In this document: one piece after another, positions 1 to 64,000 of the stretch | Numbering within the stretch: position 1 is the first letter of the stretch | Layout of the letters: the number at the start of each line of letters is the position of its first letter | DNA from: a plasmid | Assembly (NCBI RefSeq): GCF_988243305.1 | Contig: NZ_OZ547137.1 | DNA: 64,000 bases | Strand: one strand, 5' to 3' | Program-made: the position numbers and the translations under genes | The notes under the pieces: model-generated | Databases searched by the model: none | The model's input: the letters and a program-made list of their open reading frames with translations, nothing else | Told to the model about the DNA's origin: nothing

Positions 1-888
1 GGCGGTGTCACCATTACGGGCGGCATTACTGGTGATACCCTCTTTCAGGGCATTCATGGTGACGTTCTGGCGCATAATCTGGCTGGCAGACTGACTGGAG
101 CCGTAGAAATAACTGTAACTGTCACTGACCAGTTGTCTGAATAACAGGTCCGGGTCCGGTCTGCCGCCAAATATCTGCTGCACATAATAATGCCAGGTCT
201 TGCCTCCCGTCTTTGTATCGAGATTCAGCCTGTCTTTCAGCGTGACCGACGCATCCTTACAGGTTATGAAATTATTATTGTTGTCATAAACGCCCCGTAG
301 CGGGCTGGGTCGGGAAAAAATCAGCGTGTAGGGGTCAGCGGAGGCCATCAGATCTTCCAGCGTGTATTTATGATTCAGGTAAATATCACCCAGCACGCAG
401 TTCTGGACGTAGTCCTGGAACAGATTGATGATTTCCGGATTCCGGGACAGGAAATCGGTGCTTTTCACAATCAGATTCGCCCCGAACAGCATGCCTGTCT
501 TGCTGTAGGTGACGCTGTCCGGTTGGGTGAATATCATCTCGTAGCTGACCACCATTGCATGCCCGATACGTGTCGTCAGTGAAAGTGGCATCGCCAGACC
601 GACCGGCACATTATCCACCCGATGGACTTTGACCAGGTCACTGTTATCAATAATCTGCACCGATGTACGGACATTAACCAGCAGGCTGATAAGCACAAAC
701 ACGGCCACCCAGCCCAGCAAATCCATCACGTTGTGCCGCTGTACCCACATCACGGCCACCGCGAGAACAGACAATGTGAGCGCAATTTTTTCGATGGAAT
801 CCCAGGTCCGCGTACTCATAAATGCCGCAATGGCGTTCAGGTTATTCCGCAACCACTCACCACCGGCAATCACATAAACTTCATTCAC
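1..888 (-). CDS. traG: TraG, N-terminal part (gene continues beyond window start); F-pilus assembly / mating-pair stabilisation
   Basis: Minus-strand translation from a GTG at 888 gives an F TraG-like N-terminus (VNEVYVIAGGEWLRNNLNAI...); start overlaps the traH stop; synteny. Confidence 0.8.
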   Translation of the reverse strand, partial: MNEVYVIAGGEWLRNNLNAIAAFMSTRTWDSIEKIALTLSVLAVAVMWVQRHNVMDLLGWVAVFVLISLLVNVRTSVQIIDNSDLVKVHRVDNVPVGLAMPLSLTTRIGHAMVVSYEMIFTQPDSVTYSKTGMLFGANLIVKSTDFLSRNPEIINLFQDYVQNCVLGDIYLNHKYTLEDLMASADPYTLIFSRPSPLRGVYDNNNNFITCKDASVTLKDRLNLDTKTGGKTWHYYVQQIFGGRPDPDLLFRQLVSDSYSYFYGSSQSASQIMRQNVTMNALKEGITSNAARNGDTA

Positions 889-2258
889 AGTGAATTCCCT
901 CCGAAGTGATAGTTGTTCTGGTAACGGCTGAGCATACGGGCGGAAAGCTGCTGGCGCATGTAGCTCATCTGACGTTCGACAACCAGCAGCGCATCCTGCT
1001 GGACCTGTACCTGGCTCTGGAAAATGGCAATCTGTTGCTGTGCCTGATTCAGATTCTCCAGAACATTGTCCATCACAGCCTGCGGATAGTTCCCGGTGGC
1101 AATCATGGCCCGGGCCTGCTGAAGCAGTTCCTGAACGTACTGGAGCATGATGTCGTAGCCGATATAGTCCGTCAGCTGGTAAACGACGCTGCTGGACACA
1201 CCGAGCATCTGCGGGTCAATCAGATATTTAAAAACGGGAATGGTGGTGCTGGAAATAAACCCCTGTTCCCGGGCGTCAAGCGGAGTGTCACTCACTGCTT
1301 TATTCTGAATACTGGTCAGCAGTTTTGTAATCTGCGATTTCAGGGCTTTATCCCGGGCGATGGTCACATTTGCATCCGCCACCACCTTCAGACACTTGTC
1401 CGAATCGTTGCAGTGGTAAATTTTTGCCGTTCCCCCCTCCATAATCGCCCGGAGGATATCGCGGTCAGTGGTACGCGCCGGCAGGGGGGTAATCTCGCTG
1501 TCTTCCCCAAAAATCAGCGTACCGGTGAGCGTCATGATAAATTCTTTCAACTCTTTGTTGCCGTCAAACATTCTGTTTTTTTTCAGCGCCTCCCATATGA
1601 TATTCTGGTTTTTCAGCACCCGCTCCTTGTCCTTGTCGCTGGCTTTGTCACGAACAGATGAGGACTGCCCTCCGACCGTGCACCCCTGACGAGATGCGGC
1701 CCAGTCGGCGAAGATATTGCTTTCACTGCCAATGTCCTGACAAACTTTCTGCTGAGATTCCTGCGTCTGAGGGAACAGCCCCCCCACAAGCCCCTGTGCC
1801 ACCTGACAGGAACTGAGGTTCATACTGTTAATGTCACTTGCCATTTTCTGCAGGAAGTCTTTTGCGGTTTTTATTTCCGGCACCGTTGTCTGCAGGGCAA
1901 GGTCAAAAAAGTAACCGGCAGCATTGCTCATAATCTGCTTAACAAAACGCTGCAACTGATCGCCATTAATAAAACTGAACGAGCCGAGATAGGCGTCGAT
2001 GCCGCCACATCCGGCATTGATATCCGGCAGCGTCATGGAAATCAGCTGGATATTTTTGACCTGGGTGCGTGCATACAGGGAGCCACCATAGGCATACCCG
2101 GCGGCCTGCCCCTGCCAGACGCCCGGCTGTGTGGTATTGGAGGCGAAGCCCAGCTTGTTAAAGAACTGATTCATATCGCTGTTCACATCCGCTGACGCTG
2201 CGGGTGTGACCGTCAGTAAAGCGGCACAAAGAACCAGAAGAGGTTTAATGCGAAGCAT
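885..2258 (-). CDS. traH: TraH, F-type pilus assembly protein
   Basis: 457-aa ORF with signal peptide; recalled similarity to F TraH and position between trbF and traG. Confidence 0.85.
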   Translation of the reverse strand: MLRIKPLLVLCAALLTVTPAASADVNSDMNQFFNKLGFASNTTQPGVWQGQAAGYAYGGSLYARTQVKNIQLISMTLPDINAGCGGIDAYLGSFSFINGDQLQRFVKQIMSNAAGYFFDLALQTTVPEIKTAKDFLQKMASDINSMNLSSCQVAQGLVGGLFPQTQESQQKVCQDIGSESNIFADWAASRQGCTVGGQSSSVRDKASDKDKERVLKNQNIIWEALKKNRMFDGNKELKEFIMTLTGTLIFGEDSEITPLPARTTDRDILRAIMEGGTAKIYHCNDSDKCLKVVADANVTIARDKALKSQITKLLTSIQNKAVSDTPLDAREQGFISSTTIPVFKYLIDPQMLGVSSSVVYQLTDYIGYDIMLQYVQELLQQARAMIATGNYPQAVMDNVLENLNQAQQQIAIFQSQVQVQQDALLVVERQMSYMRQQLSARMLSRYQNNYHFGGNSL

Positions 2259-2670
2259 TATTGCTGCCCTCCCTTAATGTGTTCTCCCGGCGCATACGGC
2301 GTTTCAGCAGGAATATCCGGACACCCCCAAATATTATTTCGCACAACGGCGACAGAGAAGCCGCAGCAAGAAAACCAGCTGCAAGCGCATATAACATAAT
2401 CGGAATGACATACATCAGGGTGTTCCACATATAACGAAAATTATTTAATTCCGGGTCAGCTTTCCACGAATCAATACCGGCACTGAAAAAATCATGCATA
2501 ACGTTCCTTACAATCAATCCGGCAGCAAAGAAAACCACAAAAAGCCAGAAGTATTTTTTTGCATTATCACAACCACGTTCAATCTCCCTTTCAATTTGTT
2601 TGATTCCCGGTTCTGTATCATTTATTTTTTCTTTCATCATAAGTTCCCTCTGATATTTCTGATGATTCAT
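2245..2670 (-). CDS. trbF: TrbF-like small membrane protein
   Basis: 141-aa ORF with a hydrophobic core immediately upstream of traH, as in F; start uncertain. Confidence 0.45.
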   Translation of the reverse strand: MNHQKYQRELMMKEKINDTEPGIKQIEREIERGCDNAKKYFWLFVVFFAAGLIVRNVMHDFFSAGIDSWKADPELNNFRYMWNTLMYVIPIMLYALAAGFLAAASLSPLCEIIFGGVRIFLLKRRMRRENTLREGSNNASH

Positions 2671-2998
2671 GCAGACAGGTCATGCGGCTGTAATATATTT
2701 CAGACACCGAAATCCATCCCACAATTGCCCCCACAAAAAACACAACAGAAACAGAAAAGGTAAGACACAGCGAAACGACAATTTCCACAGGGCTGGCGGG
2801 ATAAAAAAGCCCCTGACGGATAAAGGGGATATTCAGGCTGACGATTATTCCCGTCGCGATGCCGGATATTCCGGCAATGAGTAACACCACCTGCTTATTT
2901 CGCACCTTTTTCCTCTCCGTATATCTGCAGAACGGTATCCATCCGCGCCATAAAACTGGCGGCATCCGTTGCCCCCTGCAAAAGCGGTAATGCCTCAA
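2618..2998 (-). CDS. trbJ: TrbJ-like small membrane protein (true start probably internal)
   Basis: ORF between trbB and trbF with a TM segment (VVLLIAGISGIATGIIV); overlaps neighbours, so the real start is likely an internal GTG. Confidence 0.4.
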   Translation of the reverse strand: MRHYRFCRGQRMPPVLWRGWIPFCRYTERKKVRNKQVVLLIAGISGIATGIIVSLNIPFIRQGLFYPASPVEIVVSLCLTFSVSVVFFVGAIVGWISVSEIYYSRMTCLHESSEISEGTYDERKNK

Positions 2999-3440
2999 GT
3001 GTGTTGACGTTGACCAGGAAGGTGGTCGGTGTGGCCACCGGGATATTCGGGAAGAAGGTCTGCATCACGTCCGGTGGCACCGGTAATGCTTCCGGAAAGG
3101 CGGTATCACCCTGACCATCCAGGGTGTAGGGAAAAACAGAAAAGCCGTACTGCTGTGCCAGCTGTTTCAGTACCGGGTCAAACTGGTGACAGTAAGGGCA
3201 ATGCCCCTGCATAAACAGCACCACCTTCCAGTCGGCCAGGTTAACCTGCCTGCCGTTGCTGAGGCGGAACCAGCGGGGAGCCGGCTTTTCTGTTCTGGCT
3301 GATGTGTCTGCTGCCGGTTGTGCAGGCTGCACGGCCATACCCTGCGGATTCCAGAGTCGTTCAATTTCATCCCGGGTGGAGGTCTGCACACCTGTGGCCA
3401 TCATCAACAAAATGACCGGCAGTAATTTAGTGAGAGACAT
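2895..3440 (-). CDS. trbB: TrbB, periplasmic thioredoxin-fold disulfide isomerase
   Basis: 181-aa ORF with signal peptide and a CPYC motif (GHCPYCHQF); synteny. Confidence 0.8.
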   Translation of the reverse strand: MSLTKLLPVILLMMATGVQTSTRDEIERLWNPQGMAVQPAQPAADTSARTEKPAPRWFRLSNGRQVNLADWKVVLFMQGHCPYCHQFDPVLKQLAQQYGFSVFPYTLDGQGDTAFPEALPVPPDVMQTFFPNIPVATPTTFLVNVNTLEALPLLQGATDAASFMARMDTVLQIYGEEKGAK

Positions 3441-3711
3441 GTCCGCCCTCCTGCTGCCCTTCCATCATGGCCTGTTGCCTGGCTTCCAGTGCCTCACGCT
3501 CTTCCAGGCTGACACGTGCAATCCATGCATCCAGCAACTGGTATGCGCCGAACAGCACAAGGATGGCCGCAATCAACTCCGCCAGAAAAAAAGCCATCCA
3601 GGGTTTGCTGTAAACAAGACGGGCGACGATATGAAACCAGACACCCAGAGAAAATACCCACATTCCCGTAATATCAAGCCGGGGTAAAGAGAATCTGCAT
3701 TTACTTATCAT
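3427..3711 (-). CDS. traQ: TraQ, pilin chaperone
   Basis: 94-aa membrane protein; size and position match F TraQ. Confidence 0.7.
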   Translation of the reverse strand: MISKCRFSLPRLDITGMWVFSLGVWFHIVARLVYSKPWMAFFLAELIAAILVLFGAYQLLDAWIARVSLEEREALEARQQAMMEGQQEGGHVSH

Positions 3712-3837
3712 GTTAAACTCCGGTTATTATTTACATGAGAATATTCATGTCTGTAATATTCGCGTTTGTGTGATATTAATCAGATCAACCTCATTATTTT
3801 GTATGGTTTTTATTACCGTTTTATATGACTTAGCCTG

Positions 3838-4176
3838 TCATAAGCCCCTTATAAAAAACCACATCACTCCGGACCATGCTGATGACAACATAATACAGAT
3901 AAATATTCTTCTGAACCTGTCGAAGCTCGTAACGTTCGGTAATGAGCCAATAACCATTGGAACAACCATTGCTGCGCCCTGATTCATAATTGCACCACAC
4001 AGAAACCAGAGACTGGCGGTAAGCACATATAAACACGCGATATTAATAACAAGGAAAACCAGTGAGCTCAGGAGAAACATTTTCCTGTCATTACGCTCAG
4101 AAAAGAAATAACCGGCAATAATGACAAATATTAACAGAACAACACCTGTAAACATTTTCAAATAATCTTCACTCAT
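3838..4176 (-). CDS. trbA: TrbA-like inner-membrane protein
   Basis: 112-aa multi-TM ORF between traF and traQ. Confidence 0.5.
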   Translation of the reverse strand: MSEDYLKMFTGVVLLIFVIIAGYFFSERNDRKMFLLSSLVFLVINIACLYVLTASLWFLCGAIMNQGAAMVVPMVIGSLPNVTSFDRFRRIFICIMLSSAWSGVMWFFIRGL

Positions 4177-4191
4177 AAATCAAATCCGCGA

Positions 4192-4935
4192 TTAAAATTT
4201 TGGTTTAAAATCTTCAGAAACGTTCAGGAATTGTTTTGCCAGGTCGTCCTGCGAAATAAAGCCGTATGATAACGGGCGAACACTGCCCTGTTTCGGGTCA
4301 ACCAGCATCATGGCCGGGTAATATTTCACGCCGAGGCGCTGCGCCTGCCCCTGGTCAGTCCGGGAATCCGGCAACAGCGGATTAATCACGCCATCCACGG
4401 AAACGGGAATAACACTCAGACCATACGTATCCCGGAAGCCATTAATGACCTGCGCCAGCTGCCCGTCGATGGGGGCCTGCCCCCGGTAAAAAAACATGAT
4501 GCCGTAGTGTTCAGCCAGTTTCGCAATGGCCTGTCGCTGCTGCGCCTGGTCTGCCGCCAGCTGGTTCCGTACCGTGCCGTTGTAATGGCTGTACTGCAGG
4601 TTATAGTCCAGTTCGGGATGTGCCAGCATGGCCTTTTTAGCACTCATGGTGAAAAGCCCGGCCTGCTGAGTCCAGTAATTCTGCAGCCGGAAATATTTCA
4701 CAAAATTATCCACGCCGGGATACAGAATGGCTTCGTACAGCGCCCGCTTTGTTGCCGTCTGCAGCGCGGCCAGTTTCTGCATAATATCCGGCTCCTGACG
4801 GGGGGCTGCAGGTACAGGTTTATTTTCTTTTTCCTTTGGACTTATTTTCTCGTTATACCACTGCCAGCCTGCATCTTTCCCTGACGCCGGAAAAATAAAG
4901 CAGCAGAGTAACAGTGGCAGTAATGCTTTATTCAT
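4192..4935 (-). CDS. traF: TraF, periplasmic thioredoxin-like pilus assembly protein
   Basis: ORF 4192-4965; likely start at MNKALLPLLLCCF (4935); signal peptide; recalled F TraF similarity. Confidence 0.85.
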   Translation of the reverse strand: MNKALLPLLLCCFIFPASGKDAGWQWYNEKISPKEKENKPVPAAPRQEPDIMQKLAALQTATKRALYEAILYPGVDNFVKYFRLQNYWTQQAGLFTMSAKKAMLAHPELDYNLQYSHYNGTVRNQLAADQAQQRQAIAKLAEHYGIMFFYRGQAPIDGQLAQVINGFRDTYGLSVIPVSVDGVINPLLPDSRTDQGQAQRLGVKYYPAMMLVDPKQGSVRPLSYGFISQDDLAKQFLNVSEDFKPKF

Positions 4936-5188
4936 CTTCATTCCTTTCATCATTTTTTCTTTCATCAGCTTTCTGCAGGCCAGTCAGGGCAGAAAAACAA
5001 AAATACAGAATAAACAGGAGCACACCGGAGTAAAGGATAACGAAAGCAGCGGCAAGCATCCCGTCTGCCGTGGTTTCTTTTACCGTATCCCACGACCAGA
5101 TAATTACCGGAGAAATGACAATCGCTGTAATCAAAAGCCGGATAAGAAAATCAACAAGACGATTAGAAGTGAATATGACTTTCATCAT
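4928..5188 (-). CDS. trbE: TrbE small membrane protein
   Basis: 86-aa hydrophobic ORF between traN and traF. Confidence 0.6.
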   Translation of the reverse strand: MMKVIFTSNRLVDFLIRLLITAIVISPVIIWSWDTVKETTADGMLAAAFVILYSGVLLFILYFCFSALTGLQKADERKNDERNEDE

Positions 5189-5211
5189 TTCCCCCGGTTA
5201 TTTTCCATTTC

Positions 5212-7062
5212 TTACTGTCCTGCCTGTTTCAGCTGGTCAGCAATCTGCTCTTTCACTTTCTGCGTCAGAACGCCACTGTCCGGGATTTTCTGGTTATTCA
5301 TCAGGTCTTCGTAGAAGTTAGTGAAATCCAGTCTGTCGAACTGAATTTTCTGCAGCTCATCAACCGTAATCCCCCGACAGTCAGGATGCTTCGCACTGCC
5401 AAACCCGATACGCAACTGCCCGTTACGCCCCTGCTGCTGGACTATCTGCGCCAGCTTCGAATCAAACTGGCAGTAGCTGCGCTTTTTCTGCAGGCAGACC
5501 CCCAGCACCTTTTTCGAACAGAACTCACCCACACTCACCGTCAGTTTATTGTCCTTTGCCTTTCCCAGCGCCTTTTCTTCACTGTTGCACTTCGCCAGCC
5601 CCACATCCTGACCCCAGCCGCCATCCTTACAGCAGTTACTGAAGCCGGCTGCGGCCTTACGGCAGAATTTCGCCTCACCCGTGAAAGCCCTGACATCCAC
5701 ACCATTCAGGGCGGCAACATCCTTACCTGCGGCGGCAAGCGCAGCCAGCTGTGATACTGCTTCACCAAAATCACTGCTTTTTCCGCTCTGTGCCTTATCG
5801 CATTCACCGTCAAGGCAGAAGACATCACCACCACAGACCATCACTTTTCCTGATGTTTTTGACTCGCAGGAGTACGTGGCGTACTCATGCAGACAGGTTC
5901 CCTCATCGGAATAAAACGCGCACTGACGTGAGGCCAGCGTACAGGCCGGATTATCGACATATTTCTGACAGGTGCCGTTATCTGCGGACTGAGTGACATA
6001 TTTATCCCGGTATGCCCAGCATGCCTGTGTGATGCTCCAGGGTTTACCTTCCATCACACCCGTTTTCGTACCACCCGGCTCTGAACACTCAGTGCCTTTC
6101 AGCACGCCATCCGCTTTATTAAACGGACAACTCTCCACCCACTCCACCCGGGGAACCCATTCTTTATCACGGACCTTCATCCTGAGTTTCAGCGTAAAGG
6201 TGGAAGCACCACTGACAAGCGATTCATAGACTTTCCTGTCACCATTCCCGTGCGGGAGGCAATTACCGTTTGCAGTACAGCCACTACCGGTCAGAACCTG
6301 CCCCTGTGTGACAGAAAACCCGGAGGGCACAGGTATGGTGAAAGTCCCGCTCTGTCCTGTAACCAGTTGCACATTAAAGGTTGTGTTCATAAAGTCGTAA
6401 CGGGAGTTAAGGAAATATAGCCCTGCATGAACCGATAGCGAGGCACTTTCCACTGTCCCGGCAACAGGTACGGTAACGCTGAACACCAGTTTCAGACCGT
6501 TCATACTGAACCGGAACTGTGAGTGCGGTATCGTCACCTCACGATATTCATCCGTGTACTTCCAGTCTCCGGTGATACTGGCAGTCCGGGAGCAGTATTC
6601 CTCCACCATCGTGTCCCGCTCACAGGTATAGTTTGTGAACTCACTGCGGTTTATCTGCTGCGCACTGCACTGCTGCCCGGTGTTTCCCACAATGCTGTCA
6701 GCCCGGTTCACCACATCCCTGCCGGTCTGGATAAACGGCGCATCCGGTGAAAGAATGTCTTTCGGCTTGTTCATGAATGACTCTGTGATAGTTTTTCCGG
6801 TTTCACCGGTCGCCCATTCCGTGGTGCCGTCATTTTTCAGGCCGCCATCCCCGCCGGCAGTCACGCCACCGTAATATTTTGTCTCATCCGGATTCGCGTT
6901 ATAGCCGGGGATACTCTCCTGTGGCTTAAAGCCCTGAATACTGCTGCTTCCCTGCCCTTTGATCTGGTGAGCAAAATCAGAACCGGCCCGGTAACCACTG
7001 TTGCTGTCAGCCTGTGCCATACCGGTAACCAGAGCCAGTATCAGAGGTAAAATACGTTTCAT
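5212..7062 (-). CDS. traN: TraN, outer-membrane mating-pair stabilisation protein
   Basis: 616-aa Cys-rich secreted protein; synteny. Confidence 0.9.
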   Translation of the reverse strand: MKRILPLILALVTGMAQADSNSGYRAGSDFAHQIKGQGSSSIQGFKPQESIPGYNANPDETKYYGGVTAGGDGGLKNDGTTEWATGETGKTITESFMNKPKDILSPDAPFIQTGRDVVNRADSIVGNTGQQCSAQQINRSEFTNYTCERDTMVEEYCSRTASITGDWKYTDEYREVTIPHSQFRFSMNGLKLVFSVTVPVAGTVESASLSVHAGLYFLNSRYDFMNTTFNVQLVTGQSGTFTIPVPSGFSVTQGQVLTGSGCTANGNCLPHGNGDRKVYESLVSGASTFTLKLRMKVRDKEWVPRVEWVESCPFNKADGVLKGTECSEPGGTKTGVMEGKPWSITQACWAYRDKYVTQSADNGTCQKYVDNPACTLASRQCAFYSDEGTCLHEYATYSCESKTSGKVMVCGGDVFCLDGECDKAQSGKSSDFGEAVSQLAALAAAGKDVAALNGVDVRAFTGEAKFCRKAAAGFSNCCKDGGWGQDVGLAKCNSEEKALGKAKDNKLTVSVGEFCSKKVLGVCLQKKRSYCQFDSKLAQIVQQQGRNGQLRIGFGSAKHPDCRGITVDELQKIQFDRLDFTNFYEDLMNNQKIPDSGVLTQKVKEQIADQLKQAGQ

Positions 7063-7709
7063 TTTCCGGAATCTCCTTTCCCTGCCAGTAAATCATGAGC
7101 CACCTGCCGGCAGTTACCCGTGGCGGCCACTTTCTCCAGCGCCTGGCCGACCCGCAGATTTCCCCGGATGATGTCGTATCCCTGACAGCAGAACACCACC
7201 AGTGCCGGTACGCTGCGAATGCCGTACTGTGAAAACAGCGTCGGGTCGATCTGAACACCATCAGTTGCGCCGTCTTTCACCAGGGACAACACGGCGTCAG
7301 CCGTGGCCTTCAGGTCGTTGTTCACCATGCCCCGCAGCGTGGCCGGAATACCGTAATGCCGGGTTTCGCCCAGCATCCGTTTCAGCCCCTCTTCGGGAAT
7401 GGAGAAGGACACAAAGTACACGGCGCCCTGCTGTGGTTTATCCTTCTGAGCAGCCTGCTGTTTACGGACCAGTTCATCGAGAAACTGGTTATCGGAATGC
7501 TGAAGGGGATTCGCCCTGACCTGCTGCTCTGCCCATGCCTGCAACTGTATGTCCGGCTTTTCACGTAACTGCTGACTCAGTGTTTCCTGCTGCTTCAGGA
7601 ACTGGCGGTTTTCAGTTGTGTTCACATTTTCTGAAGCATGAACAGCAAGATGCATCCCTGCTGTCAGAGCAAAAAGTGCAAATATTTTCCGGTTCATGAT
7701 ATTTCTCAC
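7059..7709 (-). CDS. trbC: TrbC, periplasmic pilus assembly protein
   Basis: 216-aa ORF with signal peptide; overlaps traN start. Confidence 0.8.
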   Translation of the reverse strand: MRNIMNRKIFALFALTAGMHLAVHASENVNTTENRQFLKQQETLSQQLREKPDIQLQAWAEQQVRANPLQHSDNQFLDELVRKQQAAQKDKPQQGAVYFVSFSIPEEGLKRMLGETRHYGIPATLRGMVNNDLKATADAVLSLVKDGATDGVQIDPTLFSQYGIRSVPALVVFCCQGYDIIRGNLRVGQALEKVAATGNCRQVAHDLLAGKGDSGK

Positions 7710-8017
7710 TTTCTGCTATTTACAGGCATGAACTCATCAGAAAAAAGATAATTGAGAAAAACAGCCATAAACACACATGTAAATGTCACCTTCAGATATA
7801 ATCTGACAAGTGTCACTTGTTCTGATATATCTGCCTTCTTCCATTCATGAATAATTTCAGCGAGAAAACTGTCAGGTGCAAAATAAAATAATATAACGGG
7901 CACCATTACAAGACCAAAAGGAAATAAATTTAATGTTCTGCTTATCAGCCTGAGCAGCACAGCACCTATTTTCCTGAGGTGCTGAATATATTTACTGTCC
8001 ATTGTTGCCATTTTCAT
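7706..8017 (-). CDS. Hypothetical small membrane protein between traU and trbC
   Basis: 103-aa ORF, translationally coupled to trbC, hydrophobic segments; no family recognised. Confidence 0.35.
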   Translation of the reverse strand: MKMATMDSKYIQHLRKIGAVLLRLISRTLNLFPFGLVMVPVILFYFAPDSFLAEIIHEWKKADISEQVTLVRLYLKVTFTCVFMAVFLNYLFSDEFMPVNSRK

Positions 8018-8040
8018 TTCCTCTTATTCATTAAAATGAT

Positions 8041-9033
8041 TTACAGGAATACACAGTTACGTTTACGCCACATCAGGTAGCCGAAGTTTTTCTTTGTGTT
8101 GGGCGGATTTTTTCCCGTCTCCCAGCGCATCACACTGCGCCCGAACGGATGGCACTGTCCGCTGTCCGGATACATATTCACCATCTGATAACGCCAGCGT
8201 TCTTTGGGCAGGATTGGGGACGGATATTCATTACAGACGGCGTTATTTTTCCCGATGGTTTCCATAATCATGCCCTGACGGTGCAGCTTGAATGCCATGC
8301 GTTCACTGACCAGCAGGGAGGACTGCAACGGACTGGACTCATTACTCACCCAGCCATTGAACGGGTACATACTGCCCTGCGAACCGGCACACCAGAACAG
8401 AACATCGAGAGGCATATTAAAGGCACTGGCAATGGCATCTGCTGCGCAGGCCCCCTGTGCTATCGGATTGGCAAAAATGACGGCTTCCGGGTTGAGAATG
8501 GTGGTAAGGCTGCTGTCCGTCCAGGTGGGGTCGATTTCAGAAAGATAAGCGATATCCAGGTCACCACCTTCCAGACAGCCCAGCGATGTGATGATGTTCA
8601 GCCAGTACGTCAGCGGGTATTTGTACCAGTGAACGTGATAGAACGCCCCGTTCACCTGCTTCTCATCCTTTTTCGCCGTTCCCTGTGCCGTTTTACCAAA
8701 AGCCGGCAGGCTGAAGCCCAGGTTCACCATGCATCCCGGTGACCGGGTGACGTCCGTCAGCGCCATCGGCTCCCAGTAACCAATGGCCAGCCCGATACGC
8801 CTGAACAGCGGCGGCGGTGCCGGACAAATCTGAATAGGCATCGACGGGTTCGCCGTGTCGGGGACCTTACCCTGACTGACTTTGATACTGCCCAGCGAGA
8901 GCGGGAAAATACAGCTCCAGCAGATATCCGTGATCGGGTTTACAAAACGCCCCTCACAGGCAGAATCCGCAGACGCTGCAGGGACATGACCGGCGAGAAG
9001 GAATAACATCAGCAGCCACAGTCTTCGCTTCAT
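8041..9033 (-). CDS. traU: TraU, pilus assembly / DNA transfer protein
   Basis: 330-aa ORF with signal peptide; recalled TraU similarity and synteny. Confidence 0.9.
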   Translation of the reverse strand: MKRRLWLLMLFLLAGHVPAASADSACEGRFVNPITDICWSCIFPLSLGSIKVSQGKVPDTANPSMPIQICPAPPPLFRRIGLAIGYWEPMALTDVTRSPGCMVNLGFSLPAFGKTAQGTAKKDEKQVNGAFYHVHWYKYPLTYWLNIITSLGCLEGGDLDIAYLSEIDPTWTDSSLTTILNPEAVIFANPIAQGACAADAIASAFNMPLDVLFWCAGSQGSMYPFNGWVSNESSPLQSSLLVSERMAFKLHRQGMIMETIGKNNAVCNEYPSPILPKERWRYQMVNMYPDSGQCHPFGRSVMRWETGKNPPNTKKNFGYLMWRKRNCVFL

Positions 9034-9776
9034 TTTCTGCCCTCCTCTGCCGGAATAAATTCCACCTTCAGGAAGCGATCGCCGGGAACGGCGCTCACCC
9101 GTGCCGGGACCTGATCAATGCCGAGGCGCTGGCAGAGCACACCGTTCTGGTCAAAGTAAACACGGCTGTCCAGAGACTTCTGCATCTCCGGGATACTGCC
9201 CTGCACGAGGATAATTTTGCTCTCCAGTGTGGGCGGCGTCTGGCGTTTCATCCAGGCCACCTGCGCCGGATCATCGCCATTGATGAAATACAGCGTCTGG
9301 TTAAAAGGAACATACTGCAGCGGATTCATCACTTCACCCTGACGGGCAAACACCCGCCCTTCGTTATCCCGGATATCCGCAGCCAGTCTGACGGACGGGT
9401 CAAACAACCGGCTGCCGTATTTCTCTGTGCGTCCGATACCGGGCACGGCAGGGGGCCGCAGACTGTTACGGATCACCCGCTCCTTAAAGGCATCCATTTT
9501 CCGGCCCATCTCACCGGACTGCTCCAGTGCCGTCAGGCGCTGCATGATCACCGTCAGCATGTCCGGCTCCTTTACCGGCCACAGATCGCCCCAGGTGCCA
9601 AGATCGGCGGCGGCCACACTCTGCCCCCATATCAGCAGGGCAATCAGCCCCCGGCATCTCATGGTTCCGCCCTCATTCGCCGGGCAATATCCTGCTGGAT
9701 TTCCCGGGTGATATCCGGTGCCCCCTGTACCACGGCAGGCGACACCAGAATGACCGCGTGGTGTTTCTGCTGCCAT
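9030..9776 (-). CDS. traW: TraW, pilus assembly protein (start probably internal, near 9662)
   Basis: ORF overlaps trbI; signal-peptide-like MRCRGLIALLIWGQSVAA; synteny. Confidence 0.8.
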   Translation of the reverse strand: MAAETPRGHSGVACRGTGGTGYHPGNPAGYCPANEGGTMRCRGLIALLIWGQSVAAADLGTWGDLWPVKEPDMLTVIMQRLTALEQSGEMGRKMDAFKERVIRNSLRPPAVPGIGRTEKYGSRLFDPSVRLAADIRDNEGRVFARQGEVMNPLQYVPFNQTLYFINGDDPAQVAWMKRQTPPTLESKIILVQGSIPEMQKSLDSRVYFDQNGVLCQRLGIDQVPARVSAVPGDRFLKVEFIPAEEGRK

Positions 9777-10045
9777 GCCTGCAGGCTGGCTTCCAGTGCC
9801 GTGTTAAAACGCGCTGAAAGGGCTTTTGACTGTGCTTCTGACAGTTGTTTCTGACTGGCGCTGTCAAAAAACGCATCCACGGTCTGTTTCATGTTGAAGG
9901 CGGCAGTCACCGGTGCGTTCAGTCTGACAATGCCATAACTGATGGCTGCGTTCAGTAACACCATTGCCAGGCATCCCGGCACGGTCCACCACCAGTGGCT
10001 GCGTCGGGGGGCTGTAACGTCAGTCGTTTTTTGCGTTGTGGTCAT
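9659..10045 (-). CDS. trbI: TrbI, inner-membrane pilus retraction protein
   Basis: 128-aa ORF with N-terminal TM, between traC and traW. Confidence 0.7.
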   Translation of the reverse strand: MTTTQKTTDVTAPRRSHWWWTVPGCLAMVLLNAAISYGIVRLNAPVTAAFNMKQTVDAFFDSASQKQLSEAQSKALSARFNTALEASLQAWQQKHHAVILVSPAVVQGAPDITREIQQDIARRMRAEP

Positions 10046-12669
10046 GCAACACTCCTGTATTTCTCATGTTCTTCCAGCCAGGCCTCCAGCGAAGCCATCT
10101 CCGGCCCCGATTTCTTCCACGCCAGCTGCCACACCGCCTCATGAATACTCATACCCTCTCTGCGTTTCTGCTGCACAAACTCAAAATCCGGGCCGTCAGA
10201 GCTGTACATGGCACGGCTTAAGGGGTCCACAAACAGACGGTGCCAGGAGGAATGGTTTTCCACCTGCAGCAGGAAGGAACTGAACCACTGGTCTTTGGCC
10301 GCACCAAACTTACCAATCATGTCGCGCTGCAGTGGCTGGAACTGATCCGGGAATAACTGGTTATATTTCGCGAACTCCTTCGCACTCTGTTTGAGGATAA
10401 TTTTGTAGGAGGAGTTACCCCATGCCGCACGGGCTGCGCTGGATGCCTTGTCAGAGTCAAAGTCGACGATGTTCTGTGTGATGGTGATATAGGCACCGGT
10501 ATGACGGCGACAGGTGCGGTAACCTTTTTGAATAAACTCACCAACTTTACGATTTTTGAAGTCCAGCAGACGCCAGCCTTCATCAATGACGTTCAGTTTC
10601 TTGAGGGTACGCGGCGTGCGGTACATCCGGTTCTCGATGTAAATGATAAGGCTGAACATCACCGCAACCAGCAGTGACGGACGGTCTTCCAGTCCGCCCA
10701 GCTCCAGCACCACCATTTTTGCGTCATCCCGCAGGGACGGCTCATCAGAGTTAAAATACCGGCCGTAAGTGCCGTTGGCAGTGTACTGGTCAAGCAGCAC
10801 AATCATTTCGTCCAGACGGCTGCGGATGGTCGGTGACTCGACATACTGGTCGTTATCACGGGCGTTTTTCAGGAAATCCACCACATCATCAATGCGCGCC
10901 TGCTTCTTTTTAGCCAGCCAGGAGGCTCTGACCGCCTGCAGCAACAGACCTTCATGCACTTCATCCAGGTTACCGTTGGGGCTGGCCATCACCGACAACT
11001 GGTCACGGACACGCTCCGCTGACTGGTCAATATCAGTGATGTTCGCAAACGGGTTAAAGCGCAGGGTTTCACCGTCCAGATATACGCCCCCCATGTTCTC
11101 ACACAAAGACTTGTAGCCATCCCCCATGTCGAACACCACGGCAAAGCCCCCGGAGTCCAGCACGCTGCGGATAAGTGGCTGTATCAACCCGGTTTTACCG
11201 GCCCCGGATGTTCCACAGACCGCCATGTTGTAGTTGGTGTTATTCATCCCCTTAAAGAAGATATCGATAAACGCCAGCTGGTTACGGTAGGTGGGTGCCA
11301 GCAGGCCTGCCGGTGTCAGGGGGTTATCCGCCACTAACGGCATCAGGTTGGCCACATTAAAGCTCTCTGCTCGCTGAACCACACCGGCCTCTTTCAGCTG
11401 TTTAAACAGCCCTTTCCCGGCCATAAAGGGCAGGCAGGTCAGGAAATTGCGCATGTGGTTAAAGCGCGGTGAAATCAGCTCAAAACCGTTTTTACGAAAG
11501 CTGTTCAGAATGTCCTGCTCCACTTCCAGCGCCGTTTCATTGTTGTCCTTGCAGAATGCTGTGATGTTAAGGAAGTAGGACACGACAGAAGACTGACCGG
11601 AGCCCAGCCGCTGGCGCAGTTCCCCCCACTCCTTAGCTTCTTTCTCCACGGACGGAAACCATTTGGCATAGGAGGTCTTCGACTTTTTCTCCAGGTCCAT
11701 GTACTTCAGGTTGGCTTCACTGTGGGTTTTCACCTGATCTTCCACCACCAGTGTCAGCGTCAGGATGAACGGGCAGGAAATGGACATTTCCGGGTTCAGC
11801 AGATTGCTGTAGTTATCGGCCATGTTCCACAGGAAGGCGATTTCCGGGTTACGGGCCAGATGGAAATTCAGGATACGGGCTGTGCTGTTCCTGCCGTTCT
11901 CACGCAGCCCCAGCGTCAGGTAATCCGCCCGGACCTTCAGATCAAAACTGTCCTCCACACACTGATAATTCAGATCAGAATACGGGTCCAACTGACGTCT
12001 TTTCGGGTACAGAGAGTCCGGATTATGGTTAATCATCTCCCCGACAATCTCGATGAAAGCCTGTGCATCCACTGTCTGTGTGGTGATTTTTGCGCCGTGA
12101 AAAGAGGCACGGATGATTTTCACCAGATTTTCCATTTCCAGAATGTCGGCCCGGCTTTTTTTCTTCGAGGGAGAACAGTACGAGATAAACACCCGGTAAT
12201 GGCGCAGGGTCAGGGGCAGATTCATCCCCTCCGGCAGCGGGAACTGTGTCGCTGCCGCTTTCATATAATAGGCACGGGTAATGGCGTTAAACCGTTCAGC
12301 CTGTTCACCTGACCAGGAGAACTCACGCAGCCCGTATTCAATCCTGTCACCAACCAGCTGACTGGACATCAGATGGATACACAACGGAATACCGCGCGGC
12401 AGTTTGGTGCGCAGCATATGATCGAGCGCCTCCACAATGGACTCATTCGCACCATTGATGGGAATGGCTTCCAGCATAAAGCCCATCGTGGTGTCATTCA
12501 TGAACAGGCCGGACTCCTGGTTGTAATCACGGTACGGCAGCAGACGGCTGAACTGCGGGAAGCTCATTTCGCCCAGAACTTCATTGGCCTTTGCGGATTC
12601 GTCAGGCAGTTTCAGTGCTGTGACGAGGGAGTTAACCGCCTGAGTGACGGCCTCAAGTGGGTTATTCAC
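10042..12669 (-). CDS. traC: TraC, VirB4-family type IV secretion ATPase
   Basis: 875-aa ORF with Walker A (GTSGAGKTG); synteny. Confidence 0.92.
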   Translation of the reverse strand: MNNPLEAVTQAVNSLVTALKLPDESAKANEVLGEMSFPQFSRLLPYRDYNQESGLFMNDTTMGFMLEAIPINGANESIVEALDHMLRTKLPRGIPLCIHLMSSQLVGDRIEYGLREFSWSGEQAERFNAITRAYYMKAAATQFPLPEGMNLPLTLRHYRVFISYCSPSKKKSRADILEMENLVKIIRASFHGAKITTQTVDAQAFIEIVGEMINHNPDSLYPKRRQLDPYSDLNYQCVEDSFDLKVRADYLTLGLRENGRNSTARILNFHLARNPEIAFLWNMADNYSNLLNPEMSISCPFILTLTLVVEDQVKTHSEANLKYMDLEKKSKTSYAKWFPSVEKEAKEWGELRQRLGSGQSSVVSYFLNITAFCKDNNETALEVEQDILNSFRKNGFELISPRFNHMRNFLTCLPFMAGKGLFKQLKEAGVVQRAESFNVANLMPLVADNPLTPAGLLAPTYRNQLAFIDIFFKGMNNTNYNMAVCGTSGAGKTGLIQPLIRSVLDSGGFAVVFDMGDGYKSLCENMGGVYLDGETLRFNPFANITDIDQSAERVRDQLSVMASPNGNLDEVHEGLLLQAVRASWLAKKKQARIDDVVDFLKNARDNDQYVESPTIRSRLDEMIVLLDQYTANGTYGRYFNSDEPSLRDDAKMVVLELGGLEDRPSLLVAVMFSLIIYIENRMYRTPRTLKKLNVIDEGWRLLDFKNRKVGEFIQKGYRTCRRHTGAYITITQNIVDFDSDKASSAARAAWGNSSYKIILKQSAKEFAKYNQLFPDQFQPLQRDMIGKFGAAKDQWFSSFLLQVENHSSWHRLFVDPLSRAMYSSDGPDFEFVQQKRREGMSIHEAVWQLAWKKSGPEMASLEAWLEEHEKYRSVA

Positions 12670-12828
12670 ATGAATTCCTTAGTTGAAAAATAAAGCGAGA
12701 AATGCGGTAGCCATGAAGGGAATACCTGTAATTAACGCGCCATTTCCCGGCGCATATACAAAGATTTCGGTTTTCTGAATATCAACTCATGTTCATCCGG
12801 AATTAAATCAATATGTTCTGCGACTGAC

Positions 12829-13050
12829 TTATGCATAATGTTTTCTCTGCTTTTCCTGATACGCCTGACATTCAACGCACAACGTCACACCGGGAAATAT
12901 TTTCCGCCGGGCTTCCGGAATAGGATTTCCGCATGCTTCACAGAGATAAACAGGAATACCATGAACATTTATTTTCTGGCGTATCCGGTTTATTCCTGTC
13001 ATGGTCAGTTGTTCTGTCACTGAATATGCTTCATCGGCTTCATCACTCAC
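12829..13050 (-). CDS. traR: TraR, DksA/TraR-family C4 zinc-finger protein
   Basis: 73-aa ORF with CxxC...CxxC (CEACGNPIPEARRKIFPGVTLCVECQ). Confidence 0.8.
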   Translation of the reverse strand: MSDEADEAYSVTEQLTMTGINRIRQKINVHGIPVYLCEACGNPIPEARRKIFPGVTLCVECQAYQEKQRKHYA

Positions 13051-13184
13051 GGAATATTCCTCCCGACATGTTCTGACACGCTACCGCCCATCCCTTTTCA
13101 CGCACAGGGCACTCGTTTTACAGGCAGATTTTGAATACAGAAAGCCCGCCGGCATTGCCGGCTGATATACAACTTCAGGGCCAG

Positions 13185-13700
13185 TTAATTAATACGTGGT
13201 TTTCCCCACGCAGACGGTTTAATAACAAAAAACACACTGGATGGCTGATGATAAACATCCTGATTATCAATATAAGGCGCTATCCATAATGCAGCCGTCT
13301 GCTCACCCGTTCTTAGCGGGCGGGGAGGTGTTACCGGCGCAACTGAACTGACCGGAACAATCGTTTTCACTTCCCGGGCAGCCGTAAACAACGGACGTGG
13401 TGCCAGCAGTTTCTGCTCCGGAAGTGCCGTCACCGCAGGTCTGCTGCCGGACGGAGTGGTCGCGGTGACGGTCTGCACCGGCATTGTCCGGAAGTTCCCT
13501 TCAGCCAGGCGCGGCAGTGATGCCGCAACCGGCTTTGCTTCTGAGGACTGCTCCAGTTTTTTGGCCTTCTCATTGGCCTGCTCCATCGTCATACAGGTAT
13601 CGGATGTGGTGGCGTTACACTCAAATTCCGTACTGGTTCCGGCACAGCCGGAAAGTAATAACGTCCCCAGCAGAGGAATAAATAAAGAAATCTGTTTCAT
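13185..13700 (-). CDS. traV: TraV, outer-membrane lipoprotein of the T4SS core
   Basis: 171-aa ORF with lipobox (LLSGCAG); synteny. Confidence 0.8.
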   Translation of the reverse strand: MKQISLFIPLLGTLLLSGCAGTSTEFECNATTSDTCMTMEQANEKAKKLEQSSEAKPVAASLPRLAEGNFRTMPVQTVTATTPSGSRPAVTALPEQKLLAPRPLFTAAREVKTIVPVSSVAPVTPPRPLRTGEQTAALWIAPYIDNQDVYHQPSSVFFVIKPSAWGKPRIN

Positions 13701-14050
13701 TACCCTTCTCCTTTTTTATTACTCTCCACAACAGCAGAAATTAACTCTACTGTCAGATTTGTTTTTCCTGCACAGGGTTGTCCGGAGACTACTGTATTTC
13801 CCGGAGAAGAAAACAAGCTCATCGACATACCCTTCTTCATCACTCCGACAGCTGCCATATTAAAATTGTGCGGCAATGATTCAGAACCGAATTCCTTCAG
13901 TGCAGGAAGTACGATTCTTGTGGTGCAGTTACTGAGAACAGCATTCATAAAATCATCTGATACGCTTTTATCCAGTACAGAGCGTGCAGTAATAATATTA
14001 ATATTACGCATGTTCATTTTTATCTCCGTTGTTTCTGTTTGCCCTGTCAT
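13700..14050 (-). CDS. TrbG/TrbD-region small ORF (start uncertain)
   Basis: 116-aa ORF between traP and traV; overlaps traP 3' end, so the real product is probably shorter. Confidence 0.3.
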   Translation of the reverse strand: MTGQTETTEIKMNMRNINIITARSVLDKSVSDDFMNAVLSNCTTRIVLPALKEFGSESLPHNFNMAAVGVMKKGMSMSLFSSPGNTVVSGQPCAGKTNLTVELISAVVESNKKGEG

Positions 14051-14591
14051 CAGGGAAATAAACAGGGCATTTCCTGATTTTTTCCGACAGAGAAGTATCT
14101 TCCGTATAAACTTCCTTCAGATGTTCATCTGCGGTTCCCACCCGGACACATTTCATTTTTCCGGGCCACATCGGATATTTCCCGGTGCCTGCCGCAAACG
14201 ACATATACATAAGTGCCAGCGTTGCCCAGAATGCGGTGACCAGTTGCATCAGTGACCGGTCAGTCTCCCTGACATAATCTGCAGCATCAGCCGCGCGGTA
14301 ATGGCAGATATCCTGTATTTCTGATCTGCCTGAAGAATCAGAGGAAGAAAACCAGCATTCACTGACCGGGAACTGTCCGGCAGGTGCTGTTTGTCTTACG
14401 AAGTTAATCTCCTTAACCAGTAATTTCCCCGGCGTGGTGTTGTCCTTCCATAAAACAAACAGAGCCATCAGGGCCATTGTTGCCAGCGGCCAGATAACCA
14501 CAAACCTGACGACCCACAGCAGCCAGCGAACGACAAACGCCACACGGAATGTCAGTGCATCACCCGCCATTTCCGCCCTCCTTGCCGGCAT
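14004..14591 (-). CDS. traP: TraP, inner-membrane protein
   Basis: 195-aa ORF with N-terminal TM segments immediately downstream of traB. Confidence 0.6.
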   Translation of the reverse strand: MPARRAEMAGDALTFRVAFVVRWLLWVVRFVVIWPLATMALMALFVLWKDNTTPGKLLVKEINFVRQTAPAGQFPVSECWFSSSDSSGRSEIQDICHYRAADAADYVRETDRSLMQLVTAFWATLALMYMSFAAGTGKYPMWPGKMKCVRVGTADEHLKEVYTEDTSLSEKIRKCPVYFPDDRANRNNGDKNEHA

Positions 14592-16011
14592 CCCCGCCCA
14601 GCGGGCTCTTGTCTCCGGACATAAACTGCTGCGGATTCAGATTGCCCAGCTGTTTCAGCATCTGGTCGGTGTTAAAACCGTTCAGGTGGCTTTCTGCCGA
14701 GGGAGGATTCGGCACAGGGCTTTCCGGGTTACCCTCTTCCGCTGTACTCTGTGACTGCTCCAGCGCCATTTCCTCCACGGTTTTCAGCTGGAAGCCGTCC
14801 TGGAACACCACGGTCACTTCATTGCCCGCACCAATCGGTATCACCGGGTGATACTGTTCGGCACGTTTGATGTAGTAGTCACTGAGCGTCTGTGCGGCTT
14901 TCGATGCGCCGCCACCGATACCCATTTTCAGGACATCACCAGCCCCGTAAGCGGCTGTGGCACCCAGCCCGACAGCCGGCTGGGAGGCGCGCTCCATTCC
15001 CTGACCGATACCGTCAACAAATCCCGCGCCCCATGCCCAGCCGAGGATTTTGCCGTTACGCATCACCACTTCGCCCTTGATACCGTTTTTACCCCGGAAG
15101 CTGACATGCCCCTTAATCGGCATATCAATGGTTTTGCCATTCTTCAGGCAGCTGATATTACGGGTGCGAACAATAGCACGTTCACTGGAGACATCCCCCC
15201 AGGCTTCCAGCCCCACAAAACATCCCGTTGCGTCATACGTCTTGCTGTTCGGCATTTCCACCAGACCGGTGATACGCAGCTGCATCGGCACCGTGGATTC
15301 ATTACCGGTGACTGAGGCATTGGCATCCGCCCCTTCAATCAGCATGGCTTTCGCAAAACTTCCTGACGGAATGTACGGCAGCGATGGTCCCTGTTTTCCC
15401 TCATTACGGGTAAACACCTTACGCTGTATCCGGTTAGGCACCGGCACAGACTGGTACGTCACCTGTGGTGGTGGCGTGACACCATTCCCGGGATAAAACG
15501 CCGTCGGCGGTGGAACAGCAACGCTGCCCTGCGGCGGGAAGGATACGGGGGTGTTTCCTGGCTGTGGTTCGCCTTCCGGCCCGGGCGGTGAGGCTGGCGT
15601 CTGCGGTACAGGCTCACCGGTCGCGGTGACGGGATTTGCACCCAGGGCTTTTACCTGCTCTGCCAGGGCAGCATTATCCTGTCCCAGCTTTTCAATACGA
15701 CGCTGGTCATCACCGCGCTGTTTGTTCAGGACATCCAGTTCACGACGGATTTCCTCATACTGCTTCTGCATCTGCGCTGCCGTCACCTGCATCTCTGTGG
15801 TGGCATGCTGACGCACCTTGTCATCAAAGGTCGTATCCACCACACCGGTCATATCCGGCACAGGCTCCTGTTCAGCCACCGCCTCACCGTTACCGGACAT
15901 GTCCACATCAGACAGATACAGTGCACCACCAATCGCGGAGGCTGCACCGACAACCACAATCCCCAGCCACAGGTACTGCTTGCGTTTCACAATGGTATTG
16001 ATACTGGCCAT
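14560..16011 (-). CDS. traB: TraB, VirB10-like T4SS core protein
   Basis: 483-aa ORF: N-terminal TM, Pro-rich linker (PVPQTPASPPGPEGEPQPG), coiled coil; synteny. Confidence 0.9.
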   Translation of the reverse strand: MASINTIVKRKQYLWLGIVVVGAASAIGGALYLSDVDMSGNGEAVAEQEPVPDMTGVVDTTFDDKVRQHATTEMQVTAAQMQKQYEEIRRELDVLNKQRGDDQRRIEKLGQDNAALAEQVKALGANPVTATGEPVPQTPASPPGPEGEPQPGNTPVSFPPQGSVAVPPPTAFYPGNGVTPPPQVTYQSVPVPNRIQRKVFTRNEGKQGPSLPYIPSGSFAKAMLIEGADANASVTGNESTVPMQLRITGLVEMPNSKTYDATGCFVGLEAWGDVSSERAIVRTRNISCLKNGKTIDMPIKGHVSFRGKNGIKGEVVMRNGKILGWAWGAGFVDGIGQGMERASQPAVGLGATAAYGAGDVLKMGIGGGASKAAQTLSDYYIKRAEQYHPVIPIGAGNEVTVVFQDGFQLKTVEEMALEQSQSTAEEGNPESPVPNPPSAESHLNGFNTDQMLKQLGNLNPQQFMSGDKSPLGGDAGKEGGNGG

Positions 16012-16739
16012 CAGTTGCCCTCCCCGTCACGGATGACATACACATCCATGCGCGCACCTGCCAGTAACTGGCTGGCAGGCTGGCTGAACATCACGGCACG
16101 GGTTCCCGGCTGCCAGAAATCACTTTCCCGGATATTCAGGGCAGACAGCGTTTTATTTTCCACGGCAAAGCGGACCATCTTCAGGTGATTCCCCGTCCAT
16201 ACGGCATCTGCCACTGAAGACAGCCCCGCCGGGGCCTGCAGGGTTTCCTTTGTCACAGGAACCTGATACCAGCCTGCAGGTAATTTTCCGCCACGGACAG
16301 CCTGGCTGATGGTCACAAGCAGGGATTCGTAAGGCGTGGACGTTTCCCACGCACCGGCTTCTTCTCCGGTTCCGCGCAGGTCACTGACCAACTGAATGGT
16401 ACGCCCCGCGCCTTCACGGGGAACGGCCTGAATGGAAAGATTCAGACCACGTTCTGTTTCCAGAATGAACGTAAAGGGCTTTTTGTTGACGGTGGCAACC
16501 ACCACACTGCCGGAGGCGGTCTGCTCATTATTGGTCAGGGCACCATCCAGACTGTTCACGGCGATAATCCGGTCACCGGGAACGGTAAACAGATTCGGGC
16601 TGGTATTGCTGATGGCAATACTGGCCTGACCACCGTTCACCATTGGCACCACGGTGGGGGACAGCGTACCGTTTGCGGCCATCACGCTGCAGGAAAAAAA
16701 CAGGCTGCCGAATATTATTGCCGTATTATTTTTTCTCAT
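16011..16739 (-). CDS. traK: TraK, VirB9/secretin-like T4SS core protein
   Basis: 242-aa ORF with signal peptide; synteny. Confidence 0.85.
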
Positions 16740-17292
16740 CGTCTGTTTCCCCGAAATTATCCAGCCAGGTCACCCCGTTTTCCCGCTTCAGAATAAGGAT
16801 GTAATGTTTGATATCAGTGAAAGGTTTTGAATCACCAATCCAGGTTTTAAGCACACCACGAATTTCCACACGACCATACTGAGGCCAGACACGGACACTG
16901 GTCTGGAAAAAAGCAGAATTCACGTTATCTTTTTTAATGAGTTTCGCTTCTTCAGCCAGAATAACTTTCATCTGGTTCTGTGCACCCGGGCGGATATATT
17001 GCAGAAGCGCCTGATGTGAGGCATCGACGATTTCCGGTGAGACATTCAGACGGAGGGCAATAAATGACAGCGCCATCTGCTGTAAATAAGAGGCGTCGGC
17101 ACTGTTCTGTGACACGGCAAAGGGCACATTAAATCCCATTGGGGTCACGGCAGTGCGTTGCTCATTCTGAAGACGGTAGTTATTTACCCCCTGAATGACG
17201 TTAACAGAGAGGCTGAGAACAATAAGCACTGACATAAATATAAAGGCGATGGCCATTACACGACTGGTACTTAAACGGGCACCGTGTTCCAT
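16726..17292 (-). CDS. traE: TraE, VirB5/8-like pilus assembly protein
   Basis: 188-aa ORF with N-terminal TM; synteny. Confidence 0.85.
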
Positions 17293-17313
17293 ATAACAAT
17301 CCTGGTATCAGTT

Positions 17314-17625
17314 CTATTTAATCCACTGCCGGAAACACGAATCGGGAACATTATGAAAAATACCGCGCAGCAGGGCTGTTGGCATATACCAATAAATCAG
17401 GTCACGTAACCAGGAACTGCCCCGCCCTTTTTTCAGTTTTTTAATCCCGAAATAAACCAGAACCGCTGCACCAATACCGAACAGATATTTTGATGTTGTG
17501 ATACCCCAGCCAATACAGACTGCTGCGGGGATCAGTTCATCCAGTGGCAGGCCAAACCAGCGGCTCTGGTTGGTCAGTGTTTCCGGGAAACGATATTTCT
17601 TAAGTTTATTCTCGTCTCCCGACAT
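17314..17625 (-). CDS. traL: TraL, VirB3-like pilus assembly protein
   Basis: 103-aa membrane ORF upstream of traE. Confidence 0.8.
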
Positions 17626-17639
17626 CGTTTTATTTCCTG

Positions 17640-18005
17640 TCAGAGGCCAACGACGGCCATACCCACAGCAATAAATACAGAGATGATGGCAAAACCGGCC
17701 AGGAACTTGACGTTTTTGGTCATCATGTACATGACCGCACCGACCAGGACTTCAGCCAGAACAACCCATTTAACAACACTGGAGTCCTTACCGAAGGTCG
17801 CCTTAACCGTGGAGTTACCACTCTGCATCAGGTCCTGACCTGCCCCCTGGGCGGCCATTGCCAGTTGCGGGAAGAACATCATCAGAACAGCAGCAGGGAT
17901 CACAGCGCGAGCCAGGCGAAGCATATTCAGACGAGTGAATTTAGAAAAAAACGATTTCTTTTCAACGGGCGCAGAAGCACCCTGAACACTTAAAACAGTA
18001 TTCAT
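17640..18005 (-). CDS. traA: TraA, F-type propilin
   Basis: 121-aa ORF with long leader and hydrophobic mature region ([67 protein letters not shown]). Confidence 0.9.
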
Positions 18006-18037
18006 AAGTTACCTCAATTTCGGATAAATGAATAAAA

Positions 18038-18439
18038 CTAGAGTGTATTAAATGTTATATCTTCCTCTTTATCTGCCTCCCTGAATATCTCCGAGTTATA
18101 AAAATCAGGAAACTTGATCAAATGATCAATAACTCTGTCTGCAGCCTCATCTGTTTTACACCATCCACTACGATTTTTTGCTGCAATAAGTAGCTGGTTA
18201 GTTTCATCATCCAGACGCATTGTCAGATACTTAACCAGCGACTTACCATAGATATTCCCTGCCCTGTTAAACTTTGGATAGCGGTGAAGATGATCTTTAA
18301 GTCTTATTACTGCCTCAAACGATCGACTTCTTCCGCTTCTGTTACTTGCCTCAATTAATAGACTTTCCACATCTACAGGTAATTTTAGTTTTACCATCTT
18401 ACCTGTTGCAGAACGTGTACCAAATCTTTTCAATAACAC
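18038..18439 (-). CDS. traY: TraY, RHH oriT-binding relaxosome accessory protein
   Basis: 133-aa ORF at the head of the tra operon; position and size. Confidence 0.65.
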   Translation of the reverse strand: MLLKRFGTRSATGKMVKLKLPVDVESLLIEASNRSGRSRSFEAVIRLKDHLHRYPKFNRAGNIYGKSLVKYLTMRLDDETNQLLIAAKNRSGWCKTDEAADRVIDHLIKFPDFYNSEIFREADKEEDITFNTL

Positions 18440-18531
18440 CTCCCGCTGTTTATCTTCTGGTTACCACTTATGTTTGCAGAATAATCAGAAAAGGTAAATA
18501 GACGGAAAGTCCATATTTCATTAACACTTTA

Positions 18532-19281
18532 TTAACGCGTATTTATGATACACATAGCCTTCTCGTATAAATAATGAATAAACTTTTTATTGTAGAGTAA
18601 GATGATTAACTCATCTTTATTAGAAACAGAGAAGTAGTCGCATATCAGAGATGCGTGTTTCTTTGATGTGGAGATGGATATGTTTAATATTCTTGCTATA
18701 GCATTATGACTGATTCCGGTGCTATATAAGTAAAATACATCATTTACATATGATGATACAGAAGAATCATCACTCATTCTTCTGATTATATTTCTGATAT
18801 CATCACTGACAATCGTTTTTTGATTATAACTGTCTTTATGACGAACATGAGCAGCATCATAAAATTGCCACAGAATAATATTTCTGTGTCCATTAAGAAA
18901 TGACTGGACAGATATTGTCCAGAATCTGTTCTGAATAAAAACATCCTCTACAAGATTAAGATGCGTATGCTCATTCCTGTATGCTTCCATCTCTGTGACA
19001 GAGATCAATTCATAAAAATCTCTCTGCGACAGAAGCCATTTTTCAGCACTTTGATCTTGTGTAAGAAATGACTCATGAAACAGCGTATTGCAAAAAATAA
19101 ATTTTCCAGTTTCGTCCCTGATACAGGCTGGATTTGGATAATCCTGAATAACTGCCGTCAGATTTTCCAGCAGATCTATTTGACGAGCATGTTTTTGTTG
19201 AATACGATCCATCGGATACATAGGAACCTCCTCACAAAGGATTCTATGGACAGTCGATGCGGGGAGGAGAACTCCCTGCAT
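18532..19281 (-). CDS. traJ: TraJ, tra operon transcriptional activator
   Basis: Low-GC ORF between traM and traY; likely start at MYPMDRIQQK. Confidence 0.7.
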   Translation of the reverse strand: MQGVLLPASTVHRILCEEVPMYPMDRIQQKHARQIDLLENLTAVIQDYPNPACIRDETGKFIFCNTLFHESFLTQDQSAEKWLLSQRDFYELISVTEMEAYRNEHTHLNLVEDVFIQNRFWTISVQSFLNGHRNIILWQFYDAAHVRHKDSYNQKTIVSDDIRNIIRRMSDDSSVSSYVNDVFYLYSTGISHNAIARILNISISTSKKHASLICDYFSVSNKDELIILLYNKKFIHYLYEKAMCIINTR

Positions 19282-19405
19282 CGGCGATTTTCAAATTCAA
19301 ATTTTAACGTGGCATTAACCACGTAATTAATATACTAATTATCTTTCGTACTGTCACCTTTTTAAATCATAAAAACTCTGATATTTGAACGAAGTCAAAT
19401 TTCTT

Positions 19406-19789
19406 TTATTCATCATCATTTTTTGGAAAAAATCGTTCCATCTCAGATGATACCTTCTCCCTGATATCTTCAACCATATTGGCATATTCAAACTTTGGAT
19501 TTCCGGAGACATGAGGACTGAGAGACTCAATACCCAAAATTTTCGCTACTGATGATTGTGTTTTTACAACGCATTCAAGAAGCAATTTATTAAACTCAGT
19601 CTGATTAAATGCAGACTCTTTACGCTCCATCTGAGCCTCATATACACGAAGCCCCAGTTCAAGAAGCATTGAAGCTGTTGCTGAAAAACTGACATCTTTT
19701 TCCCTTGCCCCTTCCTGTCGACGCTTCTCAATAATCGAATTTATTTTTTCATAGGCATCATTGCTGATATACAGGTTCACCTTAGCCAT
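19406..19789 (-). CDS. traM: TraM, relaxosome accessory protein
   Basis: 127-aa ORF adjacent to oriT; MAKVNLYISNDAYEKINSIIEKRRQEGA N-terminus. Confidence 0.85.
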   Translation of the reverse strand: MAKVNLYISNDAYEKINSIIEKRRQEGAREKDVSFSATASMLLELGLRVYEAQMERKESAFNQTEFNKLLLECVVKTQSSVAKILGIESLSPHVSGNPKFEYANMVEDIREKVSSEMERFFPKNDDE

Positions 19790-19799
19790 TAGAGATTAC

Positions 19800-20150
19800 C
19801 TTTTTTGAACATAAAATAAAGTTAATTTCGGAACACTAAAATTCATAATACAAACAGGGACGCACCGCTAGCAGCGCCCCTAGCGGTATCCTATAAAAAA
19901 ACACACCGCGCCGCTAGCAGCGCCCCTAATATAAAATGATGTTTTTTATAAAAATAGTCAGTACCACCCCTACAAAGCGGTGTCGGCGCGTTGTTGTAGC
20001 CGCGCCGACACCGCTTTTTTAAATATCATAAAGAGAGTAAGAGAAACTAATTTTTCATAACACTCTATTTATAAAGAAAAATCAGCAAAAACTTGTTTTT
20101 GCGTAGTGTGTGGTGCTTTTGGTGGTGAGAACCACCAACCTGTTGAGCCT
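19800..20150. promoter_or_regulatory. oriT: oriT, F-type origin of transfer with nic motif and TraM/TraY/IHF-type repeats
   Basis: GTGTGT/GGTGCTTTTGGTGGTGAGAACCACCAACC at 20106-20140 matches the F nic region as recalled (nic about 20111^20112); two copies of GCTAGCAGCGCCCCTAG (19867, 19912); inverted repeat GGTGTCGGCGCG...CGCGCCGACACC (19977-20015). Confidence 0.75.
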
Positions 20151-20201
20151 TTTTGTGGAGTGGGTTAAATTATTTACGGATAAAGTCACCAGAGGTGGAA
20201 A

Positions 20202-20712
20202 AATGAAAAAATGGATGTTAGCCATCTGCCTGATGTTTATAAATGAGATCTGCCATGCCACTGATTGCTTTGATCTTGCAGGCCGGGATTACAAAATAGA
20301 TCCTGATTTACTGAGAGCAATATCATGGAAAGAATCCCGTTACCGGGTTAATGCCATCGGTATTAATCCGGTAACGGGATATGGCAGCGGACTGATGCAG
20401 GTAGATTCCCAGCATTTTAACGAACTGGCCCGCTATGGAATTAAGCCGGAACATCTGACAACAGATCCCTGCATGAACATTTATACCGGTGCTTATTATC
20501 TGGCAATAGCCTTTAAAAAATGGGGCGTCTCCTGGGAGGCCGTTGGTGCATACAATGCCGGATTCAGGAAGACCGAACGCCAGAACCAGAGACGTCTTGC
20601 CTACGCATCAGAGGTTTACCGGATTTATACCAGGATAAAAAGCAGTAAAGGTATCCGGATTCCGGTCACGAAGAAATCACTTCCAGAAATTAACAGCGTG
20701 CAGAACAATTAA
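20202..20712 (+). CDS. GeneX/orf169-type lytic transglycosylase
   Basis: 170-aa ORF from [12 protein letters not shown] with signal peptide; first gene after oriT as in F. Confidence 0.8.
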
Positions 20713-20959
20713 TCTTACAGACATTGTCAGATACCGGTTATGCCGCAAAAGCGGCATGAAGGCTACACACAAAAATATCATATGAGTGACAATGCTGACT
20801 GGCCGAAGCCCCGCGAAGCGGGAACCCATCTTATATATACCCGGTAACTGCGCAGCCTCCTGCCAGACCATTTTTCGCGGGCACAATATTTACAGACAAC
20901 CGGAAAGCCGGTTGATGGAATTGAGGTATATCAGACGACACAGCGATGCCGAAGAATGA

Positions 20960-21003
20960 TAATATAAGTAAAGCCCCGAAAAATTTTCGGGGCTTTACTT
21001 ATA
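20960..21003. terminator. Bidirectional intrinsic terminator (long perfect palindrome)
   Basis: AATGATAATATAAGTAAAGCCCCGAAAA / TTTTCGGGGCTTTACTTATATTATCAT between convergent genes. Confidence 0.5.
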
Positions 21004-21006
21004 TTA

Positions 21007-21909
21007 TCATGACTTCCACTTTCTGAACTGTTCGGCAATCACCCATAACGCCTTGTTGATTCTTATATCACCATCAATACCTGTAATGGCTCTTGTCCTG
21101 GTATTTTTCCCGGAGGCACTTCGCCCCGATAATCCACCTTTTATCATATTCTCCTGAACCCGCTGCCAGGTTGTCCAGAGATCGTTCTGTTTATCTTCCC
21201 GACGACGGGGAGTAATTATTTGTTCAGGCGTCACTGGCGTTTTATTTTCATCTTCATACCTGACCATCAGTGCAGCTCTGCCAAATAAATGTTGCTCGTC
21301 ACTGTTAAGATGAATTTCTTTCATCGCCTCCATATTATCAGTGACCTTATCAAAGACACCGAGCACTTCATACGCTCCCTCGATAACCTGCCCGACAATA
21401 TCACCTTTATGTGGAACACGGATTTCGCCAAAATTATTTCCGCACACCAGGCCATTTGTGCAGACAAAACGAAAAATTCCGGGGATCATCTGATAACTGG
21501 ATGAACCATCATGTGAATTAAGCAGGATAATTTCAGGAACTTCCTGCCCGTTAATATGCCCTTCCCTGCGAAGGCGTAACATATGTTTACTGTATTCGCG
21601 GCGTCCCAAATCACGAACCCGACTCTGACAGGCAAAGAATGGCTGGAAACCTTCATCACGTAACTTATTGATGATATTGATTGTTGGAATATACGTATAA
21701 CGTTCACTCCGGGACTCATGTTTATCACCGGAAAATACCGAAGGCACGAACTGCATTAATTCATCATCCGTTAAAGGACGTTCACGACGGATGGAATTAT
21801 ACCGACCAAAACGGGAAGCTAATCGCATAACAGCTACTCCTTTATGAAAGGATAAATTTAATAAAAAATTTTTCCGCTTAATATCATCCCTCCCGATCTC
21901 CATTAACAA
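21007..21909 (-). CDS. Conserved leading-region protein of unknown function (about 300 aa)
   Basis: 300-aa ORF downstream (minus sense) of the first Frpo-like repeat; family not confidently recognised. Confidence 0.5.
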   Translation of the reverse strand: MLMEIGRDDIKRKNFLLNLSFHKGVAVMRLASRFGRYNSIRRERPLTDDELMQFVPSVFSGDKHESRSERYTYIPTINIINKLRDEGFQPFFACQSRVRDLGRREYSKHMLRLRREGHINGQEVPEIILLNSHDGSSSYQMIPGIFRFVCTNGLVCGNNFGEIRVPHKGDIVGQVIEGAYEVLGVFDKVTDNMEAMKEIHLNSDEQHLFGRAALMVRYEDENKTPVTPEQIITPRRREDKQNDLWTTWQRVQENMIKGGLSGRSASGKNTRTRAITGIDGDIRINKALWVIAEQFRKWKS

Positions 21910-22187
21910 GATTGCAACAATCAGGAGGGATATTCATCACATCCGGTCAGCAGATCGCCCGGATATCGAGGCCGGCACGCTTAATCTGACGCAGGAACTG
22001 TTTGAAGTGATCGGCTTCCGCAATGTTGATATGGCGGAACTGCGTATCCACACCCCGGCTGAGCGCGTAGCTATAGCTGAAGGCCATCTTTTCCGGTGTT
22101 TTTTTCCCTCCCGGCAACAAGAATCGTGTACGACGCGGTGTTAACGTGGATATTTCGGGTACTCATCCAGCTTTCTCCTCTCTCTGG

Positions 22188-22720
22188 TTTTCAGCCCCCA
22201 TCATCTGTTGAGTTTCGGGAGCCGCGGTTTTGACGTTTTGCGGGGACCTGCTCTTTGTTCCCTCCGGTATTCACCATCACCTGTTTGAGAACCTTCGCCG
22301 CAAGGGGCATCACTGCCACGGCCTGACGCACCTGTCCTGGGCAGAACGCAAAATTTTTTACCGGGTTTTGGGTAAAAAATTTTGTGGGCTGTTCATTTAC
22401 CCTGGACAGTCAGTGCGGCAGGTTGTGGCTGTATCAGCCCCCGGCGACAGGGGCTTAAACAGGTGAATGGCACCGGACACAACAACGGGCAGGGACCCGC
22501 CGCAACGACGTGAAGCGCGGTTTGCGAAACGGCGTTGCGCCTTACATCCCGGCGGCCTTTTGCCGGGATGCAGGGAGCGCAGGCCACGGCGCGACAGAGG
22601 CGGCGCGACCGGAACGGTCGCTGCAAGCCCGGGGTTTCGCGTCAGGGATGGAAGCCCGCCAGGGGGACGCCCGGAAAAGACACTGCCAGGAGAACAACAA
22701 AACAGACAATAATCAGGGCA
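22188..22720. repeat. Frpo/ssi-like single-strand promoter repeat, copy 1
   Basis: Starts CAGCCCCCATCATCTGTTGAGTTTCGGGAGCCGCGGTTTTGACGTTTTGCGGGGACC; near-identical to copies at 27508 and 30850. Confidence 0.6.
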
Positions 22721-23016
22721 GCAGTAATCAGAGTCAGAACAGGAGGAAAAAGAGAATAATCAAAGAGAAGGTGATGTGATTTCTGACAGGTCATAAACAG
22801 AGAAGGCGGGGGAAAAGAACGGGCGCCGCAGGCGCACGTTCATCCCCGTTCCCGGAGGGAAACGGCCTTCCTGGCAGTCTGGTTGTTCATGCCCGTACAA
22901 TGCCAGCAAGGAGAAAGGGGCCACCGGCGAACCAGCAGCCCCTTTATAAAGGCGCTTCAGTGCAGTCAGACCAGCATCAGCCCTGAAAAGGCGGGCCTGC
23001 GCCCGCCTCCAGGTTG

Positions 23017-23175
23017 CTACTTACCGGATTCGTAAGCCATGAAAGCCGCCACCTCCCTGTGTCCGTCTCTGTAACGAATCTCGCACAGCGATTTTCGTGT
23101 CAGATAAGTGAATATCAACAGTGTGAGACACACGATCAACACACACCAGACAAGGGAACTTCGTGGTAGTTTCAT
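23017..23175 (-). CDS. hok: Hok-family toxin (52 aa) of a hok/sok type I TA system
   Basis: Minus-strand translation gives [52 protein letters not shown]; below the 60-aa track cut-off. Confidence 0.85.
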
Positions 23176-23233
23176 GGCCTTCTTCTCCTTGCGCAAAGCG
23201 CGGTAAGAGGCTATCCTGATGTGGACTAGACAT
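23021..23233 (-). CDS. mok: Mok, overlapping reading frame controlling hok translation
   Basis: 70-aa ORF overlapping hok in another frame and starting upstream. Confidence 0.55.
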
Positions 23234-23250
23234 AGGGATGCCTCGTGGTG
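23176..23250 (+). ncRNA. sok: Predicted Sok antisense RNA region
   Basis: Antisense to the mok start / hok leader; placed by analogy, boundaries approximate. Confidence 0.3.
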
Positions 23251-23454
23251 GTTAATGAAAATTAACTTACTACGGGGCTATCTTCTTTCTGCCACACAAC
23301 ACGGTAACAAACCACCTTCACGTCATGAGGCAGAAAGCCTCAAGCGCCGGGCACATCATAGCCCATATACCTGCACGCTGACCACACTCACTTTTCCTGA
23401 AAATAACCCGCTCATTCAGGCTGTTTACGGGTAATCTGTGTGATTGTTGCCGCA

Positions 23455-24174
23455 TCACGCCGCCTCCCGGAGTTTGTTCGGCACCATCCACCGCTCCATC
23501 TCACGGACAGCGTGACCGGCCTCTCTTGCTGCAAGACTGGCTTCCGCAATAACCTGCCAGAACGGCATATCCTGCCACTGCCAGCGTTCCATTCCGGCCA
23601 GTGACGGGAAACGCTCGCCCCACAGCCAGAACAGGGTTTCCAGGTCATGCTCTGCCACCCGGTCACTCCAGCGTGCATGCCAGCTTCCGACTGTTTCCGG
23701 CGAATGGAATGCCAGTTCGATTTCAGCCTGAGCGACCAGCGCCTGGTACGCACGGGCTTTCTGCTCTGCCTCCCGTGCCTGCTGGCGGCTGTACTTCTGC
23801 ATGACCAGCGCGGATTTATGGCGACTGCGCTCCCTGACGCGGAACCGCACCGACGGAAACAACCGCTCTGCTGCATCACCGGGAAGGGGAAGGAGGCAGA
23901 CCTCGCCCTGTGTTTCAATCAGCACATCGACGGCATACAGCCACTGAAGACGGTTGCCGTGCAGTTCTTCTGCGGTCAGGGACGGCATGAAAAATCGCAG
24001 GTCAGACAGCGATATCCTGCGGCTTCCGTTCAGACAGCGGAAAAACGCCCCCGCATACGGATATTCCGCCAGCGTGTTACCCTGATGGCGGCGTTTTTCT
24101 GTCTCCGCCACCGCCTGCCATGCGGCCTGTTGCTCTGTGCAGAGGGGAACCAGTGCCTGTGAACGTACGCTCAT
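23455..24174 (-). CDS. psiA: PsiA
   Basis: 239-aa ORF immediately downstream of psiB, overlapping its stop. Confidence 0.85.
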
Positions 24175-24608
24175 GCCTGACCTCCTTCCGCCATCAGGAT
24201 ATGGATGATGTCATTAACGCTGTACCCCTGCGCATCCAGTGACGCCGCCAGTGCCAGTGAATGGCTGACGGCTTCCGGTGCAAACCGCCGCTGCACCTGA
24301 ACCACCGCAAACGGCTCACCACCGGCATTCACCAGAACCAGCACCCAGACCTGAGAGACATCGCCCGGTGAACATAACGCCAGGTGAAAACGTTCGTGGG
24401 CAGGCGTGAAACGGACCTGGACGGGGAAAAATCCGCCAAACTCGCTGCCGTACTCGCCGTTCATCGTCCAGTTGTCCGGCGCATCCAGTTCCCGCATCAC
24501 GGCGTGTGTCAGCTCACGACGTTCATCACTTCCGGCAGCCCGGATATCTTCATATTCCTGTGCGCTCATGGTCTGTAATACATTCAGGGTCAGTTCAGTT
24601 TTCATCAC
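24171..24608 (-). CDS. psiB: PsiB, plasmid SOS inhibition protein
   Basis: 145-aa ORF ([26 protein letters not shown]...); classic leading-region position. Confidence 0.9.
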
Positions 24609-24659
24609 AGTATCTCCCTTGCTGCCGCCCCGTCTCCGGCGGGGCGGTGTGGTTGTTCA

Positions 24660-26624
24660 TCAGGCGGCATCAGCCAGGTTATCGGTGCGTTCAGTGGCAT
24701 CTGTCTGTGGATGTGGTGCACACATCCAGCCTGGAACCCAGCGGTTGTCTTTCATATTGTGCTCTGCATGTTCAGCCGCATCACCTTTCTTCATCTTCTC
24801 CGCGTCCCGTGCGGCACCGGACAGCCCTGCCTCATTCAGGGCTGCGATAATCTGCGGCTTTTTCAGGTGTCCGAAGAAGTTTGCTTTTGTCGGCTGCCAC
24901 CAGTCACGCATGTGAAAGCCGATGGCGCTTTCCAGCGAGTCAAGCGGACTGCGTGACGTGTGACCACACTCGCGGGTCTGGACACCGTTAAGACTGCACG
25001 CGGTACAGAAGCTGAGCAGGGATAACAGCACCTCCTGGCTGAGTGACAGGAACGTCGTCATATCCCGTTCCCATCCTTCCGGCAGCAGGGCAGCAAAACG
25101 AGAGTGTTCTGCCATCAGCGCCATGAATGCGGCACCTTCCTTCCCCGACGGTGCATCGCTGGTCAGCGCATAATGCTCACATTCCAGGCGAATTCTGGCG
25201 GGACTACTATGCGCTTTGCTGCCAAACACATTCAGGCAGAGCGTCCATGCCAGCAGTGTCAGGGATTTGTCCGGTTGCTGCATCAGTGCCGCCTGGACTG
25301 CCAGCGTGCGTTCGGAAGACATTTTCGTCAGCAGTGGCAGACTGATTTCCTCCACTGACGCTTTTTCCTGCACCTGTTCCGTGCGGTCAGCGTCGTCAGC
25401 CGCATCATCCTCACTGCGTAACTGCACACCACGCTGGACACATACGTTTCCATAACGCCAGGACACCACCACTCCACCTCCGGCACGCATCTCCGGCGTC
25501 CACGCTCTGACCTTCGCCATGCAGCGCATCAGCTTCATTTCTGCTTCCAGCAGGTCAGATTCCTCACACTGGTTTTCCATCGCGTCGTAACGCGTCATCA
25601 GTTCGTTCAGGCGTTCTTCTTCCGCCTCCGTCAGCACCGCTTCCGGCTCCGGCAGACAGCGGTATGTTCCGGCATCCTCACGGCACTCACCGACTGGCTC
25701 CATGCGCCCGGCGCACCATTCCCAGCCTTCTGCTTCCCGAAGGTGTTCAGCAACAGCCTGGAGTTTTTCCAGCAGGGCGGCATCGAGCGCCACGCAGTCC
25801 ACATAGCCACCCTCGTCGTCGCTGAACAGGTCAGTGCGCAGTTCATCTGGCGAGAAGGCATCAGCCCCCACAAAGCGGAATTTACTGTTCCCCGCCACCG
25901 CCACTTCACTTTCGGTCACCAGACGACGAATGGTCTGCGCTTCCGGTTTACCGCCCCATCCCGACTGGCAGGCGGCTTCAAACACCTGCACCTGACGCGC
26001 GGTGTCGTTCTCCAGCGCCAGCGCCTGACAGTGTTCGGTGGTGATGCGGTCTTCTGCCAGCGCATCGAGGATGACAGGCGCAAGGTCAGCCAGTTTCAGC
26101 ATTCGCTGGACATGGCGGGGTGAATAGCCCAGCAAGTCACCGATTTGTGCAGGTGTTTTGCCTTCCTGCGCCATTGCGCGGAATCCGGCAATCTGTTCGG
26201 CAGGGTGCATATCCCGACGATGACCGTTTTCAGTCATTGATGCGGCAGTCGCCAGTTCCTGCGGGATGACCTTTACGCGGACAGGTCAGTCAGCCGGAAT
26301 GATGCCACGCTCTGCCAGCATGTTGAGTGCTGCCAGTCGGCGACCACCTGCGGCGACACCGTAACGGTCACCAGGCAGGGTATGCACGACCAGATTCTGC
26401 AACAGGCCAACGTCCTTAATGGACTCCGCCAGTTCGCTGACGGACTCTGCGGAATACGGCACCGTGCGCACATTCAGCGGTGATTTAATCAGTGAAGCCA
26501 GCGGCACACTCACTTCCTCCGTCTGCGCCAGCAGGGCAGACAGGACTGTTTCCTGCGTTTTTACAGATTTAAGGCTTGCTTTGCGGGTGGTTTCTGGTTC
26601 ACACTTCGTTACAGGCATAATCAT
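24660..26624 (-). pseudogene. ParB-like nuclease-domain protein interrupted by an in-frame TGA
   Basis: 112-aa (26286-26624) and 525-aa (24660-26237) ORFs are in the same frame, separated by one TGA at 26286-26288; N-terminus has a ParB-type motif (VAAGGRRLAAL). Confidence 0.6.
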
Positions 26625-26676
26625 CCCCTTATAATTGCTTATGTCCTGCCGGACGTTCGCGCGTCCGGCACCTCTC

Positions 26677-26937
26677 TTACTTAAGAATCCCGAAATCCCT
26701 GATGTACCGGTTCATCCAGTACCCGGCACAGTCCTCAAAATTCCAGGAGCGCCAGATCAACGTGCCATCCTGACGGGCAACCAGGCGAAAATGCGTTCCC
26801 TGATCATCCTCGATAAAGACATTCCGGTACTGTGCGGCAACGGCTTCAGCCTGTTCGCGGGTAAAGGAGCCGTCAGGCAGCCCCTGAAATATTCTGAAAT
26901 ATTCGCTCATCCTCATCTCTCCGGTGATGCCCCGCAC
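26677..26937 (-). CDS. Small conserved leading-region protein (86 aa)
   Basis: ORF between ssb and the ParB-like gene. Confidence 0.4.
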
Positions 26938-26965
26938 TGGACGGGGCGGTTGTCACTGTCTTAGT

Positions 26966-27487
26966 TCAGAACGGAATGTCGTCATCGAAGTCATACGCGG
27001 GTTCAGACGGCTGCTGAGGCTCCGGCTGCGCGGCCTTACGTCCACGGCCTTTCGTTTTCGCGCCACCTTTTTTCGTCGCGTCAGCACTCTGTGGCTGCCC
27101 ATTCTGCTGAGGCTTCGGTTGCGCCTGAGCGTTCTGCTGTGGTGCACTCCCCAGCATCTGCATGGTGCCCGTGGTCTTAACAAGAATTTCAGTGACGTAA
27201 CGGGTGATACCGTTATCTTCCCAACTACGGGTACGGAGTTGCCCCTCGATGTAGACCTGCTCGCCCTTGTGCAGATATTCACCGGCCACTTCCGCGAGCT
27301 TGCCGAACAGCACCACGCGATGCCATTCTGTCTGCTCCCGAATCTCCCCCGTCTGTTTGTCACGCCAGCTTTCTGACGTAGCCACCTGCAGGTTTGCCAC
27401 TGCGCCCCCGTTGGGGATGTAACGGACTTCCGGATCATTGCCCAGACGACCGACAAGAATGACCTTGTTAATGCCACGAACTGCCAT
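26966..27487 (-). CDS. ssb: Plasmid single-stranded DNA-binding protein
   Basis: [35 protein letters not shown]-fold N-terminus, Gln/Pro-rich linker, acidic DDDIPF tail. Confidence 0.92.
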
Positions 27488-27507
27488 GATGTATCTCCTT
27501 CTGTTGA

Positions 27508-27962
27508 TGTTTTCAGCCCCCATCATCTGTTGAGTTTCGGGAGCCGCGGTTTTGACGTTTTGCGGGGACCTGCCTTTTGTTCCCTCCGGTATTCACCATC
27601 ACCTGTTTGAGAACCTTCGCCGCAAGGGGCATCACTGCCACGGCCTGACGCACCTGTCCTGGGCAGAACGCAAAATTTTTTACCGGGTTTTGGGTAAAAA
27701 ATTTTGTGGGCTGTTCATTTACCCTGGACAGTCAGTGCGGCAGGTTGTGGCTGTATCAGCCCCCGGCGACAGGGGCTTAAACAGGTGAATGGAACCGGAC
27801 ACAACAACGGGCAGGGACCCGCCGCAACGACGTGAAGCGCGGTTTGCGAAACGGCGTTGCGCCTTACATCCCGGCGTCTTTTTGCCGGGATGCCGGGAGC
27901 GCAGGCCACGGCGCGACAGAGGCGGCGCGACCGGAACGGTCGCTGCAAGCCCGGGGTTTTCA
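27508..27962. repeat. Frpo/ssi-like single-strand promoter repeat, copy 2 (upstream of ssb)
   Basis: About 450 bp matching copies 1 and 3 up to the GGGGCTTAAACAGGTGAATGG...CGCTGCAAGCC block. Confidence 0.6.
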
Positions 27963-28140
27963 CGCATCGGACCGTAGCGACAGCCCGAAACCGCGCCAGC
28001 GGGTTCGGCGGAGACTGGCAGGTGCGCCAGCAGCTGCCTGTCGGAGTCGGGCCTGACGACCGGATGCCGCCAGGCAGCCGGGAGCCGAAGGTGCGCCCGG
28101 CAGACAGGACAACACTGCAGTAGTCAGAATCAGAGCGGCA

Positions 28141-28186
28141 GGAAAAAGAAGAGCAGTAGCAGTAGCAGTAGCAGTAGCAGTAGCAG
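28141..28186. repeat. Hexanucleotide microsatellite (AGCAGT)n
   Basis: About six tandem units read directly from the sequence. Confidence 0.8.
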
Positions 28187-28365
28187 GAACAACAACATCA
28201 TCAGTAACAGACAAATGACAGGTCTGAAAAGACAGAAGCCCCCATCAGAACGTCCGCGTAATGAAAGGGGCGGCGCGTGAGCGCGGCCCCTTTCAGCGCC
28301 ACCGGCGCGCGGTCTTTTCCCTGCGCGGGCAGACGGGCATTTATCCTCCCGCCAGCCCTGTGTCA

Positions 28366-28929
28366 TCAGGCACGCAGACGAATAATCATCGTCGGGACAT
28401 CGGTATAAGCAAACGTGCCGCGCGGCAGCTCCTCGCGGACGTCAGAAAACGGTAACAGCTTCTCCTGCTGGCGCGGCCCGTTCAGACAGACGGCAACCAG
28501 CACGCCACCCGGACGCAACAGGGAAAAAGCCCGCAGGATATGCCGGATATCCTGCCCGTGACTGAACGGCGGATTCATGATAACCCGGCTGTAATACTGC
28601 ACCGGCTGCCATTCCATGAAGTCGCCACACTGAACCCTGACACCGTTAAAATTTTCCCGCAGATACCGGACCAGCCCGCTGTTAATCTCCACCGCATCAC
28701 ACATGGCCTCCGGCGCGGTATCCCGAATCGCCCGCAGTATGGCCCCGGTGCCGGCAGAGGGTTCCAGAATGTGATCACGGTTGCTGATTTCCGCCAGCGT
28801 CACCAGGCGATCACAGACCGGGGCAGGAGTCACAAAAAGCTGAGATTCAGCCCGGATTTCAGCAACCGGCGCGGCGTTATCCAGCCTTGCACGCATCAGC
28901 CGGATACGTTCTCTTAACTGACTGTGCAT
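28366..28929 (-). CDS. Orphan amino-methyltransferase (N6-adenine or N4-cytosine)
   Basis: 187-aa ORF with motif I (EPSAGTGAI) and motif IV (NPPF); no cognate endonuclease adjacent. Confidence 0.7.
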   Translation of the reverse strand: MHSQLRERIRLMRARLDNAAPVAEIRAESQLFVTPAPVCDRLVTLAEISNRDHILEPSAGTGAILRAIRDTAPEAMCDAVEINSGLVRYLRENFNGVRVQCGDFMEWQPVQYYSRVIMNPPFSHGQDIRHILRAFSLLRPGGVLVAVCLNGPRQQEKLLPFSDVREELPRGTFAYTDVPTMIIRLRA

Positions 28930-28975
28930 GTCATTATCTCCGTCATCCCCCGGGGATTTCCCGGGGGGATATACC

Positions 28976-30337
28976 TTATTTCTGTGGGATTTCCGTGATT
29001 TTCATGTCGGTAATATACACATTCACCAGGCGGAAATTATTGTCCATTGTGCGGCGGTAGCGGTATGCCCCGTGGTCTTCTGTCTCTGCCACACTGCGCA
29101 CGGCCTTACAGTCCCGGGGCAGGGCGGCCCACTGCGCCTTTGTCATTTCCCGGAAACCTTCCCCCGGATAGTTGACTACCGGCGGACGCTTCGCGGCCTG
29201 ACTGGCGACGGCAGCCTCTTCTGCCGATGGTGCTTTGTAGTCCGTGATGCGATCGGGCGTCACTTTCATCGTGCCGCTGTACCCGAGAAAACTGTAATTC
29301 GGCGTTGTGACTGAACTCACCGCCCCGTTGCTTTTGTTCACGCGGATGATGGTCAGCCACTCGCCCCGGCTGAAAACCTGTCCGCCCGGCTCAAAATCCT
29401 GTGTCCGGGTAACCACGCCGCCGCTTTCGTCCAGCATGGCACGCTCATAGATCAGGCGGTTCTGATAGTGGTTAACCCAGCGTTGCTGATGCTGAATCTG
29501 CCGTTCATGACAGCGGATCGCAATTTCGCGGGCCTGCTCCGTGGTGATGATGTCATCATCCAGGGCCGACCATAACGATCGACTTCCTTCATACTGGCTT
29601 TTTTCTGCCGGGCGCGGATACGTATCCAGCGGGAAACAGGCGCTGATATGGTCATGACTGCTGATGAGTTTTGCCATATTCAGATCCAGCGATTCAGCCC
29701 GCCACATCGTCAGATATTTCTGCGACTGCGCGATGGTCTTTTCAGCCTTGCGCAAATCAGCTTCGATTTTTTTGATACGACGCCAGCGAACGTCCGGGCG
29801 TTCTTTATACTTCGCGTGAAGCAGTGCCGACCGCGCCCGCTCCTCCCAGTATTCCGCACGTTCAAAGAGCATCACGGCACGTTTCATGCCGTTTTCAATA
29901 CGCTGCGCATCACGACGGGCGCGGCGTTCGCTGTGATGCCCCACAAGAATGGGCTGACCGGGCGGGATCATCGCGGCCAGTCTTTCCACTTCATCAAGTG
30001 CCTGTGCGGATTCACTGGCCCGCTTTCCGCTGTATCCGGTAAACCGCTCCGCCCGTGCTTCCTGACGTTCAGCGAGCGTGCTGTCTTCATCCTCAATCTC
30101 TCCGGCAAGTGAGAGGAGCACGTCTTCCCGGCCCGGTGTCCAGGCTGGCGCGACAAACAGCGCCTGTTTGGGTGCCCAGCGAAAACCGGCATCATGCACT
30201 TTTTTATACGTCTCCGGGTCAAGACGTGACGCGGCATACAGGCGCAGTTTGTTGTCATCCGGTGAGTAGGTCGCGCGGTACATCTGCACAGGGCTGGCGG
30301 CTTCCGGGGCGGTCATGGTGATTGCTGCTAATGTCAT
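28976..30337 (-). CDS. Conserved leading-region protein of unknown function (453 aa)
   Basis: Large ORF with charged coiled-coil middle region; family not confidently assigned. Confidence 0.5.
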   Translation of the reverse strand: MTLAAITMTAPEAASPVQMYRATYSPDDNKLRLYAASRLDPETYKKVHDAGFRWAPKQALFVAPAWTPGREDVLLSLAGEIEDEDSTLAERQEARAERFTGYSGKRASESAQALDEVERLAAMIPPGQPILVGHHSERRARRDAQRIENGMKRAVMLFERAEYWEERARSALLHAKYKERPDVRWRRIKKIEADLRKAEKTIAQSQKYLTMWRAESLDLNMAKLISSHDHISACFPLDTYPRPAEKSQYEGSRSLWSALDDDIITTEQAREIAIRCHERQIQHQQRWVNHYQNRLIYERAMLDESGGVVTRTQDFEPGGQVFSRGEWLTIIRVNKSNGAVSSVTTPNYSFLGYSGTMKVTPDRITDYKAPSAEEAAVASQAAKRPPVVNYPGEGFREMTKAQWAALPRDCKAVRSVAETEDHGAYRYRRTMDNNFRLVNVYITDMKITEIPQK

Positions 30338-30388
30338 AAAATGTTCTCCTTCCGTCTGTTGCCGCCCCTCGCGGGGCGGCTCACCTCA

Positions 30389-30619
30389 TCAGTTAAAAGC
30401 GCGTTTCAGTTCGAGTGTGCGGAGCACCTGCCCGAAGGCCGTGTTTTTCATGGCGGGGATGTGTACACCACGCCCCCGGTGAAAACTCCGGGCTATGTGT
30501 CGCCCGAAGGCTTTCAGCACGGGGTCAATTTCCGGCGCGGGGATGTCTTCGCGTCTGAAACGGGGATGACGGCGGGGCTTTACAGCCGCTGCGGAAGGTG
30601 AAACAATGCTTACAGTCAT
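30389..30619 (-). CDS. Small basic hypothetical protein (76 aa)
   Basis: ORF immediately downstream (minus sense) of Frpo-like copy 3. Confidence 0.3.
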   Translation of the reverse strand: MTVSIVSPSAAAVKPRRHPRFRREDIPAPEIDPVLKAFGRHIARSFHRGRGVHIPAMKNTAFGQVLRTLELKRAFN

Positions 30620-30849
30620 AAATGGATTCCTTATGACAGTTTGGTAACAGTGCCTTAAAGACTGGTTGCACAGTCTCTTCGGCGTGGATTAAGCAGGTCC
30701 CTGACCTGCTTTTTTCATATCTGCGTCTGACGTTCTCCGGTGTATTCCTCCTTCTGTTCCTGCGTTCTCATTACCTGCCAGCAGGATGCTGACAGAACAC
30801 ATAAATGCGTATTGCCGGAGCCTGAAATAAATCCTGATTTTTAAAGAAC

Positions 30850-31380
30850 ATCACCCGTTGAGTTTCGGGAGCCGCGGTTTTGACGTTTCGCGGGAACCTG
30901 CTGCTGTATTCCCTGTGGTATGAACTTCACCCGTTTGAGAACCTTCGCCGCAAGGGGCATCACTGCCACGGCCTGACGCACCTGTCCTGGGCAGAACGCA
31001 AAATTTTTTACCGGTTCTTGGGTAAAAAATTTTGTGGGCTGTTCATTTACCCTGGACAGTCAGTGCGGCAGGTTGTGGCTGTCTATGCCCCCGGCGACAG
31101 GGACTCATACGGGTGTGTGGCACCCGGCAGGCAATGAGCAGGGACCCGCTGCAACGACGTGAAGCGCGGTTTGCGAAACGGCGTTGCGCCTTACATCCCG
31201 GCGTCTTTTTGCCGGGATGCCAGGAGCGCAGGCCACGGCGCGACAGAGGCGACGCGACCGGAACGATCGCTGCAAGCCAGGGTTTCGCGTCAGGGATGGA
31301 AGCCCGCCAGGGCGGAGACAGCTTCGCTGGCTCCGTTCACGACAGCCCGCCCCGCCAGGGGGACGCCCGGGAAAGCCATA
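30850..31380. repeat. Frpo/ssi-like single-strand promoter repeat, copy 3
   Basis: Same core as copies 1 and 2; ends in a purine-rich GAAGAG tract (31385-31430). Confidence 0.6.
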
Positions 31381-31454
31381 AACAGGAGAGGAACGGAAAG
31401 AAGAAGAGGAAGAAGAGGAAGAGTAAGCGCACCGTGAAGGACGTGGAGTAAAAA

Positions 31455-64000: not shown

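Follow-up and report, generated by a model that had tools for sequence, protein, structure and literature searches.

The window analysed here, a stretch of 64,000 nucleotides of plasmid DNA, contains an intergenic region at 19790-20202 that, according to its open reading frames and their profile matches, separates traM on the minus strand from the transglycosylase gene orf169 (gene X) on the plus strand. traM (19406-19789, minus strand) encodes a relaxosome DNA-binding protein (NCBIfam TraM equivalog, 233 bits), and orf169 (20203-20712, plus strand) an SLT lytic transglycosylase of 169 aa (Pfam SLT, 78 bits; also the annotations of relatives). To the left of traM, the genes traJ, traY, traA and traL all lie on the minus strand, with FinP and the traJ leader (5' UTR) at 19215-19324 (Rfam, above gathering score), so that the tra operon reads away from the intergenic region. 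To the right, orf169 opens the leading region and marks the right-hand limit of oriT; it is followed by DUF932, sok, psiA, psiB, a ParB-like gene and ssb, all on the minus strand. The layout around oriT is the same in relatives. The region occupies the usual place of oriT in plasmids of the F family (MOBF12 group A / IncF). The preliminary description had assigned the origin to 19800-20150, a span that covers its functional part but falls short of the full intergenic region, which extends from 19790 to the base before the orf169 ATG (20203). Its identification of the region as an F-family oriT was confirmed, the order being the start of traM (19789, minus strand), repeats, inverted repeat and nic.

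The window begins inside traG, where Rfam places the antisense-to-traG RNA (AS-traG) at 84-169, and traI and traD lie beyond it. Within the window the tra region is uninterrupted from traM into traG. In p104-BR1220 (p104 of strain BR1220), a plasmid typed as conjugative in PLSDB, the tra region is complete and 99.4% identical to it; this plasmid is also the best match to window positions 1-25000 (99.4% over 25 kb).

Several features of the surrounding DNA were also noted. In the RefSeq annotation of near-identical plasmids, the SLT transglycosylase CDS runs for 603 nt from a GTG equivalent to window position 20110. This start would sit on nic, and the CDS would cross the helicase loading site. 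Translation from the ATG at 20203, which has GAGGTGG six bases before it, yields the classical SLT product of 169 aa; some records use this start. The ParB-like gene of the leading region is split into two minus-strand ORFs (24660-26237 and 26286-26624) with a stop between them, ParB_N lying upstream and HTH_ParB downstream; this could mean either a pseudogene or misjoined ORF calls. Rfam matches above gathering score comprise the sok antitoxin RNA at 23173-23349, STnc490 at 56893-57017 and an ALIL pseudoknot, an IS3-type frameshift signal, at 57916-58014. A group II intron occupies 37313-38997 on the minus strand, with Rfam D1-D4 domains at 38711-38997 and a reverse transcriptase/maturase ORF of 450 aa at 37313-38665. 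At 48232-48303 (minus strand) there is a further group II intron domain match, distinct from the first.

Putative TraM sites between traM and nic

Positions relative to nic are given below as +n, which stands for 20112 - n in window coordinates; as in the numbering of the F relaxosome (PMC12117103), counting starts at nic along the transferred strand, and values on the 5' side are positive. The preliminary description had reported two copies of GCTAGCAGCGCCCCTAG between traM and nic. Repeats are indeed present, but this sequence matches exactly only once, at 19867-19883; the second copy, GCTAGCAGCGCCCCTAA at 19913-19929, ends in TAA and agrees at 16 of 17 positions (one mismatch). None of 100 shuffled sequences contained comparable matches to GCTAGCAGCGCCCCTAG. 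The true repeat unit is 22 nt long, CGC(A/G)CCGCTAGCAGCGCCCCTA, and occurs at 19861-19882 and 19907-19928, 46 bp apart and with 21 of 22 bases identical. The repeats had also been described as protein-binding motifs, which is upheld: they and the long inverted repeat that follows them correspond to predicted TraM sites, sbmA, sbmB and sbmC.

The first repeat copy is contained in sbmA (19861-19890, CGCACCGCTAGCAGCGCCCCTAGCGGTATC), the putative high-affinity TraM site, the sequence of which is identical to that of F. Its palindromic outer motifs, ACCGCT (19864) and AGCGGT (19882), can be compared with the motif A(G/C)CG(G/C)T that is bound by F TraM, for which the roles of the individual sbm sites have been described (PMC3159463). 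sbmA adjoins -10-like hexamers upstream of traM and, judging from F, may take part in traM autoregulation. A promoter scan of the minus strand upstream of traM gave no sigma-70 match at its threshold, so the link between the traM promoters and sbmA/sbmB is drawn from the F literature only. The imperfect second repeat copy forms sbmB (19907-19929, CGCGCCGCTAGCAGCGCCCCTAA), the presumptive second TraM site, in which a G at 19922 (A in F) brings the sequence nearer to sbmA than is F's copy. Between sbmB and sbmC lies an AT-rich spacer (19930-19968) with a single difference from F, a G at 19938 (A in F). In the order of sites described for F, this is the place of the second IHF site, IHFb (PMC12117103), and by its position only the spacer may be assigned to IHFb.

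The third site, sbmC (19974-20017, +95 to +138), is the long inverted repeat that had been recognised between traM and nic. Its arms (19974-19990 and 20001-20017) are 17 nt each, 100% complementary and separated by a 10-nt spacer, and as single-stranded DNA the structure folds with -24.4 kcal/mol (z = -9 versus shuffles). Its outer motifs are AGCGGT (19976) and ACCGCT (20010), and it is a G at 19977 (A in F) that makes the inverted repeat perfect here. In F the TraM footprint spans +93 to +117, and sbmC extends up to +143 in the relaxosome (PMC12117103). By analogy with F, sbmC is probably the TraM site on which transfer depends most. When sbmA-sbmB was folded as single-stranded DNA, the structure was not significant (z = -1.35), suggesting that these repeats act as duplex binding sites and not as hairpins.

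Two of the five differences from F that lie outside nic, 19922 and 19977, fall in TraM sites, and both raise symmetry or repeat identity: the G at 19977 restores the AGCGGT motif in sbmC, and the G at 19922 makes sbmB match sbmA. The degenerate versions of sbmB and sbmC may be F's own.

The nic region and the predicted TraI, TraY and IHF sites

The sequence at 20106-20117, GTGTGTGGTGCT, spans the nick position 20111/20112 (a slash marks nic throughout), and the cut would be expected, by homology, between T20111 and G20112 of the plus strand. The 19-mer around it, GCGTAGTGTGTGGTGCTTT (20101-20119), occurs only once in the window. R100 has the identical 19-mer, and F agrees with it at 17 of 19 positions.

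In the F relaxosome, the TraI trans-esterase site extends from -2 to +9, with duplex contacts of the relaxase domain at +10 to +15, and IHF occupies +23 to +60 (IHFa), three TraY molecules +61 to +90, and the helicase form of TraI -1 to -27 (PMC12117103). We transferred the site boundaries from these structures to the window, where each protein would be predicted to bind at the equivalent place. The putative site of the TraI trans-esterase (relaxase) domain is 20103-20113 (plus strand, +9 to -2), with the sequence GTAGTGTGT/GG, and directly 5' of it is a short inverted repeat, GCAAAAAC-TT-GTTTTTGC (20085-20102, plus strand, +10 to +27). The predicted IHFa site (20052-20089, +23 to +60) and the TraY-binding region (sbyA/sbyC; 20022-20051, +61 to +90) are both 100% identical to F. 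IHF bound at IHFa makes a U-turn in F that brings the TraY arm beside the nic arm (PMC12117103). On the 3' side of nic, the candidate loading site of the helicase form (20112-20138, plus strand, -1 to -27) includes the inverted repeat TTGGTGGT / ACCACCAA (20119-20126 / 20131-20138) and is unchanged in F, in R100 and in almost all relatives.

In single-stranded form, nic falls in a 16-nt unpaired gap between the hairpins 20085-20102 and 20119-20138. The strand that would serve as relaxase substrate reads 5'-TTTGCGTAGTGTGT/GGTGCTTT through nic, and the TraI-binding core ...TTTGCGTNGNGTGT/GGTGCTTT is flanked by the two short inverted repeats. IHF, TraY and TraM sites, as recognised by sequence identity, all lie between nic and traM. 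Identity to F is unbroken from 19978 to 20104 (+134 to +8), which takes in the TraY region, IHFa and most of sbmC, and it is on this identity that the site assignments rest.

F-like and R100-like alleles in one origin

The region was aligned with the origins of F (NC_002483) and R100 (NC_002134). F is the prototype with a solved relaxosome structure (PMC12117103), and its oriT has the same place between traM and orf169, the same nic hairpins and 406 of 413 matching bases. The seven differences are at 19831, 19850, 19922, 19938, 19977, 20105 and 20107. Two of them lie in the relaxase site, which reads GTGGGGTGT/GG in F and GTAGTGTGT/GG in the window, that is, G to T at +5 (20107) and G to A at +7 (20105); these positions are 145' and 147' in the older (Frost) numbering (PMC2504302). 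Of the five others, 19922 and 19977 are those in the TraM sites, 19938 is beside sbmB, and 19831 and 19850 are upstream of traM. At both relaxase-site positions the window carries the R100 allele. The extended core is GCGTAGTGTGT/GGTGCTTT in the window and in R100, versus GCGTGGGGTGT/GGTGCTTT in F. Indeed, R100 (NR1) is identical to the window over 20081-20203, including the relaxase core and the helicase loading site, whereas its TraM/TraY/IHF binding region, the left ~290 bp (19790-20078), is highly diverged. The designation of the motif as F-type in the preliminary description is thus correct at the level of the family, but not at +5 and +7, where the G residues specific to F are replaced by T20107 and A20105, nor for TraI, which in the closest relatives is R100-type at residues 153, 193 and 201.

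When the window, F, R100 and seven other F-family origins were aligned, the nic block (20081-20203) proved nearly invariant among the ten diverse sequences, with just two forms at +5/+7, and the motif at 20106-20117 was conserved, as had been anticipated. Both nic forms occur with several types of accessory site, which fits recombination within the conserved block. R1 combines its own accessory sites with a nic sequence the same as that of F (PMC3245843), the opposite decoupling to that in the window. Among the chimeric oriTs of Fekete and Frost (2000), as cited in PMC12117103, one with F nic and R100 accessory sites is transferred by F proteins; the window represents the reciprocal combination, R100 nic with F accessory sites, in natural form. 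In R1, in the chimeras and in the window alike, the nic/TraI module combines independently of the TraM/TraY/IHF module.

The accessory proteins encoded in the window are of the F type. TraY is 100% identical to F TraY, in its long form with a tandem ribbon-helix-helix (RHH), whereas R100 TraY has 75 aa and a single RHH and is only 43% identical to that of the window. TraM has 98% identity to its F counterpart and carries the F allele, Lys3/Asn5, in the beta-ribbon; R100 TraM has Arg3/Ile5, residues that prevent binding to F sbmA (PMC3159463). Since the TraM and TraY sites are also F-type, accessory proteins and sites match each other.

The relaxase gene could be followed in related plasmids. 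The closest relatives of the window carry traI, and it is R100-type; over the relaxase domain their TraI is 98-99% identical to that of R100. One of them, pNORD58_1, has an oriT 100% identical to that of the window. We compared nic and TraI in nine plasmids, the lineages of which are not independent of one another. The R100-specific core GTAGTGTGT/GG, with A at +7 and T at +5 (AGT), was accompanied by TraI with D153/R193/Q201 in six of six plasmids (R100, p104, pNORD58_1, p666/H10407, CP023351 and CP024258), and the core with G at both positions (GGG) by TraI with E153/Q193/R201 in three of three (F, CP032262 and pPA45B). The F type of TraI was absent from relatives of the window with the same core. 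The substitutions E153D/Q193R/R201Q are the published swap from F to R100 specificity, and they abolish function on the F/R1 nic (PMC3245843). The pairing in relatives, together with this swap, leads us to expect an R100-type TraI for the window oriT, and the source plasmid's own TraI, to judge from its relatives, is probably of this type (D153/R193/Q201).

The frequency of this combination was estimated by exact-match queries of the 72,556 plasmid records in PLSDB. Records with the 42-nt nic block numbered 1,264 for AGT and 2,581 for GGG. A 60-nt query, which adds 18 nt of F-type flank, matched the window in 35 records, F in 942 and a GGG variant in 84. Within PLSDB, an R100 core joined to an F-type flank therefore accounts for about 3% (35 of about 1,120-1,210 plasmids with that flank). 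A 96-nt exact query (16 versus 298 records) left about 800 records unclassified because of nearby single-base variants and was replaced by the 60-nt and 42-nt queries. A sequencing artefact at the two nic bases was ruled out by the exact 60-mer being common to 35 independent records.

It could be argued that the two base differences are without effect, and that the origin is strictly F-specific, recognised and cut at nic by an F-type TraI. Apart from two bases of the trans-esterase-binding site, everything is F-like, and single substitutions at neighbouring positions, although they greatly weakened binding, reduced F transfer in vivo no more than 4- to 8-fold (PMC2504302). However, the two bases are exactly those that separate F from R100, and the core occurs with an R100-type TraI in all six plasmids examined that have it and in none of the three with an F-type TraI. 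Moreover, of about 1,120 plasmids with the F-type flank only 35 have this core, which speaks for a pairing of consequence. We consider strict F specificity improbable; the enzyme expected to cut this origin is an R100-type TraI (D153/R193/Q201), and F TraI would be expected to use it poorly.

A scan of informative sites showed F-like bases on both sides of nic, with 41 such sites in 20000-20099 and 7 in 20200-20299. The only R100-like bases were 20105 and 20107, within a stretch of no more than 144 bp that is invariant. They form an island in an F-like block of about 4.4 kb (17400-21800), and several other tra segments, as well as the relaxase of relatives, are nearer to R100. These results might be explained by a footprint of selection, whereby an F-type traA/traY/traJ/traM/oriT module recombined into an R100-like plasmid and the sole recombinants to survive were those with the two bases, kept or regained, that match the resident relaxase. 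We put this forward tentatively, as a conceivable history that we do not yet favour. If true, nature would have tested in this lineage how close the fit between relaxase and nic has to be, and R100-type TraI would work with an F-type architecture of TraY, IHF and TraM.

Within the F-like block, traA, traY, traJ, traM, oriT, orf169 and DUF932 (17400-21800) are 98-100% identical to F. The tra region is a mosaic: at 900-17000 several segments are much closer to R100, among them 14401-14700 (99% identical to R100 versus 74% to F) and 5401-6300.

Direction of transfer and related plasmids

With high confidence, we interpret 19790-20202 as the oriT of an F-like conjugative plasmid (MOBF12 group A, MPF-F) that has the F accessory alleles and the R100 relaxase core. 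Beyond the mixture of alleles it is ordinary and well known, a textbook F-family oriT of an F-like E. coli plasmid. If it works as the F origin does, IHF would bend the DNA at 20052-20089, three TraY molecules would bind at 20022-20051, and TraM tetramers would occupy sbmC (19974-20017) together with sbmA and sbmB (19861-19929), repressing traM from the latter two and joining the relaxosome to TraD. The trans-esterase domain of TraI would engage the plus strand at 20103-20113, cut between T20111 and G20112 and become linked to the 5' end at 20112, and a second TraI would load as helicase on 20112-20138. The plus strand is taken to be the transferred strand because the TraI-binding sequence reads on it. 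It would enter the recipient 5' to 3' from 20112 towards higher coordinates, the leading region first (orf169, DUF932, hok/sok, psiA, psiB, ssb) and the tra genes last. As psiA, psiB, ssb, DUF932 and sok lie on the minus strand, the transferred plus strand would be their template.

As the preliminary description had proposed, the region can serve as a reference point for the orientation of transfer. It is a reliable landmark, from which the transferred strand and the order of entry can be read, and it bounds the tra and the leading region of the window. The allele call also predicts which helpers should be able to mobilise the plasmid or its derivatives, namely those that supply an R100-type relaxase with F-type TraM and TraY. 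Since the specificity rests on two bases, typing a plasmid as F-like by overall similarity can mis-assign the specificity of its relaxase.

The combination of F accessory sites with an R100 nic is already known, having been published for pEntH10407 (p666) of the enterotoxigenic E. coli (ETEC) strain H10407 (NC_017722). In this plasmid traM-traR are F-like, traD-traX are R100-like, and the nicking-site region of oriT is identical to R100 (PMC2762410). Its oriT is 99.3% identical to that of the window, from which it has three small differences; the nic core is shared, and TraI of pEntH10407 is R100-type. The plasmid differs further in the loss of traC to traT through ISEc8 insertions. Self-transfer of pEntH10407 is traA-dependent and of low frequency, ~3e-9 (PMC2762410), and this loss accounts for the low value.

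Such relatives raise the question of whether the window, too, might hold an inactive or orphan oriT, one that has lost its relaxase or coupling protein and works in trans only, or never. The genes concerned, traD and traI, are outside the window; the oriT was kept despite a broken tra region in p504239_155 (IS3 after traL) and in pEntH10407 (without traC to traT), and small plasmids exist with an F-like oriT alone. Against this, tra runs uninterrupted from traM into traG at 99.4% identity to p104-BR1220, typed as conjugative in PLSDB, and all the predicted binding sites appear intact. We regard loss of function at this locus as very improbable, and retain the view that it is the origin of a conjugative plasmid.

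Two kinds of oriT relative may be described further. The ETEC plasmid p504239_155 (NZ_CP025861) has the same oriT haplotype and keeps traM-traL; an IS3-family element cuts tra after traL, and beyond this element is a longus type IV pilus cluster. Its oriT is an orphan that could be mobilised in trans only. A copy of window 19863-20120, from sbmA through nic, is present at 88-91% identity in small plasmids without tra genes, CP037878 (6.7 kb, Salmonella), OW970483 (4.7 kb) and CP073938 (3.2 kb), the similarity stopping just 3' of nic. The one that was fetched has the GGG core. Their appearance is that of hitchhikers with oriT only, which would travel by F-type conjugation systems.

What the first reader, a model, noticed from the sequence alone, without database searches (positions are those of the whole stretch)
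20202..31400. Leading-region establishment set: hok/sok, psiB-psiA, ParB-like, ssb, orphan methyltransferase and large unknown proteins
The first roughly 11 kb to enter a recipient encodes an SOS inhibitor, an ssDNA-binding protein, an orphan amino-methyltransferase with no partner endonuclease (a plausible anti-restriction function), a ParB-like nuclease-domain protein and several conserved unknowns. Leading regions are known to concentrate anti-defence functions, so the unassigned 300-aa, 453-aa, 86-aa and 76-aa ORFs are candidates.
Basis: partly seen in the sequence, partly recalled or inferred. Interest (0 to 1): 0.5.

Follow-up and report, generated by a model that had tools for sequence, protein, structure and literature searches.

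The report
IncF plasmid leading region, partly decayed
This is the well-known first-to-enter segment of an F-like conjugative plasmid, switched on by three hairpin promoters that work on single-stranded DNA; it is ordinary, except that two of its genes are broken here and its "unknown" 453-aa protein looks like the detached front half of the neighbouring methyltransferase.

Summary
The genes are there. Window 20.1-31.4 kb is the canonical IncF (F/R100-type) leading region, found in over 5000 plasmid records. It lies next to an R100-type oriT nick site (T20111|G20112). The + strand is the transferred strand, so every minus-strand gene can be transcribed from it.

Three 450-510 nt copies of the Frpo/ssi class-1 single-stranded-DNA promoter (94-95% identical to F Frpo2) each head one operon:
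- ygeB-ygeA
- ssb-yfjA-herB-psiB-psiA, running on towards hok/sok
- ydaB-ydbA-methyltransferase

All the "unassigned" ORFs belong to families already listed as the most abundant leading-region families (Samuel 2024). The ParB-like gene is the orthologue of HerB/YfjB.

This copy is damaged in three places:
- herB carries W111->TGA.
- ygeB has a 68-nt frameshifting deletion.
- An IS66-family element cuts off the distal part; no klcA/ardB is in the window.

The one new point concerns the methyltransferase. The 453-aa DUF3560 protein (YdbA) and the 187-aa NPPF methyltransferase are a split gene. In 99 of the 150 best cluster representatives they form one 620-800 aa polypeptide. The enzyme is TaqI/EcoKI-like, not an M.EcoGIX relative.

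Verdict: already known, low interest, with one testable lead.

The parts
20090..20135 (+). oriT nick region. The R100-type TraI site TTTGCGTAGTGTGT|GGTGCTTT has its nick between T20111 and G20112, so the + strand is the transferred (T) strand and enters 5'->3' towards higher coordinates.
   Evidence: Sequence read. The consensus and nick position are from established knowledge of F/R100 oriT (memory). Orientation agrees with traM/traJ/traY on the - strand and with FinP and the traJ 5'UTR (Rfam).
20203..20712 (+). ygfA / gene X: SLT-domain lytic transglycosylase with a signal peptide. It is the only gene whose template is not the T strand.
   Evidence: Pfam SLT 5e-22. 98.2% identical to the F homologue. 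In F, YgfA is made only after ss-to-ds conversion (PMC9849209).
21007..21828 (-). ygeA (YubP, 'gene 32'): DUF932 protein of 273 aa. The mechanical ORF of 300 aa starts at a TTG at 21909.
21947..22166 (-). ygeB remnant. The 95-aa gene carries a 68-nt internal deletion that shifts the frame (ATG at 22166).
   Evidence: BLASTN against intact ygeB of L004, L002 and F. The deletion junction occurs contiguously in only one other record, NZ_CP139842.
22187..22698 (+). Frpo-a (counterpart of F Frpo1/ssp1a): class-1 ssDNA promoter hairpin heading ygeB-ygeA.
   Evidence: Direct-repeat family. 91.6% identical to F Frpo1 and 95% to F Frpo2. The + strand folds at -152 kcal/mol, z = -9.1.
23017..23349 (-). 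hok/mok/sok (flm-type) type I toxin-antitoxin: hok 23017-23175 (52 aa), mok ORF 23021-23233, sok / hok-leader region 23173-23349.
   Evidence: Pfam HOK_GEF 1.7e-21. Rfam RF01794 at 88.9 bits against a gathering score of 59. ORFs.
23455..24174 (-). psiA, 239 aa.
   Evidence: Pfam PsiA 2.7e-38. NCBIfam NF010258 at 417 bits. 98.3% identical to F PsiA.
24171..24605 (-). psiB, 144 aa, SOS inhibitor. It overlaps the psiA start by 4 nt.
   Evidence: Pfam PsiB 1.6e-63. 97.2% identical to F PsiB.
24660..26618 (-). herB (yfjB, 'ParB2') pseudogene: a 652-codon frame with W111->TGA at 26286-26288, between CTP-binding Box II and Box III.
   Evidence: In-frame stop. ParB_N lies on the N-terminal piece and HTH_ParB on the C-terminal piece. 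90.6% identical to F HerB. The same allele is present in L001 and L004, and the exact 61-mer occurs in 6 plasmid records.
26677..26910 (-). yfjA (YubL/YkfF family): DUF905 protein of 77 aa.
   Evidence: Pfam DUF905 7.5e-35. PDB 2HJJ (E. coli YkfF) at 5.6e-22. 78% identical to F YfjA.
26966..27487 (-). Plasmid ssb, 173 aa, with the acidic C-terminal tail DFDDDIPF.
   Evidence: Pfam SSB 6.6e-37. Sequence.
27509..27958 (+). Frpo-b (counterpart of F Frpo2/ssp1b): class-1 ssDNA promoter hairpin heading ssb-yfjA-herB-psiB-psiA.
   Evidence: Repeat family. 94.9% identical to F Frpo2. Folds at -146.5 kcal/mol, z = -11.4.
27960..28366 (.). Spacer holding a CTGCTA hexamer array (28152-28186, 5.8 copies). 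Databases annotate overlapping low-complexity 'hypothetical' ORFs here, which are probably not genes.
   Evidence: TRF. Sequence. No Pfam hits.
28366..28929 (-). 187-aa gamma-class (TaqI/EcoKI-like) amino-methyltransferase: catalytic domain only, with TP cap T34-P35, motif I E56-G62 and NPPF 119-122. It has its own GGAG Shine-Dalgarno sequence.
   Evidence: M.TaqI 3.5e-6 with aligned motifs. Pfam MTS and others. PHROG DNA-methyltransferase families down to 2e-32. PADLOC mad2 and type II methyltransferases. 40-46% identical to the C-terminal domain of fused homologues. Shine-Dalgarno sequence.
28976..30337 (-). ydbA: DUF3560 protein of 453 aa. It is the detached N-terminal module of the methyltransferase.
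   Evidence: Pfam DUF3560 5.4e-37. 99 of 150 cluster representatives are DUF3560-methyltransferase fusions. AF2 pLDDT 94.3. No PDB fold relative.
30389..30619 (-). ydaB: 76-aa protein, possibly an HU-like DNA-binding fold. First gene of the third operon.
   Evidence: Weak PF14908 HU-CCDC81 hit (6.8e-4, below the cut-off). Some relatives are annotated that way, and one is named YdaB.
30837..31394 (+). Frpo-c: third class-1 ssDNA promoter hairpin, heading ydaB-ydbA-methyltransferase. The F plasmid has no such copy or module at this position.
   Evidence: Repeat family. 94% identical to F Frpo2. Folds at -156 kcal/mol, z = -9.8. Compensatory pair changes relative to copies a and b. F layout.
31455..34052 (-). 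IS66-family element (tnpA, tnpB and a broken tnpC) that ends the leading region.
   Evidence: ORFs. Annotation of L001. Homology with the intact relative L002 stops at 31422, and klcA/ardB, DUF1380, the M.EcoGIX-like methylase and sopB are absent from the whole window.

Best explanation
Window 20.1-31.4 kb is the leading region of an F-like (MOBF, MPF_F) conjugative plasmid.

**How it is expressed.** During mating the + strand is nicked at about 20111/20112 and enters the recipient 5' end first. All establishment genes lie on the minus strand, so the incoming single strand is their template. Three near-identical ~0.5-kb elements fold in the single strand into ~380-nt imperfect hairpins. These mimic double-stranded promoters (Frpo/ssi, class 1). 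Host RNA polymerase fires from them towards oriT until the complementary strand is made, which is known as zygotic induction. This gives three transient operons.

**The three operons.**
1. Frpo-a drives ygeB and ygeA (DUF932).
2. Frpo-b drives ssb, yfjA (DUF905), herB, psiB and psiA. Transcription runs on towards hok/sok, which also guards the DNA between the repeats against recombinational loss.
3. Frpo-c drives ydaB, ydbA (DUF3560) and a 187-aa methyltransferase.

**The third operon.** The last two products are the two halves of one enzyme. It is a TaqI/EcoKI-like N6-adenine methyltransferase catalytic domain that has no recognition domain of its own. In most relatives its large arginine-rich N-terminal module, which is YdbA here, is part of the same polypeptide. 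I infer that the pair methylates the entering plasmid DNA to blunt restriction. That would be functionally analogous to M.EcoGIX, but the two enzymes are not homologous.

**State of this copy.** It is partly decayed:
- herB has a nonsense codon.
- ygeB is frameshifted.
- An IS66-family element has removed the distal klcA/ardB part.

**Shown versus inferred.** Shown here: gene identities, orientation, repeat homology, predicted hairpins, the lesions, and the fusion/fission relationship. Inferred: promoter activity of these particular copies, a YdbA-methyltransferase complex, the DNA substrate, and the anti-restriction role.
For: - **Family identities:**
- **Abundance:** more than 5000 plasmid records match; 529 cover at least 80% of the interval; H1 is 99.9% identical.
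- **Identity to F proteins:** 78-99%.
- **nic and orientation:**
- **Three repeats:**. They are 94-95% identical to F Frpo2.
- **Frpo activity in F:** Frpo1 and Frpo2 are needed for early expression in vivo (PMC9849209). Transcription start sites of class-1 promoters were mapped in pESBL (PMC12672017).
- **Hairpins:** z = -9.1, -11.4 and -9.8. The consensus fold has 160 pairs, 6 of them with compensatory changes.
- **Operon starts:** each repeat ends 21-22 nt (copies a and b) or 218 nt (copy c) upstream of the first ATG of its operon.
- **Split methyltransferase:** 99 of the 150 best 50%-identity cluster representatives of YdbA carry the methyltransferase domain at the C-terminus. This includes all 78 representatives of 620-760 aa. 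NPPF is present in 94 of the 99. BLASTP of the 187-aa protein against their C-termini gives E = 1e-34 to 4e-39. Gene order is colinear with the fusion, and the break falls in the linker.
- **Methyltransferase class:** TaqI alignment with TP, motif I and NPPF. This is the family described in polyvalent proteins (PMC5512222).
- **Lesions:**
Against: - No strict sigma-70 -35/-10 pair is found by a double-strand consensus scan of the repeat. I could not place the promoter hexamers.
- Promoter activity is assumed from homology to F, and Frpo-c has never been tested in this context.
- The substrate of the methyltransferase is unknown. Weak hits to rRNA and protein methyltransferases also exist.
- YdbA has no recognisable DNA-binding fold in the PDB.
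- Samuel et al.'s table and Dimitriu et al. list the methylase without any test.
- With herB and ygeB broken and klcA gone, parts of the 'set' may be dispensable. That weakens any claim that each gene matters.
Confidence: 0.85

Rival explanations
1. The 300-, 453-, 86- and 76-aa ORFs are separate, still undiscovered anti-defence proteins (anti-restriction, anti-CRISPR or similar), each acting alone on a recipient defence system.
For: - All four families are among the most abundant families enriched in leading regions and encoded on the T strand (Samuel 2024 Supplementary Table 1).
- None has a known biochemical function.
- An anti-CRISPR gene placed behind an Frpo in the F leading region works well.
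Against: - The 453-aa protein is fused to the methyltransferase in 99 of 150 cluster representatives, so it is not a stand-alone inhibitor.
- Deleting F ygeA cuts transfer between isogenic K-12 strains about 25-fold, where there is no foreign defence to overcome.
- None of the four hits any known anti-defence or defence profile.
- Fold searches gave no DNA-mimic or inhibitor-like match.
Confidence: 0.2
2. The YdbA-methyltransferase pair is not an anti-restriction device. It modifies RNA, protein or host DNA for regulation, for example translation or gene-expression reprogramming of the new host in the way HerB acts, or timing of plasmid replication.
For: - The Pfam and NCBIfam hits include MTS, RrnaAD, Erm, KsgA and PrmC profiles at E = 1e-5 to 1e-9.
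- NPPF also occurs in m2G rRNA methyltransferases (from memory).
- HerB shows that leading-region proteins can act on host physiology.
- A pKAZ3 dam knockout gave no restriction phenotype in another study.
Against: - The best specific matches are DNA adenine methyltransferases: M.TaqI with the TP...NPPF signature, PHROG 'DNA methyltransferase' families at E = 1e-25 to 1e-31, and PADLOC type II methyltransferases and mad2.
- This domain family in mobile-element polyvalent proteins is classed as EcoKI/TaqI-like DNA adenine methyltransferase.
Confidence: 0.2
3. The leading region of this plasmid is a decaying remnant with no remaining role. The plasmid survives by vertical inheritance, and the lesions mark relaxed selection on the whole block.
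For: - There are three independent lesions in 11 kb: the herB nonsense codon, the ygeB frameshift and the IS66 truncation.
- F deletions of Frpo2, ssb, psiB or herB do not lower short-term transfer frequency.
Against: - The remaining ORFs are intact, and the five looked up are identical to sequences seen on 955 to 1000 or more contigs.
- All three hairpins are conserved.
- The nearest relative is typed conjugative, with MOBF and MPF_F.
- tra genes fill the window upstream.
- The herB allele has persisted in at least 6 plasmids from different hosts and sources, including human isolates and a Canada goose.
Confidence: 0.1

Closest known systems
Leading region of plasmid F (ygfA-ygeA-ygeB-Frpo1-flm-psiA-psiB-yfjB/herB-yfjA-ssb-Frpo2)
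   Same: Same gene order and orientation from oriT to ssb. Protein identities are 78-99%. Two of the three hairpins correspond to Frpo1 and Frpo2.
   Different: - F continues beyond Frpo2 with klcA/ardB (yfgB) behind ssp2 and a beta-class DPPY methylase (M.EcoGIX homologue) behind ssp3.
- This plasmid type instead has the ydaB-ydbA-methyltransferase module behind a third class-1 Frpo.
- herB and ygeB are broken here.
IncI1 leading regions (ColIb-P9, R64, pESBL) with ssi1-3
   Same: They have three class-1 ssDNA promoters, with zygotic induction of ssb, psiB and a methyltransferase. The names YdaB and YdbA appear among the source names attached to these protein families.
   Different: - The relaxase and oriT type differ.
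- ardA is present.
- Their characterised methyltransferase, M.EcoGIX, belongs to a different class.
- I did not examine an IncI1 sequence directly.
M.EcoGIX / M.BceJIII single-strand-specific orphan methyltransferases
   Same: An orphan adenine methyltransferase in the leading region, oriented for expression from the entering strand. The proposed job is the same: protecting incoming DNA from restriction.
   Different: - There is no sequence relationship. BLASTP against the F homologue gives no significant hit (best E = 0.21 over 10 residues).
- M.EcoGIX is beta-class with DPPY. This enzyme is gamma-class with NPPF.
- This enzyme is split from a 453-aa partner.
Methyltransferase domain of polyvalent proteins (DarB-type methylase-helicase dyad; Iyer et al. 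2017)
   Same: An EcoKI/TaqI-like adenine methyltransferase with an N-terminal TP cap and NPP(Y/F). It is carried by phages and conjugative elements for early counter-restriction. The best PHROG hits are internal domains of 1259-3925-aa proteins, and one YdbA relative carries LPD29.
   Different: - There is no SF2 helicase, and no LPD36 was identified.
- The N-terminal partner is DUF3560 instead.
- The protein is expressed in the recipient rather than (as far as known) delivered.
HerB (YfjB) ParB-like host expression reprogrammer
   Same: 90.6% identity over 652 codons, at the same position between yfjA and psiB.
   Different: W111->TGA separates Box II (R94) from Box III (E130), the HTH and domains D3-D4. 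Mutants of either box, and truncations, fail to form foci in F. This allele is therefore predicted to be null.

Membership tests
IncF (F/R100-type) leading region | Adjoins oriT on the side transferred first, with the nick on the strand that is template for the leading genes. | tested here: met
   R100-type nic sequence on the + strand at 20097-20119 (consensus from memory). traM, traJ, traY and FinP lie on the other side. All leading genes except SLT are on the - strand.
IncF (F/R100-type) leading region | Conserved synteny ssb - (yfjA, parB-like) - psiB - psiA - hok/sok - ygeB/ygeA - SLT. | tested here: met
   More than 5000 matching plasmid records.
Class-1 ssDNA promoters (Frpo/ssi) | Sequence homology to experimentally defined Frpo1 and Frpo2 of F. 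| tested here: met
   The three copies are 94-95% identical to F Frpo2 and 86-92% to Frpo1 over 450-538 nt.
Class-1 ssDNA promoters (Frpo/ssi) | A long stable stem-loop in the transferred strand, placed upstream of a co-oriented operon. | tested here: met
   Free energies of -146 to -156 kcal/mol, z = -9 to -11. Conserved fold with 6 compensatory pairs. Each copy lies directly upstream of ygeB, ssb or ydaB.
Class-1 ssDNA promoters (Frpo/ssi) | Reconstituted -35 and -10 hexamers in the stem, and transcription from ssDNA. | tested here: inconclusive
   The consensus scan found no pair with at least 9 of 12 matches, and I could not place the hexamers by eye. Activity cannot be tested in silico.
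Anti-defence island in the sense of Samuel et al. 2024 | Known anti-defence genes clustered on the T strand of the leading region. | tested here: met
   psiB, psiA, ssb and an orphan methyltransferase are all T-strand encoded. However, no ardA, klcA or ardB is in the window. Anti-CRISPR profiles were not searched.
Gamma-class (TaqI/EcoKI-like) N6-adenine DNA methyltransferase | Motif I (SAM binding) followed by motif IV NPP(Y/F), with an N-terminal helix capped by TP. | tested here: met
   T34-P35, E56-PSAGTG-62 and N119-PPF-122, aligned to M.TaqI residues 22-122. The family is described.
Gamma-class (TaqI/EcoKI-like) N6-adenine DNA methyltransferase | A target-recognition domain in the same polypeptide. 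| tested here: not met
   The protein is 187 aa, catalytic domain only; M.TaqI is 421 aa. A candidate module, YdbA, is encoded by the preceding gene and is fused to the catalytic domain in relatives.
Gamma-class (TaqI/EcoKI-like) N6-adenine DNA methyltransferase | m6A formation on DNA. | not testable with these tools
   Needs methylome sequencing or an in-vitro assay.
M.EcoGIX / M.BceJIII family | Sequence homology; beta-class motif order with DPPY. | tested here: not met
   BLASTP against the F homologue (which contains DPPY) gives only a 10-residue match at E = 0.21. The motif here is NPPF in gamma order. M.EcoGIX is described as beta-class with DPPY.
HerB/YfjB ParB-like family | Full-length four-domain protein (D1-D4) with CTP-binding boxes and an HTH. 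| tested here: not met
   Orthologous by sequence (90.6% identity), but interrupted by TGA at codon 111. ParB_N and HTH_ParB fall on separate ORFs.
hok/sok type I toxin-antitoxin | A Hok toxin ORF, an overlapping mok reading frame and the sok antisense region. | tested here: met
   PF01848 1.7e-21. mok ORF 23021-23233. RF01794 at 88.9 bits.
Polyvalent-protein methylase-helicase dyad (DarB-like) | LPD36 - adenine methyltransferase - SF2 helicase in one polypeptide. | tested here: not met
   Only the methyltransferase domain is shared. No helicase or LPD36 hit was found in the 187-aa protein or in YdbA.

The most novel reading that the evidence does not exclude
YdbA (DUF3560) and the 187-aa NPPF protein form a two-subunit N6-adenine methyltransferase, arisen by fission of a ~670-aa enzyme that is widespread on mobile elements. 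YdbA has a fold with no relative in the PDB and would supply DNA binding, possibly to single-stranded DNA. The pair, with the small YdaB protein, is expressed from a dedicated ssDNA promoter to methylate the entering strand. This would be a second, evolutionarily independent solution to the problem M.EcoGIX solves. It is carried by at least 5000 of the 72,556 plasmid records searched, and no experimental test of it turned up in the literature searched.
Probability: 0.4. Interest if true: 0.55.

Novelty: already known. Interest (0 to 1): 0.3.

Why it matters
As a locus it adds nothing. The IncF leading region, its ssDNA promoters, PsiB, SSB, hok/sok and now HerB have all been described, and the anti-defence-island idea was published in 2024.

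Two by-products are useful.

First, linking DUF3560/YdbA to the adjacent methyltransferase turns one of the commonest uncharacterised plasmid proteins into a testable subunit of a DNA-modifying enzyme. That enzyme probably helps resistance plasmids cross restriction barriers.

Second, this plasmid lineage is a natural herB-null. In this plasmid and its nearest relative (pNORD58_1) ygeB is frameshifted as well. For F, the authors reported that ygeB could not be deleted on its own. The lineage therefore offers a ready-made background in which to ask what these genes contribute.

Tried and rejected
- **Fold searches of the AF2 models.**
- **Profile libraries.** PDB sequence searches for YdbA, YgeA and YdaB found nothing useful. 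PADLOC, NCBIfam and PHROGs gave no function for YgeA, YfjA, YdbA or YdaB.
- **Promoter hexamers.** The double-strand sigma-70 scan of the repeat found none, and manual placement of -35/-10 in the stem was not convincing.
- **Genomic context of fused YdbA-methyltransferase homologues.** One sits on an integrase/resolvase/RadC element. The others are short metagenomic contigs without annotation.
- **A YdaB-like partner in the fused loci.** The small ORF upstream of the fused gene in L006 is unrelated to YdaB.
- **M.EcoGIX membership.** Considered and rejected.
- **Sequencing error at the herB stop.** Considered and rejected, because six independent assemblies share it.
- **Literature.** A search for DUF932, DUF3560 and DUF905 found only incidental mentions.

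Full report
**What is in the interval.**

In order from oriT they are:
- an SLT transglycosylase (20203-20712, + strand)
- a DUF932 protein (21007-21828)
- hok with an overlapping mok ORF and an Rfam sok match (23017-23349)
- psiA (23455-24174)
- psiB (24171-24605)
- a ParB-like frame (24660-26618)
- a DUF905 protein (26677-26910)
- ssb (26966-27487)
- a 187-aa class-I methyltransferase (28366-28929)
- a 453-aa DUF3560 protein (28976-30337)
- a 76-aa ORF (30389-30619)

To the left lie traM, traJ, traY and traA, together with FinP and the traJ 5'UTR.

The sequence TTTGCGTAGTGTGT|GGTGCTTT sits on the + strand at 20097-20119. From memory, this is the R100-type TraI recognition and nick site. The + strand is therefore the transferred strand, and its 5' end (G20112) enters first. 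The interval really is the first ~11 kb to enter a recipient.

Megablast finds the block in more than 5000 plasmid records. Of these, 529 cover at least 80% of it, and pNORD58_1 (NZ_CP139842) is 99.9% identical. It is one of the most common pieces of DNA in Enterobacterales plasmids.

**Correspondence with plasmid F.**

The annotated F leading region has the same order from oriT to ssb. Protein identities are:

| Protein | Identity to F |
|---|---|
| YgeA (DUF932) | 99.3% |
| PsiA | 98.3% |
| SLT | 98.2% |
| PsiB | 97.2% |
| YfjB/HerB (ParB-like) | 90.6% |
| SSB | 85% |
| YfjA (DUF905) | 78% |

Recent work gives functions or phenotypes for several of these.
[quoted passage not shown] YgfA (SLT), on the opposite strand, appears only after conversion.
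- Deleting ygeA lowers transfer between isogenic strains to 3.9%, against 92.6% for wild type. The authors could not delete ygeB alone (PMC9849209).
- YfjB has been renamed HerB. It is a CTP-binding ParB-like clamp that binds the recipient chromosome and reprograms transcription. It lowers the acquisition cost of the plasmid without changing short-term transfer frequency (PMC13370423).

The repeat finder reports three direct copies of a 450-510 nt element at 22187-22698, 27509-27958 and 30837-31394 (alignment). They are 94-95% identical to F Frpo2 and 86-92% identical to F Frpo1.

Folded as single-stranded DNA, the + (transferred) strand of each copy forms the same ~380-nt imperfect hairpin with an A/T-rich apex. 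Free energies are -146 to -156 kcal/mol, and z-scores against shuffles are -9.1, -11.4 and -9.8.

An alignment of eight copies was folded together: three from the window, two from F and three from an intact relative. It keeps 160 pairs, and 6 of them are maintained through changes on both sides. The sample is small and the copies are related, so this is supporting evidence only.

Copies a and b end 21-22 nt upstream of the first start codon of an operon (ygeB and ssb). Copy c ends 218 nt upstream of ydaB.

[quoted passage not shown] Class-1 promoters have mapped transcription start sites in pESBL. Their transcripts can also prime complementary-strand synthesis.

I could not place the -35 and -10 hexamers, and a strict double-strand consensus scan finds none. 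Promoter activity of these copies therefore rests on homology.

F has two class-1 copies. This plasmid type has three, as reported for IncI1 (ssi1-3).

**The third operon and the split methyltransferase.**

F lacks the ydaB-ydbA-methyltransferase module. Beyond Frpo2 it carries klcA/ardB and a DPPY methylase related to M.EcoGIX.

The window's 187-aa methyltransferase is unrelated to that enzyme; the best BLASTP E-value is 0.21 over 10 residues. It aligns instead with M.TaqI residues 22-122 and has three signatures:
- an N-terminal TP cap (T34-P35)
- motif I (E56-G62)
- NPPF (119-122)

This is the signature of EcoKI/TaqI-like gamma-class adenine methyltransferases described in the polyvalent proteins of phages and conjugative elements (PMC5512222). 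In line with that, its best PHROG matches are internal domains of 1259-3925-aa proteins and 'DNA methyltransferase' families. In PADLOC it hits mad2 and type II methyltransferases.

It consists of the catalytic domain only and has no recognition domain.

An exhaustive HMMER search with the neighbouring 453-aa DUF3560 protein found 3900 homologues.
- Among the 150 best 50%-identity cluster representatives, 99 also contain the methyltransferase domain at the C-terminus.
- That includes all 78 representatives of 620-760 aa.
- NPPF is present in 94 of the 99 (Pfam check).
- The 187-aa protein is 40-46% identical to those C-terminal domains, with E = 1e-34 to 4e-39.

Gene order is colinear with the fusion. 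The break falls in the linker, and the methyltransferase has its own GGAG ribosome-binding site after a short palindrome.

The 453-aa 'unknown' is therefore the detached N-terminal module of the methyltransferase.

Its AlphaFold2 model is confident (pLDDT 94.3, pTM 0.82). It has three parts:
- a small alpha/beta domain (residues 20-83)
- long helical hairpins (88-304) carrying a conserved GHHSE motif and many invariant arginines
- a beta-rich C-terminal domain (320-445)

Samuel et al.'s supplementary table lists this family (rank 28, 'YdbA') as 'Uncharacterized; DUF3560; Methyltransferase domain protein'. The link was therefore glimpsed there but not interpreted.

YdbA is encoded by at least 5000 of the 72,556 plasmid records.

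The 76-aa first gene (YdaB, rank 1 in that table) has only a sub-threshold HU-like hit. An unrelated small ORF precedes the fused gene on one integrative element.

**Damage in this copy.**

1. *herB.* Codon 111 is TGA instead of TGG (26286-26288). The allele is shared by pNORD58_1 and by a plasmid from a Canada goose. The exact 61-mer occurs in six plasmid records, out of at least 1255 that carry the region at full coverage, so it is a real lineage marker and not a sequencing error. It separates Box II (R94) from Box III (E130), the HTH and domains D3-D4. In F, mutants of either box and truncations lose focus formation. I therefore predict a null allele.
2. *ygeB.* The gene has a 68-nt internal deletion that shifts the frame. 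The junction is found contiguously only in pNORD58_1. ygeA downstream is intact.
3. *IS66 truncation.* Homology with an intact relative stops at 31422, and an IS66-family element begins at 31455. No klcA/ardB, DUF1380, M.EcoGIX-like methylase or sopB homologue exists anywhere in the 64-kb window.

The five proteins looked up (YdbA, the methyltransferase, YdaB, YgeA and YfjA) are identical to sequences seen on 955 to 1000 or more contigs.

**How it most likely works.**

Shown here:
- the identity and orientation of the genes
- the three Frpo homologues and their predicted hairpins
- the fusion/fission relationship
- the lesions

Established for F and IncI1 and transferred by homology:
- the hairpins recruit host RNA polymerase on the entering single strand
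- they give a burst of expression that stops on conversion to duplex
- SSB and PsiB suppress the SOS response
- hok/sok stabilises the plasmid and the DNA between the repeats

Inferred:
- YdbA and the methyltransferase act as one enzyme on the incoming plasmid DNA
- that enzyme protects the DNA from restriction, in parallel with but independently of M.EcoGIX

**Rivals.**

- The unknown ORFs could be separate anti-defence inhibitors (weighted 0.2). Against this stand the fusion data and the isogenic-mating phenotype of ygeA.
- The methyltransferase could act on RNA, protein or host DNA for regulation (0.2). It has weak rRNA and protein methyltransferase hits, but its DNA methyltransferase matches are much stronger.
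- The block could be a functionless remnant (0.1). Against this, the other genes and the hairpins are conserved, and the plasmid type is conjugative.

**Verdict.**

The locus is already known.

The only lead beyond the literature I could find is the split YdbA-methyltransferase enzyme behind a third ssDNA promoter. It is directly testable by methylome sequencing and by conjugation into restriction-proficient recipients.

Noticed in passing
window 26286-26288 (within 24660-26618, - strand): herB/yfjB carries W111->TGA. The same allele is in NZ_CP139842, NZ_CP093070, NZ_OP242283, NZ_CP136994, NZ_CP025574 and CP051693. This makes the lineage a natural herB-null among F-like plasmids, with hosts that include humans and a Canada goose.
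   Followed up: yes
window 21947-22166 (- strand): ygeB has a 68-nt frameshifting deletion between short direct repeats, while ygeA downstream is intact. For F, the authors reported they could never delete ygeB alone, so this natural loss is worth a look as a possible toxin/antidote-like relationship.
   Followed up: partly
window 31455-34052 (- strand): An IS66-family element (tnpA 33375-34052, tnpB 33031-33378) has its tnpC split into 86-aa and 325-aa ORFs, so it is probably defective. It truncates the leading region about 60 nt beyond the third hairpin.
   Followed up: partly
window 28152-28186 and 27960-28366: A CTGCTA hexamer array (5.8 copies) lies in the spacer between the methyltransferase gene and Frpo-b. 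Public annotations place two overlapping low-complexity 'hypothetical proteins' here, which look spurious. Similar purine/pyrimidine-rich stretches flank the other two hairpins (for example the AAG repeats at 31398-31422).
   Followed up: no
alignment A4 (window copies against L003 F Frpo2): The hairpin copies are mosaics. F Frpo2 combines the 5' arm of the window a/b type with the 3' arm of the window c type in the mid-stem (columns ~66-97 and 270-300), which creates mismatches there. Window copy c has both arms of the c type, so the changes are compensated. The mismatched zone may be the functionally important open region of the promoter.
   Followed up: partly
window 28930-28975 (- strand): A perfect GC-rich palindrome (CCCCCGGGAAATCCCCGGGGG) sits in the 46-nt gap between ydbA and the methyltransferase gene, just before the latter's Shine-Dalgarno sequence. 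It could couple or attenuate expression of the two halves.
   Followed up: no
window 22191-22331, 27513-27653, 30841-30981 (- strand) and overlapping + strand ORFs: Each hairpin contains the same set of 40-90-aa mechanical ORFs on both strands, for example MRQAVAVMPLAAKVLK... . These are by-products of the repeat. Some are annotated as hypothetical proteins in public records.
   Followed up: no
YgeA model, residues 104-142 (window about 21403-21519): The DUF932 family has an invariant cluster (N104, S105, H106, C123, N125, R137, H140, G142) in and next to a loop that AlphaFold models with low confidence. It looks more like an active or binding site than a structural feature.
   Followed up: no
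window 41000-46500 and 52000-61000: Several low-GC blocks (30-35% GC), bounded by IS-like repeated ORFs (for example 39930-40796 and 47160-48026, both 288 aa), lie beyond the leading region. They are presumably acquired cargo and were not examined.
   Followed up: no

What the first reader, a model, noticed from the sequence alone, without database searches (positions are those of the whole stretch)
20960..21003. Perfect palindrome with 27-bp arms between convergent leading-region genes
A long perfect inverted repeat with a GC-rich core sits between geneX and the 300-aa gene. It probably acts as a bidirectional terminator but is long enough to be a protein-binding or recombination site.
Basis: seen in the sequence. 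Interest (0 to 1): 0.2.

Follow-up and report, generated by a model that had tools for sequence, protein, structure and literature searches.

The report
Long hairpin terminator in IncF plasmids
A perfect 55-base palindrome sits between two convergent genes next to the transfer origin of an F-type plasmid; it is most likely an unusually long two-way transcription terminator whose base pairing evolution has kept intact, which makes it ordinary in kind and unusual only in length.

Summary
The palindrome is real. Its arms are 20956-20982 and 20984-21010, 27 nt each and 100% complementary, around a single central base. It is the longest inverted repeat in the 64-kb window and the only perfect one of 20 nt or more.

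The window is an IncF plasmid. The palindrome lies about 845 nt from the oriT nick. It sits between geneX/ygfA (SLT transglycosylase, + strand) and a 273-aa DUF932 gene (- strand), and the DUF932 stop codon lies inside the right arm.

The core, AAAGCCCCG-loop-CGGGGCTTT followed by a U-rich tail on both strands, has the design of a generic bidirectional intrinsic terminator.

Across about 4,500 plasmids and 74 sampled loci:
- The stem is conserved while the central A/T loop is hypervariable.
- Four base pairs show compensatory double changes.
- All five one-sided changes give G·U in the DUF932-sense RNA and A·C in the opposite sense.

Distant DUF932 genes and Klebsiella IncFII-type plasmids carry ordinary 8-14-bp hairpins at the same position.

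Best reading: this is the terminator and 3'-end hairpin of the Frpo1-driven DUF932 operon, and it also serves geneX. A protein-binding site, a recombination site and an ssDNA promoter are not supported. Low novelty; no transcript data were available.

The parts
20956..20982 (.). Left arm of the perfect palindrome (ATGATAATATAAGTAAAGCCCCGAAAA). In the DUF932-sense (- strand) RNA this DNA encodes the 3' half of the stem and its U-rich tail.
   Evidence: 27 nt, 100% complementary; folds
20983..20983 (.). Central unpaired base. It belongs to an A/T run (20979-20987) that forms the loop and is hypervariable between plasmids, with 8 length/composition states.
20984..21010 (.). Right arm of the palindrome (TTTTCGGGGCTTTACTTATATTATCAT). 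It contains the DUF932 stop codon.
20970..20996 (.). Core terminator module, AAAG-CCCCG-AAAAATTTT-CGGGG-CTTT: a GC stem (20973-20978 / 20988-20993) with an A-tract upstream and a T-tract downstream on either strand. Predicted 3' ends are about 21000-21002 for + sense RNA and about 20966-20964 for - sense RNA. These positions are inferred.
   Evidence: terminator-like on the - strand; the same half-core in 126 unrelated terminator-like sites; a terminated RNA has a fully paired 3' end
21007..21009 (-). TGA stop codon of the DUF932 gene, inside the right arm. It is followed in frame by TAA.
21007..21828 (-). DUF932 (PF06067) gene, 273 aa, last gene of the oriT-proximal leading-region operon. Equating it with F ygeA/ygeB is my inference from gene order.
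   Evidence: Couturier 2023 PMC9849209
21947..22234 (-). 95-aa hypothetical gene, upstream partner of DUF932 in the same transcription unit.
22212..22530 (+). Frpo1-type single-stranded-DNA promoter hairpin on the transferred (+) strand. It is the presumed start of the transcript that ends at the palindrome.
   Evidence: DNA fold -106.8 kcal/mol, z -10.7; tip repeat 22342-22391; PMC9849209
20110..20712 (+). geneX / orf169 / ygfA, an SLT lytic transglycosylase (169-aa form from the ATG at 20204). It converges on the palindrome with a 244-nt 3' untranslated stretch that contains no terminator-like site of its own.
20103..20120 (+). oriT nick region, GTAGTGTGT|GGTGCTTTT (R100-type). It shows that the + strand is the transferred strand and that the palindrome enters the recipient about 845 nt behind the 5' end.
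   Evidence: The position of the nick within the motif is from my knowledge of F/R100 oriT.

Best explanation
The palindrome encodes a Rho-independent, two-way transcription terminator and 3'-end hairpin.

Mechanism in the - sense. RNA polymerase starts at the Frpo1-type promoter and transcribes the 95-aa gene and the DUF932 gene. Immediately after the stop codon it makes the hairpin GCCCCGAAAA-U-UUUUCGGGGC followed by UUUACUUAU, and terminates about 7-9 nt into that tail. The released RNA can then zip up with the upstream A-rich arm, so its 3' end is fully base-paired and protected from 3' exonucleases.

Because the element is a perfect palindrome, geneX transcripts arriving from the other side meet the same signal. 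The element therefore also insulates oriT/tra and the leading operon from antisense read-through.

Shown here:
- the structure and its position;
- population-wide conservation of the stem;
- compensatory and wobble-only substitutions, with a polarity pointing to the DUF932-sense RNA.

Inferred:
- actual termination;
- the 3'-end positions;
- the stabilising role of the outer 12-14 bp.

The exceptional perfection is probably helped by templated (template-switch) correction between the arms.
For: 1. Anatomy. The structure is a 26-27-bp perfect stem with a GC core and a U-rich tail on both strands. The terminator scan flags it on the - strand. Whatever the exact termination point in the tail, the 3' end of the RNA is fully paired.

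2. Generic design. The half-core AAAGCCCCG...CGGGGCTTT recurs in 126 unrelated terminator-like sites, typically flanked by A and T runs.

3. Position. It lies between convergent genes and overlaps the DUF932 stop codon. There is no other terminator-like site between the geneX stop and the palindrome.

4. Analogues.
- Most of the 13 distant DUF932 genes examined (Serratia, Hafnia, Cedecea, Xenorhabdus, Pseudomonas, Brucella, MAGs) have an unrelated GC-rich hairpin starting roughly 10-45 nt after the stop codon.
- Klebsiella IncFII-type plasmids have an ordinary hairpin with a stem of about 10 bp, AAGCCTTCT...AGAAGGCTTTTT, in the 33-bp gap facing the SLT gene.

5. Conservation.
- About 4,520 PLSDB plasmids carry the locus.
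- Against pSLT the palindrome is 50/55 identical, versus 61% for the spacer and 73% for the DUF932 3' part. In pSLT the DUF932 gene is a pseudogene.

6. Covariation.
- In 18 distinct versions, 99.8% of cells are paired in the DUF932 sense.
- Four pairs changed on both sides: G-C>T-A, T-A>C-G (with the U·G intermediate also observed), and two more in pSLT.
- 0 of 500 shuffles reach the observed values.
- RNAalifold independently predicts the same helix.

7. Polarity.
- The same one-sided changes are A·C mismatches in the geneX/+ sense.
- All 5 first-step transitions in the stem are wobble-forming in the DUF932 sense.
- Only about 42% of flank transitions (49 of 118) are of that type, giving p about 0.012.

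8. Context. Couturier 2023 (PMC9849209) shows that the genes downstream of Frpo1 are expressed from the incoming single strand, and that ygfA is expressed only after conversion to double-stranded DNA.
Against: No transcript 3'-end data were available, so termination is not demonstrated.

The U-tract is interrupted (UUUACUUAU), so intrinsic efficiency may be moderate.

A terminator needs only 8-15 bp of stem. Of 126 sites sharing the same half-core, the median perfect stem is 12 and the maximum 19, so the outer roughly 12 bp need another explanation.

The polarity test rests on only five substitution events, with ancestry assumed by majority rule.

Compensatory changes can also arise without selection, through template switching between the arms.

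During zygotic expression the template is single-stranded DNA, and it is not established that a classical intrinsic terminator works on such a template.
Confidence: 0.75

Rival explanations
1. The long perfect symmetry is mainly a mutational by-product. Intramolecular template switching during replication (quasipalindrome correction) copies one arm onto the other. This homogenises the arms and extends an ordinary short terminator into a 27-bp perfect palindrome, with no function for the outer part.
For: - A transversion pair, G-C>T-A in L013/L179, has no stable single-step intermediate.
- The centre is hypervariable, and some states are complements of each other, such as A5T4 versus A4T5. That pattern is expected from spacer inversion or slippage.
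- The palindrome stays nearly perfect in pSLT although the adjacent DUF932 gene has decayed.
- The literature shows that template switching can create and maintain hairpins and homogenise inverted repeats (PMC8794818 and PMC5941160, listed).
- Ordinary terminators with the same half-core never exceed 19 perfect pairs, and IncFII-type plasmids manage with about 10 bp.
Against: - Uncorrected one-sided changes persist in very common lineages. The L012 type, with three G·U pairs, is listed in 15,883 collection blocks.
- All five such changes have the polarity that preserves pairing in one RNA sense (p about 0.012). A strand-blind correction process does not predict this.
- The arms change several-fold more slowly than the neighbouring spacer in the pSLT comparison.

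The two explanations are compatible: correction may supply the variants and selection may filter them.
Confidence: 0.35
2. The relevant structure is a DNA hairpin on the incoming transferred strand (+ strand), not an RNA. It would act in the recipient in one of three ways: as a roadblock to complementary-strand synthesis, as a priming or promoter signal, or as a device that lets RNA polymerase release its RNA on a single-stranded template.
For: - The palindrome is about 845 nt from the nick on the transferred strand.
- It folds as ssDNA at -29.2 kcal/mol, z -12.
- The DUF932 operon is transcribed from single-stranded DNA via Frpo1 (PMC9849209).
- A hairpin (ssp2) in the F leading region has been shown to stall complementary-strand synthesis (bioRxiv 10.64898/2026.01.09.698686).
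- The unusual length is specific to the lineage that carries Frpo-type promoters immediately upstream.
Against: - In the common L012-type plasmids, and in the L007, L212 and L213 variants, the + strand hairpin carries A·C mismatches while the - sense RNA keeps G·U.
- It is far smaller than ssDNA promoters: -29 versus -107 kcal/mol for the Frpo1-like hairpin here, and versus the -75 kcal/mol mining threshold used by Wen 2025.
- A 27-bp stem cannot hold a -35/-10 pair with normal spacing, and the promoter scan is at chance level, 5 sites found against 5.2 expected.
- Nothing needing expression lies downstream on that template, only antisense geneX.
- The mapped conversion delay in F is attributed to ssp2, not to this site.
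Confidence: 0.12
3. The 26-bp perfect RNA duplex is an RNase III processing site. Read-through transcripts from either gene would be cleaved there, setting mRNA stability or removing antisense RNA.
For: The stem exceeds the roughly 20-22 bp of perfect dsRNA that E. coli RNase III needs (my knowledge). Only read-through RNA contains the complete stem. The outer stem seems to be conserved at RNA level. I recall that R1 gene 19, the geneX homologue, was reported to be controlled by RNase III (Koraimann et al. 1993), but I could not retrieve the paper.
Against: No data are available. A second long inverted repeat inside the geneX coding region (20334-20380) is an equally good or better candidate for the reported RNase III site. 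G·U pairs and the loop variation are tolerated in the alignment, but that says nothing specific about RNase III.
Confidence: 0.15
4. The palindrome is a binding site for a dimeric protein or a site-specific recombination site.
For: The perfect dyad symmetry over 55 bp is much longer than a terminator needs. One family of Salmonella Enteritidis plasmids has a deletion ending inside the right arm.
Against: - The half-site spacing is not conserved: the central A/T run is 8-11 nt.
- Substitutions follow RNA pairing rules with strand polarity.
- There is one copy per plasmid and none elsewhere in the window.
- The deletion is between imperfect 15-16-nt direct repeats, ATTTTCGG(T)GGCTTTA, lying 351 bp apart. 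That is slipped mispairing, not site-specific recombination.
- By eye I found no convincing match to an IHF or Xer/dif consensus.
Confidence: 0.04

Closest known systems
Bidirectional Rho-independent (intrinsic) terminators between convergent bacterial genes
   Same: It has a GC-rich hairpin with an A-tract on one side and a T-tract on the other, so both transcripts end in hairpin plus U-tail. It lies between convergent stop codons. The half-core AAAGCCCCG/CGGGGCTTT is identical to that of many unrelated terminator-like sites. Such elements are described as pervasive in E. coli (Ju et al. 2019, as summarised in bioRxiv 10.1101/2022.10.23.513370).
   Different: The perfect stem is 26-27 bp, against a median of 12 and a maximum of 19 in 126 sites with the same half-core. 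The U-tract is interrupted. The stop codon lies inside the stem. In transconjugants the two convergent transcripts are separated in time, one made from single-stranded DNA before conversion and the other after it, so a polymerase-collision mechanism is unlikely to apply.
Frpo/ssi-type single-stranded-DNA promoters of IncF/IncI leading regions (Masai & Arai 1997; Couturier 2023; Wen 2025)
   Same: Both are hairpin-forming sequences on the transferred strand of the leading region, conserved among F-like plasmids, and part of the same transcription unit.
   Different: The ssDNA promoters are imperfect hairpins of about 300 nt. The one in this window folds at -106.8 kcal/mol. They rebuild -35/-10 boxes and sit upstream of operons. 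The palindrome is 55 nt, perfect, folds at -29 kcal/mol as DNA, lacks promoter geometry, and sits at the 3' end of the operon.
Quasipalindromes maintained by replication template switching
   Same: The arms are kept identical, including a transversion pair. The spacer is hypervariable or invertible. A deletion uses an arm as one of two direct repeats. The literature is listed.
   Different: The persisting one-sided changes are all G·U in one transcript sense, and the arms evolve more slowly than the flanks. Both indicate selection on top of any templated correction.
Short terminators downstream of DUF932 genes in other plasmids (Klebsiella IncFII-type, Serratia, Hafnia, Xenorhabdus and others)
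   Same: They occupy the same position: right after the DUF932 operon and, in the Klebsiella IncFII-type plasmid, facing the convergent SLT gene next to traM/oriT.
   Different: There is no sequence homology. Their stems are 8-14 bp. The Klebsiella IncFII-type plasmid has an extra DUF5983 gene between DUF932 and the terminator.

Membership tests
Intrinsic (Rho-independent) terminator, bidirectional type | Stable GC-rich stem-loop in the nascent RNA | tested here: met
   Folds give -44.0 and -48.2 kcal/mol, z about -11. The GC core is GCCCCG/CGGGGC, with 7 G-C pairs counted by the scan.
Intrinsic (Rho-independent) terminator, bidirectional type | U-rich tract immediately 3' of the stem, on both strands (so an A-rich tract 5' of it) | tested here: met
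   The tail is TTTACTTATATTAT on both strands by symmetry, with 6 U in the first 9 nt. The scan's criterion is met on the - strand. The + strand was not flagged only because the scan extends the stem maximally before reading the tail. The tract is interrupted, so the predicted strength is moderate.
Intrinsic (Rho-independent) terminator, bidirectional type | Located downstream of the stop codons of two convergent transcription units, with no other terminator between | tested here: met
Intrinsic (Rho-independent) terminator, bidirectional type | Base pairing conserved in evolution (covariation) | tested here: met
   Four pairs show double-sided changes, 99.8% of cells are paired and 0 of 500 shuffles reach this. 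RNAalifold predicts the same helix.
Intrinsic (Rho-independent) terminator, bidirectional type | Transcript 3' ends map to the U-tract and read-through is reduced | not testable with these tools
   No Term-seq or RACE data for an IncF plasmid were found in the paper library.
ssDNA promoter (Frpo / ssi class 1-3) | Large imperfect hairpin (below about -75 kcal/mol as ssDNA) that rebuilds -35 and -10 boxes, upstream of an operon | tested here: not met
   The palindrome folds at -29.2 kcal/mol, against -106.8 for the Frpo1-like hairpin in the same window. The threshold is from Wen 2025. The promoter scan is at chance level. The position is at the 3' end of the operon.
Repeated palindromic element (REP/MITE-like) | Many dispersed copies per replicon | tested here: not met
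   There is a single copy in the window. There are about 2 places per plasmid record, which is one locus matched on both strands. None was found in viral contigs.
RNase III substrate | At least about 20-22 bp of near-perfect dsRNA | tested here: met
   There are 26 consecutive pairs. This applies only to read-through RNA.
RNase III substrate | rnc-dependent cleavage in the stem | not testable with these tools
   The literature lead (R1 gene 19) could not be retrieved.
Dimeric protein operator / site-specific recombination site | Fixed half-site spacing, and a cognate protein or recurrent recombinant junctions | tested here: not met
   The spacing varies by 3 nt. The only junction found is a direct-repeat deletion.

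The most novel reading that the evidence does not exclude
The extra-long perfect stem may be an adaptation to transcription on a single-stranded template.

The Frpo1 operon is read from the naked transferred strand, where there is no non-template strand to displace the RNA. A palindrome lets both the template DNA and the RNA fold on themselves, which would force RNA release and termination. The DNA hairpin might also briefly stall complementary-strand synthesis in front of geneX/oriT.

This would make it the first described 'ssDNA-competent terminator' of a conjugative leading region.
Probability: 0.1. Interest if true: 0.6.

Novelty: new member of a known kind. Interest (0 to 1): 0.22.

Why it matters
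If the reading is right, this element marks the 3' boundary of the first operon that an F-type plasmid expresses after entering a new cell. It also shields oriT/tra and geneX from antisense read-through. That is useful for annotating and engineering IncF plasmids, which are major carriers of resistance genes, but it is not conceptually new.

Two modest points go beyond routine. First, the stem is about twice as long as comparable terminators. Second, the stem is maintained by structure-preserving substitutions whose polarity identifies the DUF932-sense RNA as the selected molecule. This raises a testable question: how is transcription from a single-stranded template terminated?

Tried and rejected
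1. Metagenome scan with AAAGCCCCGN{7,13}CGGGGCTTT. The pattern was too generic. I reused the hits as a background set for stem length.

2. Viral-contig scan with the exact 31-mer gave no hits.

3. Rfam at a permissive E-value gave only sub-threshold generic-hairpin hits at the palindrome (mir-1302, His_leader and RsmY terminator parts). The real hits in the region were FinP, the traJ 5' UTR and sok.

4. Literature searches for the R1 gene 19 / RNase III paper and for orf169/orf273 descriptions returned nothing usable. I therefore cannot say whether older papers on the F leading-region sequence already called this dyad a terminator.

5. The 57-codon + strand ORF (20786-20959), whose stop lies in the left arm, is rejected as a gene. 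It is truncated in F and abolished in L005, L013 and pSLT.

6. Promoter in the arms (GATAAT): the scan found no more sites than in shuffles, and such a transcript would start inside the hairpin.

7. Xer/dif-like or IHF site: I found no convincing consensus match by eye, and I ran no formal test.

8. The deletion ending inside the arm in S. Enteritidis plasmids looked at first like a recombination hotspot. It turned out to be a deletion between direct repeats.

9. The L008 variant (CP022610) has an odd core, CCCG...CCGGG. Its record is linear and its DUF932 gene is unannotated. I treated it as a probable assembly error and left it out of alignments A1 and A2.

Full report
OBSERVATION

The sequence at 20956-21010 is ATGATAATATAAGTAAAGCCCCGAAAA-A-TTTTCGGGGCTTTACTTATATTATCAT. 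It has two 27-nt arms that are 100% complementary around one central base. The coordinates 20960-21003 cover only the middle of it.

Either strand folds into a 26-pair hairpin. As RNA the energies are -44.0 and -48.2 kcal/mol, z about -11. As DNA the energy is -29.2 kcal/mol, z -12. In the whole 64-kb window it is the longest inverted repeat and the only perfect one of 20 nt or more.

CONTEXT

The window is an IncF conjugative plasmid.
- Rfam finds FinP, the traJ 5' UTR and sok.
- traJ and traM lie on the - strand at 18532-19789.
- The oriT nick motif GTAGTGTGT|GGTGCTTTT (R100-type) is on the + strand at 20103-20120.

The + strand is therefore the transferred strand. The DNA to the right of the nick is the leading region, and the palindrome lies about 845 nt from the 5' end that enters the recipient.

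geneX (orf169, called ygfA in F; SLT domain) is on the + strand at 20110/20204-20712. The '300-aa gene' is a DUF932 (PF06067) gene on the - strand, annotated as 273 aa at 21007-21828 in near-identical plasmids. Its TGA stop (21007-21009) lies inside the right arm. The geneX stop lies 244 nt to the left of the palindrome, with no terminator-like site in between.

Upstream of DUF932 are a 95-aa gene (21947-22234) and a 320-nt hairpin on the + strand at 22212-22530 (DNA fold -106.8 kcal/mol, z -10.7). The tip of this hairpin is repeated three times in the window. It corresponds to the Frpo1 single-stranded-DNA promoter.

Couturier et al. 2023 (PMC9849209) report the following:
- Frpo1 lies upstream of ygeA/ygeB.
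- These genes are expressed from the incoming single strand before conversion to duplex.
- ygfA, the gene nearest oriT and in the opposite orientation, is expressed only after conversion.

So the palindrome is the 3' boundary of the oriT-proximal zygotic operon and of the convergent geneX.

IS IT TERMINATOR-LIKE?

The core, AAAG-CCCCG-loop-CGGGG-CTTT with the tail TTTACTTATATTAT, gives the same hairpin plus U-rich tail on both strands. The scan flags it on the - strand.

Nearly all of them look like classical bidirectional terminators (aaaAAAGCCCCG...CGGGGCTTTttt). The core is therefore a generic design, not something specific to this plasmid.

In that background the perfect stem has a median of 12 pairs and a maximum of 19. 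Here it is 26-27 pairs. So the kind is ordinary and the length is an outlier.

Wherever termination occurs in the tail, the released RNA has a fully paired 3' end.

COMPARATIVE EVIDENCE

Distribution. The locus is present in about 4,520 PLSDB plasmids from Escherichia, Klebsiella, Salmonella and Shigella, at one copy per plasmid.

Sampling. I sampled loci through the DUF932 protein rather than through the palindrome, to avoid ascertainment bias, and added plasmid hits. This gave 74 F-type loci, 43 distinct 890-nt haplotypes and 18 distinct versions of the element.

Findings:

1. The central A/T run is hypervariable, with eight states of 8-11 nt. The stem is conserved.

2. Four stem positions changed on both sides and kept the pair:
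- G-C>T-A in L013/L179.
- T-A>C-G in L156/L164. The U·G intermediate is observed in L007/L158/L161.
- Two pairs in pSLT.

3. In the DUF932 sense, 99.8% of pair cells are standard pairs, and 0 of 500 shuffles reach the observed values. Slid-partner controls give 42-50%. RNAalifold predicts the same 26-pair helix on its own.

4. Every one-sided change is A>G on the DUF932-sense strand. These are three in the L012 type and one each in L007, L212 and L213, amounting to five distinct column variants. Each gives G·U in that RNA but A·C in the geneX-sense RNA and in the transferred DNA strand.

5. In the flanks of the same alignment, transitions of the wobble-making type are 49 of 118. Five out of five therefore has p about 0.012. 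The caveats are that there are few events, that polarity was set by majority rule, and that recombination was not modelled.

6. Against pSLT the palindrome is 50/55 identical. The spacer is 61% identical, the geneX 3' part 62% and the DUF932 3' part 73%. In pSLT the DUF932 gene is broken into three ORFs, so the element is kept independently of the integrity of that gene.

7. Functional analogues exist.
- Most of the 13 distant DUF932 genes examined have an unrelated GC-rich hairpin starting roughly 10-45 nt after the stop codon.
- In Klebsiella IncFII-type plasmids (72% protein identity), an ordinary hairpin with a stem of about 10 bp and a T-run fills the 33-bp gap between the operon (DUF932 plus DUF5983) and the convergent SLT gene.

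MECHANISM

The best-supported reading is a two-way intrinsic terminator and 3'-end hairpin. It ends the Frpo1-95aa-DUF932 transcript right after the stop codon, and it ends geneX transcripts coming from the other side. It thereby also prevents antisense transcription into oriT/tra or into the leading operon.

The polarity of the substitutions suggests that the extended stem matters in the DUF932-sense RNA. The function could be 3'-end protection or processing of read-through RNA. For geneX the inner 15 bp, which are perfect in all variants, would suffice.

What is shown is the structure, the position, the conservation, the covariation and the polarity. What is inferred is termination, the 3'-end positions and the stabilising role of the outer stem.

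RIVALS

1. Template-switch homogenisation can make and keep palindromes perfect (literature listed). It explains the transversion pair and the flipping centre. It probably contributes. It does not explain the polarity, or why three G·U pairs persist uncorrected in a lineage seen in 15,883 collection blocks.

2. A DNA hairpin on the transferred strand could act as a roadblock or promoter. This is topical, because the ssp2 hairpin stalls complementary-strand synthesis in F. Against it:
- The element is four-fold weaker than Frpo-type hairpins.
- It lacks promoter geometry.
- It is the strand that carries the A·C mismatches in common variants.

3. RNase III processing is possible for read-through RNA but could not be tested. 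An inverted repeat inside geneX (20334-20380) may be the site I recall from the R1 gene 19 literature, which I could not retrieve.

4. A protein-binding or recombination site is not supported:
- The half-site spacing is variable.
- The substitution rules are RNA-like.
- The element is single-copy.
- The only rearrangement found is a 351-bp deletion between 15-16-nt direct repeats.

NOVELTY AND VERDICT

This is an ordinary kind of element, a bidirectional intrinsic terminator, in the best-studied plasmid family. Older papers on the F leading-region sequence may already mention the dyad, but I could not check.

The unusual features are its length and perfection, and the clear structure-preserving evolution with a strand polarity.

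The most novel reading still open is that it is adapted to terminate transcription on a single-stranded template, or to stall complementary-strand synthesis. I put that at about 10%.

Interest is low, at about 0.2.

Noticed in passing
window 20334-20380: A second long inverted repeat lies inside the geneX coding region, with 22-nt arms that are 91% complementary and a 3-nt spacer (ATCCCGTTACCGGGTTAATGCC / GGTATTAATCCGGTAACGGGAT). It may be the stem-loop through which RNase III was reported to control R1 gene 19. That link is from my memory only and the paper was not retrievable.
   Followed up: no
window 22342-22391, 27664-27713, 30992-31041: Three copies of the same 50-nt hairpin tip (CAGAACGCAAAATTTTTTACC...GGTAAAAAATTTTGTGGGCTG). 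The first is the apex of a 320-nt ssDNA hairpin at 22212-22530 (-106.8 kcal/mol), i.e. Frpo-type single-stranded promoters. This plasmid appears to have three, whereas F is described with two (Frpo1, Frpo2).
   Followed up: partly
window 19974-20017: A perfect 17-nt inverted repeat with a 10-nt spacer, followed by a T-run, in the oriT region between traM and the nick (AAAGCGGTGTCGGCGCG...CGCGCCGACACCGCTTTTTT). It also looks terminator-like.
   Followed up: no
window 20103-20120: The nick-region sequence is GTAGTGTGTGGTGCTTTT. It differs at 2 positions from the F motif I searched with, GTGGGGTGTGGTGCTTTT. From memory this is the R100/R1-type specificity variant, although the DUF932 protein and the palindrome are F-like. 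This suggests a mosaic IncF backbone.
   Followed up: no
L002 (pSLT-type, NZ_CP027413.1) 3049-3867; L001 and L014 (S. Enteritidis plasmids): In pSLT the DUF932 gene is broken into three ORFs (89, 114 and 56 aa), yet the palindrome is retained with 25-nt perfect arms. In pUO-SeVR1 and pSEN-BT, 351 bp are deleted between the right arm and an imperfect direct repeat, ATTTTCGGTGGCTTTA, inside the pseudogene. The two plasmids have crossover points at different positions.
   Followed up: yes
window 20979-20987 and the homologous positions in L003-L213: The central A/T run of the palindrome is a mutational hotspot. The + strand states A5T4, A4T5, A3T6, A4T6, A5T5, A6T5, A7T3 and A4T4 all occur among otherwise near-identical plasmids. 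This is consistent with slippage and/or loop inversion.
   Followed up: partly
window 20786-20959: A 57-codon ORF on the + strand ends at a TGA in the left arm, mirroring the DUF932 stop. It is open in many IncF plasmids but truncated in F and abolished in L005, L013 and pSLT, so it is probably not a gene.
   Followed up: yes
L210 (Klebsiella p187-2) 2655-2984: Klebsiella IncFII-type plasmids carry an extra DUF5983 gene between DUF932 and the SLT gene. A GC hairpin lies directly after the DUF932 stop, inside the operon, and may be an attenuator or processing site.
   Followed up: no
L157/L198 (CP050217.1, 6.65 Mb), L190, L206, L159, L181, L185: Exact copies of the F-type DUF932 gene with the palindrome occur in records of 4.7-6.7 Mb labelled as chromosomes, in one case twice. 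In L157 the neighbours are not F genes (DUF1064, a RecA-dependent nuclease, invasin-like). These may be integrated plasmids, mis-joined assemblies, or a fragment captured by another element.
   Followed up: no

Follow-up and report, generated by a model that had tools for sequence, protein, structure and literature searches.

Three leading-region repeats of an IncF plasmid as probable Frpo/ssi-type single-stranded DNA promoters

Background

The Frpo/ssi promoters of conjugative plasmids are an established route by which SOS-inhibition, SSB and anti-defence genes are expressed before the incoming single strand is copied. In the F plasmid they are represented by Frpo1 (= ssiD, Masai & Arai 1997) and Frpo2 (Couturier et al. 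2023), also referred to as ssp1a/ssp1b or 'class 1' single-stranded DNA (ssDNA) promoters. Frpo is active in vitro (Masai & Arai 1997, as cited in PMC9849209), deletion of Frpo1 or Frpo2 abolishes early expression (PMC9849209) and an F Frpo2 fragment drove acrIIA4 from the transferred strand (Samuel et al. 2024). The start sites of the pESBL class 1 promoters have been mapped by 5'RACE (PMC12672017), and both transcription of the ssDNA by sigma-70 RNA polymerase plus SSB and transient zygotic induction of the genes downstream have been demonstrated for the F and pESBL homologues (PMC9849209, PMC12672017). Two further classes are class 2 (ssp2 or 'Frpo3'), found upstream of ardB/klcA and ardA, and class 3 (ssp3), found upstream of M.EcoGIX. 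Hairpin promoters of the Frpo/ssi type are already known and well studied, with 13,089 homologues in 6,006 elements (PMC11541004), and are an ordinary feature found in thousands of plasmids.

In this paper, we report the analysis of a 64-kb stretch of plasmid DNA, hereafter the window, which carries three related repeats. We conclude that these are very probably paralogous copies of the class 1 Frpo/ssi promoter of F-like and I1-like conjugative plasmids, on the basis of homology to characterised elements, position, strand, fold, covariation and element layout.

Methods

Repeats were identified by repeat finding and by BLAST of the window against itself. ssDNA folds were predicted across the whole window in sliding windows of 300 nt with a 50-nt step. 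Covariation was assessed on 11 sequences comprising IncF, IncI1, Serratia and metagenomic relatives. The F ssiD/Frpo sequence was obtained from Supplementary file 4 of Samuel et al. (2024). The choice between possible promoter placements was based on conservation and on the boundaries of the published functional construct.

Results and discussion

Repeats and their position in the leading region

Exactly three direct repeats were present in the 64 kb and none further (Table 1), and the palindrome GCGACCGGAACGGTCGC gave three matches in the window where none was expected. The 451 bp shared by copies 1 and 2 (22187-22637 with 27509-27959) show 98.7% identity, while copies 1 and 3 are 91.2% identical over 467 bp (22199-22664 with 30849-31312) and share an additional block of 39-44 bp (22655-22698 with 31351-31394). 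Matches to the repeats occur in at least 5000 records of plasmids, and in some of the plasmid records a 'hypothetical protein' is annotated inside the repeat. The Rfam search of 17-37 kb (evalue mode) returned no family covering the repeats and matched only the traJ 5'UTR/FinP, sok and an AS-pc01-like sRNA.

The nick lies inside TGTGT/GGTGCTTT, between 20111 and 20112 of the plus strand. As the nick motif is on the plus strand, this is the transferred (T) strand, entering 5' to 3' toward higher coordinates. The tra genes are on the minus strand. The repeats occupy the leading region of an IncF plasmid, the side of oriT that is transferred first, and the distance from the nick to the start of the hairpin along the transferred strand is 2.1 kb for copy 1, 7.4 kb for copy 2 and 10.7 kb for copy 3. 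With the nick on the plus strand and the leading genes on the minus strand, the plus strand serves as template for these genes as well as being the strand transferred.

These results agree with the original prediction in most respects: it had described three near-identical repeats of 450-530 bp with starts at 22188, 27508 and 30850 (correct within 1-13 bp), a plus-strand nick at about 20111 and genes read from the incoming plus strand. It had also placed a gene block directly downstream of each copy in minus sense; the blocks are there, but the first ORF had to be corrected for copy 1 (the ygeB-like ORF, then the DUF932 gene) and for copy 3 (the 76-aa ORF, then the 453-aa gene).

Table 1. Positions of the repeats, their predicted structural elements and the neighbouring genes in the window
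Feature	Position	Strand	Remarks
traJ 5'UTR/FinP	19215-19324		Rfam
oriT nick region TGTGT/GGTGCTTTTGG	20107-20119	+	nick motif match
Strong terminator	20960-21006		end of gene block 1
Gene block 1	21007-22166	-	ygeB-like ORF and DUF932 gene
DUF932 gene	21007-21828	-	Pfam
ygeB-like ORF, short	starts 22166	-	first ORF after copy 1; broken by 68-nt deletion
Repeat copy 1	22187-22698	+	whole unit, hairpin and distal tail; F Frpo1 counterpart by position
Copy 1 hairpin	22212-22530	+	123 predicted pairs; apical loop 22363-22370
Copy 1 internal loop, 5' arm	22309-22311	+	ATC, within GGGGCATCACTGCC (22304-22317)
Copy 1 A/T-rich apex stem	22349-22362 with 22371-22384	+	predicted fold
Copy 1 -35-like TGGACA	22403-22408	+	3' arm; 5/6 bases paired; 5/6 match to TTGACA
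Copy 1 internal loop, 3' arm	22427-22439	+	expected -10 position; GGCTGTATCAGCC; ATCA 22433-22436 unpaired
Copy 1 distal tail	22531-22698	+	small hairpins 22545-22570 and 22605-22621
Gene block 2	23021-27487	-	ssb to mok/hok
mok/hok	23021-23233	-	sok 23173-23349
psiA	23455-24174	-
psiB	24171-24608	-
ParB-like gene, split in two	26286-26624 and 24660-26237	-
DUF905-like ORF	26677-26937	-	assigned by position only
ssb	26966-27487	-
Repeat copy 2	27509-27959	+	F Frpo2 counterpart
Copy 2 hairpin	27534-27852	+	loop 27685-27692
Copy 2 internal loop	27631-27633 opposite 27755-27758	+
Copy 2 -35-like TGGACA	27725-27730	+	predicted fold
Copy 2 distal tail	27853-27959	+
Gene block 3	27960-30619	-	76-aa ORF through two small ORFs
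Two small ORFs	28130-28366 and 27960-28214	-
SAM-dependent methyltransferase	28366-28929	-
DUF3560 protein, 453 aa	28976-30337	-
76-aa ORF	30389-30619	-	first ORF after copy 3
Repeat copy 3	30837-31430	+	tail to ~31430, where IS66-family element starts
Copy 3 hairpin	30849-31186	+	loop 31013-31020
Copy 3 internal loop	30954-30967 opposite 31077-31089	+	smaller than in copies 1 and 2
Copy 3 -35-like TGGACA	31053-31058	+	predicted fold
Copy 3 distal tail	31187-31430	+

Single-strand fold, strand preference and covariation

Every copy is predicted to fold on the plus strand into an imperfect hairpin of about 320 nt (319-338 nt) with 123-128 pairs. For copy 1 (22187-22640) the predicted energy was -139.3 kcal/mol against -87.2 +/- 4.8 for shuffled sequences (z = -10.8), and the sliding fold of the whole window (mean -38.7, sd 12.3) fell below -80 kcal/mol only at the three repeats. 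A GC-rich stretch at 27960-28100, distal of copy 2, was examined as a candidate extra hairpin promoter; its predicted fold was branched, with a z of only -4.0.

In all 11 homologues the transferred strand exceeded its complement in stability by 7-17 kcal/mol, and in 10 of them it carried more G.T pairs; the minus strand is the less stable because plus-strand G.T pairs turn into C.A mismatches on it. This preference bears on two alternatives to a DNA hairpin as the functional unit, a structured 5' UTR on the minus-sense mRNAs or a small repeat-encoded protein. The complement of copy 1 does fold well too (-127.4 kcal/mol, z = -8.5), and ORFs of 77-89 aa lie inside the repeats, where the annotations mentioned above also fall. 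However, the minus strand is the less stable one in every homologue, and the ORFs were rejected as genes: they had no NCBIfam match, and the 1-nt indels by which copies and homologues differ rule out a conserved reading frame. An RNA or protein function of this kind is thus extremely improbable.

Pairing in the stem has been maintained during divergence. Across the 11 sequences, 84.3% of cells were paired, compared with 40-49% when the partners were slid; two-sided changes occurred at 30 pairs (13-19 in the slid controls) and the covariation score was matched by none of 500 shuffles. Such compensatory changes, which preserve the stem among IncF, IncI1, Serratia and metagenomic relatives, argue against the repeats being functionless recombination scars or mobile-element remnants that are palindromic by chance. 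That explanation would accommodate the mosaic make-up and concerted evolution of the copies, the hybrid look of F Frpo2 between the copy-2 and copy-3 types and the IS66-family element adjoining copy 3. It is nevertheless at odds with a folding advantage that falls consistently on the transferred strand, with the fixed position and orientation relative to oriT and the genes, and with the experimental requirement for close homologues (PMC9849209, PMC11541004), and the chance that it is correct appears negligible.

Similarity to characterised elements

By BLAST, F ssiD/Frpo (D90178) is, over 351/351 nt, 87.6% identical to copy 2 and 87.3% to copy 1, and 80% identical to copy 3 over 335 nt. For the functional F Frpo2 fragment the identity is 98.3% with copy 2, 97.7% with copy 1 and 90.3% with copy 3, and ssi2 and ssi3 of ColIb-P9 share 78-80% identity with the upper hairpin. 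The original prediction had described the repeats as consistent with Frpo/ssi promoters and proposed that they be folded and compared with F Frpo and ColIb-P9 ssi sequences. That reading is supported both by the homology (ssiD 80-88%, Frpo2 90-98%, ssi2/ssi3 78-80%) and by the stable plus-strand hairpin, in which the -35-like hexamer is paired and an internal loop falls where the -10 would be expected.

Candidate promoter elements and proposed mechanism

Below its A/T-rich apex, the stem presents the -35-like TGGACA, then a spacer of about 20 bp that covaries, and then an internal loop at the putative -10. The paired hexamer is identical in all 11 homologues, its helix (helix 9) being invariant, while covariation is seen at 9 of the 18 pairs of the spacer helix; the internal loop begins 20-24 nt past the hexamer in 9 of the 11. 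In the present copies the 3'-arm spacer measures 20-23 nt rather than 17 owing to a 3-nt bulge. None of the hexamers at the -10 position of the three copies is close to TATAAT, the candidates being TATCAG or CTGTAT in copies 1 and 2 and TCTATG or TATGCC in copy 3. The internal loop of copy 3 is smaller than those of copies 1 and 2, and its activity could differ if -10 mismatches are essential, as reported for F. An alternative placement on the 5' arm, TTGAGA-N17-CATCAC reading toward the loop (22285-22313), is possible but disfavoured, since TTGAGA is unconserved in ColIb-P9 and its pairing partner is missing from the functional Frpo2 construct. An in silico consensus scan found no double-strand sigma-70 promoter facing the genes within any repeat, as would fit elements that are silent in duplex form.

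We propose that the plus strand would enter the recipient 5'-first from the nick at 20111/20112 and that some 320 nt of each arriving repeat would snap back into a long imperfect hairpin. The stem would rebuild a duplex sigma-70 promoter from the UP-like A/T-rich apex, the paired TGGACA and the spacer helix of about 20 bp, with the pre-melted internal loop as the putative location of the -10. Host RNA polymerase would initiate at this loop and most likely transcribe from the loop side to the hairpin base, using the 5' arm and then the plus strand past it as template. The resulting early ('zygotic') transcripts would cover ygeB-like/DUF932 (copy 1), ssb-(ParB-like)-psiB-psiA (copy 2) and 76-aa ORF-DUF3560-methyltransferase (copy 3). 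The hairpin RNA may additionally prime complementary-strand synthesis, and once the strand is copied the hairpin would be lost and the promoter silenced. Activity, transient expression and priming are expected here by analogy with the published work on F and ColIb-P9/pESBL.

Priming might also be the main role, the copies being ssi signals whose hairpin RNA primes complementary-strand synthesis in the recipient, with mRNA secondary. F ssiD was first isolated as a single-strand initiation sequence (Masai & Arai 1997, summarised in PMC7690428), its RNA is described as persisting in an RNA-DNA hybrid that is extended by Pol III (Masai & Arai 1997, via PMC7690428), a 2026 preprint reports rifampicin-sensitive early conversion beside ssp1/Frpo promoters in vivo, and homology to ssiD/Frpo fits this function equally. 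A priming role is, however, compatible with promoter function, and all three hairpins stand a short distance upstream of an ORF (46-47 nt from hairpin base to first ORF for copies 1 and 2, about 230 nt for copy 3) with the correct strand polarity, neither of which a pure priming signal needs. We therefore consider it very unlikely that priming is the principal function, and favour the Frpo/ssi promoter assignment.

Distal tail

Beyond the hairpin, each copy continues into a distal tail of 110-240 nt with two small hairpins. In the first, pairing is kept despite sequence change (CATCCCGGC...GCCGGGATG in IncF, CGCCCCGGC...GCCGGGGTG in a metagenomic element and CACACC...GGTGTG in IncI1), and the second is the palindrome GCGACCG-GAA-CGGTCGC. 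A 60-nt block around this palindrome is about 98% identical to ColIb-P9, compared with about 43% for the promoter hairpins. The repeat unit thus exceeds the promoter hairpin; the idea that the tail forms a separate and undescribed module is put forward tentatively and is rather doubtful. Such a tail could act as an insulator or terminator, so that transcripts running on from the zygotic operon upstream would not unwind the hairpin that follows, or it could provide the incoming strand with a signal for priming or protein binding.

Comparison with known systems

The repeats belong to the same sequence family as Frpo1 and Frpo2 of F and share with them the hairpin of about 320 nt on the transferred strand. 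As with F Frpo1, copy 1 lies upstream of ygeB/ygeA(DUF932), and as with F Frpo2, copy 2 lies upstream of ssb...psiA, hok/sok being situated between copies 1 and 2 as in F. In contrast to F, which has two copies, three are present here. F Frpo1 and Frpo2 are reported to be 92% identical (PMC9849209; 83% in the hairpin alignment made here), unlike copies 1 and 2 with their 98.7%, and by its hairpin core copy 1 belongs to the Frpo2 type, not to the Frpo1 type. F Frpo2 itself resembles a product of recombination between the copy-2 and copy-3 types that lacks the DUF3560-methyltransferase interval.

The same arrangement is seen in ssi1, ssi2 and ssi3 of ColIb-P9/R64/pESBL (Bates et al. 1999; Nasim et al. 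2004; Wen et al. 2025), three direct repeats that are dispersed over the leading region, each lying on the transferred strand ahead of an early operon. Common to both are the upper hairpin (A/T apex, TGGAC -35 helix, covarying spacer, internal loop and GGGG/CCCC helix) and a distal tail that is nearly identical in part. The ColIb-P9 elements differ in a whole-hairpin identity of only about 41-44%, in a lower stem unrelated in sequence and in their backbone, which is MOBP/IncI1 rather than MOBF/IncF.

Class 2 and class 3 ssDNA promoters work alike, in that a long GC-rich hairpin of the transferred strand rebuilds a leading-region promoter (PMC12672017), but they have no sequence similarity to class 1. 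None was found in the scanned part of the leading region, where only the class 1 copies fell below -80 kcal/mol, and the methyltransferase gene here is preceded by a class 1 copy (copy 3) and not by a class 3 hairpin.

For the window, the result marks three predicted early operons and confirms the transferred strand, and otherwise adds little to what is established for these promoters. The small new points are comparative: a third class 1 copy predicted to drive a DUF3560-methyltransferase block that is absent from F, the recombinant look of Frpo2, the concerted evolution of the copies and the conservation of the distal tail within the repeats.

Repeats and transferred strand

The window represents an IncF plasmid, and a repeat search of 19-34 kb returned three direct repeats starting at 22187, 27509 and 30837 (copies 1, 2 and 3, respectively). 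In a BLAST comparison of the window with itself, copies 1 and 2 were 98.7% identical over 451 bp and copies 1 and 3 were 91.2% identical over 467 bp, with a separate block of 39-44 bp, and no fourth copy was present in the 64 kb. A 17-nt palindrome within the repeat occurred three times in the window against an expectation of zero. The original prediction of three repeats is thereby confirmed.

A nick had also been predicted at about 20111 of the plus strand, and the nick motif was located there. As this motif lies on the plus strand, the plus strand is the one transferred: its entry into the recipient proceeds toward higher coordinates, and every minus-strand leading gene is read from it as template. 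Direct checks identified psiA, psiB, a ParB-like gene, the methyltransferase gene, the DUF3560 and DUF932 genes, mok/hok and an IS66-family element.

Positions of leading-region features, with the source or structural detail for each
Feature	Position	Strand	Detail
traJ 5'UTR and FinP	19215-19324		Rfam
traM, traJ, traY and following genes		-	annotation of best-matching plasmid record
Nick motif TGTGT/GGTGCTTTTGG	20107-20119	+	nick between 20111 and 20112
SLT transglycosylase, DUF932, hok, psiB, DUF905, ssb, methyltransferase, DUF3560			annotation of best-matching plasmid record
sok	23173-23349		Rfam
ssb	26966-27487		identity checked directly
Core common to copies 1-3	about 22187-22640, 27509-27958, 30837-31285		three-way alignment
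Hairpin, copy 1	22212-22530	+	123 pairs; single long imperfect hairpin (predicted fold)
Hairpin, copy 2	27534-27852	+	124 pairs; single long imperfect hairpin (predicted fold)
Hairpin, copy 3	30849-31186	+	128 pairs; single long imperfect hairpin (predicted fold)
TGGACA, copies 1-3	22403-22408, 27725-27730, 31053-31058		

The first gene after copy 1 is a ygeB homologue (21947-22166, minus strand), which encodes 95 aa in F and in NZ_CP093070; in the window, a 68-nt internal deletion shifts the frame (start 22166, stop 22071-22073). The disruption stands out, since no ygeB deletion mutant of F could be obtained (PMC9849209). The ParB-like gene (24660-26624, minus strand) is represented by two ORFs of 525 and 112 aa, compared with 652 aa in F, and is probably a pseudogene or frameshifted. 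Directly distal to the copy 3 tail lies the IS66-family element (about 31431-34052; TnpA, TnpB and a truncated 325-aa transposase ORF), and the flank of copy 3 up to this insertion matches the F Frpo2 flank.

Homology to characterised single-strand promoters

The window was compared with characterised elements taken from Samuel et al. 2024 (Supplementary file 4). The full 351 nt of F ssiD (GenBank D90178), which is the Frpo of Masai & Arai 1997, aligned with copy 2 at 87.6% and copy 1 at 87.3%, and 335 nt of it with copy 3 at 80%. An F Frpo2 fragment, from which an anti-CRISPR gene was expressed on the transferred strand in that study, matched 27485-27774 at 98.3% identity, copy 1 at 97.7% and copy 3 at 90.3%. 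ColIb-P9 ssi2 and ssi3 shared 78-80% identity with the upper hairpin. In alignments with the F reference plasmid and ColIb-P9, copy 1 sits at the Frpo1 position, upstream of ygeB/DUF932, and copy 2 at the Frpo2 position, upstream of ssb to psiA. The proposed identity of the repeats as Frpo/ssi promoters is supported by these similarities.

A further stretch of the transferred strand, 20707-20894, between the SLT gene and the DUF932 gene terminator, showed 96% identity over 190 nt to another single-strand initiation sequence, F ssiE (D90180).

Hairpin structure and covariation

The stable plus-strand hairpin anticipated for these repeats was recovered. Folded as ssDNA, the plus strand of copy 1 (454 nt) gave -139.3 kcal/mol against -87.2 ± 4.8 for shuffled sequences (z = -10.8) and -127.4 kcal/mol for its complement. 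In a 300-nt sliding fold of the whole window (mean -38.7, sd 12.3), only the three repeats fell below -80 kcal/mol.

Eleven homologues were aligned: the three window copies, F Frpo1 and Frpo2, ColIb ssi1-3, one Serratia element and two insect-metagenome elements. Paired cells amounted to 84.3% against 40-49% when partners were slid by 1-3 columns, a figure inflated by deriving the structure from copy 1; the counts of compensatory change are less affected, with changes on both sides at 30 pairs against 13-19 in the slid controls. None of 500 shuffles reached the observed covariation score, and RNAalifold independently recovered the upper stem with 14 compensatory pairs. The transferred strand was more stable than its complement by 7-17 kcal/mol in all 11 homologues and carried more G.T pairs in 10 of them, a pattern that selection on the recipient-entering DNA strand would produce.

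Distal of copy 2, a GC-rich (0.71) branched ssDNA structure at 27960-28200 (-82.7 kcal/mol, z = -4.0) differs little from the sequence that lies distal of the ssb-upstream ssi in ColIb-P9, and is adjoined by a minus-sense (CTGCTA)n hexamer repeat at about 28150-28190.

Proposed promoter anatomy

Read along the 3' arm from the loop outward, the hairpin begins with an A/T-rich apex stem of 14 bp (GGTAAAAAATTTTG). TGGACA follows in a helix devoid of covariation and matches TTGACA at five of six positions, its first T lying in a T.T mismatch. Beyond it, an 18-pair helix shows compensatory change in nine pairs. An asymmetric internal loop comes next (in copies 1 and 2, ATC on the 5' arm against ATCA on the 3' arm) and leads into a GGGG/CCCC helix. 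In 9 of the 11 homologues this loop starts 20-24 nt beyond the -35-like hexamer. No part of the hairpin other than this series, from the A/T-rich apex to the internal loop, is conserved between the IncF and IncI1 families.

An UP-like tract, a conserved -35, a spacer kept only as structure and a pre-melted -10 would fit a sigma-70 promoter firing from loop to base, for which the 5' arm and then the downstream plus strand would serve as template. The alternative placement, TTGAGA-N17-CATCAC (22285-22313) on the 5' arm and directed toward the loop, is less likely, since ColIb-P9 does not conserve TTGAGA and the pairing partner of this hexamer lies beyond the end of the functional Frpo2 construct. 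For the loop-to-base promoter, no TATAAT-like hexamer occurs at the -10 position; a poor -10 rescued by mismatches would explain an element that is silent as duplex DNA. A consensus scan detected no gene-facing duplex promoter in any repeat.

In copy 3, GCAT is paired with ATGC at the -10 position (30954-30967 with 31077-31089). This pairing leaves a smaller internal loop than that of copies 1 and 2, a difference that could alter promoter strength.

Distal tail and antisense sRNA

The repeat units do not end with the promoter hairpin: each continues distally as a conserved tail in which two small hairpins occur (22531-22698, 27853-27959 and 31187-31430). Within the tail, a 60-nt block that contains the palindrome GCGACCGGAACGGTCGC shares about 98% identity with ColIb-P9, compared with only about 43% for the hairpins; such high identity could also reflect recent exchange between plasmid families.

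Between copy 3 and the 76-aa ORF, an AS-pc01-like antisense sRNA was detected at 30579-30714 on the plus strand (Rfam RF02875; 72 bits, below the gathering score of 79; E = 4e-11), preceded by a sigma-70-like promoter of its own that carries a TG extension (30579-30607) and followed by a terminator (30691-30711). As its template is the complementary strand, it could be made only after single- to double-strand conversion, and it may act to switch off the zygotic transcript.

Comparison with known systems

Elements of this kind are known and have been reported before from the same plasmid family. According to Masai & Arai 1997, as cited in PMC9849209, the Frpo stem-loop presents -35/-10 boxes and is transcribed in vitro by E. 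coli RNA polymerase; as summarised in PMC7690428, the same work had the Frpo RNA priming DNA synthesis, and a preprint of 2026 supports priming by ssp1/Frpo transcripts in vivo. Deletion of Frpo1 or Frpo2 from F abolished early ygeA, ssb and yfjA expression in transconjugants (PMC9849209). In pESBL, 5'RACE mapped the start sites of the three ssi ("class 1") promoters and of three other promoters of hairpin type (PMC12672017). A total of 13,089 Frpo homologues were reported in 6,006 conjugative elements (PMC11541004), and a 2013 paper described three repeats of Frpo type in plasmids of the IncI1 group (PMC3817090).

Of 72,556 plasmid records searched, at least 5000 had a match to the copy 1 region, at one to four places per record among the matches listed, and the junction of copy 3 with its downstream ORF was at least 80% covered in at least 4048 records. 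Judged from these database counts, the three-copy arrangement is ordinary.

On alignment, the copies proved mosaic. In its stem arms copy 1 is similar to F Frpo1, but in the hairpin core it does not differ from copy 2. F Frpo2 (F plasmid 8130-8620) has a gene-proximal arm of copy-2 type (99%) but a distal arm and tail of copy-3 type (97%), and these hybrid arms suggest that F is a product of recombination between copy-2-type and copy-3-type repeats, by which the DUF3560-methyltransferase interval would have been lost. In the window hok/sok lies between copies 1 and 2, an arrangement shared with F, and would penalise loss of the interval between them. The same kind of recombination between repeats has been inferred for IncI1 plasmids (PMC3817090).

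Follow-up and report, generated by a model that had tools for sequence, protein, structure and literature searches.

Closest described systems and identity of the locus

The closest described relatives of the locus analyzed here are hok/sok (parB) of plasmid R1, its counterpart on R100, and flmA/flmB/flmC of F. Post-segregational killing, the half-lives of the RNAs, and the steps involving RNase III are known for R1 (PMC9841398, PMC4147584). In a mutational analysis of the R1 locus, Le Rhun et al. (PMC9841398) name individual nucleotides of the system, including the anti-Shine-Dalgarno (aSD) positions A70, G71, C72, and C74, and report that mutating G345 or C358 abolishes the truncated hok mRNA. 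The srnB/srnC locus of F, pndA/pndB of R483, and the chromosomal hokA-E/gef loci have the family and the regulatory logic in common with the locus (PMC4147584), but they represent subfamilies other than the one found here.

We analyzed a 64,000-nucleotide stretch of plasmid DNA (NCBI RefSeq assembly GCF_988243305.1, contig NZ_OZ547137.1), referred to as the window, in which an initial annotation had marked positions 23017 to 23260 as a hok/mok/sok type I toxin-antitoxin locus. A Hok toxin, a Mok equivalog, a leader matching RF01794, an antisense hairpin, and the 5'/3' fold-back of the mRNA are all present, and this is almost certainly an R1/R100-type hok/mok/sok locus in intact form, a type I toxin-antitoxin system for post-segregational killing carried by the leading region of a conjugative, F-like plasmid. 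The functional locus exceeds the span originally marked, extending from about 22908 to 23384; positions 23017 to 23260 do hold hok and mok, but they include no more than 38 nt of the 66-nt Sok and omit the hok promoter, the 5' leader (tac and ucb), and the 3' untranslated region (UTR; the terminal hairpin and fbi). The locus is already known as a classic plasmid-addiction module, and nothing about it is biologically new. Sequence identity, family membership, overlap of the open reading frames (ORFs), the closed fold, antisense geometry, conservation, and covariation were computed here; the killing and RNA stability behavior is assumed from R1, given that the window has the same sequence as R100 across the locus and matches R1 at every named position.

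A 611-bp query surrounding the locus is 100% identical to R100 (NC_002134), with no difference found, and to many other records, and the R100 locus is labeled "type I toxin-antitoxin system Hok family toxin" in RefSeq. The comparison with R1 covers the positions named by Le Rhun et al. (PMC9841398): with +1 placed at 23348, all 30 named nucleotides agree with the window, among them G4, C5, T6, G64, A70-C72, C74, G105, A106, T117, and G118, with G176, T204, G311, T330, G332, G345, and C358 as further examples, and the 12 named Hok and Mok residues, including Mok Q15, G16, E17, and E18, agree as well. The 52-aa Hok, the 70-aa Mok, the -10 box, the tac/fbi and ucb/Shine-Dalgarno (SD) pairs, the 3' hairpin, and the antisense geometry are the same as in R1/R100.

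Among the matches listed, at least 1,187 plasmid records are at least 99% identical to the 611-bp query, most of the listed matches being conjugative MOBF plasmids of Escherichia, Klebsiella, Salmonella, and Shigella, and homologues of the locus occur in at least 5,000 records. Over its 14-kb leading region, the window shares 99.9% identity with E. coli plasmids such as NZ_CP139842, and this region is collinear with the leading region of F (NC_002483) at 91 to 98% identity. The flm locus of F occupies the same place, following psiA and flanked by the Frpo1 and Frpo2 regions; across the mRNA it is 93.75% identical to the window locus, with identical tac, fbi, and 3' UTR, and its Hok differs by one amino acid (H39 in the window and Y in F, codons CAC and TAC). 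More distant Hok/Gef loci on IncF plasmids of Klebsiella, Enterobacter, and Salmonella are 80 to 85% identical and share the fold, with invariant end-pairing boxes and compensatory changes, whereas their coding sequence and Sok region have diverged, and several carry an extra codon near the Hok C terminus.

The hok and mok reading frames

The toxin gene and the overlapping leader frame lie on the minus strand, and mRNA positions are counted from +1 at 23348.

23017-23175, minus strand: hok toxin gene, 52 aa, stop codon included in the coordinates; AUG at hok mRNA nt 174-176, UAG at nt 330-332
23185-23188, minus strand: hok Shine-Dalgarno sequence GGAG, hok mRNA nt 161-164
23021-23233, minus strand: mok reading frame, 70 aa; AUG at nt 116-118, stop at nt 326-328

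The initial annotation had read the 52-aa minus-strand frame as Hok, and this reading holds: the frame aligns with Hok proteins over its full length, matching Pfam PF01848 (HOK_GEF) at 76.5 bits (E = 1.2e-21, cutoff of 22) and the NCBIfam Hok subfamily NF007279 at 126.4 bits (cutoff of 73), with residues 1 to 52 of 52 covered. The HokA model matches the same protein weakly, at 44.6 bits, under its cutoff of 89. A hydrophobic segment lies near the N terminus (approximately residues 8 to 26), and read-through of the hok stop codon would add 17 aa, as has likewise been reported for R1 (PMC9841398). The overlapping mok frame had also been noted correctly; Mok matches PF17496 at 140 bits (E = 2.6e-41) and the NCBIfam equivalog NF010277, "modulator of post-segregation killing protein," at 151.6 bits (cutoff of 110). 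Judged by these family matches, the hok and mok frames are not chance ORFs. The mok frame begins 58 nt before the hok AUG, in a different frame from hok, and spans the hok SD and start codon; the geometry for translational coupling with hok is present in the overlap, and the coupling itself is predicted.

The locus had been described as falling below the 60-aa reporting threshold of the ORF track, which is true of hok (52 aa, or 59 aa if the frame is counted from an upstream TTG) but not of mok, which at 70 aa would be listed. A 52-aa toxin gene and a noncoding antitoxin are both invisible to an ORF track that begins at 60 aa; the locus should therefore be annotated as such, so that the stretch following psiA does not look devoid of genes.

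When every six-frame segment of the window was searched with phmmer, no second hok-family gene (srnB- or pnd-like) emerged, the best other match having an E value of 0.38. A terminator-like site at 23133-23121, within hok, was rejected as a chance match; it sits inside a conserved hairpin of the coding region. The RefSeq entries for R100 (6319-6444) and F (18010-18135) give Hok as a 126-nt, 41-aa coding sequence (CDS) starting from the GTG of codon V12, equivalent to positions 23017-23142 of the window; the established protein is 52 aa, with its ATG at window position 23175.

Promoter and mRNA elements

The elements of the hok transcript were located on the minus strand as follows.

23355-23384, minus strand: hok promoter, -35 TGGTCA (23384-23379), 18-nt spacer, -10 TATGAT (23360-23355)
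23348 to 22951, minus strand: full-length hok mRNA, 398 nt, 5' GGCGCUU ... GAAGCGCC 3'
23342-23348, minus strand: tac element GGCGCUU, hok mRNA nt 1-7
22951-22957, minus strand: fbi element AAGCGCC, hok mRNA nt 392-398, the 3' partner of tac
23272-23278, minus strand: ucb/anti-SD box GCCCCGU, hok mRNA nt 71-77
23241-23244, minus strand: mok Shine-Dalgarno sequence GAGG, nt 105-108, in which G105 and A106 match the R1 numbering
22990-23007, minus strand: 3' terminal stem-loop GGCGGGC GCAG GCCCGCC, nt 342-359, which ends the truncated 361-nt mRNA
22908-22945, minus strand: 14-bp hairpin followed by UUUCUCCUU, directly 3' of fbi, -23.8 kcal/mol

A length of 398 nt for hok mRNA reportedly comes from papers of the Gerdes laboratory. 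The hok promoter was found by a consensus scan with 9 of 12 consensus matches, and its TATGAT lies at -12 to -7 from +1 at 23348, the placement reported for R1 hok (PMC9841398). The transcript ends assigned to this copy of hok/sok are predicted ones, taken over from the literature. The hairpin and U-rich tail at 22908-22945 probably act as the intrinsic terminator, which would make the primary hok transcript about 441 nt long; since R1 hok mRNA is seen as two full-length bands (PMC9841398), this longer transcript may equal the second of them.

Sok antisense RNA

Opposite the hok leader, the plus strand carries the antisense RNA and a putative promoter for it.

23223-23288, plus strand: Sok antisense RNA, about 66 nt, complementary to hok mRNA nt 61-126
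23189-23217, plus strand: putative sok promoter, -35 TTGCGC (23189-23194), 17-nt spacer, -10 TATCCT (23212-23217)

The coordinates of Sok span ucb, the mok SD, and the mok AUG. The RNA folds into one long hairpin with about 13 unpaired 5' nt over the mok AUG and a 3' U-rich tail; at -26.5 kcal/mol (z = -6.07), this fold was equaled by none of 200 shuffled sequences. The window's antisense sequence is presumably the same as the published R1 Sok sequence. We infer the exact ends of Sok from the promoter spacing and the U-tail. The promoter scan, at its consensus threshold, gave no plus-strand site for sok; the putative promoter was read directly from the sequence and is weak, with 7 of 12 consensus matches. 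The TTGC of its -35 box and positions 2, 3, 5, and 6 of its -10 box are invariant in nine aligned sequences, and this conservation, together with the direct reading, points to TTGCGC-17-TATCCT as the candidate sok promoter.

The Rfam model RF01794, named "sok," matches the locus at 88.9 bits (gathering score of 59) over model positions 1 to 157 of 157. The match runs from 23349 to 23173 on the minus strand, in the same sense as hok, and reaches as far as the hok AUG, indicating that the model describes the hok leader and not the antisense RNA. We therefore rejected it as evidence for Sok, as it is on the wrong strand, and counted it as support for the locus and its leader only.

If RF01794 were used for automatic annotation, "sok" would be assigned to the wrong strand at a length of 177 nt, compared with 66 nt for the antisense RNA. 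A 71-aa plus-strand ORF at 23219-23434 overlaps sok and lies opposite the hok leader, and one public record, CP023934, annotates a "protein sok" CDS in this region; this CDS is most likely an annotation artifact of the noncoding antitoxin.

Folding of the hok mRNA and covariation

The initial annotation had pointed to RNA folding of the region as a check, and both the Sok hairpin described above and the tac/fbi fold-back of the hok mRNA were found. The 398-nt mRNA has a minimum free energy (MFE) of -175.3 kcal/mol (z = -8.07), and none of 100 shuffled sequences was equally stable. Nucleotides 1 to 7 (tac) pair with nt 392 to 398 (fbi) in the MFE structure with probabilities of 0.976 to 1.0, and this pairing is also retained in the 441-nt fold. 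The mok SD is sequestered in the full-length fold by ucb, through the pairs 71-109, 72-108, 73-107, and 75-105, each with a probability of at least 0.995, and the helix is completed in the MFE structure by pairs 76-104 and 77-103. The 3' stem-loop at nt 342-359 forms in both the full-length and the truncated folds. When the last 37 nt were removed, the unconstrained MFE structure of the resulting 361-nt RNA differed from the published open fold; with the tac/ucb pairs enforced, the open form lay 1.6 kcal/mol above the MFE. Under this constraint, A106-G108 of the truncated mRNA are paired to nt 119-121 (dcb), and an SD/dcb hairpin forms at nt 106-121.

Covariation was scored on an alignment of nine sequences, comprising the window and eight homologues of 80 to 94% identity (F flm and plasmids of E. 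coli, Salmonella, Enterobacter, K. pneumoniae, and K. variicola), using the MFE pairs of the window and, as controls, slid positions and 500 shuffles. Across this alignment, 88.7% of the cells were paired, compared with 35 to 45% in the slid controls, and 13 pairs had changed on both sides, a number reached by none of the 500 shuffles and compared with 0 to 5 in the slid controls. Four of the compensated pairs are in the helix enclosing the 3' hairpin, and four are in a coding-region hairpin. The tac, fbi, and ucb/SD core is invariant in all nine aligned sequences, with coding regions that are only about 80% identical. No tac/fbi covariation was there to be seen in the nine-sequence alignment, as both boxes are invariant; for these two elements the alignment therefore speaks for conservation and not for covariation.

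Proposed mechanism

The steps given here are those of the established R1 model (PMC9841398, PMC4147584) mapped onto the window. Transcription from the hok promoter would yield a stable mRNA starting at 23348, and in the full-length message fbi would pair with tac and ucb would hide the mok SD, such that neither ribosomes nor Sok could bind. Slow trimming of the 3' end to the GC hairpin at nt 342-359 would strip off fbi, after which the RNA would refold, tac pairing with ucb and leaving the mok start region exposed. As long as the cell retains the plasmid, the 66-nt Sok, which is short-lived, would pair with this exposed region and block translation of mok and, through coupling, of hok, and the duplex of Sok and hok mRNA would be destroyed by RNase III. 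Should the plasmid be lost, Sok would decay first, Mok and Hok would be translated, and the 52-aa membrane peptide would kill the cell. The module is carried by thousands of IncF plasmids of E. coli, Klebsiella, Salmonella, and Shigella, and it helps to retain resistance plasmids in populations.

Genomic context and possible early expression

The features surrounding the locus that matter for its interpretation are the adjacent gene and a set of direct repeats in the leading region.

23455-24174, minus strand: psiA (PF06952), upstream of hok
22187-22698, 27509-27958, and 30837-31394: three Frpo-like direct repeats of about 450 to 560 bp

The locus had been placed between the first Frpo-like repeat and psiA, and these coordinates bear that out. 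The gene order, psiB-psiA-hok/sok, a Frpo-like repeat, a DUF932 gene, an SLT gene, oriT, and traM, is that of R100 and F. The first and second Frpo-like copies match the Frpo1 and Frpo2 regions of F, and copy 1 (22187-22698) forms a long single-stranded DNA hairpin (z = -10.95). The presence of hok/sok between near-identical Frpo repeats is an arrangement already discussed for F. A third Frpo-like repeat, 84 to 95% identical, is present in the window; F has been described with two such elements.

The leading-region genes, including hok, have as their template the transferred strand (plus in the window), whereas the template for Sok is the complementary strand, and a scan revealed no terminator-like site between psiA and hok. 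It is therefore conceivable that, once the plasmid enters a recipient, transcription reading through from the upstream Frpo-like single-strand promoter at 27509-27958 could yield hok-containing RNA before Sok is made, although we consider this very unlikely. If it did occur, a stable, self-locked hok message might commit the recipient to establishment of the plasmid, or bring about the death of cells in which the entering plasmid is destroyed, and the locus would then have a role in establishment or anti-defense beyond classical addiction.

Alternative explanations

Chromosomal hok loci are often degenerate (review, PMC4147584), and several of those in E. coli K-12 have been inactivated by insertions or point mutations; the window could in principle hold a similarly decayed, nonfunctional remnant of hok/sok. 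Such a remnant is hard to reconcile with the uninterrupted state of both frames, both promoters, tac, fbi, ucb, the SD, and the 3' hairpin, or with the wild-type base at all 30 R1 positions whose mutation abolishes toxicity or expression. Near-identical sequence is, moreover, kept on more than 1,000 plasmids of several genera, which points to maintenance and not to decay, and we regard a remnant as extremely improbable. Assignment to another specificity group of the hok family (the F flmA/B/C, srnB/C, or pndA/B type), with an antisense RNA that is not Sok, deserves attention because the locus sits exactly at the position of flm in F, with flanks 98 to 100% identical to F. The locus is nonetheless identical to R100, and 20 of its 26 differences from F flm, two indels included, fall within the 66-nt Sok-complementary segment, nt 61-126 (about 30% divergence there versus about 2% elsewhere). 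This clustering suggests a diversified and separate antisense specificity and marks the window locus as R1/R100-type, not flm type. As a test of the specificity group, the antisense segment of the window proved identical to that of R100 and distinct from flmB of F; the R1-named positions within nt 61-126 also match, though these do not discriminate R1 from F. We give an assignment to another group almost no credence.

A functional module whose main selected role is something other than addiction, either guarding the segment of the leading region between the Frpo repeats or acting in establishment or against competitors, is a different kind of proposal. The locus is indeed bracketed by repeats 22187-22698 and 27509-27958, which are 98 to 99% identical and lie 5,322 bp apart, and Couturier et al. 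propose that flmAB safeguards the corresponding interval of F from recombinational loss (PMC9849209); in addition, Samuel et al. found toxin-antitoxin genes to be enriched in leading regions (PMC11541004). The molecular mechanism would, however, be unchanged under this proposal, which therefore adds to the explanation by addiction and does not replace it; as the main selected role, we think it unlikely. The reading that we prefer remains an R1/R100-type addiction module.

Other RNA features in the window

Rfam matches elsewhere in the window include AS-traG (84-169, plus strand), the FinP/traJ 5' UTR pair (19215-19324, both strands), the Hfq-binding RNA STnc490 (56893-57017, plus strand), and an ALIL pseudoknot, the IS3-type frameshift element (57916-58014, plus strand). 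Group II intron matches were also obtained on the minus strand for D1-D4 pieces (38711-38997) and for domain V/VI (48232-48303); the order of these pieces is wrong for a single minus-strand intron, and it is therefore likely that they belong to two separate introns or intron fragments.

Follow-up and report, generated by a model that had tools for sequence, protein, structure and literature searches.

The leading region of plasmid F encodes a ParB-like protein, YfjB, whose gene is the counterpart of parB2 in pED208 (Al Mamun et al. 2021, PMC8406263) and has lately been renamed herB, its product being described as a "host expression reprogrammer" (Virolle et al., bioRxiv 2026, PMC13370423). HerB consists of a CTP-binding domain, D1 (residues 1-136), with Box II at G91-A97 and Box III at M128-L132, followed by the HTH domain D2 (residues 137-235), D3 (residues 238-417), and a new dimerization domain, D4 (residues 418-652) (PMC13370423). 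Residue R94 is required for CTP binding and focus formation, and E130, in Box III, is a Mg2+ ligand; the R94A, E130A, and HTH mutants and removal of the C-terminal domains each abolish HerB foci (PMC13370423).

Several studies have addressed what plasmids lose with this gene. Deletion of parB2 from pED208 does not lower transfer frequency (PMC8406263), deletion of herB from F leaves conjugation frequency unchanged (PMC13370423), and genes downstream of Frpo2 seem dispensable in plating assays (PMC9849209). The herB deletion incurs an acquisition cost of roughly 10% and is defeated in multi-day laboratory competition (PMC13370423). When ESBL plasmids were evolved experimentally, a parB-like gene of the leading region repeatedly acquired deletions, frameshifts, and premature stops, and engineered knock-outs of that gene transferred at a higher rate in one clinical strain but not in another (10.1101/2022.07.06.498992).

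The herB locus and its interrupted reading frame

We analyzed a 64,000-nucleotide stretch of plasmid DNA (RefSeq assembly GCF_988243305.1, contig NZ_OZ547137.1), referred to here as the window, which is an IncF plasmid segment with tra genes, the oriT side, and the leading region. Translation of the minus strand between 24660 and 26660 in a single frame yields ParB-like sequence that runs through except for a single internal stop. This confirms a first-pass annotation in which a 112-aa ORF and a 525-aa ORF of one frame were described as split by a single TGA; the two lie on the minus strand at 26286..26624 and 24660..26237. The translated residues around the stop are ...AERGIIPAD*PVRVKVIPQELATAASMTENGH..., or, over a longer span, ...NMLAERGIIPAD*PVRVKVIPQELATAASMTENGHRR.... 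The two ORFs are not chance neighbors, since both halves align gaplessly to one 652-aa protein of plasmid F; the conceptually repaired protein matches YfjB of that plasmid (WP_000117173.1) over 652 codons, with no gaps and 90.8% amino acid identity. The biological start of herB is probably the ATG at 26618, which is preceded at 6 nt by an SD-like AAGGGG and is the start chosen by PGAP in sister records, so that the N-terminal fragment comprises 110 residues rather than 112. The features of the locus are collected in Table 1.

Table 1. Features of the herB locus and its neighborhood (window coordinates; HerB residue numbering)
Feature	Position	Strand	Basis or remark
Frpo/ssi-like repeat upstream of ssb	27509..27959	.	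Repeat copies found
ssb (plasmid), first gene of the cluster ssb-yfjA-herB-psiB-psiA	26966..27487	-	
DUF905 gene (yfjA position in F), directly upstream of herB	26677..26910	-	
herB (yfjB/parB2) pseudogene, 652 codons plus terminal stop, one TGA inside	24660..26618	-	Gapless against F WP_000117173.1; PGAP label
N-terminal fragment, 110 codons: truncated ParB N-terminal (CTP-binding) domain, Box II present, Box III absent	26289..26618	-	
G69D (GGC>GAC), derived, arose after the TGA	26412..26414	-	Window, pNORD58_1, and CP196121.1 plasmid only
Box II GGRRLAA (G91-A97, including R94), 5' of the stop	26328..26348	-	Identical to F
Premature opal stop TGA, codon 111 (113 counted from the first ATG)	26286-26288	-	
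16 in-frame sense codons PVRVKVIPQELATAAS, from the TGA to the first ATG of the downstream ORF	26238..26285	-	
525-codon downstream ORF: D1 tail, D2 HTH domain, D3, D4 dimerization domain	24660..26237	-	
Box III MTENG (M128-L132)	26223..26237	-	Identical to F; 525-aa ORF starts exactly at M128
psiB, 54 nt downstream of herB, own SD AGGGAG	24171..24605	-	
psiA, intact 239-aa ORF	23455..24174	-	

The earlier description of the gene as ParB-like is borne out by domain searches with the conceptually repaired protein, in which Pfam PF02195 (ParB_N) matches residues 43-133 at 33.3 bits (cut-off 26.3) and PF17762 (HTH_ParB) matches residues 138-226 at 34.9 bits (cut-off 22.6), both above their gathering cut-offs. 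The CTP-binding motifs Box II (GxxRxxA) and Box III (ENxxR-like) are both present, one on either side of the stop. RHVQRMLK in the HTH domain is the same in the window and in F HerB. Canonical ParB/Spo0J/Noc CTPases have homologous CTP-binding and HTH domains (for Thermus Spo0J, PDB 1vz0, E = 1e-17 over residues 27-203), and solved Spo0J/ParB/Noc structures match the repaired protein over residues 27-222 only. The C-terminal 420 residues of the herB product, which make up D3 and D4, are in contrast unrelated to the C-terminal domains of canonical ParB proteins. A sequence search of the PDB returned canonical ParB/Spo0J/Noc structures only and no HerB entry.

With F HerB, the window allele shares its length, Box II, Box III, the RHVQRMLK residues, and the gene order behind a Frpo-like repeat; it differs in that codon 111 is TGA and not TGG, so that no full-length protein is encoded, and in G69D. 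The four-domain architecture of about 652 residues and the leading-region synteny of the HerB family are thus both found here, whereas an uninterrupted frame is not. The order ssb-DUF905-herB-psiB-psiA behind the Frpo/ssi repeat is as in plasmid F, and the repeat is presumed to be the single-strand promoter region that would drive the cluster in new transconjugants (PMC9849209).

Ancestral codon and distribution of the TGA allele

Codon 111 is TGG in pAA of E. coli 042 (97.7% DNA identity), in plasmid F, and in a 99.3%-identical sister allele. Comparison with intact homologues, the check proposed in the first-pass annotation, places Trp at the site in 120 of the 120 closest intact proteins. 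By these alignments, the lesion is W111*, a TGG-to-TGA change through a single G>A transition on the coding strand; the plus-strand complement is TCA, and the base after the TGA is C. Trp at this site is specific to HerB, since Spo0J has an aligned Val where herB has Trp.

Other carriers were sought with a 55-mer that has the mutated base at its center, such that every 28-nt megablast word must include that base. The TGA 55-mer matched 11 of 5,426 complete E. coli genomes, in every case on a plasmid and with 100% identity over the 55-mer, and two more plasmids were matched in PLSDB, which brings the number of other complete IncF plasmid records with this stop to 13. Among complete E. coli genomes that carry herB, 11 of 2,886 hold the TGA allele, and the majority of herB copies are intact. 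The carriers come from four continents (Germany, Ireland, Brazil [four], Sweden, USA [two], Canada, Galapagos, Malawi, and Laos), and their sources include humans (among them a healthy student in the USA), a Canada goose (USA), and Galapagos seawater. The TGA is confined to one clade whose members are at least 99.8% identical. Among public proteins, the exact 110-aa product is found on 199 contigs in a G69 form and on 126 contigs in the D69 form of the window (about 325 in total), and the exact product of the 525-aa ORF is found on 64 public contigs.

These counts bear on two of the three explanations that the first-pass annotation had offered for the stop, which were a recent nonsense mutation, a sequencing error, and translational readthrough. 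That the difference is one of a single base is all that speaks for a sequencing or assembly mistake in the window. Against it, 13 further complete records, from separate projects of independent laboratories, have the identical base, and so do hundreds of contigs; one of the complete records, BR1220-p104, is a hybrid assembly of Illumina and ONT reads. The window is also not a simple copy of its closest record, since 5 SNPs and 4 indels separate the two across 24 kb. An error can be excluded. The nonsense mutation is instead upheld by the ancestral TGG, by the Trp in every one of the closest intact homologues, and by the restriction of the TGA to a single clade; W111* has a single origin, within one sub-lineage of IncFIA/FIB(/FII) plasmids, and has since been passed on by descent.

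W111* was already known in the sense that PGAP labels the RefSeq copies of the identical allele as a pseudogene of a "ParB/RepB/Spo0J family partition protein" with an "internal stop," and a mutation of this kind is an ordinary event. Taken with the evidence below, we consider it very probable that W111* is a genuine loss-of-function nonsense mutation in herB and that the gene is now a drifting pseudogene passed on by descent.

Effect on the product and secondary decay

The stop falls inside ParB_N, past Box II of the CTP-binding domain but ahead of its Box III, and translation would end there after 110 residues. The 110-aa product is without Box III (including E130), the HTH, D3, and the dimerization and nucleoid-binding domain D4, all of which have been reported as needed for foci, and from this we infer, in a straightforward way, that HerB activity would be lost in the W111* allele. 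Translation of the 525-codon ORF is unlikely, except through readthrough or reinitiation.

Changes that followed the TGA were counted within the 13-record TGA clade, where there are four substitutions. One is G69D, in the window and two sister records; A157V is present in the other ten records, and one change is synonymous. In 6 of the 13 carriers, E479 has changed from GAA to TAA, which places a second, strong stop inside the D4 dimerization core, while in the window this codon (25182-25184) is still GAA. The ratio of nonsynonymous to synonymous changes is 3:1 after the TGA, compared with 9:32 between the lineage and pAA (Fisher p=0.052, a contrast that rests on four substitutions). This difference, only marginally significant and in very small numbers, is suggestive of decay after the stop.

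The nearest TGG sister allele is itself disabled, independently, by an 8-bp tandem duplication (ACTGCTGG x2), which shifts the frame at about codon 454. Together with W111* and E479*, this makes at least three disabling events within a small sub-lineage. In a wider sample, taken as 60 evenly stepped records among the top 5,000 PLSDB matches, we found further independent lesions: Q151* (CAG>TAG), Q442* (CAG>TAG), and a frameshift close to codon 53, as well as a 50-bp palindrome of IS10-like ends, with a 9-bp target duplication, that breaks herB in one class of plasmids. We conclude that herB is recurrently disrupted in natural IncF plasmids, though most copies are intact. One PLSDB hit that appeared as "unannotated" proved to be an unannotated record in which the gene is intact.

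UGA is the leakiest stop codon, and in E. coli tRNA-Trp misreads it (PMC5289835). Readthrough in K-12 reporters amounts to about 2% at 37 C, rising to about 4% at 25 C (PMC10570021). W111* might on this basis be a leaky hypomorph, in which misreading by tRNA-Trp restores the wild-type residue and a few per cent of full-length HerB still matters. The UGA with C at +4, the ancestral Trp, and a downstream ORF that is still open in the window all fit this reading, which we nevertheless judge unlikely. The strong TAA in 6 of the 13 carriers and the accumulation of nonsynonymous changes speak against selection on the downstream ORF, and a CTP-dependent, dimeric, foci-forming protein would probably not function once its dose has dropped 25- to 50-fold. 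The readthrough values measured in K-12 may moreover exceed those of wild strains; E. coli K-12 carries a weakened RF2 variant. Compared with basal tRNA-Trp readthrough of UGA in E. coli, the codon and the near-cognate tRNA are the same and the inserted residue would be the ancestral one, whereas herB gives no sign of selection or regulation at the stop and its downstream decay argues against either.

Two features of the window allele serve as a counterpoint to its reading as a null. With C as the next base the UGA terminates weakly, and as tRNA-Trp is its natural misreader, a few per cent of ribosomes could produce full-length protein that carries the wild-type residue; the window allele also does not yet have the second stop.

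A split gene, in which the 525-aa ORF reinitiates at M128 and, whether alone or beside the 110-aa peptide, yields a functional HTH-D3-D4 protein, is still less probable than the leaky allele. Its ATG lies 16 codons past the stop, with no ATG, GTG, or TTG among the 16 in-frame codons between (26238-26285), and nucleoid association is retained by HerB constructs reduced to D3D4 or to D4 (PMC13370423). Against this, no Shine-Dalgarno is suitably spaced from the M128 ATG, the closest AGGA being 19 nt upstream of it, and E479* truncates the dimerization domain in 6 of the 13 carriers. The reinitiated product would also be without Box I and Box II, including R94, a residue whose mutation abolishes foci (PMC13370423).

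Programmed recoding, whether as a selenocysteine codon or as a regulated readthrough signal, has in its favor that the codon is UGA and that the frame continues, and nothing else. The ancestral residue is Trp rather than Cys or Sec, and none of the 120 closest homologues has the stop. A stimulatory structure or SECIS element was sought by folding 85 nt that span the stop and the sequence 3' of it. Their minimum free energy of -25.8 kcal/mol (z = -1.37; shuffle mean, -21.8) was no better than that of shuffled sequences, 15 of 200 of which folded at least as well. With decay visible downstream, we place recoding at the very bottom of the range of likelihood, and a selenocysteine or programmed readthrough function is effectively refuted by the lack of a significant fold, the Trp ancestry, and a stop that is not conserved. 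The suggestion in the first-pass annotation that the TGA is a readthrough site was set aside as a programmed feature on the same grounds, and by the second stop in 6 of the 13 carriers; the recent nonsense mutation alone among its three proposals was retained.

Persistence of the allele in IncF plasmids

The loss-of-function reading of W111* leaves two ways in which the allele may have spread: it may be neutral or slightly deleterious and carried along by hitch-hiking, or it may be favored in particular hosts. Plasmids that carry it would remain successful, since herB is not needed for conjugation itself. It is possible that the loss of HerB is tolerated or that it brings a host-specific advantage. 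As a counterpoint, the acquisition cost of about 10% and the defeat in competition of the HerB deletion would not, taken alone, predict the global spread of a null allele.

The ESBL plasmids of Benz and Hall offer the closest experimental likeness, with the same type of lesion (a SNP that creates a premature stop) at the same position in an ssb-parB-like-psiB-psiA operon. Those mutations differ from W111* in that they originated in serial passage, in other plasmids, and in a 2,049-bp gene, whereas W111* is a natural allele fixed in a global IncF sub-lineage. Under an adaptive, host-specific loss, removal of HerB, possibly together with lower psiB/psiA expression through polarity, would raise transfer or cut cost. 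We hold this explanation only tentatively, as a minority view. It is favored by the repeated hits to the parB-like gene in ESBL plasmid evolution and the higher transfer of knock-outs in one clinical strain (10.1101/2022.07.06.498992), by the three or more disabling events in the sub-lineage (W111*, E479*, and the 8-bp duplication) with several more in other IncF plasmids, and by the presence of the allele on about 325 public contigs. It is countered by the small share of herB-carrying complete E. coli genomes that hold the allele (11 of 2,886, with most copies intact), by the defeat of F without herB in serial conjugation competition (PMC13370423), and by the different backbone of the Benz and Hall plasmids; the allele could also have spread by hitch-hiking, on a successful host clone or on cargo genes. 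Adaptive loss bears on why the allele spread and does not conflict with herB being a pseudogene.

A more specific form of this idea, that W111* is a naturally selected, host-specific attenuation of HerB, either null or about 2% leaky and perhaps combined with polarity on psiB/psiA, seems to us slightly more doubtful again. If it were true, in some E. coli lineages W111* would boost transfer or reduce cost, as a natural parallel to the findings of Benz and Hall, and adaptive loss would repeatedly strike herB among IncF plasmids. The allele has modest value as a natural experiment on HerB, a newly characterized protein reported to reduce the cost of plasmid acquisition. A null allele in at least 13 complete plasmids, with independent disruptions elsewhere, suggests that the gene can be dispensed with under some conditions, or that losing it is sometimes favored in the wild, and the W111* plasmids are ready-made material for testing both.

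Effects on the rest of the cluster were considered as well. The premature stop could, hypothetically, exert transcriptional polarity on psiB and psiA. With Rho-dependent polarity on psiB in view, the 1.6-kb untranslated stretch after the stop was scanned for C-rich, G-poor windows; the best had only 36% C and 26% G, and the stretch is G-rich overall. A wider decay of the operon that would take in psiA was rejected: PGAP labels psiA as "frameshifted" in this lineage, yet psiA of the window is intact at 239 aa, the length of PsiA of pAA, and the label looks like an annotation artifact.

Further lesions in herB

Loss of an intact herB reading frame recurs beyond the premature stop (TGA, W111*) carried by the window. 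A second nonsense codon, E479 GAA>TAA in the dimerisation domain D4, is present in 6 of the 13 other plasmids that carry the TGA (loci L006, L007, L013, L014, L015, and L017); the window still has GAA at the equivalent position. The closest allele retaining TGG, L008 (NZ_JBSTQM010000002.1), is frameshifted at codon ~454 by an 8-bp tandem duplication (ACTGCTGG), an independent inactivation within the same sub-lineage as the TGA allele.

In one class of plasmids from E. coli, Klebsiella, and Salmonella, a different lesion breaks herB near codon 461. Here, two IS10-like terminal repeats (CTGATGAATCCCCTAATGATTTT...) make up an inserted 50-bp perfect palindrome, which is bordered on both sides by a 9-bp duplication (CGCTCTGCC). 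This arrangement looks like an IS10/Tn10 footprint or a mini-element.

The herB start codon and psiA

The 5′ end of herB contains two in-frame ATG codons with a spacing of three codons, and a Shine-Dalgarno-like AAGGGG matches the second of these (26618). Because this sequence suits the ATG at 26618, the mechanically called 112-amino-acid open reading frame is too long by two residues for the N-terminal fragment.

The psiA reading frame in the window is intact and encodes a 239-amino-acid PsiA, the same length as PsiA of pAA, the plasmid of E. coli 042. PGAP nevertheless calls psiA frameshifted in the closest sister plasmid, CP196121.1, although the DNA is identical to that of the window. Compared with pAA, the sequence immediately following psiA has been rearranged or deleted, a possible reason for this call.

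Repeats and mobile elements

Three direct repeats of ~450 bp lie in the leading region, two of them 99% alike and the third about 91%; presumably, these are Frpo/ssi single-strand promoter elements. In one sister record, both 99%-alike copies contain 206-bp parts to which PGAP gives the label "single-stranded DNA-binding protein, frameshifted," apparently a misannotation of noncoding DNA. A perfect AGCAGT array is length variable, since it is 12 bp (two units) shorter in CP196121.1.

Downstream of the leading region, the presence of an IS66-family element together with genes for a PD-(D/E)XK nuclease, a recombinase, and a group II intron reverse transcriptase (ltrA) suggests an accretion of mobile elements adjoining this region. 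In the sister record, the annotation gives the tnpC gene of the IS66-family element as frameshifted.

Coordinates of the features described (window positions unless a record is named)
Feature	Position	Strand	Remarks
psiA	23455-24174	minus	region concerned, 23412-24174
herB codon 479 equivalent	25182-25184		
herB in-frame ATGs	26618-26624		
~450-bp direct repeats	22187-22637; 27509-27959; about 30849-31316		three copies
AGCAGT array	28152-28186		5.8 units; flanked by methyltransferase gene and Frpo-like repeat
IS66-family element, PD-(D/E)XK nuclease, recombinase, ltrA	about 31400-38700		
herB interruption	L023 (NZ_CP010174.1), about 2884-2942		likewise in PLSDB matches H169-H172

Follow-up and report, generated by a model that had tools for sequence, protein, structure and literature searches.

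Leading Region of the IncF Plasmid

The whole stretch of DNA analysed here (the window, 64,000 nt) is the leading region of an IncF plasmid. Its leading-region genes were identified by Pfam matches, and sok was located by Rfam:

20110-20712, + strand, SLT transglycosylase gene
21007-21909, - strand, DUF932 gene
23017-23172, hok ORF, adjoining purine-rich tract 1
23173-23349, sok (Rfam), adjoining the hok ORF
23455-24174, - strand, psiA
24171-24608, - strand, psiB
24660-26237, - strand, ParB-like gene
26677-26937, - strand, DUF905 gene
26966-27526, - strand, ssb
28366-28929, - strand, SAM methyltransferase gene
28976-30337, - strand, DUF3560 gene

Two observations identify the + strand as the T-strand that is transferred, and thus as the template: the leading genes lie on the - strand, and in related plasmids oriT and traM are found at low coordinates, past the SLT gene. 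The class 1 single-stranded DNA (ssDNA) promoters Frpo/ssi of F and ColIb-P9 were reportedly described by Masai and Arai in 1997.

Several observations concern the annotation of the region itself. Read in one frame, the ParB-like leading gene comprises 652 aa (24660-26624) and is 90.6% identical to the F homologue located between DUF905 and psiB. An in-frame TGA at 26286-26288 (- strand), at about codon 113, splits it into ORFs of 112 and 525 aa. At 30614-30714 on the + strand, Rfam gave a match to AS-pc01, which is antisense to pHK01_035, below the threshold (72 bits vs a gathering score of 79, E = 3e-11). This match overlaps the 5' end of the 76-aa ORF that follows the third Frpo-like copy.

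Modular Organization of the Frpo-like Units

Three Frpo-like copies, each of about 450 nt, are present in the window, and in the - direction each directly precedes a block of leading genes. The copies and the conserved elements that accompany them are as follows:

22187-22640, + strand, Frpo-like repeat copy 1, upstream of the ygeA and DUF932 genes
27509-27960, + strand, Frpo-like repeat copy 2, the class 1 ssDNA promoter upstream of ssb (repeat families D1 and D2)
30837-31290, + strand, Frpo-like repeat copy 3, upstream of the 76-aa ORF, the DUF3560 gene and the methyltransferase gene
22641-22680 and 31291-31375, + strand, alpha module (from alignments)
27961-28105, + strand, beta proximal module, GC-rich, with three small predicted hairpins (from alignments)
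28263-28294, distal GC-rich hairpin GAAAGGGGCGGCGCG-TGA-GCGCGGCCCCTTTC, between the methyltransferase stop codon and purine-rich tract 2

The positions agree with those published for Frpo1, which precedes ygeA/ygeB, and for Frpo2, which precedes ssb (PMC9849209). In copy 2, the main hairpin extends over about 27534-27860 and is followed by conserved accessory hairpins up to 27960. When 27500-28270 was folded as ssDNA, the main hairpin reached -202 kcal/mol (z = -10.3). A 68-aa ORF is located within this hairpin (about 27513-27719, - strand) and corresponds to a 207-nt CDS in three of the compared plasmids (L008, L010 and L014). Some GenBank records name it 'single-stranded DNA-binding protein', and RefSeq has it as a 'hypothetical protein'; the former label is probably a mis-annotation transferred from the neighbouring ssb.

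In the 5'->3' direction of the T-strand, the unit consists of the main promoter hairpin, the accessory hairpins, an alpha or a beta module, a purine tract and a GC hairpin. This terminal, conserved GC hairpin closes the upstream operon. The 145-nt beta module is strongly conserved, with 10 variable columns in 24 sequences. Across plasmids, either module can be found at any of the three Frpo positions, and therefore gene conversion between the Frpo copies is proposed.

The distal hairpin at 28263-28294 has a pairing probability, P(paired), of 0.82. Related GC hairpins with a core of approximately GCGCG-TCA/TGA-GCGC were found at 22817-22841, at copy 3 of F and in two divergent plasmids (L021 and L022). 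The latter two came from a scan of species-representative genomes, which yielded 6 loci, a number too small for statistics. Such a hairpin lies distal to every intact purine tract, also in the Raoultella and Entomohabitans plasmids, in which Frpo is about 68-75% identical. Therefore, the repeated unit seems to span about 0.8 kb, well past the published stem-loop. An intrinsic terminator at the distal hairpin was considered and rejected: the consensus scan made no call on the - strand, and the tail is not T-rich.

Purine-Rich Tracts and the Hexanucleotide Repeat

Between the alpha or beta module and the GC hairpin, the following features were distinguished:

22681-22795, + strand, purine-rich tract 1, the linker of the ygeA/DUF932-proximal Frpo unit (second-ranked purine window; homologous to tract 2)
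28106-28215, + strand, purine-rich tract 2, the variable linker of the ssb-proximal Frpo unit (third-ranked 100-nt purine window)
28152-28186, + strand, AGCAGT hexanucleotide microsatellite, x5.8 (Tandem Repeats Finder, score 70, 100% matches)
28188-28202, + strand, mini-repeats (AAC)3 and (ATC)2 adjoining the hexamer array (read from the sequence; variable among alleles)
31376-31422, + strand, purine-rich tract 3, cut by an insertion sequence (top-ranked purine window; contains (GAAGAAGAG)x2.6)

On the gene-sense - strand, (AGCAGT)n reads (ACTGCT)n. The sequence-only reading had placed this repeat at 28141-28186. The perfect array is indeed present, but it begins at 28152; the 11 nt of the preceding purine run GGAAAAAGAAG account for the earlier start. 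The 501 nt around the hexamer repeat are 100% identical to the plasmid NZ_KY706108.1.

The purine content of the + strand was ranked by a sliding 100-nt count over the 64 kb (mean 0.483, sd 0.065). The first three places were occupied by tract 3 (31354-31453, 0.80), tract 1 (22672-22771, 0.76) and tract 2 (28132-28231, 0.72). In tract 3, Tandem Repeats Finder detected (GAAGAAGAG)x2.6 at 31400-31422, within a pure homopurine run of 29 nt (31395-31423) that is longer than any other in the window. None of 100 dinucleotide-preserving shuffles contained the 30-nt (AGCAGT)5 pattern, and none contained a purine run of 30 nt when one mismatch was allowed. Because the shuffles gave no match and the tracts hold the top three purine ranks, the three purine-rich tracts and the hexamer repeat are real and far beyond chance. 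A strong triplex (H-DNA) potential was considered and seems doubtful: the mirror arms in the 29-nt run at 31395-31423 are weak (about 10-11 nt with 1 mismatch), and none was found in tract 2.

The tracts had also been described as sitting where each Frpo-like copy loses similarity to the others. They do lie 45-190 nt past the ends of the shared Frpo-like repeat (22636, 27958 and 31285). However, they are not simple ends of the repeat unit. Tracts 1 and 2 are homologous (repeat family D3, 85%), the alignments show the tracts to be homologous to one another, in the middle of the linker of a longer unit, and a conserved GC hairpin follows each intact tract; the break in similarity at tract 3 is an insertion, described below. 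As read from the alignments, the tracts are paralogous purine-rich parts of a variable mosaic linker between the GC hairpin and the conserved Frpo modules.

Folded as ssDNA, the tracts are the least paired parts of the unit, with P(paired) of 0.16-0.45 against 0.63-0.82 elsewhere. Tract 2, which lies outside the promoter stem-loop, has a value of 0.45 vs 0.76 for the main hairpin.

Length Variation of the Hexamer Array and the Other Tracts

For allele comparison, the ssb-proximal locus was retrieved from 20 other plasmids. (AGCAGT)n was perfect in all 21 sequenced alleles, with n = 1-20; the unit numbers seen were 1, 2, 3, 5, 6, 7, 8, 9, 10, 13, 15 and 20. Among the 19 alleles with n = 1-13, five units were the most frequent (six alleles, including that of the window), while n = 6 and n = 8 occurred in three alleles each. 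Fifteen units were found in L031, which shares its flank haplotype with the window, and 20 units in L030. The plasmids L006, L008 and L010 carry n = 5, 7 and 9, respectively, on 1,661-bp flanks that are 100% identical, and L002, which is one substitution away from this flank, has 13 units.

The 241-nt locus was found at a coverage of at least 80% in 1,597 of 5,426 complete E. coli genomes. In 19 full-length matches, sampled down the ranking of these complete genomes, the locus differed from that of the window by -27 to +87 nt, and every difference was a multiple of 3. The differences in locus length were accounted for by the hexamer number together with the (ATC)1-2 and (AAC)1-3 mini-repeats, the alleles of which were (ATC)1 vs (ATC)2 and (AAC)1 vs (AAC)3.

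The other tracts vary as well. Between F, L014 and L017, intact tract 3 varies in its GAAGAG/GAAGAAGAG units, in blocks of 18 nt and more. In tract 1, an 18-nt tandem duplication was found in L015 and L017, and there is a 48-nt indel, at which the window has a deletion between CCCGCCAGGG direct repeats. All indels seen inside the tracts are multiples of 3 (6n, 3, 18, 48), a pattern shared with coding DNA, although it follows from the sizes of the repeat units.

Thus, the repeats are perfect and highly multi-allelic and change far faster than their flanks. The proposal that the three tracts are candidates for slipped-strand length variation is borne out by the range of n = 1-20, by the 5, 7 and 9 units on identical 1,661-bp flanks and by the variation of tracts 1 and 3. 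The comparison of unit counts across related plasmids, for which identical lengths in all of them would have spoken against the proposal, gave differing lengths.

It could be argued that the length differences are sequencing or assembly artefacts, given that the lengths are known here from assemblies and that some long-read assemblies are error-prone at repeats. However, forty alleles, obtained in many laboratories and on many platforms, show no differences other than whole units or the known 3-nt mini-repeats, the repeats are perfect throughout with clean flanks, and short reads can cover arrays of 6-120 nt. We therefore consider an artefact highly improbable.

Insertions into the Linker

Tract 3 is interrupted by a mobile element:

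31423-34132, - strand, IS66-family element with tnpA, tnpB and a truncated tnpC (from sequence and ORFs)

The IS66-family inverted repeat GTAAGCG cuts tract 3 at 31423, and the other end of the element is near 34132. It starts GTAAGCGCACCGTGAAGG after ...GAAGAGGAAGA. The similarity of tract 3 to the other copies ends because of this insertion. A target-site duplication was not found: the 8 bp before the element are GAGGAAGA, and the 8 bp after it are AAACCAGA. Therefore, the DNA that was originally upstream is no longer present.

Another IS66-family element, distinct from this one and oppositely oriented, was observed in the purine tract of the ETEC plasmid p557 (L024, NC_014233, at about 19060), where it starts GTAAGCGCATCATTTAAACC after ...GGAACGGAA. 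Two independent IS66-family insertions in the purine tract may indicate an insertion hotspot.

In L028 (NZ_CP117638, about 7965-9983), a group II intron was found exactly at the junction of the beta module and the purine tract (GGTGCGC^CGGCAGACAGG). Within it, Rfam detected RF02012 (7996-8145) and RF00029 (9905-9981), and an ORF of 372 aa spans 8546-9664. On the transferred strand the intron reads in the sense direction, and L019 and L020 have the same junction. A Frpo-like element, a beta module and the group II intron junction were also seen in contigs 124 and 139 of Streptomyces morookaense DSM 40503 (L018 and L019). The presence of enterobacterial leading-region DNA in a Streptomyces assembly looks like contamination.

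Coding Potential and Possible Selection on Composition

Small ORFs have been annotated over the tracts, and the following were analysed:

27960-28214, - strand, frame A ORF, 84 aa, TTG start, ...P(AT)5ALLFPAALILTTAVLSC... (PGAP 'hypothetical protein')
22642-22794, frame A paralogue, ATG start, without a Shine-Dalgarno sequence
28130-28366, - strand, frame B ORF, 78 aa, with a poly-Leu end, overlapping frame A (PGAP 'hypothetical protein')

If these ORFs were genes, the tracts would encode small hydrophobic - strand proteins with a variable-length repeat, and slippage would alter their length in frame. Frame A would represent a paralogous family ending in ...FPGVPLAG...AGFHP and carrying (Thr-Ala)n, and frame B a poly-Leu peptide, possibly toxin-like. 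Such a function is consistent with the fact that the tract indels are all multiples of 3 and that frame A is open in most alleles and is open and alignable in the three paralogues and the mosaic alleles. Moreover, the frame B ATG (28366-28364) overlaps the methyltransferase stop codon (28368-28366) by one base, as TGATG, and stop/start overlaps of this type can couple the translation of adjacent genes. Both frames are annotated by PGAP, and the 84-aa version of frame A belongs to a 951-member cluster, which consists of predicted proteins only. However, homopurine/homopyrimidine sequence can hardly hold stop codons, and so open frames on both strands over the tracts are expected from composition alone. 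The pyrimidine-rich sequence upstream of every candidate start lacks a Shine-Dalgarno sequence (neither GGAG nor AGGA). The start of frame A varies from ATG in copy 1 to CAG (TTG only) in copy 2 and GTG in copy 3; a premature TGA is found at codon 7 in L026, L027 and L028; and L016, L017 and L023 have a shifted C-terminus owing to 1-nt indels. The start of frame B differs between haplotypes, its N-terminal part is frameshifted in the L006 type, and its poly-Leu stretch ranges from about 2 to 40 residues, a spread that fits a defined membrane helix poorly. The two divergent plasmids, L021 and L022, keep the purine tract, but no ORF is conserved in them. The allele differences are mostly non-synonymous, with a few synonymous ones in tract 1; the substitutions are few, as in the beta module with its 10 variable columns in 24 sequences. 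No Pfam or NCBIfam family was found for the five small tract ORFs, apart from one chance-level match (E = 1), and an Rfam scan of 20000-35000 gave nothing over the tracts (sok and the sub-threshold AS-pc01 match lie elsewhere). The PGAP calls themselves are inconsistent between records, falling on frame A, on frame B or on + strand ORFs. The last of these (WP_000388237.1 of F, which is rich in K/R, and calls of 150-168 aa in L012 and L026) were rejected as genes: their frames are not conserved, and their openness is expected from composition. Consequently, the ORFs over the tracts are probably spurious, as compositional artefacts, and we consider it improbable that the tracts encode proteins.

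It is also conceivable that the purine tract is a functional part of an extended ssDNA-promoter unit and is selected for its composition, with only its length free. Two versions can be envisaged. On the T-strand, the tract would be an unstructured spacer, unable to pair with itself or with the promoter arms, and pyrimidine RNA would form a weak hybrid with the purine DNA. In the - strand RNA, which would be C-rich, G-poor and unstructured, it would be a candidate rut site loading Rho; together with the GC hairpin, it would halt transcription of the upstream operon before Frpo and the leading genes, and these genes would be kept silent after the plasmid has become double-stranded. The tracts being the top three purine windows of the T-strand, with the lowest pairing probability within the unit, agrees with either version, as does a purine feature at a like position in divergent plasmids, ranking first in L021, first and third in the L022 copies and fifth in L029. 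When 78-nt windows of the - strand RNA were ranked by %C minus %G, tract 3 came first and tract 1 third, with 25 and 14 YC dimers, respectively. A conserved GC hairpin lies immediately upstream of the tract in the direction of transcription, and leading genes have been reported to be silent in donors (PMC9849209). On the other hand, tract 2, with the microsatellite, has only a modest excess of C over G (24 vs 13 of 78 nt) and few YC dimers, one L029 Frpo copy has no nearby tract, and a group II intron parts the module from the tract in L019, L020 and L028. A main hairpin of -202 kcal/mol makes an insulating spacer seem needless, and no publication on such a role of the tract was found in the literature search. 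Nevertheless, purine richness has been kept where Frpo is only about 68-75% identical (L021 and both L022 copies; more weakly at one of the two L029 matches), and this is therefore a hint of selection on composition rather than of pure neutrality. Overall, we regard selection for composition as unlikely. Slightly more doubtful is a wider interpretation, according to which the tract would be a compositionally selected component of an approximately 0.8-kb ssDNA-promoter cassette or, in a less likely variant, a variable-length hydrophobic micro-protein. Such a cassette would comprise the GC hairpin, the purine tract, the alpha/beta module, the accessory hairpins and the Frpo stem-loop, and the length variation would be a tolerated by-product. 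The tract could possibly act in it as an unstructured T-strand stretch or as a Rho-loading site insulating the zygotically induced leading operons from upstream transcription.

Based on the above results, we favour the explanation that the tracts are a slippage-prone non-coding spacer in a mosaic linker, the exact length of which is immaterial, and that the ORFs located there are spurious; on the present evidence this is reasonably probable. Between n = 1 and n = 20, the spacing from hairpin to promoter changes by 114 nt, and therefore the length is argued not to be under constraint.

Proposed Mechanism of Variation

We suggest the following mechanism for the slippage-prone spacer. The tracts are built of short units with lengths that are multiples of three (AGCAGT, AAC, ATC, GAAGAG/GAAGAAGAG and the 18-mer). 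Whole units would be gained or lost by slipped-strand mispairing during DNA synthesis, that is, by ordinary register slippage, while the neighbouring modules would be shuffled by gene conversion between the Frpo copies. The T-strand would be copied from a single-stranded template at every transfer, and this may help the instability. Complementary-strand synthesis would run from the tract towards the strongly folded promoter hairpins, a setting that may favour slippage. According to a 2026 preprint, ssp2, which belongs to a different class of leading-region ssDNA promoters, stalls complementary-strand synthesis. Hairpin-stabilised slippage, as in CAG repeats, was also considered. It is unlikely, because both (AGCAGT)n strands are unstructured: they fold no better than shuffles, and their centroid structures are unpaired.

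Relation to Known Systems

The AGCAGT array resembles bacterial simple-sequence repeats (VNTRs) in being a perfect short tandem repeat with many alleles on near-identical backgrounds and whole-unit changes. In contrast to contingency (phase-variation) loci, it is not placed to switch a gene. It lies about 290 nt from the base of the Frpo hairpin, downstream of the methyltransferase stop codon. A gain or loss of 6-nt units leaves any reading frame intact, and promoter elements are not separated by the array; for these reasons, the array does not count as a contingency locus.

With the Frpo/ssi class 1 ssDNA promoters of F and ColIb-P9, the tracts share their position, as they flank three copies on the transferred strand and are inherited and recombined with them. 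They differ in not being part of the stem-loop with the -35 and -10 boxes and in being predicted to be unpaired. These promoters are treated by Couturier et al. 2023 (PMC9849209) and in PMC12672017, and in the papers examined the tracts are not mentioned.

The - strand RNA over tracts 1 and 3 may be compared with rut sites: it is C-rich, G-poor and predicted to be unstructured, and it is probably untranslated and situated after the last gene of an operon. Tract 2 is a poor match. As to type I toxins (Hok, Ibs, Ldr), frames A and B would likewise be short and very hydrophobic, and a genuine hok/sok adjoins tract 1. However, these frames lack a conserved start, a ribosome-binding site, a conserved ORF, a match to an antisense RNA family and homology to a toxin family.

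A full-text literature search for the repeat string returned no paper, and the words 'purine' and 'repeat' are absent from the Nature 2024 leading-region paper. The array is thus a VNTR-type simple-sequence repeat in a non-coding linker, for which no earlier description was found in the searchable literature.

Significance

In E. coli, resistance and virulence genes are carried mainly by IncF plasmids. The locus belongs to the backbone of these plasmids and is carried by about 30% of complete E. coli genomes. A hexamer that varies on identical flanks is a high-resolution marker for following plasmid transmission, and it is usable for measuring the mutagenicity of conjugative single-strand replication. 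In RefSeq, hundreds of overlapping 'hypothetical proteins' are annotated over the tracts on both strands, for which composition is probably a sufficient cause. The value of the finding is thus more practical (plasmid typing and annotation clean-up) than conceptual, and biologically it is ordinary. As for the family of ssDNA promoters, the Frpo repeat unit exceeds the usual stem-loop drawing in both length and modularity, with a soft linker that receives an IS66 element and a group II intron. If the tract were functional, it would be a new part of the ssDNA-promoter cassette.
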